A stretch of 64,000 nt of DNA from a bacterium (GTDB lineage: Bacteria; Bacillota; Negativicutes; Veillonellales; Megasphaeraceae). The translations under genes were made by a program, and so were the position numbers. Every line of letters begins with the position of its first letter. The first letter of the stretch is position 1. Of the stretch, positions 1 to 64,000 are shown one piece after another. The notes under the pieces were generated by a model. That model was given only the letters and a program-made list of their open reading frames with translations. It was not told the DNA's origin and searched no databases. Location: NCBI GenBank assembly GCA_963655305.1, contig CAVKEA010000002.1, positions 18,894-82,893 on the forward strand. Direction: 5' to 3'.

Positions 1-149
1 GCAGCTTCGATCTGACGGTTGGTAATCCAAGACGGTTCAGCAGCAACCAAACCGAATTCGCCGTGTGCTACTTTATTTCCGCGATGAGCCTGACCTTTCA
101 TACGGCCGCGGAACTGTTTACGATATTTAACACGTTTTGGAATTAACAT
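1..149 (-). CDS. rplP: 50S ribosomal protein L16 (N-terminal part; the gene runs off the window start)
   Basis: Minus-strand translation from the ATG at 149 reads [49 protein letters not shown], a conserved L16 N-terminus. It follows rpsC as in S10 operons, and its start overlaps the rpsC stop (TAATG). Confidence 0.9.
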
Positions 150-820
150 TATGCTTCACTCCCTTCGTGTTTTTTCTGCGGAGCTTTTTTAGCTTCCGGC
201 AAAATTTCACCTTTATAAATCCAGCATTTTACGCCAATGCAGCCATATGTTGTATGTGCTTCAGCGAAGCCATAATCGATATCTGCACGGAGTGTATGCA
301 AGGGGATAGAGCCATCACGCAAGCTTTCGCTGCGGGCGATTTCAGCACCGCCAAGACGGCCGGAGCACATAATTTTGATACCTTTGGCACCCATACGCAT
401 CGTACGGCCAACACACTGTTTCATAGCGCGGCGAAAGCCAATACGGCGTTCAAGCTGGCTGGCAACGTTTTCAGCAACAAGCGTTGCATCCATTTCAGCC
501 TGTTTGATTTCAGCGATGTTGACATCGACAGTTTTTGTTGTGAAAGCTTTGAGTGCTTTTTTAATATCTTCAATACCAGCACCACCGCGGCCAATTACCA
601 TGCCCGGTTTTGCAGTATGAATAATCAATTTAATACGTTTAGCAGACCGTTCAATTTCAATACGAGAAACGCCTGCGATGAACAACTGTTTCTTTAAGAA
701 TTCACGGATTTTTACGTCTTCATTCAGAAGTGTTGCATAATCCTTTTCAGCATACCATTTCGCATCCCAGGGTTTTACAACGCCAACACGAAATCCATGG
801 GCATTAACTTTTTGACCCAC
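149..820 (-). CDS. rpsC: 30S ribosomal protein S3
   Basis: The 223-aa ORF starts [14 protein letters not shown] and contains KH/S3-C like blocks. Its position between rplV and rplP fits the operon order. Confidence 0.97.
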
Positions 821-833
821 TACGTTTCCCTCC

Positions 834-1169
834 TTATGCTCTTTCTTTTACGACAACAGTCAAGTGACTGGAATGTTTCAAAATTTTGAAAGCCTGTCCA
901 CGGCTGCGCGGATGAATACGTTTCATCGTGGAATCTTGGTCAACGAAAATTTCAGAAACAAATAATTTATCTACGTTCATGTCATTATTGTGTTCCGCAT
1001 TTGCTACAGCAGAGCGCAATGCTTTTTCTACTACACGGGAACCCACTTTCGGAGTGAATTTCAGGATAGAGAAAGCTTCGCCTACATTTTTGCCCCGAAC
1101 CAAGTCAGCTACGATTCGAATTTTTCGGGGGGCAATGCGAATATGTCTAGCAATTGCTTTTGCTTCCAT
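834..1169 (-). CDS. rplV: 50S ribosomal protein L22
   Basis: The ORF reads [27 protein letters not shown]. The track start at 1172 is a TTG that abuts the RBS. The ATG at 1169 lies 8 nt after GGGAGG (1178-1183) and is preferred. Confidence 0.95.
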
Positions 1170-1183
1170 CAAAGTTACCTCCC

Positions 1184-1459
1184 TTATTTAGTTACCTTTT
1201 CAGCTTTAGCATGGCCTTTGAATGTACGAGTCGGAGCAAATTCGCCCAACTTGTGGCCTACCATGTCTTCTGTAATGTAGACAGGTACGTGTTTCCGGCC
1301 GTCGTGAACAGCAATCGTATGTCCTACGAAGCTAGGCAAAATCGTGGATGCACGGGACCAGGTTTTTACTACTTTTTTTTCATTGGCTTCATTCATAGCA
1401 TCAATCTTTTTGAGGAGATGAAATGCTACGAATGGGCCCTTTTTAACGGATCTGGACAC
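1184..1459 (-). CDS. rpsS: 30S ribosomal protein S19
   Basis: The 91-aa ORF reads [11 protein letters not shown]...[23 protein letters not shown]. Operon order fits. Confidence 0.97.
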
Positions 1460-1481
1460 TTATTTATCTCCTTTCCACAAC

Positions 1482-2309
1482 CTATTTACGTCTCTTCACA
1501 ATAAACTTATTGGAAGCTTTTTTAGATTCACGAGTCTTAACGCCATATGCAGGTTTACCCCAAGGAGTAACCGGACGTTTACGGCCGACAGGAGACTTGC
1601 CTTCGCCGCCGCCATGCGGATGATCGCACGGGTTCATAACAACACCGCGGTTGCCTGGGCGAATGCCTTTCCAACGGGAACGGCCAGCTTTACCAATTGT
1701 GATGTTTTCATAGTCCGTATTGCTTACAACACCGATAGTTGCACGGCAGCGGATATGAACCTGACGCAATTCGCCGGAAGGAAGACGAAGCAATGCATAG
1801 TTTCCTTCTTTAGCCATGAGCTGTGCAGATTCACCGGCAGAACGTACCATCTGAGCACCTTTGCCGATTTTAAGTTCTACATTGTGTACTAATGTACCAA
1901 GAGGGATATTGGCGAGCGGCAATGCATTACCAATTTTAATATCGGATTCGGGGCCGCTGTAAACAACGTCGCCGACTTTCAAGCCGTTCGGAGCAATGAT
2001 ATATTTCTTTTCGCCGTCTGCGTAAAACAGAAGAGCGATATTTGCAGAGCGGTTCGGATCGTATTCAATCGTCGCTACTTTTGCAGGGATGTTATCTTTA
2101 ATACGTTTGAAGTCAATCAAACGATAACGGCGTTTATGGCCGCCACCTTGATGACGGACAGTCATTCGACCGCTATTATTACGACCGCCTTTGTTGGTAA
2201 CTTTAGCCAGCAAAGATTTTTCCGGTTTGGACGCCGTGATTTCTTCAAAAGTCGAAACTGTCATGAAACGACGGCCAGCGGAATACGGTTTAAATGATTT
2301 AATGGCCAT
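1482..2309 (-). CDS. rplB: 50S ribosomal protein L2
   Basis: The 275-aa ORF starts [14 protein letters not shown] and contains the GGGEGK motif region. Operon order fits. Confidence 0.97.
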
Positions 2310-2340
2310 TTTGGTGCCTCCTCCTTTATTTCGTTATTCC

Positions 2341-2625
2341 TTAAGCTCCTTCAAAGAATTCGATGGTTTCGCCTTCCTGAAGTGTTACGATGGCTTTTTT
2401 ATAGTCCGGGCGTTTGCCAACATACTTACCCATGCGTTTGAATTTGCCCATCGTACGAAGAGTTGCTACGCTTTTGACTTTAACATCAAAAACAGCTTCT
2501 ACGGCTTTACGGATTTCGATTTTATTTGCATGGAGCGGTACCTTAAATGTGTACTTGCCATCAGACATCATCATTGTTGTTTTTTCAGTGATGACCGGTT
2601 TTAATAAGAGATCATGCATGTTCAT
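2341..2625 (-). CDS. rplW: 50S ribosomal protein L23
   Basis: The 94-aa ORF contains the L23-like block [10 protein letters not shown]. It starts directly after the rplD stop. Confidence 0.95.
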
Positions 2626-3249
2626 TTATGCGAGCACCTCCTCAATCTTGGCTACAGCGCTCTTTGTAACAAACAGCTTTGTGTAGTGAAGCAAATCAAA
2701 GATGTTGATGCCTTCTGTAGAAACAGCTTTAACACCTGTGATATTGCGGGCACAACGAGCAACGATTTCATCGTTGTCTGTAACGAAAAGAACTTTTTCA
2801 CCAGCAAATTTGAAGTTGTTGATGACATTTACAATTTCTTTCGTTTTCGGAGCTGCGAGATTGATTTCGTCTAATACGAATAATTCATTTGTATTTACTT
2901 TATCGCTTAAAGCGGATTTAACAGCCAAACGTCTAGCTTTACGCGGCATTTTCTGTGCGTAAGAGCGTGGATGTGGACCCCAGATGGTGCCGCCGCCAAC
3001 CCACAATGGGCTGCGAGTGCTGCCTACACGGGCCCGGCCGGTTCCTTTTTGTTTCCAAGGTTTTCTGCCGCCGCCACGAACCAAACCTCTGGTTTTCGTG
3101 GAATGCGTGCCTAAGCGTTCATTTGCGAGCTGACGAAGAACGGCCTGTCTCATGACAGCTTCGTTCACTTCAACGCCAAATACGCTATCGTTCAATTCAA
3201 TTTCACCGGTCTGTGCGCCGGTAATATTATACGTGCTTACTTTTGGCAT
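2626..3249 (-). CDS. rplD: 50S ribosomal protein L4
   Basis: The 207-aa ORF contains THSTKTRGLVRGGGRKPWKQKGTGRAR, the L4 signature region. Confidence 0.97.
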   Translation of the reverse strand: MPKVSTYNITGAQTGEIELNDSVFGVEVNEAVMRQAVLRQLANERLGTHSTKTRGLVRGGGRKPWKQKGTGRARVGSTRSPLWVGGGTIWGPHPRSYAQKMPRKARRLAVKSALSDKVNTNELFVLDEINLAAPKTKEIVNVINNFKFAGEKVLFVTDNDEIVARCARNITGVKAVSTEGINIFDLLHYTKLFVTKSAVAKIEEVLA

Positions 3250-3282
3250 TATAATTTATCCTCCTTCCTGTATATCAACAAA

Positions 3283-3921
3283 TTAGCGGGGTTTGACAGT
3301 GTCGCGAATCATTACAAGGCTGCCTTTAGCGCCCGGAATGCCACCTTTAACCAAGATAAGGTTTTTGTCCATATCTACTTTTACGATAGAAAGATGGAGA
3401 ACTGTTGCCTGATTGCCACCCATTTGTCCAGGAAGTTTTTTACCTTTGACGACTTTACCGCCGCCACCACTGATCATAGGTCCGAGAGAACCAGGTTCAC
3501 GATGAGATTTGGAACCGTGACTCATTGGCCCGCGATGGAAACCGTGACGTTTGATAGTACCTGCAAAACCTTTACCTTTGCTGGTGCCAATTACGTCGAC
3601 GAGATCGCCGCTTGCGAAAATATCAGCTGCCAGAGTTTGGCCAACTGTATAATCCGGCGTATCTGTCAAACGAAATTCGCGAAGATACTTTACAGGAGCA
3701 ACGCCTGCTTTGTCGAATTGACCCTTAACGGGTTTTGTCAGATGTTTTTCTTTGATTTCGCCATAGCCCAACTGAATGGAGTTGTATCCGTCAGTATCAA
3801 CTGTTTTAACACGGACAACTACGTTCGGGGAAGCTTCGACGACTGTTACAGGAACGACTGCGCCTTCTTCAGTGAAGACCTGAGTCATACCTAATTTTTT
3901 ACCCAAAATAGCTTTAGACAT
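3283..3921 (-). CDS. rplC: 50S ribosomal protein L3
   Basis: The 212-aa ORF reads [16 protein letters not shown]...[13 protein letters not shown], typical of L3. Confidence 0.97.
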
Positions 3922-3935
3922 AATCGCACCTCCTC

Positions 3936-4247
3936 CTATAATTTGATTTCGATGTCTACGCCTGCCGGCAGATCGAGTCTCATCAATGCATCAACGGTTT
4001 TGTTGGATGCTTCGAGAATATCGATCAAGCGTTTGTGCGTACGCAGTTCGAACTGTTCACGAGAATCTTTGTTAACATGCGGAGAACGCAGAATCGTGAA
4101 GATGTTCTTTTCCGTCGGCAGCGGAATAGGGCCAGATACCATAGCACCTGTCCGTTTCGCCGTATCGACGATTTTCGCCGCGCTCTGATCCAATGTTTTG
4201 TGATCGTACGCTTTAAGGCGAATTCTGATTCTTTCCTGTTTTGCCAT
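3936..4247 (-). CDS. rpsJ: 30S ribosomal protein S10
   Basis: The 103-aa ORF reads [22 protein letters not shown]...[14 protein letters not shown], typical of S10. It is the first gene of the S10 operon. Confidence 0.97.
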
Positions 4248-4375
4248 TACGTAATTCCTCCTAACGTCTATTTCATTGAATAGACTGCTCCATAGGAGTT
4301 TCCCCGCAATGCGGGCAACATCCTATATCATAGTTTAAACGCGCTCAGGGTATCCCTGTTGTCGCGTACTTACAT

Positions 4376-4404
4376 AGTGTACTACAAAACAAGCATGCAT
4401 GCAA
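4376..4404 (-). promoter_or_regulatory. Candidate sigma-70 type promoter of the S10 operon
   Basis: The minus strand reads TTGCAT (4404-4399), a 17-nt spacer, then TACACT (4381-4376). This sits about 130 nt upstream of rpsJ. A GC hairpin (CCCGCATTGCGGGG) lies in the leader. Confidence 0.35.
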
Positions 4405-4471
4405 GGATTTTTGAATACTTTTTTGTCGTTTCCTAACTTATTTTGCATAGCTTTTATAATGAAAAATCATG

Positions 4472-4510
4472 TAAAAGAAAAGAGCCACAAGCATCAGCTT
4501 GCAGCTCTTT
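4472..4510 (-). terminator. Intrinsic terminator downstream of tuf
   Basis: The minus strand reads AAAGAGCTGCAAGC-TGAT-GCTTGTGGCTCTTT followed by TCTTTTAC. The stem arms 4479-4492 and 4497-4510 pair. Confidence 0.65.
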
Positions 4511-4551
4511 ATCGTCATTGCCATGAATACCCTTCATGCAATATTTTTTTA

Positions 4552-5739
4552 TTAAGCGTCGATTTCAGATACAACGCCAGCGCCTACTGTACGGCCGCCT
4601 TCACGAATAGCGAAACGAAGACCAACTTCGATAGCAATCGGAGTAATAAGTTCTACGTCCATTTTTACGTTATCGCCAGGCATGCACATTTCAGTGCCTT
4701 CCGGAAGATTGATAACGCCTGTTACGTCGGTTGTACGGAAATAGAACTGCGGACGATAGCCGTTAAAGAACGGAGTATGACGGCCGCCTTCATCTTTCGT
4801 CAAAACGTAAACTTGAGCTTTGAATTTCGTGTGCGGATGAATCGTACCCGGTTTAGCCAAAACCTGGCCGCGTTCGATTTCTTTACGGTCAACGCCGCGG
4901 AGCAATGCGCCGATGTTATCGCCTGCTTCAGCAAGGTCAAGGATTTTACGGAACATTTCAACGCCAGTAACAACTGTATCTTTAGGTTCGTCAGCCAAGC
5001 CAACGATTTCAACAGCGTCGCCAACTTTGATCGTGCCACGTTCAACACGGCCAGTAGCAACAGTGCCGCGGCCTGTGATCGTGAATACGTCTTCGACAGG
5101 CATCAAGAACGGTTTGTCAGTCGGACGATCCGGTGTCGGGATATATTCGTCAACAGCTTTCATGAGGTCGAGGATGTGCTGTTTTTCAGTTTCGTCGCCT
5201 TCGAGAGCTTTCAATGCAGAACCTACAACGATAGGTACTTCATCACCAGGGAAATCATAGGAGCTGAGGAGATCGCGAACTTCCATTTCAACGAGTTCGA
5301 TCAATTCCGGATCATCAACCTGGTCAGATTTGTTAAGGAATACTACGATAGCAGGTACGCCAACCTGACGAGCCAAAAGGATGTGTTCACGAGTCTGCGG
5401 CATTGGGCCGTCAGCTGCGGATACAACGAGGATAGCACCGTCCATCTGAGCAGCGCCAGTGATCATGTTTTTAACATAGTCAGCATGCCCCGGGCAGTCA
5501 ACGTGTGCATAGTGACGAGTATCTGTTTCATATTCAACGTGTGCTGTGTTGATTGTAATACCACGTTCACGTTCTTCAGGAGCCTTATCGATATCAGCAT
5601 AGTCTTCGAATTTAGCGTAGCCTTTTTCAGCCAATACTTTTGTAATAGCAGCTGTCAAAGTTGTTTTACCATGGTCAACGTGACCGATAGTACCAATGTT
5701 AACATGCGGTTTGGTTCTTTCGTAATGTTCTTTAGCCAT
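4552..5739 (-). CDS. tuf: Elongation factor Tu
   Basis: The 395-aa ORF reads [29 protein letters not shown] and has the DCPGH and NKSD GTPase motifs. Confidence 0.99.
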
Positions 5740-5769
5740 TTTGCAGTTCCTCCAATGTAATTAAAATTA

Positions 5770-7842
5770 TTAGCCTTTGTCGCTGATGACTTTTTCAGCT
5801 ACGTTTTTAGGAACTTCTTCGTAGTGGTCAAAAGTCATTGTATAAACGCCACGGCCCTGCGTTTTAGAACGCAAATCCGTTGCATAGCCAAACATTTCAG
5901 CCAATGGTACAAATGCATTGATATGTTCAGCGCCACTGCGCATTTCCATACCTTCTACACGACCACGGCGGGAGTTTAAGTCGCCGATTACATCGCCCAT
6001 GTATTCTTCAGGAACGACAACTTCGACTTTAGTATACGGTTCGAGAAGAACCGGGTCTGCTTTTCTTGCGCCTTCTTTGAAGCCCATAGAGCCTGCAATC
6101 TTGAAGGCCATTTCAGAGGAGTCGACTTCATGATAGGAACCATCATAAACGACGACTTTAATATCTACCATCGGGAAGCCGGCAAGTACGCCTGTTTCCA
6201 TAGCTTCTTTTACGCCTGCTTCAACAGAACCGATATATTCTTTAGGAATAGCACCGCCAACGACTTTGTTTTCAAATTCGTAGCCTTTCCCCTGTTCCTG
6301 CGGAATAAGTTCGAGCCAGCAGTCACCATATTGGCCGCGGCCGCCGGACTGACGTTTGAAGAAACCACGGGATTTGACATCTTTGCGAATGGTTTCGCGA
6401 TATGCAACCTGCGGTTTGCCGACGTTGCAGTCTACCTTAAATTCACGAGACATACGGTCAACGATGATATCAAGGTGAAGTTCGCCCATACCGGAAATAA
6501 TGGTCTGGCCAGTTTCTGCATCTGTCTTAACTTTGAAAGTCGGATCTTCTTCAGCAAGACGAGCAAGGGCAATACCCATTTTTTCCTGGTCAGCTTTTGT
6601 TTTCGGTTCAACAGCAACAGAAATAACCGGATCCGGGAATTCCATCTTTTCAAGGATAATCGGATGTTTTTCATCGCAGAGAGTATCACCTGTTGTGGTG
6701 TCTTTCAAGCCGACGATAGCACCGATATCACCTGTATATGCTTCCTGTACTTCTTCACGGTGGTTAGCATGCATGCGCAGGATACGGCCAACACGTTCTT
6801 TCTTTCCTTTAGTGGAGTTGTAAACGTATGTGCCGGCCTGAAGAGTACCGGAATAAATACGGAAGAAAGCTAATTTACCAACAAAGGGGTCAGCCATGAT
6901 TTTAAATGCCAAAGCAGAGAACGGTGCTTTGTCATCAGCTTCACGGTGATCTTCTTCCCCTGTGTCCGGATCTGTTCCGTCAACAGGAGGAATATCGAGC
7001 GGTGACGGCATGTAGTCGACAACAGCATCGAGAAGCATCTGAATCCCTTTATTTTTATAAGCAGAACCGCAAAGTACAGGGAACAATCTGTTTGTTACGA
7101 CGGCTTTACGGATTGCTGTTTTAATATCTTCAATAGAAAGTTCTTCGCCATCCAAATATTTCATCATGAGATCGTCATCTGTTTCGCAGATGGTTTCAAT
7201 CATGATCTGATGATATTTTTCAGCTTCTTCTTTCATATCATCAGGAATATCAACGATTTCGATTTCTTTACCGAGAGCATCATCATATACTTCAGCTTTC
7301 ATCGTGATGAGGTCGATGATACCACGGAATTCTGTTTCTGCACCAATCGGAAGCTGTATAGCTACCGCATTTGCCTGAAGACGATCTTTCATCATGTTGA
7401 CAACGTTTAAGAAGTCAGCACCAGTTGTATCCATCTTGTTGACGAATGCGATACGGGGAACATGGTAATGTTCAGCCTGACGCCATACTGTTTCAGACTG
7501 CGGTTCAACGCCGCCTTTTGCAGAGAAGACAGCAACAGAGCCATCAAGTACACGGAGAGAGCGTTCTACTTCAACGGTGAAGTCAACGTGCCCCGGAGTA
7601 TCAATGATGTTGATGCGGTAACCTTTCCAATGAGCTGTGGTAGCAGCGGACGTGATTGTAATACCACGTTCCTGTTCCTGAGCCATCCAGTCCATAGTAG
7701 CTGCGCCATCATGAACTTCGCCGATTTTATGAACACGGCCGGTATAGAAAAGGATACGTTCTGTTGTCGTGGTTTTACCAGCATCGATGTGAGCCATGAT
7801 GCCAATGTTTCTCGTTTTTTCCAAAGAAAATTCTCTTGGCAC
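5770..7842 (-). CDS. fusA: Elongation factor G
   Basis: The ORF contains [23 protein letters not shown] and DTPGH. The track start (GTG at 7854) overlaps the GAGGAG RBS. The in-frame GTG at 7842 gives the canonical [12 protein letters not shown] start, so it is preferred. Confidence 0.95.
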
Positions 7843-7878
7843 GGTTTTTTCCACTCCTCAAATAAAAAATAGCTTAAA

Positions 7879-8376
<498 letters not shown>

Positions 8377-8407
8377 TCATCAATTTCATCTTCTGATACG
8401 GTAACTC

Positions 8408-8779
8408 TTATTTACCTTTTTTAGCGCCGTATTTAGAACGGGACTGCTGACGATCTGCTACGCCAGCTGTATCCAAGGCACCGCGGACGATGTGATAACG
8501 TACACCAGGAAGGTCTTTGACACGACCGCCTCTGATTAATACAACACTGTGTTCCTGTAAATTGTGACCAATGCCAGGAATATAAGCAGTTACTTCGATG
8601 GAGTTCGTCAAACGAACACGGGCAACTTTACGCAAAGCAGAGTTAGGTTTTTTCGGTGTAGCTGTGTACACACGAGTGCAAACACCGCGTTTCTGCGGGC
8701 AGTTTTTCAAAGCCGGTGCGTTGGATTTCGTTACGGAATCCTGACGACCCTTACGAACTAATTGGCTGATTGTTGGCAT
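8408..8779 (-). CDS. rpsL: 30S ribosomal protein S12
   Basis: The 123-aa ORF reads [12 protein letters not shown]...[11 protein letters not shown], typical of S12. Confidence 0.97.
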
Positions 8780-8860
8780 ATGGGCACCTCCTCTCCAAAC
8801 AATTAGATTTATAATGTAATCATCACGGGATATAAAATCCGTTAGATGATACTACCAAAA

Positions 8861-9106
8861 TTATTTAAGTAAACCAACGGCTGCTGCCTTGACCTTAATG
8901 CGGCAAGCCATGCCGAGTTCCATCATGGAATACGAACGATCCAATGGGATTCCCATTTCCTGTGCGCACACGATAAGCGGCTTTCCGACTTGTTCATCGC
9001 AGTCTTTTGCAACATACAGCTGGGTGACTTCGTTTCGCTTCATTGCTTTCAGCGTTTGCTTTGCCCCTACTGTCTTGCGGGCACCGCTTACGAGTTCTAA
9101 GCTCAC
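8861..9106 (-). CDS. L7Ae-family ribosome-associated protein (YbxF-like)
   Basis: The 81-aa ORF starts at a GTG 9 nt after AGGAG. It lies between rpoC and rpsL, as Bacillus ybxF does, and contains the K-turn binder like block GAKQTLKAMKRNEV...VAKD. Confidence 0.8.
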   Translation of the reverse strand: MSLELVSGARKTVGAKQTLKAMKRNEVTQLYVAKDCDEQVGKPLIVCAQEMGIPLDRSYSMMELGMACRIKVKAAAVGLLK

Positions 9107-9163
9107 GAAACATCACTCCTTACTTTTCATAATTGGACGCAGCATTCACTGCGACACTTAGAT

Positions 9164-9192
9164 ATTTTAGCATTACGTCCTTAGTATGTCAA
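9164..9192 (-). promoter_or_regulatory. Strong sigma-70 type promoter for the L7Ae-rpsL-rpsG-fusA-tuf unit
   Basis: The minus strand reads TTGACA (9192-9187), an exact 17-nt spacer, then TAAAAT (9169-9164), about 55 nt upstream of the GTG at 9106. Confidence 0.6.
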
Positions 9193-9265
9193 TGAGTTTT
9201 TTCGTAAAAACTGCGTAACTACAACATTTTTTATTACACTTGCCCGTGTGTATCAATTAAAGCGC

Positions 9266-9299
9266 AAAAAAACAGAGACTTGCTGCCAAGCCTCTGTTT
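9266..9299 (-). terminator. Intrinsic terminator downstream of rpoC
   Basis: The minus strand reads CAGAGGCTTG-GCAG-CAAGTCTCTG followed by TTTTTTT. Confidence 0.7.
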
Positions 9300-9309
9300 G
9301 CATATTTTC

Positions 9310-12300
9310 TTAGTGTCCTGCTTCCGGAGCGTTCGTTTCACTGGCTTCGGATACATCCACTGGATTACCGTCTTCGTCTTCATATGAAATAGTCGGTACG
9401 GTTTTTACTACTTTTACCTTGCGGTAACGGCTCATGCCGGTACCTGCCGGAATCAGCTTGCCGATAATGACGTTTTCTTTAAGACCCAGAAGGGGATCGA
9501 TTTTGCCTTTAATCGCTGCATCCGTAAGTACACGTGTTGTTTCCTGGAAGGATGCTGCCGACAAGAAGGATTCCGTAGCCAACGCAGCCTTGGTAATACC
9601 AAGGAGCATAGGCTTGCCAATGACAGGTTTGCCGTTGGCTGCCTTAATGCGGCGATTTGTATCTTCAAATACATTGACATCTACATAATCTCCCGGCAGC
9701 AAATCAGCATCTCCGGCATCTTCGACTTTCATCTTGCGAAGCATTTGACGAACAATAACTTCAATGTGTTTATCGTTGATACCAACACCTTGAGATTTGT
9801 ATACTTTCTGTACTTCGTATACGAGGTACCGCTGTGTCGCTTCTACACCCAAAATGTGAAGAATGTCGTGCGGGTTAATGGAACCGGAAGTAATACGGCT
9901 TCCTTTCGTAATTTCATCGCCTTCATGGACAACTAAGTGAGAGCCGTACGGAATGGTATAGCTCCGTTCTTCCCCATCTTTGCCGACAACATGGACGATA
10001 TTGATATCGTGATGATCTTCTTTTTCGGTAATAGATACTACGCCGTCAATTTCCGTAACGATAGCATTGCCCTTTGGTTTACGTGCTTCAAACAATTCTT
10101 CGACACGCGGAAGACCTTGTGTGATATCGCCAGCAGATGCAACGCCGCCAGTATGGAACGTACGCATGGTCAGCTGTGTACCCGGTTCACCAATGGACTG
10201 TGCCGCAATAGTACCAACGGATTCGCCAACATTGACTTTTCCGCCTGTGCCAAGGTCACGGCCATAGCATTTTGCGCAAACGCCATAGCGGCTGCGGCAG
10301 GTAAGTACGGAACGGATACGTACTTTATCATAATATTTAGCAACTTCTTTAGCTGCTGCATCGGAAATTTCTTCATTCAGGGGAACGATAACTTCTCCCG
10401 TATTCGGGTTGATAAGCGTTTCTGCAGCTGTACGGCCTTCAATACGTTCTTCCAGCGGTTCAATAACGCCGTTGCCTTCTACAATAGCAGTAACTTCTAC
10501 GCCGCGGATATCGTTGTTGCGCACTTTAACTTCGTCTACATCGCTGGAAAGGATGCGTTCAATCGCATCTTCCGTAAGCGGTGTGCCGGCTGCGCAGATT
10601 TCTATGCCGTTGGAATCAATAACATCGGATTCGATGGTCTTGCCAAGCATATTATCTACCATAGATTTGCGGATAGCTGCACGGAATCCTTCTTCCGGCG
10701 CACCCAATGTAACGGTTTCAATGAGGTTGGTATGATTCATATCATCATTGATATCCATTTGGCTGCCCTGGAGATAAAGCTTCGGCAGTTTATGTTCGAT
10801 AATGGTATCCATATCGTCCGTTGTTAAAAGATGGCCCTGCGGGAAGACGACTTCCTGTGTTTCCGGATCTACTGCTTCCCGTGCCAATACACGATCAATC
10901 AGTTTTTCACGCAGGAGATTAACAGCCTGACGGCAGGAGCTTGCCAAACGGGCACGTTCACGAACGAGGTCGATGCCAAATACGTCGCAGTCATCTTCAC
11001 GAACGATAACGTCCTGAGATACGTCAACCAAACGGCGGGTCAAATACCCGGAATCGGCTGTACGAAGTGCTGTATCAGCCAAGCCTTTACGAGCACCATG
11101 GCTGGATGTAAAGTAGTCCAATACGGACAAGCCTTCACGGAAGTTTGCTTTAATCGGCAAGTCAATGATTCGGCCGGACGGGTCAGCCATCAAGCCACGC
11201 ATACCAGCAACCTGACGAATCTGCTGTTTATTACCACGGGCACCAGAGTCAGCCATCATGAAGATAGAGTTGAACGGATCCATGTTATCCATCATCACTT
11301 CTGTAACATCATCTGTTGCTTTTTCCCAAATAGCACACGTCTTGCGGTACCGTTCATCTTCGGTAATCAAGCCGCGGAGATACATTTTCGAGACATTTTG
11401 TACTTGTTTATCAGCAGCGCCAAGGATTTCCCATTTTTCTTCCGGAATCTGAATATCGGAAATAGCAATGGACATGCCGGCCTGGCGGGCGTAATGGTAG
11501 CCAATTGCTTTAATACGGTCCAAAAGTGCTGCAGTTTTGGTATTGCCAACAAGATGGAAGCAGGCATCAACCAATTTGCCAATTTGTTTCTTGTTCATCA
11601 ATACGCCTAAGCAGTCGACATCGACAAATTCTTTGCCTTCTTTGAAAGCAGCTACAGCTTCTTTGTCAATTTTATGAGCCGGCAGCGGACGAACAGACAA
11701 CAAGTCTACGCCGAATTCAGCTTTTAATTGTGAAAAACCATAATCTAAGATACGGCCGTCACTTTGTTTAATTTTAACTAAATGCGTTGAATCAATAACG
11801 CCATTTTCATAGGCAAATTTCGTATCTTCCGGATTATCAAATACCATCACTTTATCAGTATGATACAAACGCAGTGGTTCATAAATCTGGAAGTTGTACA
11901 GCAATTTGCCTGCCGTCGTTTCAATCAGGCCATGACCTGGAATACGAACTTTAATCAATGCTTCAATATCGATGACTTTTGCATCATATGCCAGCATAAC
12001 TTCATCGTAATTGGAGAACATTTTGCCTTCACCCATGGCACCTGGTTTGACGAGTGTTAAATAATAAGCCCCTAAAACCATATCCTGTGTCGGAACAGCA
12101 ACTGGTTTGCCGTCTTTCGGTGCCAGAATATTGTGGGCAGAAAGCATCAGTGTACGCGCTTCAGACTGTGCTTCTACTGACAGCGGCAAATGGCAGGCCA
12201 TCTGGTCACCATCGAAGTCCGCGTTAAAAGCGGTGCAGACCAACGGATGTAATTTGATGGCACGTCCTTCCCAAAGGATCGGTTCAAATGCCTGAATGCC

Positions 12301-13563
12301 CAAACGGTGCAGTGTCGGAGCACGGTTCAAAAGGACCGGATGTTCTTTAATAACATCTTCCAAAACGTCCCATACTTCGTTACTGACACGTTCTACTTTC
12401 TTTTTGGCGTTTTTAATATTGGTAGCAATGCCTTTTTCGACCAATTTCTTCATAACAAACGGCTTGAAGAGTTCCAATGCCATTTCTTTCGGAAGGCCGC
12501 ATTGATGCATTTTTAATTCAGGACCTACAACGATAACGGAACGGCCGGAATAGTCAACACGTTTACCTAACAAGTTCTGACGGAAACGGCCTTGTTTCCC
12601 TTTCAGCATATCTGAAAGAGATTTCAACGGACGATTGCCAGGACCTGTAACAGGACGGCCGCGGCGGCCGTTATCAATCAAGGCATCTACTGCTTCCTGC
12701 AGCATGCGTTTTTCGTTGCGGACAATGATATCCGGTGCGCCTAATTCCAACAAACGGCTCAAGCGGTTGTTGCGGTTGATAACACGGCGGTACAAATCAT
12801 TCAAGTCAGACGTTGCAAAACGGCCGCCGTCAAGCTGTACCATCGGGCGCAGTTCCGGCGGAATAACCGGAATGACATCCATAACCATCCATTCCGGTTT
12901 ATTGCCGGAATGACGGAATGCTTCTACCACTTCCAGACGGCGAATAGCACGGACGCGGCGCTGGCCGGAAGAATCACGCAAATCATCGCGCAGTTTTTTG
13001 TCCAATGCATCCAAGTCCAAGTCCTGCAGCAATTCCTTAACTGCTGCAGCACCCATGCCGACACGGAATTTATCGCCATACATATCTAAATATTGACGAT
13101 ATTCTGTTTCTGTTAAAAGCTGTTTTTTCGTCAGCGGCGTATCACCTGGATCTAACACGATATAGGATGCAAAGTACAAGACTTTTTCCAAAGACCGCGG
13201 GGAAATGTCCAAAATAAGACCCATACGGCTTGGAATACCTTTAAAATACCAAATATGAGATACAGGAGTAGCCAATTTAATATGGCCCATACGTTCACGA
13301 CGAACTTTAGCGCGTGTTACTTCAACACCGCAGCGGTCACAAACGACGCCTTTATAACGGATACGTTTATATTTGCCGCAATGGCATTCCCAGTCTTTTG
13401 TCGGCCCAAAAATGCGTTCACAGAATAAGCCGTCTTTTTCTGGTTTCAATGTACGGTAATTAATAGTTTCCGGTTTTTTGACTTCACCGTGTGACCATTC
13501 CAGAATTTTTTCTGGAGAAGCCAGGCCAATCCGCATGGAATCAAATTCGTTCACATCTAGCAC
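9310..13563 (-). CDS. rpoC: DNA-directed RNA polymerase subunit beta' (1417 aa, with lineage-specific insertions)
   Basis: The ORF has the zinc-binding CX2C region, the NADFDGD catalytic motif and the trigger loop [16 protein letters not shown]. It starts at a GTG at 13563. Confidence 0.99.
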
Positions 13564-13588
13564 TAATACCGCTCCCTTCTATCGATCA

Positions 13589-16500
13589 TTATTCATCTTC
13601 ATTAGTAGTATCATCGTCATGTGCTTGTTCTGCTTCAGCTACTGCGTCTAAGCTCATAGCACTCATAATATCGTCTTCACCGCCATTGCTGGTAGGTTCT
13701 TCAGCAGCGGTTTCTTCACCAGTTTCATCTGCCGGTACTGCCGGTGCGTTGTCATTGACAGCGTCGCCTTCCATGACACGGCGGAGTTCATCTGTCTGTT
13801 CTGGTTCTACATCGTCTTCATCGTCCAGTTCTTTAATGACGACTTCGTCTCCGTCTTCATTCAGAATCTGAACGTCTAAGCCGATAGCCTGCAATTCTTT
13901 AAGCAGTACCTTGAAGGATTCCGGTACGCCCGGTTCCGGAATGTTTTCACCTTTGACAATTTTTTCATAGGCTTTAACACGGCCGACAACATCGTCGGAT
14001 TTAACCGTAAGCATTTCCTGCAGTGTATAGGCTGCCCCATATGCTTCCAAAGCCCAAACTTCCATTTCCCCGAAACGCTGGCCGCCAAACTGAGCTTTAC
14101 CGCCAAGAGGCTGCTGCGTAACCAAGGAGTACGGACCGGTAGAACGAGCATGGATTTTATCATCAACCAGATGATGCAGTTTCAGGAAGTAGGTATATCC
14201 GACAGTAACGCGGCGGTCCATCGGTTCGCCTGTACGTCCATCATACAGCACCGACTTGCCATCTTCCGGAAGTCCTGCAATTTTCAACGCTTCAAATACA
14301 TCTTCAGCCTGCGCGCCGTCAAATACAGGCGTAGCAATATGAATGCCTGCTTTATCCGGTTTCGGCATGCCGTATTTATCAAAATCATAGCCGGCTTCAC
14401 GAAGTTTAGCTTCCAGACTCGGATTCATTTTCTTAATCTGAATGCCTAATTCATGCATAGCCCAGCCCAAATGCGTTTCCAAAATCTGACCGATATTCAT
14501 ACGAGAAGGTACGCCTAACGGATTCAGTACAATCTGAACCGGCGTGCCATCCGGAAGGAACGGCATATCTTCCTGACGCATTACGCGGGAAACGACACCT
14601 TTGTTCCCGTGACGGCCGGACATTTTATCGCCTTCATGAATTTTACGTTTTTGTGCAATATATACACGAACCAGTCGATTTACGCCTGGCGGCAGTTCAT
14701 CATTGTTTTCACGAGAGAAAATACGTACTTTAACAACTTTGCCGGATTCGCCGTGCGGTACACGCAGGGACGTATCACGTACTTCACGTTCTTTATCACC
14801 AAAGATAGCGCGGAGGAGACGTTCTTCCGGCGTCAGTTCTGTTTCACCTTTTGGTGTAACTTTACCAACAAGCACATCCCCAGGGAATACATCGGCACCC
14901 ACCATAATAATGCCGCTTTCGTCCAGGTTCTTCGTGCTTTCTTCGCTTACGTTTGGAATTTCACGCGTAATTTCTTCAGAACCTAATTTGGTATCACGGG
15001 CATCGCATTCATATTCTTCAATATGAATGGAGGTATACAAATCATTTTTCGGCAAATCTTCACTCAACAGAACAGCATCTTCGTAGTTATACCCTTCCCA
15101 AGGCATATACGCAACGAGGATATTGTAGCCAAGTGCCAATTCGCCGCCATCGGTAGCCATGCCGTCAGCCAAGACCTGTCCTTCTGCTACGTGTTCATTT
15201 TTATATACCAGCGGACGTTGGTTGATACATGTACTCTGGTTGGAACGAACGAACTTAATCAAACGATAGGTATCGACAGAACCGGATTCCGTACGGACTT
15301 GAATTTCATCACCTGTGACACGAATAACAGTACCGGAATGTTTAGCCAATACGCAAACACCGGAGTCACATGCGGCTTTATATTCCATGCCTGTGCCGAC
15401 GAGAGGCGCCTGTGTACGGAGAAGCGGTACAGCCTGACGCTGCATGTTAGCACCCATCAAAGCACGGTTCGCATCATCGTTTTCCAAGAACGGAATCATA
15501 GATGTGCCGACGGAAACAACTTCCTTAGGCGATACGTCCATGAAATCGACGCGGTCTGCCCGGAATTCACGTGTATCTTCACCATGACGGCAGGCAACAC
15601 GTTCATGTACAAAATGGCCGTCTTCTGTCAGCGGTTCGTTAGCCTGTGCGATAATGTACTGTTCTTCTTCATCTGCTGTAATATAATGTACATCTTCCGT
15701 AACGATATGCGTTTCTTTGTCTACACGGCGGTACGGTGCTTCAATAAAGCCAAATTCGTTTACTTTACCAAAGCAAGCCAGCGAAGAAATCAAGCCAATG
15801 TTCGGGCCTTCAGGCGTTTCTACAGGGCACATGCGGCCATAGTGGGAATGGTGAACGTCTCGAACTTCAAACCCTGCGCGTTCACGAGACAAACCGCCAG
15901 GCCCCAATGCACTCAGACGACGTTTATGCGTCAATTCAGCCAACGGGTTGGTCTGGTCCATAAACTGTGACAACTGGCTGGAACCAAAGAATTCTTTAAT
16001 CGCAGCTACAACAGGACGAATATTGATCAAGACCTGCGGCGTAATGCTTTCTGCATCCTGAATGGTCATTCGTTCGCGAACGACACGTTCCATACGGGTA
16101 AGACCAATACGGAATTGATTTTGCAGCAGTTCGCCTACGCAGCGCAGACGACGGTTGCCCAAATGGTCAATATCATCAATCGTGCCAAAGCCATCCATCA
16201 AATTGAGCAGATAGTCAATGTGGGCAATGATATCTTCTCTTGTAATAGTGCGGTGATCATATGGCAAATTGCTGTTGTTGCAAATGATTTTATATACAGA
16301 ACCATCGGGTTTTTCTACGAACGTTTCGACAAGTCCTTCGCCGGAAAAAACACCGCTGTCTTTAATTTTTTTAACTTCAGCAGCGCCGATTTCCGTATGC
16401 GCATCGACGACAACTTCGCCTGTTTCTGCATTGACAATCGGTTCATGCAGCGTAAGGCCAAAGAGCCGGCGTTCCCAGCCTAATTTCTTACCCGCTTTGT

Positions 16501-17311
16501 AGCGGCCGACACGTGCCATATCATACCGGCGCGGATCAAAGAACAGGCCTTCAAATAAATTGCGGGCACTTTCTACTGTCGGCGGTTCACCCGGACGGAG
16601 TTTTTTATAGATTTCAACTAAAGCTTCATCTTGATTTTCAGTCGTATCTTTTTCAAAGGTGGCTTTTAATCGCTTGTCATCAAAGAATAAATCCAAGATG
16701 TCTGCATTAGAAGACCAGCCAAGAGCGCGAATCAAGACAGTTACAGGAATTTTACGATTGCGGTCAATACGGGCATATACAATATCATTGGCATCTGTTT
16801 CCAATTCAATCCATGCCCCGCGGTTTGGAATAACCGTAGAATTATACAAGCGAATGCCCATTGGGTCAATTTCGCGGCCGTAATATACGCCAGGAGAACG
16901 AACGAGCTGACTGACAATAACGCGTTCTGCCCCATTAATAATAAACGTACCTGTATCCGTAATCAGCGGAAAATCACCCATGAATACTTCCTGGTCCTTA
17001 ATTTCCCCTGTTTCATGATTGACAAGGCGGATTTGGACGCGGAGCGGCGCGGCGTACGTCGTGTCCCGTTCCTTACATTCACGGATGTCATATTTAGGTT
17101 CCCCTAATTTAAAATCTTCAAAGGACAAAGACAAATTACCCGATGAGTCTTCAATAGGAGAAATGTCTTTGAATATATCTTTCAATCCTTTTTCCAGGAA
17201 CCATTCGTAGGACTTATTCTGCAAATCCAACAAATGAGGCATTTTCAAGACCTCGTTAATCTTAGCATACGTGTATCGAGTCCTTTTCCCTACTTGTACA
17301 GGTTTGAACAT
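13589..17311 (-). CDS. rpoB: DNA-directed RNA polymerase subunit beta (1240 aa)
   Basis: The ORF has conserved beta blocks ([26 protein letters not shown]) and an acidic C-terminal tail. Confidence 0.99.
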
Positions 17312-17382
17312 GCTGATTCTTCACCCCTTATAAAAAGTAAACCATGATGATAGCGTCGCAAAAGCATTCCCAAAAAGCGACA

Positions 17383-17419
17383 AAAAAGCAAGGCTCTGTA
17401 TTTCGTACTTGAACCTTGC
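17383..17419 (-). terminator. Terminator-like hairpin with a T-run inside the rpoB leader (possible attenuator)
   Basis: The minus strand reads GCAAGGTT-CAAGTACGAAATACAG-AGCCTTGC followed by TTTTTTGTCGCTTTTT. It lies between the candidate promoter at 17495-17523 and the rpoB start at 17311. Confidence 0.45.
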
Positions 17420-17494
17420 TTAACTTTTTGCTTTCCGGAAACGCTTCCTCCATGTATCTCATAATATATCACATTGAACATTTTGCAATGAGTT

Positions 17495-17523
17495 ATTATA
17501 GCATACGTTTTTGTTTCCGTCAA
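17495..17523 (-). promoter_or_regulatory. Near-consensus sigma-70 type promoter upstream of rpoB
   Basis: The minus strand reads TTGACG (17523-17518), a 17-nt spacer, then TATAAT (17500-17495). Confidence 0.6.
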
Positions 17524-17562
17524 TATTTTATTTGGATGTTTTTTGTTTTTTTACATTGTCAT

Positions 17563-18819
17563 TTATTGATGTACTCGTGCCAATGTATATTTCTTTTTCC
17601 CCTTGCGAACGATGACAAACTTGCCATTGGAATTTTTATGAGGTTTGACAATTTCATCAAGGGACGTAACTTTTACGCCGTTAATCGTAACGGCACCGTT
17701 GGTAACATCTTCCCGCGCCTGTCGTTTGGACTTATAAATAGTAGAATCTACCAGCCAGTTGACAACATCTTTATCTTCATTGGATACATCTACGGTCGGC
17801 ATTTTGCCAAAGGCCTGCAGCAGTTCGTGTTCGGACAAATCAGCAATGCTGCCGTGGAATAATGCTTCTGTAATATTTTGGGCTTCTTTCAATGCTTCCG
17901 GGCTGTGAACAAATGTCGTAACTTCTTCTGCCAGACGACGCTGTGCCAATCGTTTTTCCGGTTCGTTCTTAACGGCTTCTGCCAATGCATTGATTTCTTC
18001 CTGACCGAGGAACGTGAAATATTTCAAATATTTTACGACATCTGCATCATCCTGATTGAGCCAGAACTGATAGAATTCAAAAGGAGACGTCTTTTCAGGA
18101 TCGAGCCAAACAGCACCGCCGGCGGTCTTGCCAAACTTCGTGCCGTCTGATTTCAGCATCAGCGGAATCGTTAAGCCATAGGCCTTGGCATCGCTGCCGT
18201 GAATTTTATGAATCGTATCAATGCCTGCCGTAATATTTCCCCACTGGTCGGCACCGCCGATTTGAAGCTGTACGTCATGATGCATAAACAGCTGTTCAAA
18301 GTCGATGGACTGTAAAATCTGGTAGGAAAATTCAGTAAAGGAAATCCCTGCTTCCAAACGGCTGGCAACTACTTCTTTCGCCAGCATCGTATTGACACTG
18401 AATAATTTGCCGTAATCACGAAGGAAATTAAGCAAGTCAATTTTGCTCAGCCAATCATAGTTGTTGACAAATGAAATATTAGATGATTCGCCAAACAAAT
18501 GCATAAACTGTGCTTTCAATTTTTCCGCATTTTCATGAATCTTTTCAATCGTCTGCAGCTGCCGTTCTGTTTTGCGGCCGCTGGGGTCGCCGATAACACC
18601 AGTACCACCGCCGATAACAACATACGGATGATGTCCTGCCAAGGCAAAGCGCTTCAACATCATAAAAGGAATCAAATGCCCAATATGCATGCTGTCGCCA
18701 GTCGGGTCTACGCCGCAGTACAAAGAAATGCTTTTTTCTTCTGTAAGTTTGCGCAACCCTGCTTCATCGGTCATCTGATTGACGGCACCGCGCCAAGACA
18801 ATTCATCAATAATATTCAT
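17563..18819 (-). CDS. tyrS: Tyrosine--tRNA ligase
   Basis: The 418-aa ORF has a HIGH motif (MHIGHL), a KMSKS-like KFGKT and a C-terminal S4 domain. Confidence 0.97.
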   Translation of the reverse strand: MNIIDELSWRGAVNQMTDEAGLRKLTEEKSISLYCGVDPTGDSMHIGHLIPFMMLKRFALAGHHPYVVIGGGTGVIGDPSGRKTERQLQTIEKIHENAEKLKAQFMHLFGESSNISFVNNYDWLSKIDLLNFLRDYGKLFSVNTMLAKEVVASRLEAGISFTEFSYQILQSIDFEQLFMHHDVQLQIGGADQWGNITAGIDTIHKIHGSDAKAYGLTIPLMLKSDGTKFGKTAGGAVWLDPEKTSPFEFYQFWLNQDDADVVKYLKYFTFLGQEEINALAEAVKNEPEKRLAQRRLAEEVTTFVHSPEALKEAQNITEALFHGSIADLSEHELLQAFGKMPTVDVSNEDKDVVNWLVDSTIYKSKRQAREDVTNGAVTINGVKVTSLDEIVKPHKNSNGKFVIVRKGKKKYTLARVHQ

Positions 18820-18877
18820 CGAACCCGCTCCTTTTTCTACTTTGCAAGTTTATATTTTTATATCATTAGTTACATCA

Positions 18878-18906
18878 ATTATACTCATCGCAGAGATATA
18901 CGTCAA
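18878..18906 (-). promoter_or_regulatory. Near-consensus sigma-70 type promoter of tyrS
   Basis: The minus strand reads TTGACG (18906-18901), a 17-nt spacer, then TATAAT (18883-18878). This leaves only about 50 nt of leader before the ATG at 18819. Confidence 0.6.
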
Positions 18907-18955
18907 TAAAGGGGCGTGGATTTATCTCCCTTTTATGCTTTCTCAGCGCAACTGT

Positions 18956-20152
18956 CTACCGCATTTTCCTAAAAACCAGCGTGCCTGTCAAGCCGGATAC
19001 TAAGGAGGCGATGACCACAGCCGTCTTAGCCGTCATTAAATCTTGTGCATCGACAAACGCCAAAGAAGCAATAAACAACGACATAGTAAACCCGATACCG
19101 CCCAAAATTCCGGCACCCAAGAAATGGCGAAGTCGAACACCCTTGGGCATATTCGCTATATGCAGCCGCAGTAATCCATATACGGTGCCAAAGATACCCA
19201 GTGGTTTTCCTACAACCAATCCGGCCATTACCCCCATTCCAACCGGGGAAACAACGGCCTGCAAACTGCCCGCATCCAGTGCTATGCCGGCATTCCCCAA
19301 GGCAAACACAGGCATTACTAAAAATGCAGACCAAGGCGTCAAGCGATGTTCCCAACGAGCTAATAAACTAGAAGAATGTGTATTAGCCGTGCCTGCCGGT
19401 ATGACAAAGCCAAGCAGTACACCGGCAATTGTCGGATGAATACCGCCTTGTAAAAAAGCGTACCACAGCCCCAGTCCGCCTAACAGGTATACGGCTGCTG
19501 TCTGCAGCCGCAGCCGGCTTGCCACCCCTAATACAGCCACAATACTCGCACCTGCCAACAAAGCCGGCCCATACAGTTCAGTAGAATAAAATAACGCAAT
19601 GACCAAAATGCCGCCTAAATCATCTACGATAGCCAATGCCGTGAGAAAGACAACAATAGGCCGCGGTGCTTTCGGTGCCGCAAAAGCCAGTACGCCCAAC
19701 GAAAAAGCGATATCCGTTGCCATCGGCACACCCCAGCCATTCAAAGACGGCCTGCCAATATTAAATACACTATATAATACGGCTGGTACAACCATTCCGC
19801 CTACTGCCGCAGCAATCGGCAGCAGCATCGAAGAGGGGGATTTTAATTCCCCAAAAAGAAACTCACGCTTGATTTCCATTCCGACTACAAAGAAAAACAA
19901 GGCCATCAGACCGTCGTTAATCCAATGCAGCAGTGACATGGATAGACTCCATGTACCATATCCCAGCGTGACTTGCTCATGCAAAATATGTTCATACGAC
20001 GTGCCAAGAGCAGAATTGGCAATCAGCATCGCAACAACAGCACAAAAAAGGAGCAGGATGCCGCCCGCTGATTCTTGACGGGAAAACCATAAAAAAGCTG
20101 CCGTCACATGCTGCGTATTTCGTTTTATATTTCCGTATACTTTTTTACGCAC
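18956..20152 (-). CDS. nhaA: Na+/H+ antiporter NhaA
   Basis: The 398-aa polytopic ORF has an NhaA-like N-terminus (ESAGGILLLFCAVVAMLIANS) and the DDLGGI motif region. Confidence 0.9.
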   Translation of the reverse strand: MRKKVYGNIKRNTQHVTAAFLWFSRQESAGGILLLFCAVVAMLIANSALGTSYEHILHEQVTLGYGTWSLSMSLLHWINDGLMALFFFVVGMEIKREFLFGELKSPSSMLLPIAAAVGGMVVPAVLYSVFNIGRPSLNGWGVPMATDIAFSLGVLAFAAPKAPRPIVVFLTALAIVDDLGGILVIALFYSTELYGPALLAGASIVAVLGVASRLRLQTAAVYLLGGLGLWYAFLQGGIHPTIAGVLLGFVIPAGTANTHSSSLLARWEHRLTPWSAFLVMPVFALGNAGIALDAGSLQAVVSPVGMGVMAGLVVGKPLGIFGTVYGLLRLHIANMPKGVRLRHFLGAGILGGIGFTMSLFIASLAFVDAQDLMTAKTAVVIASLVSGLTGTLVFRKMR

Positions 20153-20498
20153 TACTATATCATCCTTCTTTCTTACAATTTGTTTTTTTAATTATATCAT
20201 GTCCTCTTTTCTTTCCCCTAGTATCCGCACATACCAAAAACGCAAGTATCCATATGGTATAAAAAGATACGCAAAACGCATACACCATTTGCAGCAAAAA
20301 ATACGGTGAAACAGCGTCTTGTGCAGCGTAAAATATATCATTGCATTGCGCCATAAAAAAAGGGCCTCCGATTCCATGACAGGTGCCGTCTCTCATGCGT
20401 TACTCTTAAAAATGTAACGTATAGAAGCCATGCACTCTGCGAAATCAGAAGCCCTTTGCGTTTTTTATATATGCTGTTGTTTCACGGTCTTGCTTAAT

Positions 20499-22415
20499 TT
20501 AAGATTCTATCCCGCTGCGTTCCAAAATAATACCTTCTCGATAGGCCTGCAGCAAGGCATTCAAATCATCAATCATCTGTAAAATCTTCTTGCCATTATC
20601 GGTATCGCCAATCATGACACGCTTCGGTTCTAATTCAACTTGGGTTGATTCAGAATCAATGTCTGCATTGTTCATCAATACTTGGTTTACGTCCTTAAAC
20701 GGGTAATGCGCTTTAATTCGAATACCGTGAGAATTGAAAATCAAGGTATACCCGGCAATCCCTGTAGACCCTTGATAGGCTTTACAAAACCCGCCGTCAA
20801 TACAAATTTCTTTGCCTTCTGCACGAATCGGGCTTTCTCCCTTTTTCACCTTGACCGGCGTATGTCCATTGATAATATGTCCCTGCGGCGAATCAATGCC
20901 AAATTCATGTAAAATTTTGATGCATTCATCTTTATCTCTGTTGAGGCGATAATATGCATTTTGCGGTTCTTTCCATGTCGATTCGTCTTTAATGTAGCTG
21001 CGTTCAAATGTTTTGACCACACGCCCTGATACCGGCGAGTCCTGACCGCACCACATGTACCACATATAATCCAAACTGTTCGTGTCGCGTTTGTTATATG
21101 CCTGCCGCGCCATGAAGTCAGCCATATCCATAAGCGCTTTTCCTTTATACGGTTTGCCGTCAAAAAAGATTTCCTTAAAAGAGCCGTCTTCATTTAGCGG
21201 CACGCCCCCGTGGAATAAAAGATTATTATTATATCCCCGGTACAGGGAGCCGTGGCTGTAAAAGAAGCGAATATGTTTATGAAGGCGTTCGCTTTCCAAA
21301 AATTCAGACGTAATCTGTGACATGATACGATGTTCTTCCGGCGATAGCTGATATGGGTCCTGCGGATTGACTGTCGGAAAATCCGTCGTCGTCAGCGGAT
21401 AGGTCTTTCCCTGAATGACAATCGTGCCGTTTTGCCAATCAATCGTATGGAATAGCATCCGATCGTCCATGTTATATTCAGGATGACGAATAATAACCTG
21501 TCCTTCCAGTTTTGATAAAATGACATTAATGGCTTTCACCATCGGTTCAATGCCATCATCCTTAGTATACGTGCGTAATGCAAAGAGTGCCAACGGGCGC
21601 AAACTAATGCCGTATCCGCTTTCTAATATTTCCAAATTATGGTAGCGTATATTATTTCTCAACACATTGGCTATGCAGGCCTGGCTACCGGCAGCGGCTC
21701 CCATCCAAAGTACATCATGGTTTCCCCATTGAATGTCCAGAGAATGATGATGCATCAAATAGTCCATGATTTTGTCGGCATGCGGCCCGCGGTCATAAAT
21801 ATCACCAATAATATGCAGATGATCTACAGCCAATCGTTTAATTAAACTTGCTAACGCATAAATAAACTGCCGCGTACTTCCCGTTTCTAAAATAGTATCT
21901 AAAATCTTCATATGGTAAACCCGGCGATTTTTGTCTTCATCGGGCTGCGCATGCAGTAATTCATCAATAACAAAGCGGAAAACCGGTGGCATCGCTTTAC
22001 GCACTTTAGACCGGGTATATTTGGAAGACAATAATTTTACCAAACGAATTAAATGATTTAATGTCGTCAACGCCCATTCGTCGGTAATGACATGCTGCCG
22101 CTGCAGCATATCCAATTTTTCTTTAGGATAATAAATAAGTGTCAGTAAGTCATCCCGTTCTTTTTCCGTCATCGAATTAGCAAAAATCATTTCAACTTTT
22201 TCACGAATTACACCGGAACAATTATTCAGAATATGGTAAAACGCTTCATATTCCCCGTGTAAATCACTCATAAAATGTTCTGTCCCCTTGGGAAGATTAA
22301 CAATAGCCTGCAAATTGATAATCTCTGTAAATGTCGCAGCCTGATTTGGATATTCCTTTGCCAACAATTCCAAATAGCGCACATACTGGGGAGAATAATT
22401 TTTACATGTTTCCAT
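20499..22415 (-). CDS. fbp: Fructose-1,6-bisphosphatase, class 3
   Basis: The roughly 638-aa ORF has metallophosphatase blocks (DLHGEYE, GDIYDRG, GNHD) typical of Firmicute class III FBPase. The start is moved to the ATG at 22415, which is preceded by AAGGAG. Confidence 0.9.
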   Translation of the reverse strand: METCKNYSPQYVRYLELLAKEYPNQAATFTEIINLQAIVNLPKGTEHFMSDLHGEYEAFYHILNNCSGVIREKVEMIFANSMTEKERDDLLTLIYYPKEKLDMLQRQHVITDEWALTTLNHLIRLVKLLSSKYTRSKVRKAMPPVFRFVIDELLHAQPDEDKNRRVYHMKILDTILETGSTRQFIYALASLIKRLAVDHLHIIGDIYDRGPHADKIMDYLMHHHSLDIQWGNHDVLWMGAAAGSQACIANVLRNNIRYHNLEILESGYGISLRPLALFALRTYTKDDGIEPMVKAINVILSKLEGQVIIRHPEYNMDDRMLFHTIDWQNGTIVIQGKTYPLTTTDFPTVNPQDPYQLSPEEHRIMSQITSEFLESERLHKHIRFFYSHGSLYRGYNNNLLFHGGVPLNEDGSFKEIFFDGKPYKGKALMDMADFMARQAYNKRDTNSLDYMWYMWCGQDSPVSGRVVKTFERSYIKDESTWKEPQNAYYRLNRDKDECIKILHEFGIDSPQGHIINGHTPVKVKKGESPIRAEGKEICIDGGFCKAYQGSTGIAGYTLIFNSHGIRIKAHYPFKDVNQVLMNNADIDSESTQVELEPKRVMIGDTDNGKKILQMIDDLNALLQAYREGIILERSGIES

Positions 22416-22963
22416 GATGCCGTACTCCTTTTTATTGTTATATAGTATACTACTTTTTCTTATTTTATTTCTATTGTACACTATCTTTTCTATTGTGACT
22501 AGATTAAAACATAAATCCGTATCATTGCATCATTCGAATTGAATATACTGCCTCTTTTAGAGATTTTGCAGTATGCTCCTTTTCGTACCCCATTTTCTCT
22601 GTCTAAACAAGTATAGCCTTATTCCTGCTGCAAAGGGTAAAATATACCACATATTTCAAAATAAATATATGCTTCTTTTCATCTATGATTTTTATGAATT
22701 CTACTAATAATTTTTAGGAATGAACTTGCTTTTTTATTTATTTTGTATAAAAGTTTGAAGAACATAATAAAAATTTTTATGATTTTTATTTGTTTTTTTC
22801 TTTTTTTATTCCCTTGAATAAAATTAATTTTCACATTGCGGTATTTTCAAAACAAAAAAAACATGCTATGATGTGGTCATAGGAAGCAGTTAGATAGAAA
22901 GCATTTTAGGGTGAATAGTATATTTTAAATGGTGATTCAAAAAATTTTAACGAGGTGATTTTA

Positions 22964-24313
22964 ATGAACAAATATCTTGAATCTGTAATCGAAAAAGTAA
23001 GAACTAAATACGCCAATGAACCGGAATTCGTGCAAACCGTAGAAGAAGTTTTTTCATCGTTGGAACCAGTCGTTGAAAAACATCCGGAATATGAAAAATT
23101 CGATTTATTAAATCGCCTAGTAGAACCAGAACGCCAATTTACATTCCGTGTAGTTTGGCAGGATGACGAAGGAAAATACCACACGAACACAGGGTATCGT
23201 TTCCAATTTAACGGAGCCATCGGGCCGTATAAAGGCGGGCTTCGTTTCCAGAAAAACGTATATCCCGGCATCATCAAATTCCTGGGTTTTGAACAAATCT
23301 TCAAAAACGCCTTGACAGGTCTTCCCATCGGCGGGGCAAAAGGCGGCGCTGATTTCGATCCAACAGGTAAATCCGATGCTGAAATCATGCGTTTCTGCCA
23401 AAGCTTTATGCAGGGCTTGTATCGCTATATCGGGCCGGACATCGACGTACCTGCTGGTGATATGGGCGTTGGCGGCCGCGAAATCGGCTATTTATTCGGC
23501 GAATACCGCCGCTTAAAAGGCGCATTTGAAAACGGTGTATTGACAGGCAAAGGCTTTAGCTTTGGCGGCTCCCTCATCCGTCCGGAAGCAACAGGCTACG
23601 GTGCTGTTTACTTCTTGGAAAACGTCTTAAAAGACGACGGTCAGGATATCAAAGGAAAAACAATTGCTGCTGCAGGCTTCGGCAACGTTACCTGGGGCAT
23701 CTGCAAAAAAGCTGCTGAACTCGGCGCCAAAGTTGTTACGTTATCCGGTCCGGATGGCTACATCTACGATCCAGACGGCGTCGTAACGGAAGAAAAAATC
23801 AACTACCTGCTTGAAATGCGCAGCAGCGGCCGCAACCGCGTACAAGATTATGCAGATAAATTCGGCGTAGAATTTTATCCTGGCGAAAAACCATGGAATA
23901 GAAAAGTGGATATCGTAATGCCGTCTGCTATGCAGAATGACGTTCATTTGGAACAGGCAAAACAAATCGCAGCAAACAAGATTCGCTATTACATCGAAGT
24001 TGCCAATATGCCGACAACTAACGATGCATTGAAATATTTACTGGAACAAAAAGACATGATCGTAGCTCCGTCCAAAGCCGTAAATGCCGGCGGCGTAGCT
24101 GTGTCTGCACTGGAAATGAGCCAGAACAGCGAACGGCTTGTTTGGACAGAAGAAGAAGTCGATGCACGGCTCCATCACATCATGAATACAATTTATAAGA
24201 ACTGCAAAGATGCATCTGCCCGCAACGGGTTAGGTTACAACTTGGTTGCCGGTGCTAACATTGCCGGCTTTGAACGAGTTGCTGATGCAATGCTTGCGCA
24301 AGGCGTCTTCTAA
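22964..24313 (+). CDS. gdhA: NADP-specific glutamate dehydrogenase
   Basis: The ORF reads MNKYLESVIEKV and has the KGGLRF and GGAKGG motifs of hexameric GDH. The ATG at 22964 lies 8 nt after GAGG. Confidence 0.96.
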   Translation: MNKYLESVIEKVRTKYANEPEFVQTVEEVFSSLEPVVEKHPEYEKFDLLNRLVEPERQFTFRVVWQDDEGKYHTNTGYRFQFNGAIGPYKGGLRFQKNVYPGIIKFLGFEQIFKNALTGLPIGGAKGGADFDPTGKSDAEIMRFCQSFMQGLYRYIGPDIDVPAGDMGVGGREIGYLFGEYRRLKGAFENGVLTGKGFSFGGSLIRPEATGYGAVYFLENVLKDDGQDIKGKTIAAAGFGNVTWGICKKAAELGAKVVTLSGPDGYIYDPDGVVTEEKINYLLEMRSSGRNRVQDYADKFGVEFYPGEKPWNRKVDIVMPSAMQNDVHLEQAKQIAANKIRYYIEVANMPTTNDALKYLLEQKDMIVAPSKAVNAGGVAVSALEMSQNSERLVWTEEEVDARLHHIMNTIYKNCKDASARNGLGYNLVAGANIAGFERVADAMLAQGVF

Positions 24314-24355
24314 TCACCTCGTATTCACACGAGCGGTTATATCTCCCTAAAAAAG

Positions 24356-24395
24356 AAAAGGCTCATAGACAATCGTCTATGGCCTTTTCTTTTTT
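24356..24395. terminator. Bidirectional intrinsic terminator between gdhA and the convergent M20 gene
   Basis: The sequence reads AAAAGGCTCATAGAC-AATC-GTCTATGGCCTTTTCTTTTTT, with an A-run on one side and a T-run on the other. Confidence 0.75.
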
Positions 24396-24407
24396 GCTGC
24401 GCCAATA

Positions 24408-25571
24408 TTATATATTATTTTCCTGCAGAAACTCTTCTCGAATAGCTCGCCGCAGCGGTTCTTCTGCTGCCAATTTCAACACCAAACGGCCCATGATTTC
24501 TGCTCCTTGGCGAATAGTATTTTCGATAGAAGGGCTTTTTACCATATTGGCTATTTGTACGGAATGTTCCGGGCAAGCCGTCGTCCCCATCGCTAAATGC
24601 AAATGCAGAGCCGGACATTGATGACTTACATTTCCTATGTCTGAACTGCCGCAGTCATTCGTGTTTTTATATGGAATGTTCATTTCATCCAAAACGGCTT
24701 CAACAACCTGCGTTGCTGCCTGATTCCAAATCATATTGTCAAACTTATATCCTACCTGTCTGACATCATAAGTGGTATCCGTCGCTATCGCTGCCCCTTC
24801 AAAACATTTCATAATTTTGGCTACGACCGTATCCAGATAAGCTCTTTCCGTATGCCGGATGCAGCATTCCAGCTCCGCATAGTCCGGAATAATATTCGAT
24901 GCCGTTCCGCCTTGCACCATGTAGACGCCAATACGCGTTTCCGGCCGTACATGCTGGCGCAGCATGTCAATAGCATGCATTGCTAATACAGCGCCATTCA
25001 GCGCATTGCGGCCATTCCACGGCTCACTGGCTGCATGCGCAGTCTGCCCATGAAATGCAATACGGTAATCATCTAACGCTAAAAAGTGAGAATTAGATGT
25101 GGTTTTATTGGGAGACATATGAATCATCACAGCCAGGTCATACGCTTTAAATACATCTTCTTCACACATGCCGACTTTGCCGCCATGAAGTTCTTCATCC
25201 GGCGTTCCCAATACATCTATGTCAACCGGTATATCCATATGCTGCAGCGCAGCCGCTGCCAAAAAACTAATGGCACCGCTTGCCGAATGGCCGCATCCAT
25301 GCCCTACACCCGGCAGTGCGTCATATTCTGCCAACAGGGCAATTTTCATTACAGGCTTTTCGACACGGCGAACCACTGCTTTAAAAGCCGTCGGCTCGTT
25401 GGCAAAATGTTCCGTTACTTCCATCCCCAACGAACGGCACAATGCGGCATATGCAGCGCACGCATGGTACTCTTGCCCCGATAATTCCGGGTCATTGGCA
25501 ATCTGATAATTTAATGCAAACGCCTTCCTTTCATATTCTCTAATATATTTCAACATCAAATCTACAGACAT
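24408..25571 (-). CDS. M20-family amidohydrolase/peptidase (AbgB / PM20D2-like)
   Basis: The 387-aa ORF has a metal-ligand region (GHGCGHS) and a dimerisation-domain layout typical of M20D amidohydrolases. Confidence 0.75.
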   Translation of the reverse strand: MSVDLMLKYIREYERKAFALNYQIANDPELSGQEYHACAAYAALCRSLGMEVTEHFANEPTAFKAVVRRVEKPVMKIALLAEYDALPGVGHGCGHSASGAISFLAAAALQHMDIPVDIDVLGTPDEELHGGKVGMCEEDVFKAYDLAVMIHMSPNKTTSNSHFLALDDYRIAFHGQTAHAASEPWNGRNALNGAVLAMHAIDMLRQHVRPETRIGVYMVQGGTASNIIPDYAELECCIRHTERAYLDTVVAKIMKCFEGAAIATDTTYDVRQVGYKFDNMIWNQAATQVVEAVLDEMNIPYKNTNDCGSSDIGNVSHQCPALHLHLAMGTTACPEHSVQIANMVKSPSIENTIRQGAEIMGRLVLKLAAEEPLRRAIREEFLQENNI

Positions 25572-25593
25572 GACATCCTCCTGTAACTATATT

Positions 25594-26544
25594 TTACCAC
25601 TGCAATATAAACATATATAACGGAATAACAATCAGCCCCAACAGTACCGAAAGAAAGCTGACCTGCGTCGAATAACGAACATCAGCGCCTACTGCCTTGG
25701 CAACTACCGTCATTTGCGTCATAGCCGGCATGCTGGCCTGCATGGAAAAGACCTGCGCCGACATAGGCGTAACCGGAATCAGCGGCAGCAGCACCAGCAC
25801 ACAAAGGGGACAAACGATAAACCGGCCTGCCAAAGCACCTATCAAGTCCCTGTCCCAATGCACATCTGCCAGCGAAATGCCGCTCATTTCAATGCCAATG
25901 ACCATCAGTGACAACGGTGTCGCCATATTGCCTACATACTGAAACGATACCAGCAAAAAATCAGGCAAGGGAATATCTGCTATAATGAGCAGCAATCCAG
26001 CCAAAAATCCCAATAACGGCGGCGATAATACTTTTTTTATCGTTTGCAGCGAAAATAACGGCATCTTTTCGCTGCCGCCAGTACTGTCATTGACAATATG
26101 ATAGACGCCCAGCGTCCAAAACATCGTCGTGTTAGCCATGTAATAGAGCATCACAGACGGTACGCTTTGCGTGCCAAACAACGCCAGGTTGACAGGCAGG
26201 CCAATAAAAATCGTATTGGCAATAAAAAAGCAGGTAATAAACACACCTTGCCGATCTTTCCGTATATGCAGCACCTTAACCGCTATCCTCCCTGCAACAT
26301 ATGCCAATAAAATAGAGGACACAGGCAACAGCAAATCCGGCGCAATCTGCAGCAGTGAATCGTGAGTAAAATCCTTTTTCAACTGACACAACATATACAG
26401 CGGCAATGCTATTTTCATAACCAGCTTGGTCAACAGGGCACTCGTATCCGCCGCAAACCAACCTTTTTTCGCTAAAACAAAGCCAATACCAATCATAAAT
26501 AATATTTCAAAAATTCCTTGCAGGCCATGAATCATTCCCGCCAT
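25594..26544 (-). CDS. AEC (auxin efflux carrier) family transporter
   Basis: The 316-aa polytopic ORF has an N-terminus (FEILFMIGIGFVLAKKGWF) typical of the Mem_trans family. Confidence 0.75.
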   Translation of the reverse strand: MAGMIHGLQGIFEILFMIGIGFVLAKKGWFAADTSALLTKLVMKIALPLYMLCQLKKDFTHDSLLQIAPDLLLPVSSILLAYVAGRIAVKVLHIRKDRQGVFITCFFIANTIFIGLPVNLALFGTQSVPSVMLYYMANTTMFWTLGVYHIVNDSTGGSEKMPLFSLQTIKKVLSPPLLGFLAGLLLIIADIPLPDFLLVSFQYVGNMATPLSLMVIGIEMSGISLADVHWDRDLIGALAGRFIVCPLCVLVLLPLIPVTPMSAQVFSMQASMPAMTQMTVVAKAVGADVRYSTQVSFLSVLLGLIVIPLYMFILQW

Positions 26545-26558
26545 ACCAATCGCTTCCT

Positions 26559-27341
26559 TTAAATCTGATATAATTCTGGCCGTCTGTCGCGAAATACATT
26601 TAGATTTTCACGAATAGACGCAATGCCGTCTATATCCACATCAGCCGTTACTATCGTCGGGGCTTCTTTTGCTTCTCCCAATACCGCTCCCAATGGGTCA
26701 ATAATCATAGAATGACCGCCAAAATGAAAAGATCCTGCAATGCCGCAGTTATTGACTGCCACTACAACCATTTGATTTTCAATGGCTCTGGCACGATTTA
26801 AAATCTGCCAATGATCTATGCGCACATCCGGCCAGGCTGCCGGTACAAAAAGCACCTTCGCGCCTGCCAGCGCGGCCATACGGACCCATTCTGCAAACCG
26901 CAGATCATAACAAATAATAGAAGCCATCGTAATACCGTCCAACGTAAAAACATTTAATCTATTGCCGGCATGAAAGGCTCTATCTTCACCTCCCGGCGTG
27001 AAAACATGTACTTTATCATACGTACCTGCTATCTCTCCCTGACGATTGACTACATACGTCGTATTGTATATGCCATCCGCTTTGCAGTTGGCTACAGAAC
27101 CTCCTACGATATGGATATGATATGTTTTGGCCAACGACGTTAAAAACGCTTTGGTTCGTCTACCGTCATCATCGGCTAATTGCTGCACATTGGTCGGATA
27201 AAAAGACGTGTTCCACATTTCAGGCAGCACGACAATATCGGCACCGGTATGCGCAGCCTGAATTATCGCTTTTTCTGCTGTTTTGTAATTAATATCTACA
27301 GCTCCCAATACAACATCTAGCTGAACTGCTGCAAATTTCAT
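26559..27341 (-). CDS. Carbon-nitrogen hydrolase (nitrilase superfamily) protein
   Basis: The ORF reads MKFAAVQLDV...LPEMW...ICYDLRF, consistent with the E-K-C triad context. The start is moved to the ATG at 27341, which is preceded by GAAGGTG. Confidence 0.8.
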   Translation of the reverse strand: MKFAAVQLDVVLGAVDINYKTAEKAIIQAAHTGADIVVLPEMWNTSFYPTNVQQLADDDGRRTKAFLTSLAKTYHIHIVGGSVANCKADGIYNTTYVVNRQGEIAGTYDKVHVFTPGGEDRAFHAGNRLNVFTLDGITMASIICYDLRFAEWVRMAALAGAKVLFVPAAWPDVRIDHWQILNRARAIENQMVVVAVNNCGIAGSFHFGGHSMIIDPLGAVLGEAKEAPTIVTADVDIDGIASIRENLNVFRDRRPELYQI

Positions 27342-27903
27342 AGATACACCTTCTTTCTTCATACGTTTATAATGTAAAATTATAAAAGAGTTATGTTCAA
27401 AATACAATATAAAGCATGATAACTTTTATAAATGAGTTCACGTATCTATTGTCTTGAAAAATAAGGCATATCTTGGTATAGTTTATAATAGGTTGGTGAA
27501 TCCAGATAAAAAGTAAAAAATTGAAACGTTCATTATATATATACACATATATAGGTAATAAATTGAAGAATCCATCACACCAAGAAAAAAGTATATATCT
27601 GAATTCAAGATAAAGATTATATTGTATTGTTAACTTTTCAAGTCAATAAACAGCTTAATGTCAACAGTTTCAAAAATGGCCTGAATCCAAACAAGATTCA
27701 GAAACGGGACGTGAATTTGTTCAATATGTTCATCTTACTTTTAGTACAAATGTTGAGCATAAGGTTATTCAGGGAAAAGAAGATAACCTTATACTGAAAA
27801 TAGGATTTTAGTTTTTCCTAAATAATTATTATTGTAGAATATTTGTTAGAAATAACACAAATCATTAATGTATTAAATTATAATTAAAATGAGGATATAT
27901 GAT

Positions 27904-28533
27904 ATGAAAAAGAAACTATTTCTTATTATGGTTGTTGGAATTAGTGTATGCATGAACATAACCATATTTGCAGCTGTTCACGGTGTTCATGAAGAAAAAA
28001 CGAATTGGAAACTCGACTATCCTGTAGTTACAATAGAAAGCAATCCCAACGTGCAGAATCTGATCAACGAAGATCTTGGCAGATATATTGCAAACTTAAA
28101 AACTGACTTTGCACAAGGAAGATTTTATAATGGCGGAGGCCATTATAAAGTGCACTATGAAGGCAGTGACATACTATCTATATCTCTCTACCTTACGCGA
28201 TATCCGTATGGTGCCAATGGGGAGCATACCCGTGCTGTGAGTATTGTGTATGATAAGCATACTGGAAAACGGATACCGCTATATAACTATGTCCACGTAA
28301 CACCAAAAGATCTAGATTATTATAAAAACGGGCATACATACACACAGTCAGGAGAAAAATTAGAATACAAACACCTATGGCACGAGCCCATCAAGTGTGT
28401 TCCAGAAAATTATTTTCTTCCGGGAGATGGCTCTGTATGCCTTGTTTTTAAACCATATGAACTATCTTCTGGAATTACGTACATCAAATTAGATCCTCGT
28501 TATATCGATTACCTAAATAGAAAAAATAAATGA
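27904..28533 (+). CDS. Secreted DUF4163/DUF3298-like (RsiV/PdaC C-terminal domain-like) protein
   Basis: It has a signal peptide (MKKKLFLIMVVGISVCMNITIFA). The blocks YPVVTIESNPNVQNLINEDL, YPYGANGEH...YDKHTGKRIPL and VCLVFKPYEL resemble that family. The assignment is from memory only. Confidence 0.55.
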   Translation: MKKKLFLIMVVGISVCMNITIFAAVHGVHEEKTNWKLDYPVVTIESNPNVQNLINEDLGRYIANLKTDFAQGRFYNGGGHYKVHYEGSDILSISLYLTRYPYGANGEHTRAVSIVYDKHTGKRIPLYNYVHVTPKDLDYYKNGHTYTQSGEKLEYKHLWHEPIKCVPENYFLPGDGSVCLVFKPYELSSGITYIKLDPRYIDYLNRKNK

Positions 28534-28554
28534 TGATACAGGAGAGTATGGAAT

Positions 28555-29025
28555 ATGAAAAAAATTTTATTTGGTATTCTATTTTTTATTATGCAGGGTT
28601 TTATAACGGTTGGTGCTGTCAATATAAATGATTTGCAGGATACATCACGGTATATTAAACAAGGAGATTCGATTACGCTAGATGTTTACATTGATCGGAA
28701 TTCTGTAGTCGTAGTCCGATATGCTCCTCCTTATTATGTTATTCAGGGAAAAATAATTTATGTAGACTATCCAGCAAATGAACTTTGGGAATCCATTGAA
28801 AAATATTATTATGATTATTCATCAAAAGATATGAAAATGCAAAATATCCAATTGACAACATATACCTTTAATGGCGAACAGATAGACTTGGATAACTTCC
28901 AATCGAATCTATATTATCGTACGCCATCTTCGGTTTCATGGGGAAGTAATGGTTTTTCATGTGGAAATATATTGTTTTATTTATGTTATAATATGCTTTT
29001 TGATGATAATAAGCCAACGATTTAG
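28555..29025 (+). CDS. Small secreted hypothetical protein
   Basis: The 156-aa ORF has a good RBS (AGGAG) and an N-terminal signal-like segment (MKKILFGILFFIMQGFITVGA). I recognise no family. Confidence 0.6.
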   Translation: MKKILFGILFFIMQGFITVGAVNINDLQDTSRYIKQGDSITLDVYIDRNSVVVVRYAPPYYVIQGKIIYVDYPANELWESIEKYYYDYSSKDMKMQNIQLTTYTFNGEQIDLDNFQSNLYYRTPSSVSWGSNGFSCGNILFYLCYNMLFDDNKPTI

Positions 29026-29094
29026 GCTGTTCTTGAATAAATGGCCCAATTAAAAACGTATAAAATCATATATACAAGGAGTTCAATAATAAGT

Positions 29095-29376
29095 ATGAAT
29101 ACTATAAAAAGACATCGTTTTATGACTATTCAGGCACGATGCATAGTCATTATATTACTTGTACTTATTTTTACCTGTTTTATTACAATAGGAGAAGGAT
29201 GTTTGCCACAAGCAGGAAATTTTTTACCTCCAAAAATTCCGAAAGAAGACCAGGATATATTTGGTAAAGGAGCAAAGAGCAGTCTTCGGGAATGGAGTGA
29301 AGAAGAATTACAACAGGCTAGGACAATCAGCTATGAATTAAAGATACAACAACTCACAAAAAAAATAAATCTTTAA
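29095..29376 (+). CDS. Membrane-anchored coiled-coil hypothetical protein; the frame stops just after an A8 tract and continues in the -1 frame to 29525
   Basis: The ORF has a TM segment (IVIILLVLIFTCFITIG). The start is uncertain (ATG at 29095, 12 nt after AAGGAG). See the finding on the slippery A AAA AAA site. Confidence 0.5.
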   Translation: MNTIKRHRFMTIQARCIVIILLVLIFTCFITIGEGCLPQAGNFLPPKIPKEDQDIFGKGAKSSLREWSEEELQQARTISYELKIQQLTKKINL

Positions 29377-29589
29377 CCCAACAAATAGAAGAATTCCCTA
29401 CGCAAATCGCTTCACTAGAACATGAAATTAAATTTTATCAAGTTGCTTTAGGCATTTTAGGAGTTAGCAATATTCTGTGCATTATAATAATTTATCGGAT
29501 AAAGCATATTTCCCAAAAATCGTAACAGGCAAATAGTTAAAACGTTAAATAAATTGCTCTATTAATTACGAAGAAAGAGGTAATGGTAA

Positions 29590-30048
29590 ATGAAAAGTAT
29601 TTCACAGTATATAATAGCGATCATTGTAGGAATTATGACAACTTGTATTGTATATTATGACCACTTTGTTTATTTTCCTACCAAGCTCTCTATTGCAGAA
29701 ACGAAAGCTCGTCAGGAAGCGGAACGACAATATAGTAAACAATTGGATGAAGAAAAACAAAAAGTCTCTTCTCTACAAGAAAAGCTAGATAAAACAACAC
29801 GGAGTTTAAATGATGCATATACTGAAATTGATAATAAAGATATCAAAATTCAAAATATGGAAAATTATAAAACCCCTTCGGATATCAACATACCTTATTA
29901 TACCTTCGAATATGATGATTATGGCGATTCCAATCAGTACCAAGAATTAGAAGATCAGAACCGCGAATATGAGTCAACTATTTCAGATTTAGAGAGTAGA
30001 TTGCGTAAAACAGAAGATGAATTAGAACAGCTGCGTTATTCGCAATAA
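29590..30048 (+). CDS. Membrane-anchored coiled-coil hypothetical protein with an acidic C-terminal half
   Basis: The 152-aa ORF has an RBS (AGAGG), an N-terminal TM (YIIAIIVGIMTTCIVYY) and heptad-like E/K/Q-rich sequence. Confidence 0.6.
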   Translation: MKSISQYIIAIIVGIMTTCIVYYDHFVYFPTKLSIAETKARQEAERQYSKQLDEEKQKVSSLQEKLDKTTRSLNDAYTEIDNKDIKIQNMENYKTPSDINIPYYTFEYDDYGDSNQYQELEDQNREYESTISDLESRLRKTEDELEQLRYSQ

Positions 30049-30079
30049 ACGAATTTCGTATACAGGAGATGAATGATAT

Positions 30080-30604
30080 ATGATAGCACAAGTATTTCGT
30101 ATAAGTATGCCCATTATGTTGTGGCTATTGGTTATTATCAGCGAGGTGTCTGCCAATGACATTACAGTACATAATTTTCGCCAAGAATGTCGCATTGGAC
30201 CGATTGGGGTAACTGATCGATTTGATATGAATATATTAAATCGGCTATTTGGTCCTATTTCTGGAAAAGTTGTACAACAACGTTTTGGCATAGGCAATGC
30301 TGGGCGTTACATGATAATACCTTTTCAGAATGTCAAAATAACAGTTGTAGATGATTCGTTGGCTTCTATTCGAGTATCTGAAACTATTTCACAGGATGGT
30401 ACTGCTATGGGAACACCAAGGGGAATCGTGGTTGGGCATAGTTTAGATACGGTATTTAGATTGTATGGAACCCCGTTTAAGACTTGGAAAAATAATGGCT
30501 GTATTGTATATGTATATGGAAATTATGATGTAGGGCTTTCGTTTTGGGTAAATCCTGTTACGAATAAAGTAGTACAAATTGGAGCCTATATTCCGACGTG
30601 TTAA
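30080..30604 (+). CDS. Small secreted hypothetical protein
   Basis: The 174-aa ORF has an RBS (AGGAG) and a signal-like segment (MPIMLWLLVIISEVSA). I recognise no family. Confidence 0.6.
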   Translation: MIAQVFRISMPIMLWLLVIISEVSANDITVHNFRQECRIGPIGVTDRFDMNILNRLFGPISGKVVQQRFGIGNAGRYMIIPFQNVKITVVDDSLASIRVSETISQDGTAMGTPRGIVVGHSLDTVFRLYGTPFKTWKNNGCIVYVYGNYDVGLSFWVNPVTNKVVQIGAYIPTC

Positions 30605-30847
30605 TATTAAATAAATTATATTGCTGCAGGGACAATATATATAAGATATTTGACTGATATTTCCGACAGTATGGAAACAAAACATATCATCCATGCCGTA
30701 TAGAAAACGGTTAAAGAGTGCGGAGTTCCAGCCATTATCAATTTCAATCAGAGCAGTCAGTTTACCAATTACAAAGAAATCCTTCGTAATCTGAATATCT
30801 GGCAAAGTATAGATGTCAGGAATCGTTGAGCTGTTAATATTATGATT

Positions 30848-30969
30848 GGACTGTGGTCCGCAGTCTAAAAACAACATCTATCTTAACGAGTACCGTATAT
30901 CAAGAGAGCTTTACCAACTGATTAATCAATACATGGATGATTACAACATCACACACATGAAACAATAAG
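30848..30969 (+). pseudogene. Possible C-terminal remnant of a DDE (IS3/IS481-like) transposase
   Basis: The short frame reads DCGPQSKNNIYLNEYRISRELYQLINQYMDDYNITHMKQ*. This resembles the end of integrase-core transposases (P-Q-x-N...Y-N). There is no start codon and upstream stops are present. Confidence 0.3.
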
Positions 30970-31107
30970 CTATAAGATATCTAATGAACGCTACTTTTTC
31001 TACTTAAGATAATTTATCTAGTGACATATTTTAAGATTTTAACAAATGGGCTTGACAATAGCCCCATTATAGTTAAAGTAGTTTCTATACTAAAGGATGT
31101 GGTGGAA

Positions 31108-31620
31108 ATGGCAAAATTAAAAAAGACGAATGTCATGCGGATTTTAGACAAACAAAAAATTCCGTATGTGGCAAAAGCTTATGACTATACAGAAGAAGAC
31201 CTTTCCGGCATACACGCTGCGGCAGAACTCGGCATGAGTCCGGGGCACGTATTTAAAACACTCGTCGGACAGGGAAATAAAACAGGCCCTGTCGTCTTCT
31301 GCATTCCCAGCGATAAAGAATTGGATTTAAAAAAAGCCGCTTCCTGCAGCGGCAACAAAAGCGTACAGCTCCTGCATGTCAAAGACCTTCCCGGCCTTAC
31401 AGGCTATATCCGCGGCGGCTGTTCCCCCATTGGCATGAAAAAGCAGTTTCCTACCTATCTGGATATCTCTGCTGCACACTGCGATACGATAAGTCTCAGT
31501 GCCGGTATGCGCGGACAGCAGGTTTTAGTCGCGCCGCAAAAAGTCGCGGATTTGCTGGGCGCCGTACTGTGCGACTTAACCATACAAAATATTATATTGA
31601 CGGAAGGAAGAGTGCGATGA
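31108..31620 (+). CDS. ybaK: Cys-tRNA(Pro)/Cys-tRNA(Cys) deacylase YbaK
   Basis: The ORF reads MAKLKKTNVMRILDKQKIPY...FKTL...GGCSPIG, typical of YbaK/EbsC. The start is moved to the ATG at 31108. Confidence 0.85.
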   Translation: MAKLKKTNVMRILDKQKIPYVAKAYDYTEEDLSGIHAAAELGMSPGHVFKTLVGQGNKTGPVVFCIPSDKELDLKKAASCSGNKSVQLLHVKDLPGLTGYIRGGCSPIGMKKQFPTYLDISAAHCDTISLSAGMRGQQVLVAPQKVADLLGAVLCDLTIQNIILTEGRVR

Positions 31621-32276
31621 CAAATGAAGAAATGAAACCATGGCTGCAGGACCTCATGCAGTGTACAGCCTGCAAACTGCGCCATGAAGGAAACCGAGGC
31701 CCTACACGTTACTCTGGAGATGTCAATTCTCCCCTTATGTTTGTCGGTGAAGGACCTGGCGGTGTGGAAGATGAATACGGCGTTCCTCTCGTAGGACCGT
31801 CGGGTCAATTATTGGATAAAGCCTTGTGGAGTGTCGGCCTTACACGCGACCATGTCTACGTGACGAACATTGTCAAATGCCGGCCGCAAAACAACCGCAC
31901 GCCGACCTTGGAAGAGGGTAAATTCTGTGCCAATATCCATCTAATCAAAGAAATCGAACTCATCCATCCCAAAGTCATTGTTTGTCTTGGCAAAGTCGCT
32001 TTTCAATATTTCTATGGACGCACAGCCAGCATTATGCACAACCGGGGCAAATGGTTTGACTATCACGGCATTCCCGTTATGCCGACATATCATCCGGCAT
32101 TTCTCCTGCGCCAAACAGGAAAAAATCTCGTCGAATCCAAATGGCAGGTCTACTATGATTTCAAAGCGGCTGTAGAAAAAGCAAAGGAAGCCATGCCGGA
32201 CTATACATACCAAAGCCCGGAAAAGCCGGATTTACTAACACAATACGCTGCGTTAAAAGAAACTCGTCATTTTTAA
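31617..32276 (+). CDS. Uracil-DNA glycosylase, family 4
   Basis: The ORF has the GEGPGGVEDEYGVPLVGPSG motif and Fe-S cysteines (CTAC, KCRP). Its ATG overlaps the ybaK stop (ATGA). Confidence 0.88.
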   Translation: MTNEEMKPWLQDLMQCTACKLRHEGNRGPTRYSGDVNSPLMFVGEGPGGVEDEYGVPLVGPSGQLLDKALWSVGLTRDHVYVTNIVKCRPQNNRTPTLEEGKFCANIHLIKEIELIHPKVIVCLGKVAFQYFYGRTASIMHNRGKWFDYHGIPVMPTYHPAFLLRQTGKNLVESKWQVYYDFKAAVEKAKEAMPDYTYQSPEKPDLLTQYAALKETRHF

Positions 32277-32325
32277 TTTTTTCTTTACAAGTACCTATGT
32301 ATTCTGTTATACTATATGAGTACTT

Positions 32326-32399
32326 GCGGGTGTAATTCAGTGGTAGAATACGAGCTTCCCAAGCTTGGTACGAGGGTTCGATCCCCTTCATCCGCTCCA
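32326..32399 (+). tRNA. tRNA-Gly (anticodon CCC), CCA encoded
   Basis: A manual cloverleaf fits. The acceptor is GCGGGTG/CATCCGC, the D arm ATTC/GAAT, the anticodon stem CGAGC/GCTTG with loop TTCCCAA, and the T arm GAGGG-TTCGATC-CCCTT. Total length is 74 nt. Confidence 0.9.
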
Positions 32400-32405
32400 T
32401 AATAC

Positions 32406-32458
32406 AAAAGAGAGCTGTCGCATACGATGTTTTTGCACGATACGGCAGCTCTCTTTTT
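32406..32458 (+). terminator. Intrinsic terminator after tRNA-Gly
   Basis: A long hairpin (AAAGAGAGCTGTCGCATACGATG-TTTT-TGCACGATACGGCAGCTCTCTTT) is followed by TTT. Confidence 0.75.
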
Positions 32459-32690
32459 AGTTGCGTGAAAGAATGTAAAAATTTCATCTGTCTATTGAAC
32501 TACAACAACAGGGCTGCAACAAAATGAAAATGTTTCATTTATTTTGTCACAGCCCTATTACTATACCATTTTATGTGTATAGTCTGCAGCACTACTACTT
32601 ATTTTTCAAACTTCAAACAAAAAACTAAAAACGTTTAAGAGAAAAGCATAGCACATAGCAGCAAAAACGTTATGTTGCATTCCCTTTTGG

Positions 32691-33551
32691 CTAACAGGAT
32701 GTTGTTGTTTTTGTCAATACCTTTTCAATCCATTTCGCAAATAATTCGCTGACGGTCAAGCGTTTATCATCATAAGCATGATTGGTGTTCAATGTATCAT
32801 ACGCCTGCAGGGCATCCGTCGTATGCTGCTGCAGCTGATTCCACAGCGGTTCAATCATCTTTGCTGCCGGTGCCACATCATCCTGCAAGGCGCCGATAAA
32901 ATACAGGTTGCGGTCTTTTAAGTCTTCATATGCCTGGAAAATACCATAGCCTTCTTGGCAGCAGCACGCTATATTTTGATAAATCGCTGCCGGTGATTCA
33001 ATATGCAGCGCATAGAGGTTTTCATCAATGACTTGTTTCATCGGTTCCGTGTCCTGATGCAGCGGCCAGTATACCAAATCATACGGAGACATGACAGCCG
33101 TGCCGCGAATCCATGGCAGCCGCCGCGTCGCATTGATAGAAACAAAGCCGCCCATACTGTGTCCTACAAAAAAGATGTTGTCTCTGTCAATATGGTACTT
33201 TGCCGCCGTTTCTTCTTGATGTGCCCATTCTGCCACACAAACAGCATCATCAACAGCCCCGGAAAACGTATAATTGCCCTGGCTTCCCCAACTGCCGCGA
33301 TAGAAAAAGCTGATAACCACGAGGCCCGTACGCCGCAGGCTTTGTGCCATATCAAACGTGGCAGCAAATCCGGGAAAACCGTGCAACAAAATAACACACG
33401 GATACGTCTGGTCTTTTTTGCCGCCAGGAATCAATGCCGTTCCGTACATTTGAGAACCGCCGTTGGAAAATACCAGTGATTCCAACGATGCGCTGCGTTC
33501 TTCCGCTTCCCACTGGGGGTCATTTTTTATATTTTCTATATTTAATTTCAT
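32691..33551 (-). CDS. Alpha/beta hydrolase
   Basis: The ORF has the nucleophile elbow GHSMGG and the block ILLHGFPG. The start is moved to the ATG at 33551, which is preceded by GGAGAT. Confidence 0.8.
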   Translation of the reverse strand: MKLNIENIKNDPQWEAEERSASLESLVFSNGGSQMYGTALIPGGKKDQTYPCVILLHGFPGFAATFDMAQSLRRTGLVVISFFYRGSWGSQGNYTFSGAVDDAVCVAEWAHQEETAAKYHIDRDNIFFVGHSMGGFVSINATRRLPWIRGTAVMSPYDLVYWPLHQDTEPMKQVIDENLYALHIESPAAIYQNIACCCQEGYGIFQAYEDLKDRNLYFIGALQDDVAPAAKMIEPLWNQLQQHTTDALQAYDTLNTNHAYDDKRLTVSELFAKWIEKVLTKTTTSC

Positions 33552-33978
33552 TATATATCTATCTCCTCTATTTATGTATTGCTTCACTCATATCCATGCG
33601 TTGACATTTTCATTGTTGGACACATACATCATCCCCCTCTATAAATTGTCCTTGTTGCAAGGATATTTGTCCTCAGTATATACTATTATATAAGGTAACA
33701 CAATATGATAATAAAAAAGTATGATTTTTTTTAAGAATTTCTGTCTATGCCCTATGGGCACATCAAAAAACAAAGTACAGCCATGTTACTGCACGCTGGC
33801 AACTCATGTTGTCATCTCATCGCTAAAAAACAACTTGACATAAACAACAAATGAAAATCGGCCTATTTGTTACTTTTTTGTTACAGTTTTGCAAAACCTC
33901 TTATTTCTTTTTGATGTGTATGGTATAATAGCCATACTTCTTCTTATAGAGATAGTACGAGAAAGGTGGTTATATGAT

Positions 33979-34452
33979 ATGAAAAAACTAAAAGTTGTAT
34001 TGGCACTGTGTTCTGTACTGGCTTGTGGTTCTTTATCTGCCATGGCCATGGATTCTGCAACACTGCAAAATAATCCGTTTCGCTATCGTGTAGTAAGCAC
34101 GCAGCCTGACGGCATCGTTTACATGGATATGGATTCGGTACAAGCACTGCAGACACGGGATCTGCCAAGCAGTATTGAAAATATTTCCTGCACGCTGTAT
34201 GTCGAAAAATATGCTAAAAAGATTGATGCGATGGCCTTTCAGAAAAATCAGCTCATCAGCCAAATCAATGAATACAAAGCAGATATTCATGCCAATAAAG
34301 TAGAAAACAAGTATTTGATGGATGCTGATTTCCAAGCAGCCTATACAGCCGCAGGCAAAAAATTGGATGGAAAGAAAGACAAGCTTCGCATCAAAAATAT
34401 GAAAGATTTTTACATGTATGCCCATCGGTTAGTCGCTCTGCCCAAAGGCTAA
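33979..34452 (+). CDS. Small secreted hypothetical protein
   Basis: It has a signal peptide (MKKLKVVLALCSVLACGSLSAMA) and an RBS (GAAAGGTGG). An extended -10 (TGgTATAAT) at 33921-33929 lies upstream. Confidence 0.65.
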   Translation: MKKLKVVLALCSVLACGSLSAMAMDSATLQNNPFRYRVVSTQPDGIVYMDMDSVQALQTRDLPSSIENISCTLYVEKYAKKIDAMAFQKNQLISQINEYKADIHANKVENKYLMDADFQAAYTAAGKKLDGKKDKLRIKNMKDFYMYAHRLVALPKG

Positions 34453-34587
34453 TGCGGCTGCTGTAAAATACAATAGTTGCCAAACAGGTCCTGCTGGATG
34501 TCCGCAACGCCATTTTTGAATACACTGCGGCGGCTGCTTATCAAAATGGCTTGCGGCGTATCCAGCTGACCCGAAAAACGAACCAGT

Positions 34588-34630
34588 CCCTTGTCTGCAC
34601 TGCCAAGGTGTCAGACATAGGGATTTTTGT
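34588..34630 (+). terminator. Terminator-like hairpin with a T-run
   Basis: The sequence reads CCCTTGTCTG-(14 nt)-CAGACATAGGG followed by ATTTTTGTGT. It lies 136 nt after the stop at 34452 and about 200 nt before the DUF554 gene. Confidence 0.5.
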
Positions 34631-34837
34631 GTACAAAGGCTTCTTTTCGTTGTCAGTCTGACCTAAAGACAACGCAGCAATTCATCATTTGCTGTCACAC
34701 AGCGATAAAGCCTACGGGTATTTCAGCACAAGTTGACTTTAGGGCTGCGTGCAGCCAATACGAACATCGACACAAGGCCGTTGAAATTTTACATAAAAAT
34801 TTCACGTCCCAGGAAAGAAGGGAAGTTATAAAAAACA

Positions 34838-35557
34838 ATGATGGGATTAGGAACGCTTATCAATGCAACCGCCATTCTTGCTGGTGGTGTGCTGGGCATT
34901 TTGTTCAAACACTTTTTAAAAGAACACTATCAGGATACGATTATCAAGGCGACTGGATTTTCAGTCCTATTTTTAGGCGCAGCCGGTACACTCTCCCATA
35001 TGCTGACGGTTTTGCCAAACGGCAGTTTGACTGTCAACGGCACCATGGTTATCATCTTATCACTGGCAATCGGCGCGCTGCTGGGAGAAATCATCGATTT
35101 AGATGCACAGTTTGAACGATTCGGTGAATGGCTCAAACACAAGACAGGCAGTGACGGTGACAATCAGTTCACGAATGGTTTTGTGTCGGCATCGTTGACA
35201 GTAAGCATCGGGGCCATGGCCATTATAGGCTCCATCCAGGATGGTATTTACGGCGATTATTCCACACTGACGGCAAAAGCAATTTTAGACTTTATTATCG
35301 TGTTGATTATGGCTTCCTCCCTGGGAAAAGGATGCATATTCTCGTTCATTCCAGTAGCCGTTTTACAAGGGACAATGACCGTGCTGGCAGCCGGGTTATC
35401 TGGCTTCATGACAGACGCCGTACTGAACAACATTTCTCTCGTTGGCAATATTTTAATTTTCTGTGTAGGCATCAATTTGGTTTGGCCCAAGACAATCAAG
35501 GTGGCAAATCTGCTGCCGTCCCTTTTGGTAGCGGTCATCATGGTATGGCTGGTATAA
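34838..35557 (+). CDS. DUF554-family membrane protein (YdfK/YqgA-like)
   Basis: The 239-aa polytopic ORF contains GTLINATAILAGGVLG and LSLAIGALLGEIIDLDAQFERFGEWLK, which match my recollection of the DUF554 consensus. Confidence 0.75.
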   Translation: MMGLGTLINATAILAGGVLGILFKHFLKEHYQDTIIKATGFSVLFLGAAGTLSHMLTVLPNGSLTVNGTMVIILSLAIGALLGEIIDLDAQFERFGEWLKHKTGSDGDNQFTNGFVSASLTVSIGAMAIIGSIQDGIYGDYSTLTAKAILDFIIVLIMASSLGKGCIFSFIPVAVLQGTMTVLAAGLSGFMTDAVLNNISLVGNILIFCVGINLVWPKTIKVANLLPSLLVAVIMVWLV

Positions 35558-35580
35558 AATCAATATGGCACGTAAAATAG

Positions 35581-35617
35581 TAAACCCCCTAATTCGAATC
35601 TCAACTTAGGGGGTTTA
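35581..35617. terminator. Perfect 12-bp hairpin between the convergent DUF554 gene and PFOR
   Basis: The sequence reads TAAACCCCCTAA-(13 nt)-TTAGGGGGTTTA. The flanking T/A runs are weak, so termination efficiency is uncertain. Confidence 0.55.
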
Positions 35618-35730
35618 CTGCATTTCGGTCCACAACGCCGGTCTTTTATAAATACCGTTTTATGAAATCCCAGCTGCTACACGGAACCTATTTTGCTGTA
35701 TATTCATCTATGAGCAATAGAGTATACACG

Positions 35731-38700
35731 TTATTCTTTTCCTGCCAATGTCTTATACGATTCAAGACGCGTTTTCATATCTGCCGCTGTTTTGTCAAAG
35801 AATGCGTCCGCTTTTTCCGGGAACACTGTCTTCAACGAAGCATACCGTACTTCGCCCAACAGGAATTCCTTGACATCTTGTGTCGGTTCTTTAGAATCAA
35901 GTGTAAACGGATTCTTGCCTTCTTCAATGCGCGTCGGGTTGTACCGATAGAGGTGCCAATAGCCTGCATCAACGGCCTTCTTTGCTTCAATCTGGCTGTT
36001 GGCCATGCCGGCTTTGATACCGTGATTGATGCACGGTGCATACCCAATGATAAGGCTCGGACCATCGTATGCTTCAGCTTCCTGAATGGCTTTCAGACAT
36101 TGATTTTTGTCTGCGCCAAGCGCTACTTGTGCGACGTATACATATCCATAGGTCATGGCAATCCGTCCCAAATCCTTTTTGCGTGTCTTCTTGCCGCCTG
36201 CGGCAAATTTAGCAATCGCAGAAGTCGGCGTTGCTTTGGAAGACTGGCCGCCTGTGTTGGAATATACTTCGGTGTCAAAGACAAAGACATTGACGTTTTC
36301 GCCTTGTGCCAATACATGGTCTAAACCGCCAAAGCCAATATCATAGGCCCAGCCGTCGCCGCCAAAAATCCATTGGCTGCGTTTGACCAAATTATCACGG
36401 CGTTCATAAATTTTCCGGCAAATCGGGCATGTATCTTTTGCCGCTTCTACGACAGCAATAACCTTATCTGCCCGCTGCCGCGTGCCTTCACTTTCGTCTT
36501 TATGGTCAAGCCATTCTTGGAAAACAGCTTTGGCATCGGCCGGTGTATTGGGGTTATCAATCGCTTCCTGAATATCCATCGCCATTTTATCCCGCATCTG
36601 CGCTGCCGCCAAGAACATGCCCAGACCGAATTCGGCATTATCTTCAAAGAGGGAGTTTGCCCAGCCGGGACCATGGCCTGCATCATTCGTAGTATACGGC
36701 ATAGACGGAACACTGCCTGCCCATACAGAAGAACAGCCTGTCGCATTGGCTACCATCATGCGGTCGCCAAACAACTGCGTCACGAGTTTAGCATACGGTG
36801 TTTCGCCGCAGCCTGCACACGCACCGGAAAATTCAAGAAGCGGCTGTTCAAACTGGCTGCCTTTGACAGTAAATTTATTCATCGGATTTTCTTTTGTCGG
36901 CAGACCTACTGCATAGTCCCAAAGATCGGCTTTGGCTTCTTGTGTCGCAAACGGTTTCATTTCCAAGGCTTTATTCTTAGCCGGGCAAACTTGCGCACAG
37001 CTGCCGCATCCCAAGCAGTCCAATACGCTGACCGCCATCGTAAACTGCAGTCCGTCAGCACCCATAGCCGGTTTGACAACTAACCCTGCCGGAGCTGCTG
37101 CCACTTCTTCATCCGTCATCAAAATCGGACGAATCGCTGCATGCGGACAAACAAACGCGCACTGGTTGCACTGAATACAGTTTTCTGCCTGCCATTCCGG
37201 AATGTTGATAGCTACGCCGCGTTTTTCATACGCTGCCGTTCCCTGCGGGAATGCACCGTCTTCCAACCCAATAAATGTGCTGACCGGGAGAGAATCCCCT
37301 TCTTGGGCATTAATCGGTTCCAAAATCTGAGATACAAAGGCCGGTACTTCTTTTTTCGGCTGCGGTACGTCTTCAGCATTTGCCCAGCCTGCCGGTACGT
37401 CTATTTTGACAATGCCGGCTACGCCGTTGTCAATTGCAGCATTGTTCATATCTACTACTTTTTGGCCTTTTTTGCCATACGAGGATACAACGGCATCCTT
37501 CAAATATTTCACAGCATCATCAATAGGAATAATATCGGCAATTTTGAAGAAGGCTGCCTGCATAATCATATTAAAGCGGCCGCCTAAGCCGATTTTCTGT
37601 GCGATGCTGACTGCGTCAATCGTATAGAACTGAATATCGTTCTGAGCGATGTACCGTTTCATAGCAGCCGGTAAATTTCTGTCCAGTTCTTCCGGAGTCC
37701 AAAGTGTATTTAACAGGAAACTGCCGCCTTTTTTCAGTCCTGCCAACACGTTGTATTTGTGTACATACGATTGCTGAGAACAGGATACAAACGCCGCTTT
37801 ATTGATGAGATACGAAGATCGAATCGGTTCTTTGCCAAACCGCAAGTGCGAAACCGTAATACCGCCTGATTTTTTAGAATCATAAGCAAAATATGCCTGG
37901 GCATGCATGTCCGTATGGTTGCCAATAATTTTAACAGCACTCTTATTGGCGCCGACAGTACCGTCTGAGCCCAATCCCCAGAATTTGCATGCTGTCGTGC
38001 CTGCCGGTGTCGTATCAATATCTTCGCCGATAGGCAGCGAGGTAAAGGTAACGTCATCGACAATGCCAATCGTAAATTGATCTTTCGGTGTATCCTGTTT
38101 AAGGTTTTCAAATACGGATAAAATATGGGTCGGCGTCGTATCTTTGCCGCCAAGCCCGGCACGGCCGCCTACGATAACAGGCTGCTGCGGTTTTCCGGAA
38201 TACATAGCCTTGACGTCGAGGAAAAGCGGTTCTGCAATGGAACCCGGTTCTTTAGTACGGTCAAGAACAGCAATTTTGCGTACTGTTTTCGGGATATATT
38301 TGAAGAAATATTTTTCTGAAAATGGCCGATAGAGATGAACAGACAGCAAGCCGACTTTTTCGCCGCGTGCATTCAAGAAATCCACTGTTTCAGTAATTGC
38401 ATCGCATAAAGACCCCATGGCAATAATCATACGGTCTGCATCAGGCGCGCCATAATAAGTAAAGGGATGATATTCCCGACCAGTAAGTGCCGTAATTTTG
38501 CACATATAATCTTCAACAATATCCGGCAGGGCTTCATAGTATTTATTCTGTACTTCCTGCTGCTGGAAATATACGTCAGAGTTTTCCAAAGAGCCTTTGG
38601 TTGTCGGATGGTCCGGGCTCGTGCCGCGGTCGCGGAACGCTTTCACGGCATCCATATCTACTAAATCAGCTAAATCGCCGTAATCCAATGCTTCAATTTT

Positions 38701-39249
38701 TTGAATTTCATGAGAAGTACGGAACCCATCAAAAAAGTTGAGGAAAGGCACACGGCCTTTGATTGCTGATAAATGGGCTACAGCAGATAAATCCATAACT
38801 TCTTGGACGCTTGCTTCTGCCAGCATGGCAAAGCCGGTCTGCCGACATGCCATAACATCACGCTGGTCCCCAAAAATACAGAGCGTATTGGTACCCAGTG
38901 CGCGGGCTGCTACATGAAATACGCCTGGGAGTAATTCGCCGGCAATTTTATACATATTCGGAATCATCAGCAACAGACCTTGAGACGCTGTATACGTCGT
39001 CGTCAACGCCCCTGCTTCCAGCGAGCCGTGAACAGCACCTGCTGCGCCGCCTTCGGCCTGCATTTCCTGGATACGGACAACTTGGCCAAACATATTCTTC
39101 ACGCCCTGCGTGGCCCATTCGTCCATTTTTTCTGCCATTGTAGACGACGGCGTAATCGGATAAATAGCAGCAACATCAGTAAATACATAGGATACGTATG
39201 CCGCTGCCGTATTCCCATCCATGGTCATCATTTTTTTAGTCATCTTCAA
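35731..39249 (-). CDS. nifJ: Pyruvate:ferredoxin (flavodoxin) oxidoreductase
   Basis: The 1172-aa single-chain PFOR has two ferredoxin-type CxxCxxCxxxCP motifs (CIQCNQCAFVCP, CLGCGSCAQVCP) and a TPP-binding GGDGWAYDIG block. Confidence 0.97.
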   Translation of the reverse strand: MKMTKKMMTMDGNTAAAYVSYVFTDVAAIYPITPSSTMAEKMDEWATQGVKNMFGQVVRIQEMQAEGGAAGAVHGSLEAGALTTTYTASQGLLLMIPNMYKIAGELLPGVFHVAARALGTNTLCIFGDQRDVMACRQTGFAMLAEASVQEVMDLSAVAHLSAIKGRVPFLNFFDGFRTSHEIQKIEALDYGDLADLVDMDAVKAFRDRGTSPDHPTTKGSLENSDVYFQQQEVQNKYYEALPDIVEDYMCKITALTGREYHPFTYYGAPDADRMIIAMGSLCDAITETVDFLNARGEKVGLLSVHLYRPFSEKYFFKYIPKTVRKIAVLDRTKEPGSIAEPLFLDVKAMYSGKPQQPVIVGGRAGLGGKDTTPTHILSVFENLKQDTPKDQFTIGIVDDVTFTSLPIGEDIDTTPAGTTACKFWGLGSDGTVGANKSAVKIIGNHTDMHAQAYFAYDSKKSGGITVSHLRFGKEPIRSSYLINKAAFVSCSQQSYVHKYNVLAGLKKGGSFLLNTLWTPEELDRNLPAAMKRYIAQNDIQFYTIDAVSIAQKIGLGGRFNMIMQAAFFKIADIIPIDDAVKYLKDAVVSSYGKKGQKVVDMNNAAIDNGVAGIVKIDVPAGWANAEDVPQPKKEVPAFVSQILEPINAQEGDSLPVSTFIGLEDGAFPQGTAAYEKRGVAINIPEWQAENCIQCNQCAFVCPHAAIRPILMTDEEVAAAPAGLVVKPAMGADGLQFTMAVSVLDCLGCGSCAQVCPAKNKALEMKPFATQEAKADLWDYAVGLPTKENPMNKFTVKGSQFEQPLLEFSGACAGCGETPYAKLVTQLFGDRMMVANATGCSSVWAGSVPSMPYTTNDAGHGPGWANSLFEDNAEFGLGMFLAAAQMRDKMAMDIQEAIDNPNTPADAKAVFQEWLDHKDESEGTRQRADKVIAVVEAAKDTCPICRKIYERRDNLVKRSQWIFGGDGWAYDIGFGGLDHVLAQGENVNVFVFDTEVYSNTGGQSSKATPTSAIAKFAAGGKKTRKKDLGRIAMTYGYVYVAQVALGADKNQCLKAIQEAEAYDGPSLIIGYAPCINHGIKAGMANSQIEAKKAVDAGYWHLYRYNPTRIEEGKNPFTLDSKEPTQDVKEFLLGEVRYASLKTVFPEKADAFFDKTAADMKTRLESYKTLAGKE

Positions 39250-39313
39250 ATGCCTCCATCCGTAAAATAGAATTAAGTGATTTCGTTAGTCCTATTGTAG
39301 TGTACATAAAAGT

Positions 39314-39328
39314 ATTTGTAAAACAAAT
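39314..39328. promoter_or_regulatory. Candidate LysR-type T-N11-A box in the nifJ/LysR divergent region
   Basis: The dyad ATTTGT-AAA-ACAAAT (6-3-6) contains T-N11-A. The assignment to the adjacent LysR regulator is inference. Confidence 0.3.
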
Positions 39329-39381
39329 GCTTTTAATCGTATCCATCAATATTTTTGATTGATTCGAAGGATAAAAAAAGA

Positions 39382-39410
39382 TTGACGGCAGTGGAAAAAT
39401 ATTTCATAAT
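39382..39410 (+). promoter_or_regulatory. Candidate sigma-70 type promoter of the LysR regulator gene
   Basis: The plus strand reads TTGACG (39382-39387), a 17-nt spacer, then CATAAT (39405-39410). Confidence 0.5.
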
Positions 39411-39447
39411 CAGTATAAATAAGCATTTAAAAGAAAGGATGCCCATC

Positions 39448-40350
39448 ATGGAAATACGCAATTTGACTACTTTTTTACAAGTCGTTTCCATCAAAAATTT
39501 CACGCAGGCAGCGCGTACCCTTGGCTATTCTCAATCCAATGTCAGCGCACAAATACAGCAGCTGGAGCGAGAAGTCGGCGCGCCCCTTTTCAATCGTATC
39601 GGCCGCCAAGTCACACTGACACAATATGGGGAAGAATTGATTCCATATGCGCAAAAGATTGTATCGACAGCTTTTTTGATGGAAAATTTTCTTAAATCAG
39701 AAAAAGCATTAAGCGGTACGATTCGTATCGGCATGGTCGAATCCCTGTATGAAATTCTTTTTGAATCTTCATTGCTGCGGTATCATCAACGCTTTCCCCA
39801 CGTCAAAGTAGAACTAATCGTCGATGACACTGCTTCCCTTCAAGACGGAATGCAGACAGGTATTCTCGATTTTGCCTGCTTGATTGCAGACCCGCTGCCG
39901 CAGACACAGTGGCAGACTTGGTATTCCAAGCCGGAACAAGTAGTCGTCATTGCTCATCCCGACAATCCGCTGAGCAAACGAACGTCCCTTCGTCTGGCTG
40001 ATATAAAAGACGAAGAATTTATTCTCATGGAATTGACAGCACCGTACATTGTTCATTTTCAAAGTGCCATCGCGTCCCAAAACATTACGCTCCATCCTGT
40101 GTTGACCCTGCAAAGCGCAGATACAGCTACACGGCTCGTCAGCAAGGGGAATTTTCTTTCGGTCCTTCCTTTATATACCGTAATGCAGGCAGCCAAACAA
40201 GAACTCGTCCGTATTCTTCCCATCAAAGATTTTCATGAAACGCCGTCTGTGCAGCTGATACTGCATGCAAATAAAGTCATGACCCCGCAGATAGAAGGAT
40301 TTTTACAAGAAATCCGCACGACAATAGAAACCGAAGATTCATATTTATAA
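39448..40350 (+). CDS. LysR-family transcriptional regulator
   Basis: The ORF reads MEIRNLTTFLQVVSIKNFTQAARTLGYSQSNVSAQIQQLE, an HTH region. The start is moved to the ATG at 39448. Confidence 0.9.
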   Translation: MEIRNLTTFLQVVSIKNFTQAARTLGYSQSNVSAQIQQLEREVGAPLFNRIGRQVTLTQYGEELIPYAQKIVSTAFLMENFLKSEKALSGTIRIGMVESLYEILFESSLLRYHQRFPHVKVELIVDDTASLQDGMQTGILDFACLIADPLPQTQWQTWYSKPEQVVVIAHPDNPLSKRTSLRLADIKDEEFILMELTAPYIVHFQSAIASQNITLHPVLTLQSADTATRLVSKGNFLSVLPLYTVMQAAKQELVRILPIKDFHETPSVQLILHANKVMTPQIEGFLQEIRTTIETEDSYL

Positions 40351-40458
40351 AAAATACACTCTATGTTTTCTCATCATTTTACTTTATAATATAATGATAT
40401 AGAACATAATTACTTTTTATTTTTTTAACATCTATCTAAAAGAAAGAATGTGACTTTT

Positions 40459-41364
40459 ATGAAAATTATGATTACCGGAATCGGCGGCGTCGGCGGGTAT
40501 GTAGCTTCCGTGTTATGTGCCAATTATACAGACGTAACGCTGATTGCCCGCAAGAAACGCAAAGAATCTATCCAGCAAAACGGCTTAGTCCTTCACAGCG
40601 ATTTCTTTGGCGAACGTGTTGCCCATCCGTATGTTACGGACACACCGGCAGATGCCGGCATCCAAGATATTATTTTTGTCTGCGTAAAAAACTATTCCTT
40701 AGTTTCTGCCCTGGAAGCCCTGCGCCCTTGTGTAGATGACCATACCATCATAGTCCTCATCTTAAACGGTGTAGACCATTTGGAAACAGCAAAAACCATC
40801 TTCCACCAAAGCCGCTTTGTCGATACTTGCATTTATATCACCTCGGCATATAATGAAGATTTTTCTATCAGCCAATTTGGTCATTTTGCCCGCATCTACC
40901 TCGGCTCTACGGATGAAGACGCAGCCCAAACGGCATATGACGTACTCAATCACGAAGGACTAACAACGCGAAAAGCCAACGATATTACTAAAGAAATTTG
41001 GAATAAATACATTCTCAACTGCGCGTATAATGTCATCACAGCTTATTATGAATGTACCATTGGCAATGCCCTGGACAAACCTAACGGCAAAAAAGAATTC
41101 CGTCAGCTTATCGAAGAAGCCTATACGATAGGTAAAGCATTGGGTGTACAATTAGATGACACGCTCGTCGATACCATCTATGACCGTATCCTCAAGCAGG
41201 AAGATAAAAACGTGTACAGTTCTCTGGCCCGTGACGTCATGAACGGTCACCAAAGCGAACTCGATACCTTCAGCGGCTATTTAGTCCGCACAGCGCAAAA
41301 ACTGCACATTGCCATTCCATTTTCTCAGCAATGCTATCAAGCTCTGTCACAGCGAGTCCAATAA
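40459..41364 (+). CDS. Ketopantoate reductase (PanE/ApbA) family 2-oxoacid reductase
   Basis: The ORF has an N-terminal Rossmann block (MKIMITGIGGVGGY) and an ApbA_C-like C-terminus (SSLARDVMNGHQSELD). The substrate is unknown. Confidence 0.75.
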   Translation: MKIMITGIGGVGGYVASVLCANYTDVTLIARKKRKESIQQNGLVLHSDFFGERVAHPYVTDTPADAGIQDIIFVCVKNYSLVSALEALRPCVDDHTIIVLILNGVDHLETAKTIFHQSRFVDTCIYITSAYNEDFSISQFGHFARIYLGSTDEDAAQTAYDVLNHEGLTTRKANDITKEIWNKYILNCAYNVITAYYECTIGNALDKPNGKKEFRQLIEEAYTIGKALGVQLDDTLVDTIYDRILKQEDKNVYSSLARDVMNGHQSELDTFSGYLVRTAQKLHIAIPFSQQCYQALSQRVQ

Positions 41365-41418
41365 GGTACAAATTGCAAACCGATTTGTCTGTGCACGCGA
41401 ATGATAATTTTATACAAG

Positions 41419-41476
41419 AAAGCCCTTTACGTAAGTTCCTAAGGCAGCAGGTTTAGGAACTTGTAAAGGGCTTTTT
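41419..41476. terminator. Long hairpin terminator between the convergent PanE-like and MaoC genes
   Basis: The sequence reads AAAGCCCTTTACGTAAGTTCCTAA-(10 nt)-TTAGGAACTTGTAAAGGGCTTTTT. Confidence 0.75.
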
Positions 41477-41652
41477 GTGTAAGCAAAACATACAGGTATG
41501 TATATAGAGTCATGTTTCATCGTGCCATATATACGGCACAATGTCTTAAGTGATACTTTATGTGAAACATAATAATGTAAGCAGTGTCTATAAGCAATGC
41601 ATCAGCGGATTCAATTCAAATAGTTTTCCGGTATATATCTAACGCTGGTATG

Positions 41653-42069
41653 TTATCTTTTCATCACGCGGGCTTCCCCATTAGTAACAATTTTTCCATT
41701 TTGATTGACAACAGTTGTCTGAAAAATAATACGATGTTTTTCATCGTTTTTTTCTTTGCACTCCACAGTCGCAGTGAGCGTATCGCCATAAAAAACAGGC
41801 GCTAAAAAACTAAGCTTCTGATTCATATAAATCGTATTTACTCCCGGCATCTCTGTACCCAAAACAGCTGAAATTAGCCCTGCCGAAATCATTCCATGCG
41901 CAATTCGTTGTTTAAACATAGATTGTTTAGCAAACTCTGCATTCACATGTACAGGATTAAAATCACCTGTAATGCCTGCATATGAATACACATCATGTTC
42001 AGTAATTGTTTTGGATAGAGATGCTGTATCACCTATATGAATATTTTCATAAGGAATATCTTGTGCCAT
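41653..42069 (-). CDS. MaoC-like (R)-specific enoyl-CoA hydratase/dehydratase
   Basis: The ORF has the hydratase-2 motif YAGITGDFNPVHVNAEFA. The start is moved to the ATG at 42069, which is preceded by AGGAGG. Confidence 0.85.
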   Translation of the reverse strand: MAQDIPYENIHIGDTASLSKTITEHDVYSYAGITGDFNPVHVNAEFAKQSMFKQRIAHGMISAGLISAVLGTEMPGVNTIYMNQKLSFLAPVFYGDTLTATVECKEKNDEKHRIIFQTTVVNQNGKIVTNGEARVMKR

Positions 42070-42094
42070 ATACTTTCCTCCTTTCATAACAAAT

Positions 42095-43645
42095 TTATAT
42101 TTTTAGTCCCATGGGTTCGTCAGCAAAAATACGTGCATCCATAGCCTTTACTTCTTTCACAATTGGTGTGAAATCCATGTGTGCTAAAATATCTTTATTC
42201 AAATCAATACCCGGCGCAATTTCAATTAATTCCAAGCCATTCGGAGTTAATTGAAATACAGCCCGTTCTGTTACATATAAAACTGGCTGCCCTACAGTAT
42301 TGGCATAGGTACCACTGAAGGTAACTTGTTCTACATGATTGAGGAATTTCTTGTTGCGTCCTTCTTGAACAATAATCAGCTTGCCGTCTTCTATTTTTTC
42401 TTTTAGACCGCCTGCTGTAAAAGTACCGCAGAAAATAACCTGCTTGGAATTTTGTGTAATGTTGATAAAGCCGCCGCAGCCAGCGACACGTCCATGAAAT
42501 TTGCTGACATTAATATTGCCTTCCCGATCAGATTCAGCTAGTCCCAAAATAGCCAAATCCACACCACCGCCATCATAAAAATCAAATTGATATGGTTGGT
42601 CTAATATTGCCGCAGCATTGGTCGATGCACCAAAACTTAACCCTCCAGCCGGCGTACCGCCAATTGTCCCAGCTTCTGTCGTCAACACCATGCCACTAAT
42701 ACCTTCTTCAGCAACAATAGAAGATACACCCTCAGGCATGCCAATCCCTAAATTAACGACGGCATTAGGAATCAATTCCATAGCACAACGGCGAGCAATG
42801 ACTTTCCGATTATTCAGTGGCAGCGCTTCCAAAGACCCTAATGGTACTTTCATATCACCATTAAATCCAGGATTATATTCATAATCCCATGTCATTTGGT
42901 GATCTCCTTCTTCGCCTTTTACGATATAATCTACAAGGACTCCCGGAATTTTTACGTCTTTCGGGTCCAGCGTATCTCCTCTGGCAATTTGTTTAACTTG
43001 TGCTATGACAATACCTCCGCAGGCACGCGCAGCTTCAGCAATTGCTAATACTTCTCCTGTACCGATTTCCTGGTCCATCGTAATATTACCGTCTTCATCA
43101 GCCGTCGTCCCACGGATAATTGCCACATTGATAGGATACGGCCGATACCAAAGCCATTCTTCATTTTTTAAGTTGACAACTTCTACCCAGCCTTCCTGCT
43201 GTGCCTGCGTTTTTTGATTAATTTGTCCCCCTTCTACTCGCGGATCTACAAATGTTCCCAAACCTACTTTCGTAATCGTCCCGGGGCGACGGCCTGCAAT
43301 ATCACGAAACCACTGGGAAATTGTACCCTGCGGTAAATTGTAAGCCAAAATCTTATTATCATTGATTAAATTTCCAATGCGGGGGGTTAAGTTAAAATGG
43401 CCACCAATAACACAGCGAAGCAGTCCTTCTTCTCCCAAATGATTCAAACCGCGTTCACCGCCGTCTCCTTGTCCCGCTGCAAAAATAACCGTCAAATCAC
43501 GAGGCTTGCCTGTCTGCAAAAACGAAGACTGAATTTCTTTTAAAATGGTTTCCGGTACCAGACTACCAACAAAACCACTTGTCGCCAGTACGGCTCCATT
43601 ATGAATTTTTTTTACTGCTTCCGCAGCAGATATAAATTTTGCCAT
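42095..43645 (-). CDS. Family I acyl-CoA:carboxylate CoA-transferase (Pct/YdiF type), paralog of Pct
   Basis: The 516-aa ORF is colinear with the Pct at 47617-49170. Shared blocks are LTTEAGTIGG, YQFDFYDGGG, NVSKF..VAGCGGF and GPMGLK. Confidence 0.88.
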   Translation of the reverse strand: MAKFISAAEAVKKIHNGAVLATSGFVGSLVPETILKEIQSSFLQTGKPRDLTVIFAAGQGDGGERGLNHLGEEGLLRCVIGGHFNLTPRIGNLINDNKILAYNLPQGTISQWFRDIAGRRPGTITKVGLGTFVDPRVEGGQINQKTQAQQEGWVEVVNLKNEEWLWYRPYPINVAIIRGTTADEDGNITMDQEIGTGEVLAIAEAARACGGIVIAQVKQIARGDTLDPKDVKIPGVLVDYIVKGEEGDHQMTWDYEYNPGFNGDMKVPLGSLEALPLNNRKVIARRCAMELIPNAVVNLGIGMPEGVSSIVAEEGISGMVLTTEAGTIGGTPAGGLSFGASTNAAAILDQPYQFDFYDGGGVDLAILGLAESDREGNINVSKFHGRVAGCGGFINITQNSKQVIFCGTFTAGGLKEKIEDGKLIIVQEGRNKKFLNHVEQVTFSGTYANTVGQPVLYVTERAVFQLTPNGLELIEIAPGIDLNKDILAHMDFTPIVKEVKAMDARIFADEPMGLKI

Positions 43646-43683
43646 ATGGTTTCTTCCTTTCTATATAGTAATTAACTGATGAT

Positions 43684-45102
43684 TTAATATATTCCTGTCA
43701 ATGTATAAATGGCAATAATAATAAATACCGCAATAATTTTTATTAATAATGTTGTAACACAAATATCTCGATATGATTCACGATGACTAAGTCCACATAC
43801 AGCTAACAACGTAATAACAGCACCATTATGGGGCAGCGTATCCAAGCCGCCAGATGCCATAGAGGCGACACGATGGAGAATTTCCGGTCCCATACCAATC
43901 GACTGTGCCCATGACAGCCAATTCTGCGCCATTAACTCAAGGGCAATAGCCATACCACCAGACGCAGACCCAGTTATTCCCGCCAAAATAGTAACTGTAA
44001 CCGCTTCTGATACAAGAGGTGTTTCACCTAGATGGATATCAATAAGAAATTGAGCAACTTTAGCAAAACCTGGAAGTTGGGAAATAACGTTACCATATCC
44101 TACTTCAGATGCCGTGTTCATAATGGCAAGCAAGGACCCAATAGCCCCTGCATTTAAAATTTTAGACATGGACGTAACGGTCTTTACTTCTCTCCATCCC
44201 ACTGCTAAGGCAATAACAATCCCTGCAACTAAAGAAATAATCAACGCCCAAACACTGGCAACATTTTGTACCTTTCCAGCAACTAAGGGAATTCCTTTCA
44301 TTTGTTGAAATGGAACCAATATATTTATATCCCAATGAATATATTCAGTAATAACAAAGTTTACAGCTAATACAGTAATTAGAGGAATACAGGCTACTTT
44401 CCAAGAAAATAGTTTAGCATCTGTATTGGAAACCAATTCATTTAATGTATGATTTCCATATCCTTCTCCGCAAGCAAGTGCCCTTTTTAAACGAAAAACA
44501 AGGTAATAGCAACCGCTACCATAAATAATAATTGTACCAATAATTCCAGCAAGAGGTGCCGCATAAAGATTCGTACCAAAATAAGTTGTTGGAATGATAT
44601 TTTGAATTTGTGGAGTACCTGGAAAACTATCCATTGTAGCCGTAAAGGCACCTAAAGCAATCGCCGCCGGTACAAAACGCTTCGGATAATTAACTTCCCT
44701 AAATAGTGCTGCAGCAAACGGATAGACAGCAAAGACTACGACAAATAAAAGAACGCCGCCATATGTCAAAATCGACGAAGCTAAAACGATAGATAAGACT
44801 GCTTTATGCGGTTCTTTACCCAAACCATTGATAATGGCACTGGCAAGACTTCGAGCAAGGCCCGTTTCTTCCATCACTTTTCCAAAAATAGCACCTAACA
44901 TAAATACGGGAAAATAGGATTTAATATACGTAACTGCTTTGCCCATGAATAATTCTGTATACGATGGCATGATATCCAATCCTGATAACGTTGCTGCCAA
45001 AATCGCCATAATGGGAGCCATCATAATGACGGAAAAGCCGCGATATGCAAACGCTATCAATCCAATCAAGCTCAAAATAATAATGATGACGTTTAAATCC
45101 AT
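43684..45102 (-). CDS. GntP-family (gluconate/hydroxy-acid:H+ symporter-like) permease
   Basis: The roughly 472-aa polytopic ORF is judged GntP-like from overall length, topology and N-terminal pattern. The start is moved to the ATG at 45102. Confidence 0.65.
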   Translation of the reverse strand: MDLNVIIIILSLIGLIAFAYRGFSVIMMAPIMAILAATLSGLDIMPSYTELFMGKAVTYIKSYFPVFMLGAIFGKVMEETGLARSLASAIINGLGKEPHKAVLSIVLASSILTYGGVLLFVVVFAVYPFAAALFREVNYPKRFVPAAIALGAFTATMDSFPGTPQIQNIIPTTYFGTNLYAAPLAGIIGTIIIYGSGCYYLVFRLKRALACGEGYGNHTLNELVSNTDAKLFSWKVACIPLITVLAVNFVITEYIHWDINILVPFQQMKGIPLVAGKVQNVASVWALIISLVAGIVIALAVGWREVKTVTSMSKILNAGAIGSLLAIMNTASEVGYGNVISQLPGFAKVAQFLIDIHLGETPLVSEAVTVTILAGITGSASGGMAIALELMAQNWLSWAQSIGMGPEILHRVASMASGGLDTLPHNGAVITLLAVCGLSHRESYRDICVTTLLIKIIAVFIIIAIYTLTGIY

Positions 45103-45311
45103 GCAGACATCCACTCCTTTTTTATACTTCGTGAATTTGGAATATACAAAAAATTAAAACAGCCATAACTAATGCACTACTTTTATCTTTGATATAGTGA
45201 CTTTTCAACATGTTTTTGTTGTATTTATCGTATCATTTTGCCCTATTTATTGTTAAATGGTTTGAATTCACACATGTCATGAAATGTTTTCATTTTTAAC
45301 TTTATATTTTC

Positions 45312-45358
45312 ATAAAAAATTCCTTTTTTGACTTTACTCTAATCAAAAAAGGAATTCT
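45312..45358 (-). terminator. Intrinsic terminator after the LysR gene
   Basis: A perfect 14-bp stem (AATTCCTTTTTTGA...TCAAAAAAGGAATT) is followed by a T-run on the minus strand. Confidence 0.7.
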
Positions 45359-45371
45359 CATGCTATATAAT

Positions 45372-46256
45372 TCACATTCTATCTTTTATTTTATAAATCA
45401 TATCTAAAAATAATTTCATCGGCGTGGATATAAATTTTTCTCTATGGTAAGCCACGGTTGGAATCCAAGGCAGTTCTGGTTCTTGTAAATGGAGTTGTAC
45501 AATCTTTTTACTACAAAATTTATCAATAATCGGCTTAGGCAACAAGGTAATACTATCACTATTACTGACAGCTTCAATCAGCAAATCCCATTGAGAACTT
45601 TCACGTACAATATGAGGTAAAAATCCAGCTTTACGGCAACTTTCAACAATACTGTCATACAGCATGAATGTTTTATCCAAAACATAAAATGGCTCTTGTT
45701 CCAATTGAGAAAATGTAATAGAACCATAATTGGCCAAGCGGTGACTTGGTGCCACAGCACAAACTACTTCAGAATGCAAAAATGGAATTTGAACAAAGTC
45801 CGGATCTACAAAGGGCTGTATCAAAATGCTAATGTCTACTGCCCCTGTTTTCGTCAATGAATAAGCTGCCTTAGCCCCTAATTCAGATACACGCAAATGA
45901 ATACCCGGGTACATTTGTTGATATTGATGCAAAATAGAATGGACAATCGTAATAGTTACAGGTGGAATTCCTAGTGTCAGTGTTCCTCTCCGGCTATGCA
46001 GCAATACAGACAAAACTTCAGTTTCCGATTGGTAGTTAGATACAATTTTTACTGCACTGTGATAAAAAATTTCCCCTGCGGAAGTAAGTTTAAACTTTTT
46101 GGCTGTGCGATCTATCAGCTCTGTATCATACGCTTTTTCCAGCGAACGAATCGCCTTGCTAATAGTTGATTGACTAATAAACAATGCATCGGCAGCTCTA
46201 GTAAAGCTTTGTTTTTTTACAGTTTCAATGAAATACATGAAATGATCAATATTCAT
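45372..46256 (-). CDS. LysR-family transcriptional regulator
   Basis: The ORF reads MNIDHFMYFIETVKKQSFTRAADALFISQSTISKAIRSLE. The start is moved to the ATG at 46256. Confidence 0.9.
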   Translation of the reverse strand: MNIDHFMYFIETVKKQSFTRAADALFISQSTISKAIRSLEKAYDTELIDRTAKKFKLTSAGEIFYHSAVKIVSNYQSETEVLSVLLHSRRGTLTLGIPPVTITIVHSILHQYQQMYPGIHLRVSELGAKAAYSLTKTGAVDISILIQPFVDPDFVQIPFLHSEVVCAVAPSHRLANYGSITFSQLEQEPFYVLDKTFMLYDSIVESCRKAGFLPHIVRESSQWDLLIEAVSNSDSITLLPKPIIDKFCSKKIVQLHLQEPELPWIPTVAYHREKFISTPMKLFLDMIYKIKDRM

Positions 46257-46476
46257 ACTACTCACTCTCCCTTCCATTACGTTATCAATATTCCATTTTA
46301 TAAATCCACCTCCTATATGATGATTACAGTATACTAATATGTAATAAAAAATATCCAATATACATTCTATCTTATTTCTGTTATATCACACAACATTTTC
46401 TCTAGAAAATGAATTAATCTATTCATGTGCATGATTATTCTTCATGGCTTATTTTAAGTCCTACCTTAACAAATAT

Positions 46477-46510
46477 AAAAAACGAGATAGCAGTAAAAAT
46501 GCTACCTCGT
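46477..46510 (-). terminator. Intrinsic terminator after the HEPN gene
   Basis: The minus strand reads ACGAGGTAGCA-(loop)-TGCTATCTCGT followed by TTTTTT. Confidence 0.7.
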
Positions 46511-46523
46511 CTTATATATTCTA

Positions 46524-46913
46524 TTAACAAATTCTATTGCTTTTTTGTGATACTATAAAATTTTGCAGTGCTACAAAAGCAGGAATATATTCATCTAAAA
46601 CACGTCTTGCTTTATGCTGTATCTCTTCTGCATGTTCAGGATGATACCTATCCTGCAGCATATGAAGCCACGTTTCCTCTGGAACAGACAGAATCCGTTC
46701 ATACGCCTCCATTAGCAACTCTTTTGGGGTACCTCTCGCAGCTTCTTTAATCTGATGTTGCCGCATATATTCTCGCAAAGCAGCTTGCCCTGCATCAAAT
46801 GTATCCATAAAAACATGTACTATACCGTGACATAGTAACGGATTTTGTATATTTTCTTCCTGTATTTCGAGTAATAGCTGCAGTCGTTCTTGAAATACGT
46901 TATTCGCCTTCAT
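46524..46913 (-). CDS. HEPN-domain protein, HI0074-like (nucleotidyltransferase substrate-binding family)
   Basis: The 129-aa ORF has a strong RBS (GGAGGTG) and an Rx4H-like motif (RYHPEH). The overall helical pattern resembles the HI0074 family. No MNT partner ORF is adjacent. Confidence 0.55.
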   Translation of the reverse strand: MKANNVFQERLQLLLEIQEENIQNPLLCHGIVHVFMDTFDAGQAALREYMRQHQIKEAARGTPKELLMEAYERILSVPEETWLHMLQDRYHPEHAEEIQHKARRVLDEYIPAFVALQNFIVSQKSNRIC

Positions 46914-47430
46914 CGTATCACCTCCTCTTGCAGGATACAAAACATTTTCGTTTAGAGCAACTCCAATACACCGATTCAGCTGCGACTTTTTTTCATGCCA
47001 GCCATGCCTTCATTTCACTCTCTAGCAGCATTTTTCTCTGCCGCAGTCTATTTTTATGTCATTTTACCTTCTAGATTTCTAGTAAATCCTTTTTCTTTCT
47101 CAAAACGCCGTTCGTTATGTTCTTATTTTCACTTTTATCTTTTCTATTTGTACTAAACGGAATATTATTCTTTATATTAATTATTTTTGTATACGAAATT
47201 TACGTCGTAAACAGTATTATATATAACATTTTATATATTTTTCTTCTTCTGTTTATTATTCTTTCACAGAATTGATATTACTATTCTCCATAAGAATGCA
47301 GAATTGTTCCTAAAAAACATAAGAAAACAGTAAATATACCTTGGTTTATTATTATTTAGTTCTAAAACTTTTAAGTATAATGTTCTTCCATGTATTACAA
47401 AAAAGTCTACAATAATTTTTACATTATTCC

Positions 47431-47459
47431 TTGACGCTATTATTTTTTCGTGATAGTAT
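47431..47459 (+). promoter_or_regulatory. Candidate sigma-70 type promoter of the pct-lcd operon
   Basis: The plus strand reads TTGACG (47431-47436), a 17-nt spacer, then TAGTAT (47454-47459), about 155 nt upstream of pct. Confidence 0.5.
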
Positions 47460-47616
47460 TCTTACAGGTAATACAAATGCAGTGAGGTTGAATCGTACTG
47501 CTTTGTACGAATTTCCATAAAATTCTCCATGTGAATATTATTTATTTATAAATTCTTTTATAGAATTATAAAACGATTTTAAAAGGAGATAAAAACATAG
47601 GAGGTTATATTCGGCA

Positions 47617-49170
47617 ATGAAGAAAGTGAAAATTATCACAGCTGCTGATGCAGCAAAGCTTGTCAAAGACAACGATACGCTTACATCTATTGGTTTTGTA
47701 AGCTGTGCCCATCCTGAAGCACTGACCAAAGCATTGGAACAGCGTTTCTTGGAAACAGGCAGTCCTAAAAACTTAACATACATTTATACGGCTTCTCAGG
47801 GCAAACGTGATGGCCGCGGCGGTGAACATCTGGCTCATGAAGGATTACTCAAACGTGCTATCTTGGGTCACTATCAAACCGTTCCGGCTATTGCAAAATT
47901 GGCCGTAGAAAATAAAATCGAAGCATATAACTGTGCACAGGGTACACTTCTCCACTGGTTCCGCGCATTGGCTGGTCATAAAATGGGTGTTTTCACTGAT
48001 ATTGGTTTGGAAACGTTCCTCGATCCTCGCCAGGGCGGCGGTAAATTAAATGATGTAACAAAAGAAGACATTGTAAAACTTCTTACGATTGAAGGACAGG
48101 AACAACTCTTCTATCCGACATTCCCTGTAAATGTAGCATTCCTTCGCGGCACCTATGCAGATGAAGTCGGCAACATCACGATGGAAGAAGAAGTCGCTCC
48201 TTTGGAAAACACTTCGGTTGCACAGGCCGTTCACAACTGCGGCGGCATCGTTGTCGTACAGGTCAAAGGCGTCGTAGAACACGGCACATTAGATCCGCGC
48301 CTGGTAAAAATTCCTGGCATTTATGTTGACTATGTCGTTGTTGCTGATGAAAAAGATCATGAACAAGCATTTGGCTGTGCTTTTGACCCGACATTATGCG
48401 GCGAACGCCGTGCTCCCCTTGGTGAAGCCGGTGCTCCTTTGCCGATGAGTGCAAAGAAAATCATTGGCCGTCGCGGTGCATTGTTCCTCACAGAAAATGC
48501 AATCGTCAACCTCGGTGTCGGTGCTCCGGAATATGTTGCTTCTGTTGCCGGTGAAGAAGGCATTGCAGATACCATTACGTTGACAGTCGAAAATGGTGCC
48601 ATCGGCGGTGTTCCGCAGGGCGGCGCACAGTTTGGTTCTACACGTAATGCAGAAGCCATTATCGACCACCCCTATCAGTTTGACTTCTACGATGGCGGCG
48701 GTTTGGATATGACCTTCCTCGGCTTGGCGCAGTGCGATGCTACTGGCAACATCAACGTCAGCAAATTCGGTACAAACATTGCCGGCTGCGGCGGTTTCCC
48801 GAACATTTCTCAGCAGACGCCAAACGTATTCTTCTGCGGTACCTTTACTGCCGGCGGTTTGAAAATCGCTGTAGAAGACGGCAAAGTCAAAATTCTCCAA
48901 GAAGGCAAAGCTAAGAAATTCGTCAAAAACGTCGACCAGATTACGTTTAACGGTTCCTATGCTATGCGTAAAGGCCAGAAAGTTCATTACATTACAGAAC
49001 GCTGCGTCTTTGAATTGACAAAAGACGGCTTAAAATTGACAGAAGTTGCTCCTGGCATCGATGTAGAAAAAGACATCCTCGCCCACATGGACTTCAAACC
49101 TATTGTTGGCGATTACAAAACAATGGATCTTCGGATTTTCCAGGATGGTCCTATGGGATTAAAGAAATAA
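47617..49170 (+). CDS. pct: Propionate CoA-transferase (lactate/propionate:acetyl-CoA CoA-transferase)
   Basis: The 517-aa ORF is very similar along its whole length to my recollection of M. elsdenii Pct (KDNDT.TSIGFVS.AHPEALTKALE, LTVENGAIGGVPQGG, GPMGLKK). Confidence 0.92.
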   Translation: MKKVKIITAADAAKLVKDNDTLTSIGFVSCAHPEALTKALEQRFLETGSPKNLTYIYTASQGKRDGRGGEHLAHEGLLKRAILGHYQTVPAIAKLAVENKIEAYNCAQGTLLHWFRALAGHKMGVFTDIGLETFLDPRQGGGKLNDVTKEDIVKLLTIEGQEQLFYPTFPVNVAFLRGTYADEVGNITMEEEVAPLENTSVAQAVHNCGGIVVVQVKGVVEHGTLDPRLVKIPGIYVDYVVVADEKDHEQAFGCAFDPTLCGERRAPLGEAGAPLPMSAKKIIGRRGALFLTENAIVNLGVGAPEYVASVAGEEGIADTITLTVENGAIGGVPQGGAQFGSTRNAEAIIDHPYQFDFYDGGGLDMTFLGLAQCDATGNINVSKFGTNIAGCGGFPNISQQTPNVFFCGTFTAGGLKIAVEDGKVKILQEGKAKKFVKNVDQITFNGSYAMRKGQKVHYITERCVFELTKDGLKLTEVAPGIDVEKDILAHMDFKPIVGDYKTMDLRIFQDGPMGLKK

Positions 49171-49209
49171 TCTGACCCATATTATATATAACAAATTATA
49201 AAAGGAGAC

Positions 49210-50109
49210 ATGCATATCATGAAACCAATGAGATTGCACCACGTAGGTATTGTACTTCCTACATTACAACAAGCACATGACTTTATTCAGGCAAACGGTC
49301 TTGAAATCGACTATGCCGGTTTTGTTAACGCATATCATGCTGATTTGATTTTCACTAAAAAAGGCCCATTCTGCAGCCCAATCGAAATGATTATTCCGCA
49401 CGAAGGCGTTTTGACTAAATTCAACGGCGGCAAAGGCGGCATCGCTCATATCGCTTTTGAAGTAGACGACGTCGAAGCTGTTCGCCAGGAAATGGAAGCT
49501 GAATGCCCGGGCTGCATGCTCGAAAAGAAAGCTGTTCAGGGTACAGATGATATTATCGTCAACTTCCGTCGTCCGAGCACCAACCAGGGTATCCTCGTTG
49601 AATACGTACAGACAACGGCTCCTATCACAGGCCACGGCGTCAATCCGTTTGAAAAATTGGGTAAAGCCGGTGAACTCCATGATACATGGCATCCGATGCG
49701 TCTCCACCACGTCGGCATCGTACTCCCGACAATGGAACAGGCTCAGGCTTTCATCAAAACCAACGGCCTCGAAGTGGATTATTCCGGCTTCGTAGATGCA
49801 TACCATGCAGACCTCATTTTCACTAAGAAAGGTGAATACAGTACACCGCTCGAAATGATTATTCCGCATGAAGGCGTCTTGACTAAATTTAACAACGGCA
49901 AAGGCGGCATTGCCCACCTCGCATTCGAAGTAGACGATGTTGAAGCTGTTCGTCAGCACATGGAAAAAGAATGCCCGGGCTGCATGCTTGAAAAGAAAGC
50001 CGTTCAGGGTACAGATGACATTATCGTCAACTTCCGTCGTCCGAGCACAGACCAGGGTATTCTCGTAGAATACGTACAGACTGTCGCTCCGATTAACTAC
50101 AATAAATAA
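49210..50109 (+). CDS. Tandem-duplicated VOC/glyoxalase-fold protein; each half resembles methylmalonyl-CoA epimerase (candidate acyl-CoA epimerase)
   Basis: Two roughly 133-aa repeats (aa 7-139 and 163-295) are about 85 percent identical. Each starts MRLHHVGIV and has the GGIAH.AFEV and LVEYVQ ligand-like blocks. An alternative start is the ATG at 49219. Confidence 0.8.
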   Translation: MHIMKPMRLHHVGIVLPTLQQAHDFIQANGLEIDYAGFVNAYHADLIFTKKGPFCSPIEMIIPHEGVLTKFNGGKGGIAHIAFEVDDVEAVRQEMEAECPGCMLEKKAVQGTDDIIVNFRRPSTNQGILVEYVQTTAPITGHGVNPFEKLGKAGELHDTWHPMRLHHVGIVLPTMEQAQAFIKTNGLEVDYSGFVDAYHADLIFTKKGEYSTPLEMIIPHEGVLTKFNNGKGGIAHLAFEVDDVEAVRQHMEKECPGCMLEKKAVQGTDDIIVNFRRPSTDQGILVEYVQTVAPINYNK

Positions 50110-50163
50110 TCAACGCATCACCCCGCACGCCAGGCGTGACAGGTAATGGAAAGGATAAAACGT

Positions 50164-50946
50164 ATGTATACACTTGGAATTGATGTTGGTTCTTCGTCTT
50201 CTAAAGCCGTTATTTTAGAAGACGGCAACCGTATCGTTGCACAAGCCGTTATTGAAATCGGTACAGGCTCTACCGGTCCGGAACGTGTCTTGAATGAAGT
50301 ATTTAAAGATACTAACCTGACGTTAGACGATATGGCAAATATCATCGCTACAGGATATGGCCGCTTCAACGTCGTCGCCGCCAAAGGCGAAGTCAGTGAA
50401 ATCACCTGTCATGCCAAGGGTGCCCTTTTTGAATGCCCCGGCACGACAACGATTTTGGATATTGGCGGCCAGGATGTCAAAGCAATTAAGCTGAACAACG
50501 AAGGCTTGGTCATGCAGTTTGCCATGAACGACAAATGCGCAGCCGGTACAGGCCGTTTCCTCGATGTCATGTCCAAAGTATTGGAAATTCCAATGTCTGA
50601 AATGGGCGACTGGTACTTTAAATCCCAGCATCCGGCAGCTGTCAGCAGTACATGCACCGTATTTGCTGAATCAGAAGTTATTTCTCTGCTGTCCAAAAAC
50701 ATTCCCAAGGAAGACATCGTAGCCGGTGTTCATCGCTCCATCGCCAGCAAGGCCAGCGCGCTTGTACGCCGTGTTGGCGTCGGTGCAGACCTGACAATGA
50801 CCGGCGGCGGTTCCCGTGATCCCGGCGTTGTCGATGCCATTTCTAAAGAATTGGGCGTTCCCGTCCGTGTAGCTGCTCATCCGCAGGCAGTTGGTGCCTT
50901 AGGGGCTGCTTTGATTGCCTATGAAAAAGCAGCGAAACATAAATAA
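50164..50946 (+). CDS. lcdC: 2-hydroxyacyl-CoA dehydratase activator ATPase (lactoyl-CoA dehydratase component E-I)
   Basis: The ORF reads MYTLGIDVGSSSSKAVIL, a BcrAD/BadFG (HgdC family) pattern, and has a cluster-bridging Cys context. The start is moved to the ATG at 50164. Confidence 0.9.
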   Translation: MYTLGIDVGSSSSKAVILEDGNRIVAQAVIEIGTGSTGPERVLNEVFKDTNLTLDDMANIIATGYGRFNVVAAKGEVSEITCHAKGALFECPGTTTILDIGGQDVKAIKLNNEGLVMQFAMNDKCAAGTGRFLDVMSKVLEIPMSEMGDWYFKSQHPAAVSSTCTVFAESEVISLLSKNIPKEDIVAGVHRSIASKASALVRRVGVGADLTMTGGGSRDPGVVDAISKELGVPVRVAAHPQAVGALGAALIAYEKAAKHK

Positions 50947-51024
50947 GGTTATTTCTTCCCCTTCCGGAAGATGACATATAAAATAGTACATTAGCTTATC
51001 CAACCGATAAAAGGAGAGATCGTA

Positions 51025-52314
51025 ATGAGTGAAGAAAAAGCAGTAGATATCGAAAGCATGAGCGCCAAAGATGCGCTTGGCTATTTCCTGCCGAAAGTCG
51101 ATGAAGATGCTAGAAAAGCAAAAAAAGAAGGCCGTCTCGTATGCTGGGCTGCCTCTGTAGCACCTCCTGAATTCTGCACAGCGATGGACATTGCTGTTGT
51201 ATTCCCAGAAACACATGCAGCCGGCATTGGTGCCCGTCATGGTGCTCCGGACATGCTCGAAGTTGCTGAAAACAAAGGTTATAACCAGGACATCTGTTCC
51301 TACTGCCGTGTCAACATGGGCTACATGGAATGCCTCAAACAGCAGGCATTAAACGGCGGCGAAGAACCGGACGTATTGAAAAAATCCCCGGCATCCCGTA
51401 TTCCTTTGCCGGATGTTATCCTCACCTGCAACAACATCTGCAACACCTTGTTGAAATGGTACGAAAACTTGGCTAAAGAATTGAACATTCCTTTAATTAC
51501 TATCGACGTACCGTTCAACCATGAATATCCTGTTACAAAACACGCTAAACAGTATATCGTAGGCGAATTCAAACACGCTATCAAACAGCTCGAAGAACTC
51601 TGCGGCCGTCCGTTCAACTACGAAAAATTCTTCGAAGTACAGAAACAGACACAGCGTTCTATCGCAGCTTGGAACAAAATCGCTTCCTATCTCTGCTACA
51701 AACCGTCCCCGCTCAATGGCTTTGACCTCTTCAACTACATGGGCCTTGCCGTAGCAGCTCGTGACCTTGACTATGCTGAAATCACATTCAACAAATTAAT
51801 CAAAGAATTGGACGCTAAAGTTGCTGCTAAAAAATGGGCATTTGGCGAAAACGAAAAAACACGTGTAACCTGGGAAGGTATCGCTGTATGGATTGCTTTG
51901 GGCCATACATTCAAAGAATTAAAAGGCAAAGGCGCTTTGATGACAGGCTCCGCATATCCTGGCATGTGGGATGTTTCCTATGAACCGGGCAACCTCGAAT
52001 CCATGGCAGAAGCATATACACGTACATACATCAACTGCTGCCTCGAACGCCGCGGCGAAGTATTGGAAAACATCGTTCGTGACGGCAAATGCGACGGCTT
52101 GATCATGCATCAGAACCGTTCCTGCAAGAACATGAGTCTCCTCAACGATGAAGGTGGCAAACGCATTCAGAAAAACCTCGGTGTTCCGTATGTTATTTTC
52201 GACGGCGACCAGACCGATCCGCGTAACTTCTCGGAAGCACAATTCGATACTCGTGTTGAAGCATTGTGTGAAACAATGGACGAAAAGAAAGCCAATGAAG
52301 GAGGCAATCACTAA
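51025..52314 (+). CDS. lcdA: 2-hydroxyacyl-CoA (lactoyl-CoA) dehydratase, alpha subunit
   Basis: The 429-aa HgdA-family ORF follows the activator and pct. The subunit sizes match the E-II alpha/beta pair. Confidence 0.88.
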   Translation: MSEEKAVDIESMSAKDALGYFLPKVDEDARKAKKEGRLVCWAASVAPPEFCTAMDIAVVFPETHAAGIGARHGAPDMLEVAENKGYNQDICSYCRVNMGYMECLKQQALNGGEEPDVLKKSPASRIPLPDVILTCNNICNTLLKWYENLAKELNIPLITIDVPFNHEYPVTKHAKQYIVGEFKHAIKQLEELCGRPFNYEKFFEVQKQTQRSIAAWNKIASYLCYKPSPLNGFDLFNYMGLAVAARDLDYAEITFNKLIKELDAKVAAKKWAFGENEKTRVTWEGIAVWIALGHTFKELKGKGALMTGSAYPGMWDVSYEPGNLESMAEAYTRTYINCCLERRGEVLENIVRDGKCDGLIMHQNRSCKNMSLLNDEGGKRIQKNLGVPYVIFDGDQTDPRNFSEAQFDTRVEALCETMDEKKANEGGNH

Positions 52315-53432
52315 TGAGCCAGATTGATGAACTTATCAGCAAATTTCAAGAAGTAGCAAACCATCCTAAAAAAACGGTTTTAGAATATAAAAAACAGGGC
52401 AAAGGCCTTGTAGGTATTATGCCGTACTATGCTCCAGAAGAAATCGTATATGCAGCCGGCTATCTTCCTGTAGGCCTCTTTGGCGCACAGAAACCGACCA
52501 TTTCCGCAGCTCGTACATATTTACCTCCATTCGCTTGTTCTTTGATGCAGGCTGATATGGAATTACAGCTCAACGGCACGTATGACTGCCTCGACGCTGT
52601 TCTCTTCTCCGTTCCCTGCGATACACTCCGCTGCATGAGCCAGAAATGGCACGGCAAAGCTCCGGTTGTTGTTTTCACACATCCGCAGAACCGTAAAATC
52701 CAGGCTGCTGTTGACTTCCTCAAAGCAGAATATGAACATGTCCGCAGCGAATTAGAACGTATTTTGGGCGTAAAAATCACAGACATGGCACTGCAGGAAG
52801 CTATCAAAGTTTACAACGAAAACCGTCAGGTTATGCGTGAATTCTGCGACGTAGCTGCTCAGTATCCGCAAATCTTCACACCGGTAAAACGTCATGACGT
52901 CATCAAAGCTCGTTGGTTCATGGACAAAGCAGAACACACTAAATTGGTTCGTGAATTAATCGACGCTGTCAAAGCTGAAAAAGTACAGCCTTGGACTGGC
53001 AAAAAAGTTATCCTTTCCGGTATTATGGCTGAACCGGATGAATTCCTTGATATCTTCAGCGAATTCAACATGGCTGTCGTAGCCGACGACCTCGCTCAAG
53101 AATCCCGTCAGTACCGCAACGACGTTCCGGCTGGCATTGACCCGCTCGAACAGCTCGCTAAATGGTGGCAGGATTTCGATGGCTGCCCGCTCGCTATGAA
53201 CGCTAACAAACCGCGTGGACAGATGCTCATCGATATGGCTAAAAAATATGACGCTGACGCTGTCGTTATCTGCATGATGCGTTTCTGCGATCCGGAAGAA
53301 TTCGATTATCCTATTTACAAAGTACAGTTCGAAAAAGCCGGCCTTCGCTACACGGTTGTTGACGTGGACCTCGAATCTCCGTCTCTCGAACAGATTCGTA
53401 CACGTATTCAGGCTTTCTCCGAAATTCTCTAA
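52314..53432 (+). CDS. lcdB: 2-hydroxyacyl-CoA (lactoyl-CoA) dehydratase, beta subunit
   Basis: The 372-aa HgdB-family ORF is translationally coupled to lcdA (TAATG overlap). Confidence 0.88.
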   Translation: MSQIDELISKFQEVANHPKKTVLEYKKQGKGLVGIMPYYAPEEIVYAAGYLPVGLFGAQKPTISAARTYLPPFACSLMQADMELQLNGTYDCLDAVLFSVPCDTLRCMSQKWHGKAPVVVFTHPQNRKIQAAVDFLKAEYEHVRSELERILGVKITDMALQEAIKVYNENRQVMREFCDVAAQYPQIFTPVKRHDVIKARWFMDKAEHTKLVRELIDAVKAEKVQPWTGKKVILSGIMAEPDEFLDIFSEFNMAVVADDLAQESRQYRNDVPAGIDPLEQLAKWWQDFDGCPLAMNANKPRGQMLIDMAKKYDADAVVICMMRFCDPEEFDYPIYKVQFEKAGLRYTVVDVDLESPSLEQIRTRIQAFSEIL

Positions 53433-53478
53433 TCGTGTCGCCTGACACATACCTTGTCAATCGTCTGTATTGACCTCA

Positions 53479-53593
53479 CTGCACGGGGAACCTGCCAGGG
53501 CTCCCCTGCAGTAGATAGTATCTGATTGGATGATCAGGTATTATCTACTGCAGAAAACACGATGTACTGATACATCGTTTCTGCACGTTTTTT
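53479..53593 (+). promoter_or_regulatory. Three consecutive, partly mutually exclusive hairpins between lcdB and acd; the last is terminator-like
   Basis: H1 spans 53479-53511 (CTGCACGGGGA...TCCCCTGCAG). H2 spans 53506-53553 (CTGCAGTAGATA...TATCTACTGCAG) and shares CTGCAG with H1. H3 spans 53553-53585 (ACGATGTA-CTGA-TACATCGT core) and is followed by TTTTTT at 53588-53593. Confidence 0.5.
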
Positions 53594-53653
53594 ATTTGAT
53601 TTAAAAGCAACTGCTTTTAAATATATATGTATAATCTTAGGAGGAATTACATT

Positions 53654-54802
53654 ATGGATTTTAAACTTAGTGAAATGCAGCAGGATATCGCTAATCTTGC
53701 TAAAGACTTTGCTGAAAAAAAATTGGCTTTAACGGTTAAAGACCGCGACGAAAAAGAAGTTTTCGACCGCTCCATTCTCGATGACATGGGCAGCCTCGGC
53801 CTTCTCGGTATTCCTTGGGAAGAAGAAAACGGCGGCGTTGGCGCTGACTTCCTCAGCTTGGCTGTTGCCTGCGAAGAAGTTGCAAAAGTTGACCCTTCCA
53901 TCGCTTTGAGCTTTGAAGTACACACCATGCTCTGCTCCTGGCCTATCTGGAAATTCGGCACAGCTGAACAGAAACAGAAATTCTTAAAACCGTTGGCAGA
54001 AGGCACAAAACTCGGTGCATTCGGTCTTACAGAACCGAACGCCGGCACAGATGCTTTGAACGGTGCTACAGTTGCTACTAAAAACGCAGATGGCAGCTAT
54101 ACATTGAACGGCTCCAAAGTCTTCAACACCAACGGCGGCGAAGCTGACGTAACAGTTGTTTTTGCAGCTACAGATAAATCCAAAGGTGCTAAAGGCATGA
54201 GCGCTTTCATCCTCGAAAAAGGCATGGAAGGCTTCACATACGGCAAAGAAGAAATCAAAATGGGTATCCGCGCTTCCGTACAGCGTGAACTCGTATTCCA
54301 GAACGTAAAAGTTCCGGCTGAAAACCTCCTTGGTAAAGAAGGCGAAGGCTTCAAAATCGCTATGATGACCTTGGACGGCGGCCGTGTCGGCGTTGGCGCA
54401 CAGGCTCTCGGCATTGCAGAAGGCGCTTACAACGAAGCTGTTAAATACGCTAAAGAACGTACACAGTTCGGCAAACCGATCGCTAAATTCCAGGCTGTAG
54501 GCTTCATGCTCGCTGATATGAAACTCAAAATTGAAACAGCTCGTTTGGCTGTATACAAAGCTGCTTGGAAAATGGGCCAGCCTGACGTTAAATCCTACTC
54601 TGTAGATGCAGCTATCGCTAAAAAATATGCTTCTGACGTAGCTATGCAGGTTACGACAGACGCTGTACAGGTATTTGGCGGTTACGGCTTCACTCGTGAA
54701 TATCCGGTTGAACGCTACATGCGCGATGCTAAAATCACACAGATTTACGAAGGCACTAACCAGGTACAGCAGATGGTTATTTCCGGCGCTATCCTTCGGT
54801 AA
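53654..54802 (+). CDS. Acyl-CoA dehydrogenase (butyryl-/propionyl-CoA dehydrogenase type; candidate acryloyl-CoA reductase catalytic subunit)
   Basis: The ORF reads MDFKLSEMQQDIANLAKDFAEKK and has the C-terminal block YEGTNQVQQMVISGAILR with the catalytic Glu context. The start is moved to the ATG at 53654 after AGGAGG. Confidence 0.9.
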   Translation: MDFKLSEMQQDIANLAKDFAEKKLALTVKDRDEKEVFDRSILDDMGSLGLLGIPWEEENGGVGADFLSLAVACEEVAKVDPSIALSFEVHTMLCSWPIWKFGTAEQKQKFLKPLAEGTKLGAFGLTEPNAGTDALNGATVATKNADGSYTLNGSKVFNTNGGEADVTVVFAATDKSKGAKGMSAFILEKGMEGFTYGKEEIKMGIRASVQRELVFQNVKVPAENLLGKEGEGFKIAMMTLDGGRVGVGAQALGIAEGAYNEAVKYAKERTQFGKPIAKFQAVGFMLADMKLKIETARLAVYKAAWKMGQPDVKSYSVDAAIAKKYASDVAMQVTTDAVQVFGGYGFTREYPVERYMRDAKITQIYEGTNQVQQMVISGAILR

Positions 54803-54864
54803 TCCACTGTTTTACAAAAATCACTTCCTTTCAAAATCCCATTATCAAAATAGATACATACATA

Positions 54865-54898
54865 AAAGGGCTTGCCGCTTTGTGCGGCGGCCCTTTTT
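54865..54898 (+). terminator. Intrinsic terminator after acd
   Basis: The sequence reads AAGGGCTTGCCGC-TTTGT-GCGGCGGCCCTTTTTGT. Confidence 0.8.
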
Positions 54899-54962
54899 GT
54901 TTACCGACATATCAGTTCGTCTGTCCTGCTGTATTCTCCCCTATCTTTTTTCTATAAAATTT

Positions 54963-55006
54963 TAATCTAATTCTAATCTTATTTTAATCTTCTTCTAATC
55001 TTCGTC
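54963..55006. repeat. Four direct TAATCT repeats with an exact 11-bp period
   Basis: TAATCT occurs at 54963, 54974, 54985 and 54996. The units are TAATCTaattc, TAATCTtattt, TAATCTtcttc and TAATCTtcgtc. They lie immediately upstream of the Rpn-like gene. Confidence 0.85.
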
Positions 55007-55056
55007 TGCTATAGTATTCATATCAAGATACATGATATAATATAGGAGATGAAATA

Positions 55057-55887
55057 ATGGAAACTACATTTGACAGATTGACGATACAAAATGATTTTCT
55101 CTTCAAAAAAGTGATGGAAAACAAACGAATCTGCAAACGGCTTATTGAAGAAATTCTGCAAATTCAGATTGAAACATTAACATTTGTCGAAGTAGAAAAA
55201 AGTGTTACGATTTACCAATCCAGCAAAGGAATTCGCATGGATGTCATCGCCCAGGATGAAAACCATACACGATACAACATCGAAATGCAGGCTGCCGATG
55301 TCATACATACAGCAACACATGAATCTCTACTGCCCAAGCGTACTCGCTATTACCAAGCCATGATGGATATGGACATGCTGCAAAAAGGTGATTCATATGA
55401 TAAACTGGCTGAAACGTACATTATATTTATCTGTGGCTTCGATTTATTTGCTAAAGGCCAATATACATATACGTTTCAAAAACGATGTCATGAAGACCTC
55501 TCCCTCATCCTGCCAGACAAGGCAACAATTCTGTTCCTGAACGCTAGAGGAACACATGGCAATGTAACTGCACATATAAAGAATTTTTTACAGTATATGC
55601 GGGAACATATCATATCTGATGATTTTACCAAAGAAATAGACAACGAAATTATCCGAATCAAACAAGATAGACGACTGCGGGGTGAATATATGAAATACGA
55701 AATGAACTTGCACGATGAACGAATGCTGGGATATCAGCAAGGTATTGCGAAAGGTATTGAAAAGGGCATGACATCTACTATCATAGGAATGATACGGGAA
55801 GGTATCGATTTTTCGGTAATAGCTAAAATCACATCGTATTCTATAGAACAAATCCAGAAAATTGCCAAAGACAATCAACTGATATAG
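55057..55887 (+). CDS. Rpn-family recombination-promoting nuclease / PD-(D/E)XK putative transposase
   Basis: The 276-aa ORF contains ND.LFKKVM, GIRMDVIAQDE...YNIEMQ and PKRTRYYQAMM, as in the TIGR01784-type family. The assignment is from memory. Confidence 0.7.
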   Translation: METTFDRLTIQNDFLFKKVMENKRICKRLIEEILQIQIETLTFVEVEKSVTIYQSSKGIRMDVIAQDENHTRYNIEMQAADVIHTATHESLLPKRTRYYQAMMDMDMLQKGDSYDKLAETYIIFICGFDLFAKGQYTYTFQKRCHEDLSLILPDKATILFLNARGTHGNVTAHIKNFLQYMREHIISDDFTKEIDNEIIRIKQDRRLRGEYMKYEMNLHDERMLGYQQGIAKGIEKGMTSTIIGMIREGIDFSVIAKITSYSIEQIQKIAKDNQLI

Positions 55888-55896
55888 TGAAATACT

Positions 55897-55941
55897 AAAA
55901 AAGGAACAATCCCATGTTTTCACATGAGACTGTTCCTTTTT
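55897..55941. terminator. Bidirectional terminator between the Rpn-like gene and the convergent phytase gene
   Basis: The sequence reads AAAAAGGAACAATCCCATG-TTTT-CACATGAGACTGTTCCTTTTT. Confidence 0.7.
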
Positions 55942-55999
55942 CATGTATTATATATCCCTATATATTGGCTATAAAATCCTTTCGGCTATAAAAGGAATT

Positions 56000-57934
56000 T
56001 TAACCTACTACATCATGCTTTTCAAGCCACTTGGACCAGGAAGTTGCAAAGTTGTTCTGGTAGTTTTGCTGTACGTATTTGTAGAACAATTTTACCATAC
56101 GTGCTTTGTCTGCATAGTAATCTGCTTTCCACTGATCTTTCTTTGGTTTGGGAATCTTGTATGCAACATAGTTGCCGCCGATTAAGTGCTGACGCTGTAA
56201 GATGTCTTTCAAAGAAACATCCGGGTTCTTCATCATATCAGCCATTGCCATGTATGCCGTCGTGCGGCCTACACCAGCTTGGCAGTGGAAGTGGAGCCAT
56301 GCATCTTTCGGCATGGTACGGAAGAAATTGACAAACTGATCGACGCAGTCCGGAGCCGGCCATACATGATCTGTAGCCGTAATACGAACGTAGTTGACGC
56401 CAAGAGATTTCGCCATTTCTTCTTCTGTCATGGCACTCGTAATCTTGATTTCTTTCGGATTCATAGCGAACTTCTTCTTATCCAATTCAGAAACCACTAC
56501 TTTCTGGCCAAGAGCTGATTTGATACGGTTTGTTTCATCTTTGATGATAACATCATGGGATTTTCCGAGATTGCCCCAATCGCGGAGACCATACCAGCTA
56601 ACTGCATTGCCGTTGAAGTAGCCGTGAGATTCCTGACGAAGGTCAAAATCATAAATTGGACCTTTGGCATATTTCTTGAGTTCTGCTACTACGGCTTTGA
56701 ATTCACCAGCAGAGCACTGGCCGGAACCGGAAATGTTCAATGTATCCATGCCTTTACGAGTCGGAACATACGCCGGATCTAACTGACCAACATATTTTTT
56801 ATCTACTTCACCGAATTTAGAAAGGCTTGTGCGGAAGTTGCGCGGCAGTTTATTTTTATCAGCTGTGTCAATACGCCATACATAACCTTCATAGTCCGGT
56901 TCATAGCTTTCGTAGCCATGCTGTTTCGTCCAGTCGCTGTATTTGATGTCAAAGTTTGGATGCGCTTTGCAGTATTCATAGAACTGTTTCGTAAACTGGT
57001 AACGGTCGATGTATAATTTACGGCCCCAGTTTTTCTTGCTGTCTTTGATTTCGCTGAGGTCTACGATACCAATCAACGCCTGGCGTTTGATGATGTCATC
57101 AAAGCTTACTTTGGACGCGTTTTTCATGATGTCATATGCAACCATCATGATGGTCGTGCGGCCCATGCCTGCATAGCAGTGGAAATGGAGCCATGCGTCC
57201 TTTGGCAGCGTTTTGTAGAACGCGATGAAATCATCCATGTTTTTGTCGCTCGGACGGAAATGGTCATCGATAACGATGCGGTAGTAGTTGGCACCGTGTT
57301 CTTTTACCATCTGTTCTTCGTTGCGAACACTATTGACCTGCATTTCAATCGGCGTCATCAATTTGTTGGTTTTATCATTGAACTGATAAATTTCCACAAC
57401 GCCTTTTTTCTTTACGTTATTAAGCTGGTCCGTTTCAACGTGTTTTACGATATACGGTGTACGGCCATCATTGCCCCAGTCATGGTCTGCAAACCAGCTG
57501 ACTGCAGTGCCGTTAATATAGCCGTGAGATTCAGCGCGCAAGTCAATATCGTAGAACTTGTCTGCTTTAACTGGAACTGTCTTCAAGACTTTTACAAATT
57601 CTTTTTCTGAGAAGATACTACTTGCCGAGGCACGCGTTGTAGACATTCCTTCACGAGACGGGAGTACGCCGTCTTTGGTCAAGCCCTTGAATTTGTCATT
57701 GGATGTACGGAAATTGCGGGGCAGTTGGTCTTTATCGACACGGTCGATTTTAAGAGCCAGTTTGGGAGCCTTTTTGACTTCCTGCGGTTCTGCTTTAACA
57801 TTTTGTGCCTGTGCTGTAATAGCAGTCGGCTGCGCCGTTGCGGCTGCTACGTCCTTGGCGGAAATGACAGCCGTAAACTGTACTGCCATCAAGCCGGCCA
57901 AGACCATAGCCGTTAAGGTTTTCTTGCCTATCAT
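56000..57934 (-). CDS. Secreted tandem-repeat PTP-like (cysteine) phytase / inositol polyphosphate phosphatase
   Basis: Two homologous halves each carry a PTP P-loop (HFHCYAGMGRTT and HFHCQAGVGRTT). The signal peptide is MIGKKTLTAMVLAGLMAVQFTAVISA. The start is moved to the ATG at 57934 after AAAGGAG. Confidence 0.85.
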   Translation of the reverse strand: MIGKKTLTAMVLAGLMAVQFTAVISAKDVAAATAQPTAITAQAQNVKAEPQEVKKAPKLALKIDRVDKDQLPRNFRTSNDKFKGLTKDGVLPSREGMSTTRASASSIFSEKEFVKVLKTVPVKADKFYDIDLRAESHGYINGTAVSWFADHDWGNDGRTPYIVKHVETDQLNNVKKKGVVEIYQFNDKTNKLMTPIEMQVNSVRNEEQMVKEHGANYYRIVIDDHFRPSDKNMDDFIAFYKTLPKDAWLHFHCYAGMGRTTIMMVAYDIMKNASKVSFDDIIKRQALIGIVDLSEIKDSKKNWGRKLYIDRYQFTKQFYEYCKAHPNFDIKYSDWTKQHGYESYEPDYEGYVWRIDTADKNKLPRNFRTSLSKFGEVDKKYVGQLDPAYVPTRKGMDTLNISGSGQCSAGEFKAVVAELKKYAKGPIYDFDLRQESHGYFNGNAVSWYGLRDWGNLGKSHDVIIKDETNRIKSALGQKVVVSELDKKKFAMNPKEIKITSAMTEEEMAKSLGVNYVRITATDHVWPAPDCVDQFVNFFRTMPKDAWLHFHCQAGVGRTTAYMAMADMMKNPDVSLKDILQRQHLIGGNYVAYKIPKPKKDQWKADYYADKARMVKLFYKYVQQNYQNNFATSWSKWLEKHDVVG

Positions 57935-58044
57935 GGGTACGTCACTCCTTTTTATATTCATTAATATTTATGAGCGTATCGATTACAGTATGAGGAGTTG
58001 TGCTTGTATGTCAAGCACAATACCCCATAACTGCGGAAAAATCA

Positions 58045-59334
58045 TTAGAATTTCGTAACAAATTTAAGGTAGAAGGAATTCTTCGTTGCTTTCTGAAGTG
58101 CTTTGCCTTTGCTATCAACGTTTCTATTATCCGGTGTAGTGGAACCCCAATACCGCAAGAGAGAAATCTTGGAATTATCACTGACAGCGTAATCGGTTTC
58201 CCAACCGAAGCCTTTGAAGCCCATTTCATCGATATAATCTTTATAGCCGCCGTAGTTATCGTTCATGAACAAGTTCTGATCGACATTGAAGTATTTAACA
58301 GCGGTTTCCCATGTGCCTTTCTTCTTAGCATGACCATAATGAAGACCTACCATATAGCCATCTGTCGATGCATTGGCACCACGGTATTTATAACCATAAT
58401 TAACGTCACCGAATGCATCACCTGCACCGTTTAACCATTCAGCAGCTGGTTTATCCGTATTGCTGTTGTGAATATATTCGCCGCTGACCCAGAATTTACC
58501 GACAATCGGTGTCTTGCCATAGACGCCGATATATTCTTCCGGCTGCTGATGGGATACATAAAGTCCGGCATAGGCATCTTTCGTAAAGTTGTGGCGGTAG
58601 TCGGCAAACCACAAGACACGGGCTCTATCATGTCGCTGATCTTCACAGGTATTTTCGCACAAATATTCTTGGGAATCGCGGCCATAGAATACTTTCGCAT
58701 AGTCTTTATCAGTGAATTTATAAGACGTGCTGAAACCTTTGATGGAGCTCTTAGACAAGTAGAGACCTTCACCAAGATCTGCCCCTTGGATACCTGCTTC
58801 AATCAAGCCTGCATCTTTGGCACCGAATTTTTTCATGATTTCTGCATAGGTCAACTGAATTTTATTTTTTTCATAGGCTTCTTTATATTTAGCAGAGCTG
58901 GAACCATATTTGGTGACATCGCCCGGTTCATAAGACGTTGCTTTATATTTGACACCGACTTTTACGCCAAAGCCATCTTTAAGCTGTTTTGTCGCATTGA
59001 TCTTCGCTTCGCCTTTTACTTTAGATGTACCAGTGGAATCACTCCAGTAACCTGTCTTAATAGATCCACTCCATTTGATCTGATCTTTTTCTGCTTTTTT
59101 TACCTTTTTTAGGTCTTTAGACTGTTTGTCACTGGTTTTCTGCAAATAATGGAGTTCGCTTTCCATGGAGTTCAAGCGTTCCGTCAATTCAACGATTTCT
59201 GCTTCCAGCGCCTGTGTCCGTACTTCAGCAGATGTGTCTGCAGCAAATGCTGTCGGTGCCATACCGGCAGTCATGCCGAAGGCCATACCGGTTGCCAACA
59301 TGCATGTCAGCAAATTTCTCTTGCTTTGTTTCAT
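58045..59334 (-). CDS. Outer-membrane porin-like protein with an N-terminal coiled coil
   Basis: It has a signal peptide ending AFA, a heptad-rich segment (ALEAEIVELTERLNSMESELHYLQK), alternating beta-strand-like sequence rich in G/Y/K, and a C-terminal YLKFVTKF ending in Phe. Confidence 0.7.
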   Translation of the reverse strand: MKQSKRNLLTCMLATGMAFGMTAGMAPTAFAADTSAEVRTQALEAEIVELTERLNSMESELHYLQKTSDKQSKDLKKVKKAEKDQIKWSGSIKTGYWSDSTGTSKVKGEAKINATKQLKDGFGVKVGVKYKATSYEPGDVTKYGSSSAKYKEAYEKNKIQLTYAEIMKKFGAKDAGLIEAGIQGADLGEGLYLSKSSIKGFSTSYKFTDKDYAKVFYGRDSQEYLCENTCEDQRHDRARVLWFADYRHNFTKDAYAGLYVSHQQPEEYIGVYGKTPIVGKFWVSGEYIHNSNTDKPAAEWLNGAGDAFGDVNYGYKYRGANASTDGYMVGLHYGHAKKKGTWETAVKYFNVDQNLFMNDNYGGYKDYIDEMGFKGFGWETDYAVSDNSKISLLRYWGSTTPDNRNVDSKGKALQKATKNSFYLKFVTKF

Positions 59335-59374
59335 AATAAAACCTCTCCCTTTTTATATTAAATGATTACCCTGC

Positions 59375-60325
59375 TTAATCAGCATATCCTTGTTGTTCAC
59401 ACCACTGGCTGTATGTAATATCCAGGTTGGGATGTGCTTTTGCATAGTCATAGAACCGTTTGGTAAATTCAGCACGTTTCGGATAGTTTGCTTTTTTATA
59501 CGGGTCTTTAGTCGTCTGAGCTGAGAATCGAACGTCCTGGCCGCCGAGCAATACTTCACGAGTCATGATTTCGTCATAGCTGAGTTTCGTCGCATTGTGA
59601 ATCATGTCAATCATCTGCAGGGTAATAGTCGTTCTGCCTACACCAGCTTCGCAGTGCGCATGAATCCAAGCATCTTTCGGCAGGGATTTATAGAATTTAA
59701 CAAACTGGTCAATATTGGCACGCGTCGGGGCACTGTAGTCCATAATGGGGATACGATAGTATTTGACACCCATGGATTCGACAAATTCGCGTTCTGTCAT
59801 AACAGAATCTACTTTGACTTCTGTCAAGGATGCGATCGATTTGTCTTTGGCCTGTGTTGCGATGTTAATCGTGCCGGCTGCTTTCGCATCTTTGAGCAAT
59901 GCTTTTTCGCGTTTGTTTACTTCTTTGGCATTGAGGCCTTTGTTGTATGTTTTGTAGCGGCTGTACCAGCTGACACCATTGTCATTGATATAGCCATGGG
60001 ATTCGTTGCGAAGGTCGAGAACAATCACGCGTTCCTTCGGAATCTTTTTCAGCATTTCTTTAAATTCGTTTTTAGAGAAATAGCTGCTGCCGGACATCTG
60101 CAGTTCATTGAGGCCTTCGCGGGTTGGATATACACCCGTTTTAGATTCTTTGTACTGGCTTTGTGCCGTGCGGAAGTTAGCCGGCATGACAGATACATTA
60201 GCAGGGCGGTCGTATTTGACGAACTGCACCCCTTCTGCCGGTTCTGCTGCAAATACAGCGCTGCAGCAGAGCATCAAGCCTACTACTAAGGCTGATGTTT
60301 TCAATTTGTACTTCTTGTTTAACAT
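59375..60325 (-). CDS. Secreted single-domain PTP-like (cysteine) phytase
   Basis: Its P-loop HAHCEAGVGRTT is identical in core to the Selenomonas PhyA signature HCEAGVGRT. It has a signal peptide (ALVVGLMLCCSAVFA). The start is moved to the ATG at 60325. Confidence 0.88.
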   Translation of the reverse strand: MLNKKYKLKTSALVVGLMLCCSAVFAAEPAEGVQFVKYDRPANVSVMPANFRTAQSQYKESKTGVYPTREGLNELQMSGSSYFSKNEFKEMLKKIPKERVIVLDLRNESHGYINDNGVSWYSRYKTYNKGLNAKEVNKREKALLKDAKAAGTINIATQAKDKSIASLTEVKVDSVMTEREFVESMGVKYYRIPIMDYSAPTRANIDQFVKFYKSLPKDAWIHAHCEAGVGRTTITLQMIDMIHNATKLSYDEIMTREVLLGGQDVRFSAQTTKDPYKKANYPKRAEFTKRFYDYAKAHPNLDITYSQWCEQQGYAD

Positions 60326-60359
60326 ACGATACATCTCCTTTTATAATAAATTTTTATTG

Positions 60360-63278
60360 CTAACCGTGTATAACGTCGGTGTATTCCGGATATTCCCGCA
60401 GTCTGTCTACAGGAGCAAAGCCGACGGCACCTGTAAAGGTACCTTTCTCCCAATCGTTGCGGGTGGACCAGAACATTTCCGTAAAATCTGTTTCATTGCA
60501 TGCTGTAATCTGATATTCCTTGAGTTCTGGAATATACGTGCCTTCGGCGTTGACTTCAGCGGCAAATTCCGTCACGATGCGGACATATTGTGCCGGAGCC
60601 AGCGACGAAAGATCTATATAATTCGTTCCGTCTTTCAAAACGACTTTTAACGAATCTTTAACCGTTGCGCCGTCATCGGATACTTCGACGGTGGCTTTCA
60701 AGCCTGCCTGCAGCGGCAGTACGGTTTTGACTTTCATCTGTCTAAATTCCCAATATTTCTTTTCTGTCAGAAACTTCGGCGCGAAAATCGTCGGATGACG
60801 CCATTCTGTCGTATGCGTTCCTACAGTCAAAATATCACGGAAATCATACCAGGCAGCCAACGCACTGCATTTGGGCCCTTTTTTGTGGGGTTCTGCATAT
60901 ATCTGCGCGTTTTCTTTTTCCGTCAAGCCTGTTTTATAAAAACGGACTTGGCTGACACTGCCGGGAAGATGCGTAAAGTATTTAGGACGGTCGATTTCCG
61001 GAATGATATGCCCTATATAGGAATATCCCACAAAAATCGGCTCGCTGTCCCATTGGCGGAACGTGCATTCCGGCGCGATGCCGGATACATGGGCTACATT
61101 TTGGCCGTCGCACCAGGAATCGCCGCCCCGGCTTTTGTCAAAGGCCATGCTGTAGTGCGTCCACTTGCCAATATTGGCATGACCGCCCTGCCAGGAATAT
61201 TCTGTAATATCGTGGCATGTCCCCCATTTAAGGCCGCCGGCCCGTTCAATGACCATGCGCAGGAAATACGTAGCGCCCCAGCCTACGGACTTGCCGCGGA
61301 CCATCAAGGGATTGTGTCCCATTTCATTGGGTTTCGCCAGTCTGTCTACGTTGGCCCAAACCATGGAGGTAAAGCCTTTATCGACATTAAAGTCTGTACT
61401 TGCCGGAATTTCGATATAGTCACCGTAGTGTTCAAAATGAACTTCTGCTCTGTCTTTGCTGACGATGACTTTTGGCGTGCCCCTCAAGAGAGCATAATGG
61501 CCGTTCCCCGATTTATCATGAATGCGGGGAACAATGCGAATGCCGCCTTCAATTTGAATTTCTTTGGGAAGCTGGTCGGCAATGCTGACTTGATAGCTGC
61601 CGCCTTGTTTAAACTTATATTGAAATTCGATGGATTTTTTTTCATGGCCCCGGAAAAAGAGATTTTTTGATTCGGCTACGCGTTGGTCAATATACAGCGG
61701 CACCGTTACAAATATTTCTTTATCCAGATTGTTGGTCGCTACGATGCTGGCAACCAAACTGTCTGACGCAGTGCCTTTGCCCGGAAAAATTTTCATGTGC
61801 GCAAAGGTCAGCTGTTCCGGTTCAAATACGGTAATATGCAGCATTTCGCCATGTACTGTAATGTCGTGTTCCCCTTGAGAAGCGGCTTTGTAGAACGCCG
61901 TCACTTTGGCTTCTTCCCCTGCTTCCAAGAGAACGAGATGATTATTTTCTTCTGTCCCGAACAAGCTGATTTCGTGCATCGTCCGGTTATCTTTGAGCTG
62001 GATGACAGCTGTTGCCGGGCAGGTGCCGATATTCTTGACGCGGCAGTTGATTTCTATATTGCCGTTGTTGTCCAGACGGCGCAGCAGGACTTCGTCTACA
62101 CTGAGTTTCGGTTCGTCATGATTCATATGAATCGTATCGACGAGCCGATCTTCACCGTCTTCGCTGAATCCATAGGTTTTATATTCCAATGTATCCTGCG
62201 TAACTTCCAAGATACTGTAATTGCTGTGACCAATAGCAGCTACTTCCGGAAAATCGCTCAGCAGCCGTTTGTCTTCCTGAATTTTTTCCAACGAAGCTTC
62301 CGGCTCCTGCGTGCTGCCTTGGCAGACACACATCATCTTGGCCCCTTTGCGGCAGTCAATAGACGTCGCTTTGATATAGTAATGCAAGTGGCCGCCGATG
62401 AGTAAATCGACGCCGCAGCGTTCGGCAATCGGTACCAGGTATTTATTATTAAAAATATCAGTATACGGATGATGTACGATGACAATACGCCATGACGCCT
62501 GCTTCGCTGCTTCACTTTGCAAATCGGCTTCAATCCACTGCAGCGTTTGTTCAATGCGCTGCTTCGTTTCTTTATCTGCCGTCAACCCGGAGTTGACAGC
62601 ATTCATTTCAAACAAGCCCCATGGGTTGCTGTCTGCCATGACAATATGGGCAGCCCCATAATCAAAGGAAAAGGCTGCGCCGTTTTCCATACCATGAACG
62701 ACATTTGCCTGCGGCTGTGTAAAAAAGGACTGGAAAAACGGGCCGTCGTCATGATTGCCCGGTACATAGTACACACCGGTCTTTCGCAGTACGTCAGGAA
62801 TTTTCTGAAACCAGTTGGCTTCATACTGTTCACGCTGATACCCCGTGCCGAACGAAATATCGCCGCCATGAAGAATCAAGTCCGGTTTTTCCCGTTCTAC
62901 CATACGTGAAAATTGTTTTTCTGTATGGAATAAATGGGAATCAGAAATCGTGACCATCCGTACAGTATCCGGATGTGCCGGAAGGGTGGCGAATCTGTCC
63001 GAAACCAACAGATTCGCGCCTTCATACACTGCATAGTCATAGATAGTGTCTGCAGCCAATGCCGGCAGCGCTGCCGTATACAGGCAGCATCCTTCCGGAT
63101 ACTCGCGGCATGGCAGTTCTCTTGCACACGTTGGAGTTATTTTTTTTACATTCGCTTTTTCTGTACCGTATGAAACAGAGAAGATACCTTCTTCTGCTGC
63201 TTCCCAGGCGATAGTAACGCGCGAAGCTGTGAGTCCCAGTAAATAAGGACCGTTTAAAATTTGCTTCTTTGTTTTCAT
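60360..63278 (-). CDS. Large metallophosphoesterase (purple-acid-phosphatase-like N-terminus) fused to a LamG/concanavalin-like domain and additional beta-rich domains
   Basis: The calcineurin-like motifs appear in order: SDSH, GGDIS, GNHD, VHHP, GGHLH. A LamG-like region follows (GDYIEIP...FTSMVWAN...WTHYSMAF). No N-terminal hydrophobic signal is seen. Confidence 0.75.
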   Translation of the reverse strand: MKTKKQILNGPYLLGLTASRVTIAWEAAEEGIFSVSYGTEKANVKKITPTCARELPCREYPEGCCLYTAALPALAADTIYDYAVYEGANLLVSDRFATLPAHPDTVRMVTISDSHLFHTEKQFSRMVEREKPDLILHGGDISFGTGYQREQYEANWFQKIPDVLRKTGVYYVPGNHDDGPFFQSFFTQPQANVVHGMENGAAFSFDYGAAHIVMADSNPWGLFEMNAVNSGLTADKETKQRIEQTLQWIEADLQSEAAKQASWRIVIVHHPYTDIFNNKYLVPIAERCGVDLLIGGHLHYYIKATSIDCRKGAKMMCVCQGSTQEPEASLEKIQEDKRLLSDFPEVAAIGHSNYSILEVTQDTLEYKTYGFSEDGEDRLVDTIHMNHDEPKLSVDEVLLRRLDNNGNIEINCRVKNIGTCPATAVIQLKDNRTMHEISLFGTEENNHLVLLEAGEEAKVTAFYKAASQGEHDITVHGEMLHITVFEPEQLTFAHMKIFPGKGTASDSLVASIVATNNLDKEIFVTVPLYIDQRVAESKNLFFRGHEKKSIEFQYKFKQGGSYQVSIADQLPKEIQIEGGIRIVPRIHDKSGNGHYALLRGTPKVIVSKDRAEVHFEHYGDYIEIPASTDFNVDKGFTSMVWANVDRLAKPNEMGHNPLMVRGKSVGWGATYFLRMVIERAGGLKWGTCHDITEYSWQGGHANIGKWTHYSMAFDKSRGGDSWCDGQNVAHVSGIAPECTFRQWDSEPIFVGYSYIGHIIPEIDRPKYFTHLPGSVSQVRFYKTGLTEKENAQIYAEPHKKGPKCSALAAWYDFRDILTVGTHTTEWRHPTIFAPKFLTEKKYWEFRQMKVKTVLPLQAGLKATVEVSDDGATVKDSLKVVLKDGTNYIDLSSLAPAQYVRIVTEFAAEVNAEGTYIPELKEYQITACNETDFTEMFWSTRNDWEKGTFTGAVGFAPVDRLREYPEYTDVIHG

Positions 63279-63334
63279 TGTTTTCCTCCGTTACGAAGAG
63301 AAGCAGCACACTATCCGTATAAGGCAGCTAATGC

Positions 63335-64000
63335 TTACGCTGCTTCTTCGTTTTCTTCTTTATGTTTCTTTGCCCACAATGTCGGGATAATCAACGCTGT
63401 CATAATAGCAACAGAGCCAATCCAGAACATCATGATGGTTTCAAAATGATATACAGTCACACCGTTGGTAACAACTTTTGCAGAATCCATGAGGAACCCA
63501 TTGACAATATCCTGCAGGGCTGCGCCGCCGTATGCCGTAAGGCCGATAACGCCCATGGCTGCGCCTGTTGCTTTTCTCGGGCAGAGGTCAACAGCCAAAA
63601 GACCGCCTACAAAGCAAAGGATAACGCCAAGGCCAAAGCCAAAGATAGCTACGAAAGCAGCTGCGACTGTCGGTGAGCCAGCCGGTACGAAGCAAACACC
63701 AGCAATACCGATGAGCATTACAATACCGAAGACAATCGTAGTAACAGAATGATGCGATTTAAAAATCTTATCAGAAATAAAACCGGATAAGAAAGAACCT
63801 ACGCCGCCGAGAATCGGGGACAATGCCATGATACTGCCGGCTGTCACGAGGTCGAGGCCTTTAGCTTCCTGCAGGAAGATGACGCCCCAGCTGGAAATAG
63901 AGTAACGGGAAATACCTAAGCAGATAGCTGCTAATGACAAGAGCCATACATACGGGTTTTTCAAAACGAGCATCTGAGCTTCTTTGGAAGATACTTTTTG
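63335..64000 (-). CDS. MFS transporter, organophosphate:Pi antiporter (OPA; GlpT/UhpC-like) family, C-terminal half (the N-terminus lies beyond the window end)
   Basis: The frame is open to the window edge. The block VLKNPYVWLLSLAAICLGISRYSISSWGVIFLQE...GFISDKIF resembles the second half of GlpT/UhpT-type transporters. Confidence 0.7.
   Translation of the reverse strand, partial: QKVSSKEAQMLVLKNPYVWLLSLAAICLGISRYSISSWGVIFLQEAKGLDLVTAGSIMALSPILGGVGSFLSGFISDKIFKSHHSVTTIVFGIVMLIGIAGVCFVPAGSPTVAAAFVAIFGFGLGVILCFVGGLLAVDLCPRKATGAAMGVIGLTAYGGAALQDIVNGFLMDSAKVVTNGVTVYHFETIMMFWIGSVAIMTALIIPTLWAKKHKEENEEAA

Follow-up and report, generated by a model that had tools for sequence, protein, structure and literature searches.

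Selenomonas, Megasphaera elsdenii and Mitsuokella have each yielded characterised PTP-like cysteine phytases, that of Mitsuokella being a tandem-repeat protein, as a preliminary description of the present locus had stated in agreement with PDB 3F41 and PMC3981807. PhyAmm of Mitsuokella multacida (PDB 3F41, 4WU3) and PhyAsr of Selenomonas ruminantium (1U24 and others) have been treated singly in the literature. The model published for Mitsuokella jalaludinii comprises one phytase, an inositol transporter and PstSCAB, the latter two induced on phytate; Ins(2)P was the sole phosphorylated intermediate observed, growth was faster on phytate than on inositol, and free myo-inositol accumulated in culture supernatants as well (PMC7618129). 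That pathway assigns no enzyme to the step from Ins(2)P to inositol and no inositol-phosphate importer (PMC7618129). The iol clusters described in Bacillus subtilis, Salmonella and Anaerostipes (iolG/D/E/C/B and aldolase) use inositol permeases. We describe here a five-gene locus in a gut Megasphaera that we consider rather likely to be an operon by which a diderm Firmicute uses inositol phosphates, composed of two modules that also occur apart elsewhere. No description of this operon, or of its MFS-phosphatase module, was found among the papers searched.

The window analysed is the whole 64-kb stretch of DNA. Open reading frame analysis placed five co-directional genes on its minus strand, with intergenic spacing of 25-110 nt, where the preliminary description had put them. 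In order of transcription they encode an OPA-family MFS transporter, a 972-aa metallophosphoesterase (MPP), a single-domain PTP-like phytase, an outer-membrane protein (OMP) and a tandem PTP-like phytase. Gaps measured from ORF starts are 56, 25, 40 and 83 nt, and each gene is preceded by a ribosome-binding site. A terminator-like hairpin (55898..55941, minus strand; 20-bp stem, 4-nt loop, T tract) directly follows the stop codon of the tandem phytase gene and is the only strong one in an intergenic position; a scan of the four gaps within the operon found no comparable hairpin. We infer that it closes the transcription unit and that the five genes are co-transcribed. Between the genes for the OMP and the tandem phytase, a consensus scan picked out a possible internal sigma-70-like promoter (57987..58014, minus strand; TTGACA-16-CATACT) with 10 of 12 matches, which are not evidence of function. 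The same gene order is found on the exact contig, on Megasphaera MAGs of 93-98 % identity and in more distant genera, so that the arrangement is not due to chance. MAG loci of 98 % identity place the source organism in Megasphaera.

The last gene of the operon (56000..57961, minus strand) is a 653-aa ORF whose likely start is the ATG at 57934, which has AAGGAG upstream and gives 644 aa, the length of the gene call on an identical contig (L002); this start accounts for the 110-nt gap quoted previously. Its product matches PF14566 (PTPlike_phytase) in two stretches (213.2 bits; cut-off 27) and aligns with PDB 3F41 over residues 51-650 (phmmer, E 9e-261), and by sequence it is an orthologue of PhyAmm, sharing its two-repeat architecture and P-loops. 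The single-domain enzyme (319 aa; 59375..60334, minus strand, with a start that may be 60325) scores 101.9 bits with PF14566. It aligns full-length to both repeats of PhyAmm 3F41 (E 2e-58 and 1e-52), retaining the general-acid Asp, and is related to PhyAsr as well. The three P-loops quoted in the preliminary description are all present in the translations: HCEAGVGRT in the single enzyme, and HCYAGMGRT (D1) and HCQAGVGRT (D2) in the tandem one. Hydrophobic signal-like segments stand at the N-termini of both phytases and the OMP, and both phytases are predicted to be secreted.

Some database names for such proteins (XopH, HopD2, “DSP-PTPase toxin”) would make them protein or lipid phosphatases or toxin/effector domains. 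We regard this as very improbable: the best NCBIfam match is indeed the effector XopH, under its cut-off, and homologues carry source names such as “Effector protein hopD2”, but the tandem protein matches PhyAmm, a phytase characterised both biochemically and structurally, full-length, and both proteins are far above the PF14566 cut-off with P-loop and general acid kept. XopH is itself a member of the PTP-like phytase family, which also counts against this reading.

Between the two phytase genes lies the gene for the OMP (429 aa; 58045..59334, minus strand). Searches of Pfam, NCBIfam and the PDB with the single sequence gave no match, and the earlier designation “porin-like” was then without database support. 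A family profile now matches OmpM1 of Veillonella parvula (8BYM/8BYS, E 1.9e-9). An AlphaFold model built from a 21-sequence alignment (pLDDT 70.9) has 16 long strands, and its best Foldseek match is again OmpM1 (E 2.9e-15, TM 0.72 on target), followed by OprB, OmpU and OmpC. The protein consists of a signal peptide, a coiled-coil helix of ∼50 residues, a 16-strand beta-barrel and a C-terminal Phe. OmpM1 (PDB 8BYM, 8BYS, 8BYT), an outer-membrane attachment porin, is likewise built of a coiled-coil stalk and then a 16-strand porin barrel, whereas the OMP lacks the SLH domain, presumably has no peptidoglycan-tethering role for that reason, and is genetically tied to phytases. Profile and model together show it to be distantly homologous to the Negativicute porin OmpM1 but devoid of the SLH anchor domain. 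Its barrel has 22 conserved K/R against 12 conserved D/E and a net charge of +7, in contrast to 0 to −16 in the SLH-porin paralogues that adjoin the phytase-porin module in M. multacida; these charge counts suggest anion selectivity.

The first gene of the operon (63335..64000, minus strand) runs past the end of the window, which holds its 3′ two-fifths. This part matches PF07690 (MFS_1), with PgtP, UhpC and GlpT as the best NCBIfam matches, and scores under every GlpT, UhpT, UhpC and PgtP equivalog cut-off. In contigs of 94-99 % identity the full-length protein has 450 aa. One such copy (L001) matches E. coli GlpT (PDB 1PW4) at E 1.6e-49, with R45, K80, H165 and R269 of GlpT all conserved; the R269 equivalent lies inside the window, in GISRYSISSWG. 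The protein has the MFS fold of the organophosphate:Pi antiporters GlpT, UhpT and PgtP (TC 2.A.1.4; GlpT structure 1PW4; SLC37A4), its best family matches, and the substrate-site residues of GlpT, but it belongs to a highly conserved subfamily of its own that is always paired with the 970-aa phosphatase. Across Negativicute families the transporter is 80-89 % identical, and the adjoining phosphatase just 50-66 %. No precedent for a bacterial OPA transporter with an inositol phosphate substrate was found in the literature.

The phosphatase gene (60360..63278, minus strand) encodes a protein with two Pfam matches, PF00149 (Metallophos) at 58.5 bits against a cut-off of 21.5 and PF13385 (Laminin_G_3) at 29.8 bits against 27.6. 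The family assignments of all five proteins in the preliminary description are borne out by profile searches. Its domains are a purple-acid-phosphatase-like N-terminal domain and catalytic core, Ig/CARDB-like repeats, LamG and a conserved C-terminal region. Domains of the CARDB/Ig-like and LamG types are commoner in extracellular proteins. All five metallophosphoesterase motifs (D113-x-H115, G139-D140, G174-N-H-D177, H269-H270 and H297-L-H299) are unchanged across 16 homologues that are 33-69 % identical, and G296 is kept in at least 90 % of these. The family profile matches plant purple acid phosphatases (PAPs), including 6GIT/6GJ2, at E 8e-11 to 3.5e-8. These are its nearest solved relatives, and plant PAPs and phytases (kidney bean PAP 4DHL/1KBP; 6GIT/6GJ2) share with it the N-terminal PAP-type domain followed by a calcineurin-like core. 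In contrast to them, the bacterial protein has DSH rather than DxG as motif I, GDISF without the chromophoric Tyr as motif II, and ∼600 extra residues (Ig/CARDB-like, LamG and unknown C-terminal domains). A signal peptide, sought in this protein and 15 diverse homologues, was found in none, and the enzyme, unlike the plant ones, is predicted to be cytoplasmic.

Both the DxH motif and the lack of the PAP Tyr are common in phosphodiesterases, and the sole match in a single-sequence PDB search was the glycerophosphodiesterase GpdQ, a weak one (E 0.004). These features speak for two independent modules fused by chance, in which the phytases and porin free Pi and inositol outside the cytoplasm and the MFS-phosphatase pair imports and cleaves a different organophosphate. 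That substrate might be glycerophosphoinositol, another phosphodiester or a sugar phosphate, and might even so feed into inositol or central metabolism. We give this account, substrate included, a modest chance. The nearest solved relatives of the phosphatase profile, being monoesterases, argue against it. A paralogue of the phosphatase, situated behind another MFS gene and a signal-less, and so cytoplasmic, homologue of phosphatidylinositol-specific phospholipase C (PI-PLC; 1AOD, E 5e-19), bears on both sides: it points to phosphodiester substrates, and it also connects the family with inositol-phosphate chemistry in a third, independent way.

Gene neighbourhoods were compared at 60 genome loci found through the phosphatase. 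Among the 50 copies with at least 1.8 kb upstream, the MFS gene is directly upstream on the same strand in 41, from Selenomonadales, Veillonellales, Sporomusales, Clostridium, Caproicibacter and the actinomycetes Schaalia, Scrofimicrobium and Propionibacterium. As a two-gene module, the pair is conserved in Negativicutes, Clostridia and Actinomycetes alike. At the 31 loci with at least 5 kb on each side, PTP-like phytases occur within 10 kb of the pair in 16, iol genes (iolG/D/E/C/B) in 21, either in 26 and both in 11; IolG, IolD, IolE and IolC are above NCBIfam equivalog cut-offs. The comparison proposed in the preliminary description shows conservation well beyond close relatives and a tie to myo-inositol catabolic genes. 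The phytases, in at least eight genera, lie upstream of, between or downstream of the pair depending on the genus, and this shuffling indicates that proximity has been maintained, not merely inherited, which weighs against a chance fusion. The co-directional string aldolase-iolC-iolB-iolD-iolG-iolE-MFS-(PHP)-MPP occurs in Sporomusa, Pelosinus, Anaerospora, Clostridium estertheticum, C. muellerianum and Caproicibacter. Most of these strings contain no transporter other than the OPA protein, in contrast to the permeases of described iol clusters, and this too argues against independent modules. Searches begun with the phytase led back to the same architecture, with a genuine SLH porin replacing the SLH-less one at one locus. 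On the other side, the pair stands without phytase or iol genes within 10 kb in Schaalia and Scrofimicrobium, at a Clostridium locus by trp genes and at some Selenomonas loci; its occurrence without phytases in Actinomycetes is as independent modules would predict.

Independent modules would likewise predict the separation found at locus L067 and in Mitsuokella. In the latter the phytase-porin and transporter-phosphatase modules are at different loci, which makes the five-gene fusion one arrangement of two separable modules. In M. multacida an OMP-Phy1-PhyAmm module lies among SLH-porin paralogues. There, as here, the tandem phytase shares a conserved module with another phytase and a porin of its own, to which the transporter-phosphatase pair is also attached in many genera. 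In the M. jalaludinii genome (L041), an AraC-MFS-MPP module adjoins an iol cluster.

In contigs nearly identical to the window a divergent AraC-type gene with a cupin sensor domain lies just past its end, before the MFS, phosphatase, single phytase, OMP and tandem phytase genes; further upstream lie iolG and another AraC gene. The preliminary description had pointed upstream of the MFS gene for a Pho-box or a regulator: the regulator is there in close relatives, but it is AraC-cupin, not Pho-type. Regulators beside the module are AraC-type (cupin) or LacI-type, that is, sugar-type. The divergent regulator probably controls the operon, implying a substrate signal, and the logic looks like carbon-source induction, not phosphate starvation.

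This bears on whether the operon simply scavenges phosphate, all dephosphorylation of phytate being extracytoplasmic, Pi the product that counts and inositol taken up, if at all, by a separate permease. On this reading the MFS protein would import glycerol-3-P or hexose-P without special adaptation, and the large phosphatase would be a general-purpose phosphoesterase of the cytoplasm. We think this unlikely in both respects. Organophosphate:Pi antiport, as by GlpT and UhpT, brings little or no net phosphorus gain, which counts against it, as do the regulators, the transporter's scores under every equivalog cut-off and the tight and widespread linkage to iol genes. In its favour, a search of the 64-kb window found no iol genes, and in Megasphaera relatives iolG is the sole iol gene within 10 kb of the operon, well short of a complete pathway. 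The M. jalaludinii model with its induced inositol transporter and PstSCAB fits it too, as does the free inositol in the medium (PMC7618129); at least some of the last dephosphorylation may be extracytoplasmic, or inositol leaks out.

The sequence analysis establishes gene order, families and folds, catalytic and binding residues that are intact, predicted localisation and a conserved neighbourhood. For the inositol-phosphate utilisation operon that we favour, we infer the substrates of porin, transporter and phosphatase, and which inositol phosphate crosses each membrane, as follows. In the envelope module, the positive barrel of the SLH-less OmpM-type porin would be a dedicated outer-membrane route for highly anionic inositol phosphates, and the two Sec-exported phytases, on the model of characterised PTP-like enzymes and of Mitsuokella cultures, would dephosphorylate phytate outside the cytoplasm as far as InsP1, probably Ins(2)P. 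In the uptake module, the antiporter would bring in external InsP1, whose size and charge resemble those of hexose-6-phosphate, while releasing cytoplasmic Pi, and the PAP-like enzyme would hydrolyse the imported ester, releasing myo-inositol for Iol-type catabolism and regenerating Pi for further exchange. That the phytases stop at InsP1 is the most likely refinement of the phytate route first proposed, along with import of InsP1 against Pi and cytoplasmic release of inositol. The route itself has the support of genomic context, through the MFS-phosphatase pairing, the phytase and iol linkage and the paralogue beside the PI-PLC homologue, and those checks proposed in the preliminary description that are computable were all in its favour. 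Because the same gene set recurs beside inositol-breakdown genes in many anaerobes, the operon probably shows how such organisms take phytate, the main plant phosphorus store, to usable inositol.

Long open reading frames and profile searches bore out the preliminary description of five co-directional minus-strand genes and the families assigned to them. In order of transcription, these are the 3' part of an MFS transporter gene (63335 to beyond 64000), a 972-aa metallophosphoesterase-LamG protein (60360-63278), a 319-aa single-domain phytase (59375-60334), a 429-aa outer-membrane protein (OMP; 58045-59334) and a tandem phytase with an ORF of 653 aa (56000-57961). Every one of the five is preceded by a Shine-Dalgarno-like sequence. 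By this criterion the tandem phytase probably starts at 57934 and is 644 aa long, the same length being called on the identical contig L002 (genome loci found via the phosphatase or a phytase carry the designations L001 to L067). The intergenic gaps obtained with Shine-Dalgarno-based starts are 56, 25-34, 40 and 110 nt in transcription order. A terminator-like hairpin (55941-55898) lies directly 3' of the tandem phytase gene and is the sole convincing one at an intergenic position; a promoter-like match between the genes for the OMP and the tandem phytase is a consensus match only. The five genes are thus likely to form one predicted transcription unit. No riboswitch was found near the operon in an Rfam scan of the window, the sole match being a single tRNA gene at 32326-32396.

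The operon promoter lies beyond the window, and the upstream part was read from contigs of Megasphaera metagenome-assembled genomes (MAGs) and from one 94% identical metagenomic contig. The phosphatase is 93-98% identical to loci of uncultured Megasphaera MAGs. The full-length transporter in related contigs is 450 aa; upstream of its gene, an AraC-family regulator with a cupin/AraC-binding sensor domain is encoded divergently, and it is also the adjacent gene in near-identical contigs. In L001 the region between these two genes spans 6480-6881. Beyond this regulator are an IolG-like Gfo/Idh/MocA oxidoreductase, a second AraC regulator and an MFS_2 sugar transporter. Homologues of the myo-inositol catabolic (iol) genes are absent from the whole 64-kb window; in close relatives iolG only is found near the operon, upstream of it, and full iol sets flank the module in other genera.

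Directly after the operon terminator, a PD-(D/E)XK (PDDEXK_2) transposase-like gene is encoded convergently (55057-55887, plus strand) and is unrelated to the operon. At the 93% identical MAG locus L006, only a 111-aa ORF separates the tandem phytase from the acyl-CoA dehydrogenase cluster, so the transposase-like gene looks strain-variable. That cluster (50146-54802, plus strand) comprises a 2-hydroxyacyl-CoA dehydratase set, with a BcrAD_BadFG activator and two HGD-D subunits, followed by an acyl-CoA dehydrogenase; it fits an acrylate- or hydroxyglutarate-type fermentation of Megasphaera and is likewise unrelated to the operon. A 299-aa protein at 49210-50109 (plus strand) consists of two near-identical halves (residues ~1-150 and 151-299), an internal tandem duplication, both halves being glyoxalase/VOC-type domains (PF13669 in two stretches). 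G+C content is low at 26000-30000 and 44000-48000 (0.33-0.38, vs ~0.45 elsewhere), and these stretches may be acquired islands.

Both phytases matched the PTP-like phytase profile PF14566 (cut-off 27), the single-domain enzyme at 101.9 bits and the tandem enzyme at 213.2 bits in two stretches. The family motif is a P-loop, HCxxGxGR(T/S), with the catalytic Cys, together with a general-acid Asp in a WPD-like loop (PMC12406696). The P-loops named in the preliminary description are present in the translations and conform to this motif: HCEAGVGRT in the single-domain enzyme, HCYAGMGRT and HCQAGVGRT in the tandem one. At the general-acid position, aligned with the D-H of both repeats of PhyAmm, the tandem phytase of Mitsuokella multacida (PDB 3F41), the tandem enzyme has DDH and TDH and the single-domain enzyme MDY. 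The tandem phytase aligns end to end with PhyAmm (E-value 9e-261), and on this ground an effector or toxin reading of the PTP domains was rejected; the single-domain phytase can be aligned with either PhyAmm repeat, and both its catalytic Cys and its general-acid Asp are conserved. From the full-length match, the tandem enzyme is likely to hydrolyze phytate (InsP6) and lower inositol phosphates. The literature agrees that enzymes of this type have been characterized in S. ruminantium, M. elsdenii and M. multacida, and the two PhyAmm repeats are functionally differentiated (PMC3981807). Both phytases are new members of this well-studied family. Hydrophobic signal-like N-termini are present on all three envelope proteins, that is, on the two phytases and the OMP.

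The 972-aa protein matched Metallophos (PF00149, 58.5 bits; cut-off 21.5) and Laminin_G_3 in profile searches and belongs to the calcineurin-like metallophosphoesterase superfamily. Its five metal-binding motifs (D-x-H, G-D, G-N-H-D/E, H and G-H-x-H) do not vary among 16 homologues, the most distant of which is 33% identical. A signal sequence is absent: the protein and 15 diverse homologues begin directly with the conserved domain. Searching the PDB with the single sequence gave a weak match to GpdQ only. With the family profile, the nearest solved relatives were plant purple acid phosphatases (PAPs; 4DHL, 1KBP and 6GIT/6GJ2, E-values 8e-11 to 3.5e-8), the last of which, named only “Purple acid phosphatase” in the PDB, we take to be the wheat purple acid phytase. 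Precomputed annotation places the PAP N-terminal domain PF16656 in many homologues, and the 972-aa protein itself combines an N-terminal PAP domain with a catalytic core related to the solved PAPs. Identity as a true purple acid phosphatase is ruled out by the motifs: the PAP ligand set includes DxG in motif I and the Tyr of GDxxY, and here motif I reads D113-S-H115 and motif II reads G139-D-I-S-F, with Phe at the position of the chromophoric Tyr. Judged by sequence, the protein is a predicted cytoplasmic binuclear-metal phosphoesterase with intact motifs.

The best profile matches of the partial transporter were the organophosphate:Pi antiporters (OPA family) PgtP, UhpC and GlpT. Over the part they share, a full-length copy is 99% identical to it; this copy aligns with E. 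coli GlpT (1PW4, E-value 1.6e-49), and GlpT R45, K80, H165 and R269, residues for phosphate and substrate binding, all align to identical residues. Similarity to GlpT, UhpT and PgtP, together with the Arg pair, Lys and His of the substrate site, assigns the transporter to the OPA family. Because its scores fall below every curated equivalog cut-off (TIGR00881, 246.6 bits vs 407.75; UhpC, 226.8 vs 564; GlpT, 216.2 vs 632.55; UhpT, 146.5 vs 497; PgtP, 155.9 vs 750), it should be considered an OPA-family member of undefined specificity. The transporter is 80-89% identical across Negativicute families, the adjoining phosphatase only 50-66%.

The 429-aa OMP matched nothing in Pfam or NCBIfam, and a single-sequence search of the PDB returned noise only. 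A profile built from 19 sequences of its family matched OmpM1 of Veillonella parvula, a porin with an SLH domain (8BYM, E-value 1.9e-9), the match spanning the stalk and first strands. An AlphaFold model was calculated from an alignment of 21 homologues (pLDDT 70.9; the single-sequence model was unusable at pLDDT 35). It has a long N-terminal helix (residues 34-84) and 16 long beta-strands, and in Foldseek it retrieved OmpM1 first (E-value 2.9e-15), followed by OprB, OmpU and OmpC/F-type porins. The porin-like call in the preliminary description is therefore upheld by the profile match and by the modeled fold. In the model the protein has the 16-strand barrel behind a coiled-coil stalk that is typical of OmpM, but it lacks the N-terminal peptidoglycan-binding SLH domain by which OmpM is defined: PF00395 did not match the window protein, and the precomputed Pfam annotation is blank for each of the 120 homologues listed. 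The SLH domain is present, in contrast, in the paralogues neighboring the OMP orthologue of M. multacida. Conserved Lys and Arg residues in the barrel number 22, vs 12 conserved Asp and Glu, with several in i/i+2 pairs; the net charge is +7, vs 0 to -16 for the five adjoining M. multacida SLH-porin paralogues. Anion- or phosphate-selective porins of the PhoE or OprP/OprO type are recognized by measured anion selectivity or by a ladder of Arg and Lys in the lumen; from the charge counts, the OMP may reasonably be expected to prefer anions. Note that M. multacida has at least five such paralogues (424-433 aa) around its OMP and phytase genes (L063:1642-7721, 13727-15019). Their signal and SLH N-termini are identical, and together they mark a conspicuous expansion of the OmpM type at this site.

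For comparative analysis, 60 genome loci were collected with the phosphatase family profile and searched with the window proteins; all ORFs were then clustered and recurrent families annotated. Of the 50 phosphatase copies with enough upstream sequence, 41 are immediately preceded by the OPA transporter gene in the same orientation, and the copies that lack it there are mostly second, paralogous ones. This pair occurs in the Negativicutes Megasphaera, Selenomonas, Mitsuokella, Megamonas, Anaerovibrio, Propionispira, Centipeda, Pelosinus, Sporomusa and Anaerospora, and also in Clostridium, Caproicibacter, Schaalia, Scrofimicrobium and Propionibacterium. Recurrent neighbors in the 60-locus set were a divergent AraC regulator (33 loci), PTP-like phytases (28), IolG (22), IolD (15), the OmpM-like protein and IolE (14 each), IolC (13), and a class II aldolase, IolB and a DeoR regulator (10 each); IolG, IolD, IolE and IolC exceeded NCBIfam equivalog cut-offs. 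Among the 31 loci flanked by at least 5 kb on either side, phytases were found in 16, iol genes in 21, either in 26 and both in 11. Sporomusales, two Clostridium species and Caproicibacter share a co-directional string, aldolase-iolC-iolB-iolD-iolG-iolE-transporter-(PHP-domain phosphoesterase)-phosphatase, with the pair at its end, and in most such strings the OPA protein is the sole transporter. Protein searches returned ~115 phosphatase clusters and ~280 porin clusters.

Phytases lie upstream of, between or downstream of the pair, depending on the genus, and this variation argues for selection on proximity. Mitsuokella carries the two modules apart, with AraC, transporter and phosphatase beside an iol cluster (L039, L041); in M. 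multacida the OMP, the single-domain phytase, PhyAmm and a 384-aa TAT-signal protein are encoded elsewhere, amid the SLH-porin paralogues. Phytase-centered look-ups yielded one locus with the identical five-gene architecture, one with a genuine SLH porin at the OMP position and one phytase-only module with a chemoreceptor; a distant Clostridium homologue (39% identity) had no relevant context. In actinomycetes a LacI-type regulator adjoins the pair, and neither iol nor phytase genes lie within 10 kb. Lastly, in oral Selenomonas, Centipeda, a Mitsuokella sp. and Megamonas, a phosphatase paralogue follows a different MFS gene and a signal-less homologue of Listeria phosphatidylinositol-specific phospholipase C (PI-PLC; 1AOD, E-value 5e-19; L026:7710-9951, L029:7780-9995, L030:7781-9996, L038:14063-15451, L053:1588-3814). 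Here the phosphatase family is linked to inositol-phosphate chemistry for a third, independent time, which suggests that an imported inositol phosphodiester is routed through the cytoplasm. As genomic evidence, the conserved association of the parts with each other and with inositol catabolism genes supports the earlier interpretation of the locus as an inositol-phosphate operon.

Several accessory genes recur near the module in relatives. A TAT-signal protein of ~380-394 aa with no other Pfam match directly follows the phytases or the phosphatase in several genera (L063:12308-13462, L036:12959-14143, L049:6120-7268, L011:7289-8434, L060:9655-10824, L062:12945-14114; 381-aa and 370-aa genes in L066 and L067); it directly follows PhyAmm in M. 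multacida, is absent from the window operon, and may belong to the phytate system as an additional exported component. A PHP-domain phosphoesterase (235-254 aa, NF006702-like) is encoded at 14 loci between the genes for the OPA transporter and the large phosphatase (L014:9148-9912 and 13 others, e.g. L013, L015, L017, L043, L045, L062 and L066:2547-3260). It takes the transporter's place in two Megasphaera loci (L007, L014), does not occur in the window, and is a candidate second cytoplasmic phosphatase of the module. A dCache_1 methyl-accepting chemotaxis protein beside phytase and phosphatase genes at 10 loci (L017:16601-18652 and nine others; also L067:14344-16341), in Sporomusales, Clostridium, Megamonas and Selenomonadaceae, may be a receptor for chemotaxis towards phytate, inositol phosphates or inositol. 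At Anaerovibrio-type loci, a small metallophosphoesterase (~325-338 aa) with a signal- or TAT-like N-terminus lies beside iolG and AraC genes upstream of the module (L027:743-1753, L033:4764-5756, L059:281-1270, L040:5019-6035, L065:339-1313) and is a candidate for another exported phosphatase.

Seeds hold their phosphorus mainly as phytate, which acts as an anti-nutrient in feed and food and in the gut is a substrate for short-chain fatty acid production; to our knowledge, Mitsuokella and Selenomonas relatives are the most efficient known degraders of phytate. PTP-like phytases leave the last, axial 2-phosphate. Inositol monophosphate (InsP1) resembles hexose-6-phosphate in size and charge, and organophosphate:Pi antiport gives little net phosphorus. 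In the proposed mechanism, the phytases would degrade phytate in the envelope to InsP1, the positively charged porin would let inositol phosphates pass, the antiporter would exchange InsP1 for cytoplasmic Pi, and the phosphatase would free inositol and regenerate Pi. The small net gain of phosphorus by antiport, regulatory neighbors of AraC or LacI rather than Pho type, and the iol linkage together point to carbon acquisition rather than phosphate scavenging.

Published observations bear on this mechanism from both sides. According to the M. jalaludinii pathway paper (PMC7618129), no phosphorylated intermediate other than Ins(2)P was observed in cultures, and growth of this species is faster on phytate than on inositol, which the published pathway explains poorly; free inositol also builds up outside the cells, which counts against the model. 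In that paper the pathway ends at “a phytase”, outer-membrane crossing of the highly charged inositol phosphates and removal of the 2-phosphate are not explained, and an inositol transporter is invoked. The M. jalaludinii DSM 13811 orthologues of the transporter and the phosphatase lie at about 101511-102893 and 103059-105968 of NZ_JNKR01000004.1. To see whether the induced “inositol transporter” MJ_0380 could be the OPA transporter of the module, genes were counted from iolE (MJ_0385) at the M. jalaludinii locus L041; MJ_0380 would be an Fe-alcohol dehydrogenase if numbering runs towards iolE, and would lie beyond the locus if it runs the other way. Also against the model are the diesterase-like motif features and extracellular-type domains of the phosphatase, the occurrence of the pair at times without any inositol context, and the lack of a full iol pathway near the operon in this Megasphaera.

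In the pathway paper and in a 2025 review, a single phytase and an inositol transporter are discussed, and term searches of the two found neither the operon nor porin or transporter-phosphatase components. A 2026 gut isolate survey reports no conserved neighborhood around histidine-acid and beta-propeller phytase genes and terms purple acid phytases plant-specific. Literature searches, whose coverage was incomplete such that an earlier description may exist, found no operon-level description, OPA inositol-phosphate transporter, iol-linked metallophosphoesterase, SLH-less OmpM-like porin or transporter-phosphatase module.

The locus is a substrate-utilization operon built of known superfamilies, with two uncharacterized families, and very probably it is dedicated to inositol-phosphate utilization. 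The specific sequence of steps, from phytases through the porin and an InsP1:Pi antiporter to a cytoplasmic phosphatase, is favored with moderate confidence, and it is plausible that the OPA transporter is the first bacterial inositol-phosphate importer. Somewhat short of an even chance, and put forward tentatively, is the joint reading of a first bacterial inositol-monophosphate:Pi antiporter, a new class of cytoplasmic inositol-phosphate phosphatase, a portable two-gene module and a dedicated anion-selective porin.

The locus proposes a concrete, testable candidate for each step from phytate to inositol and defines two uncharacterized but widespread families, the phosphatase and the porin. 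If confirmed, an Ins(2)P phosphatase and an inositol-phosphate importer would help both in the design of feed enzymes and in predicting phytate-to-inositol capacity from metagenomes. Were the joint reading true, the 970-aa PAP-like/LamG protein would supply the Ins(2)P-to-inositol step that is missing from anaerobic phytate degradation, inositol phosphates would have an anion-selective porin of their own in the SLH-less OmpM-like protein, and the module would channel externally generated inositol phosphates to iol catabolism among Negativicutes, Clostridia and Actinomycetes.
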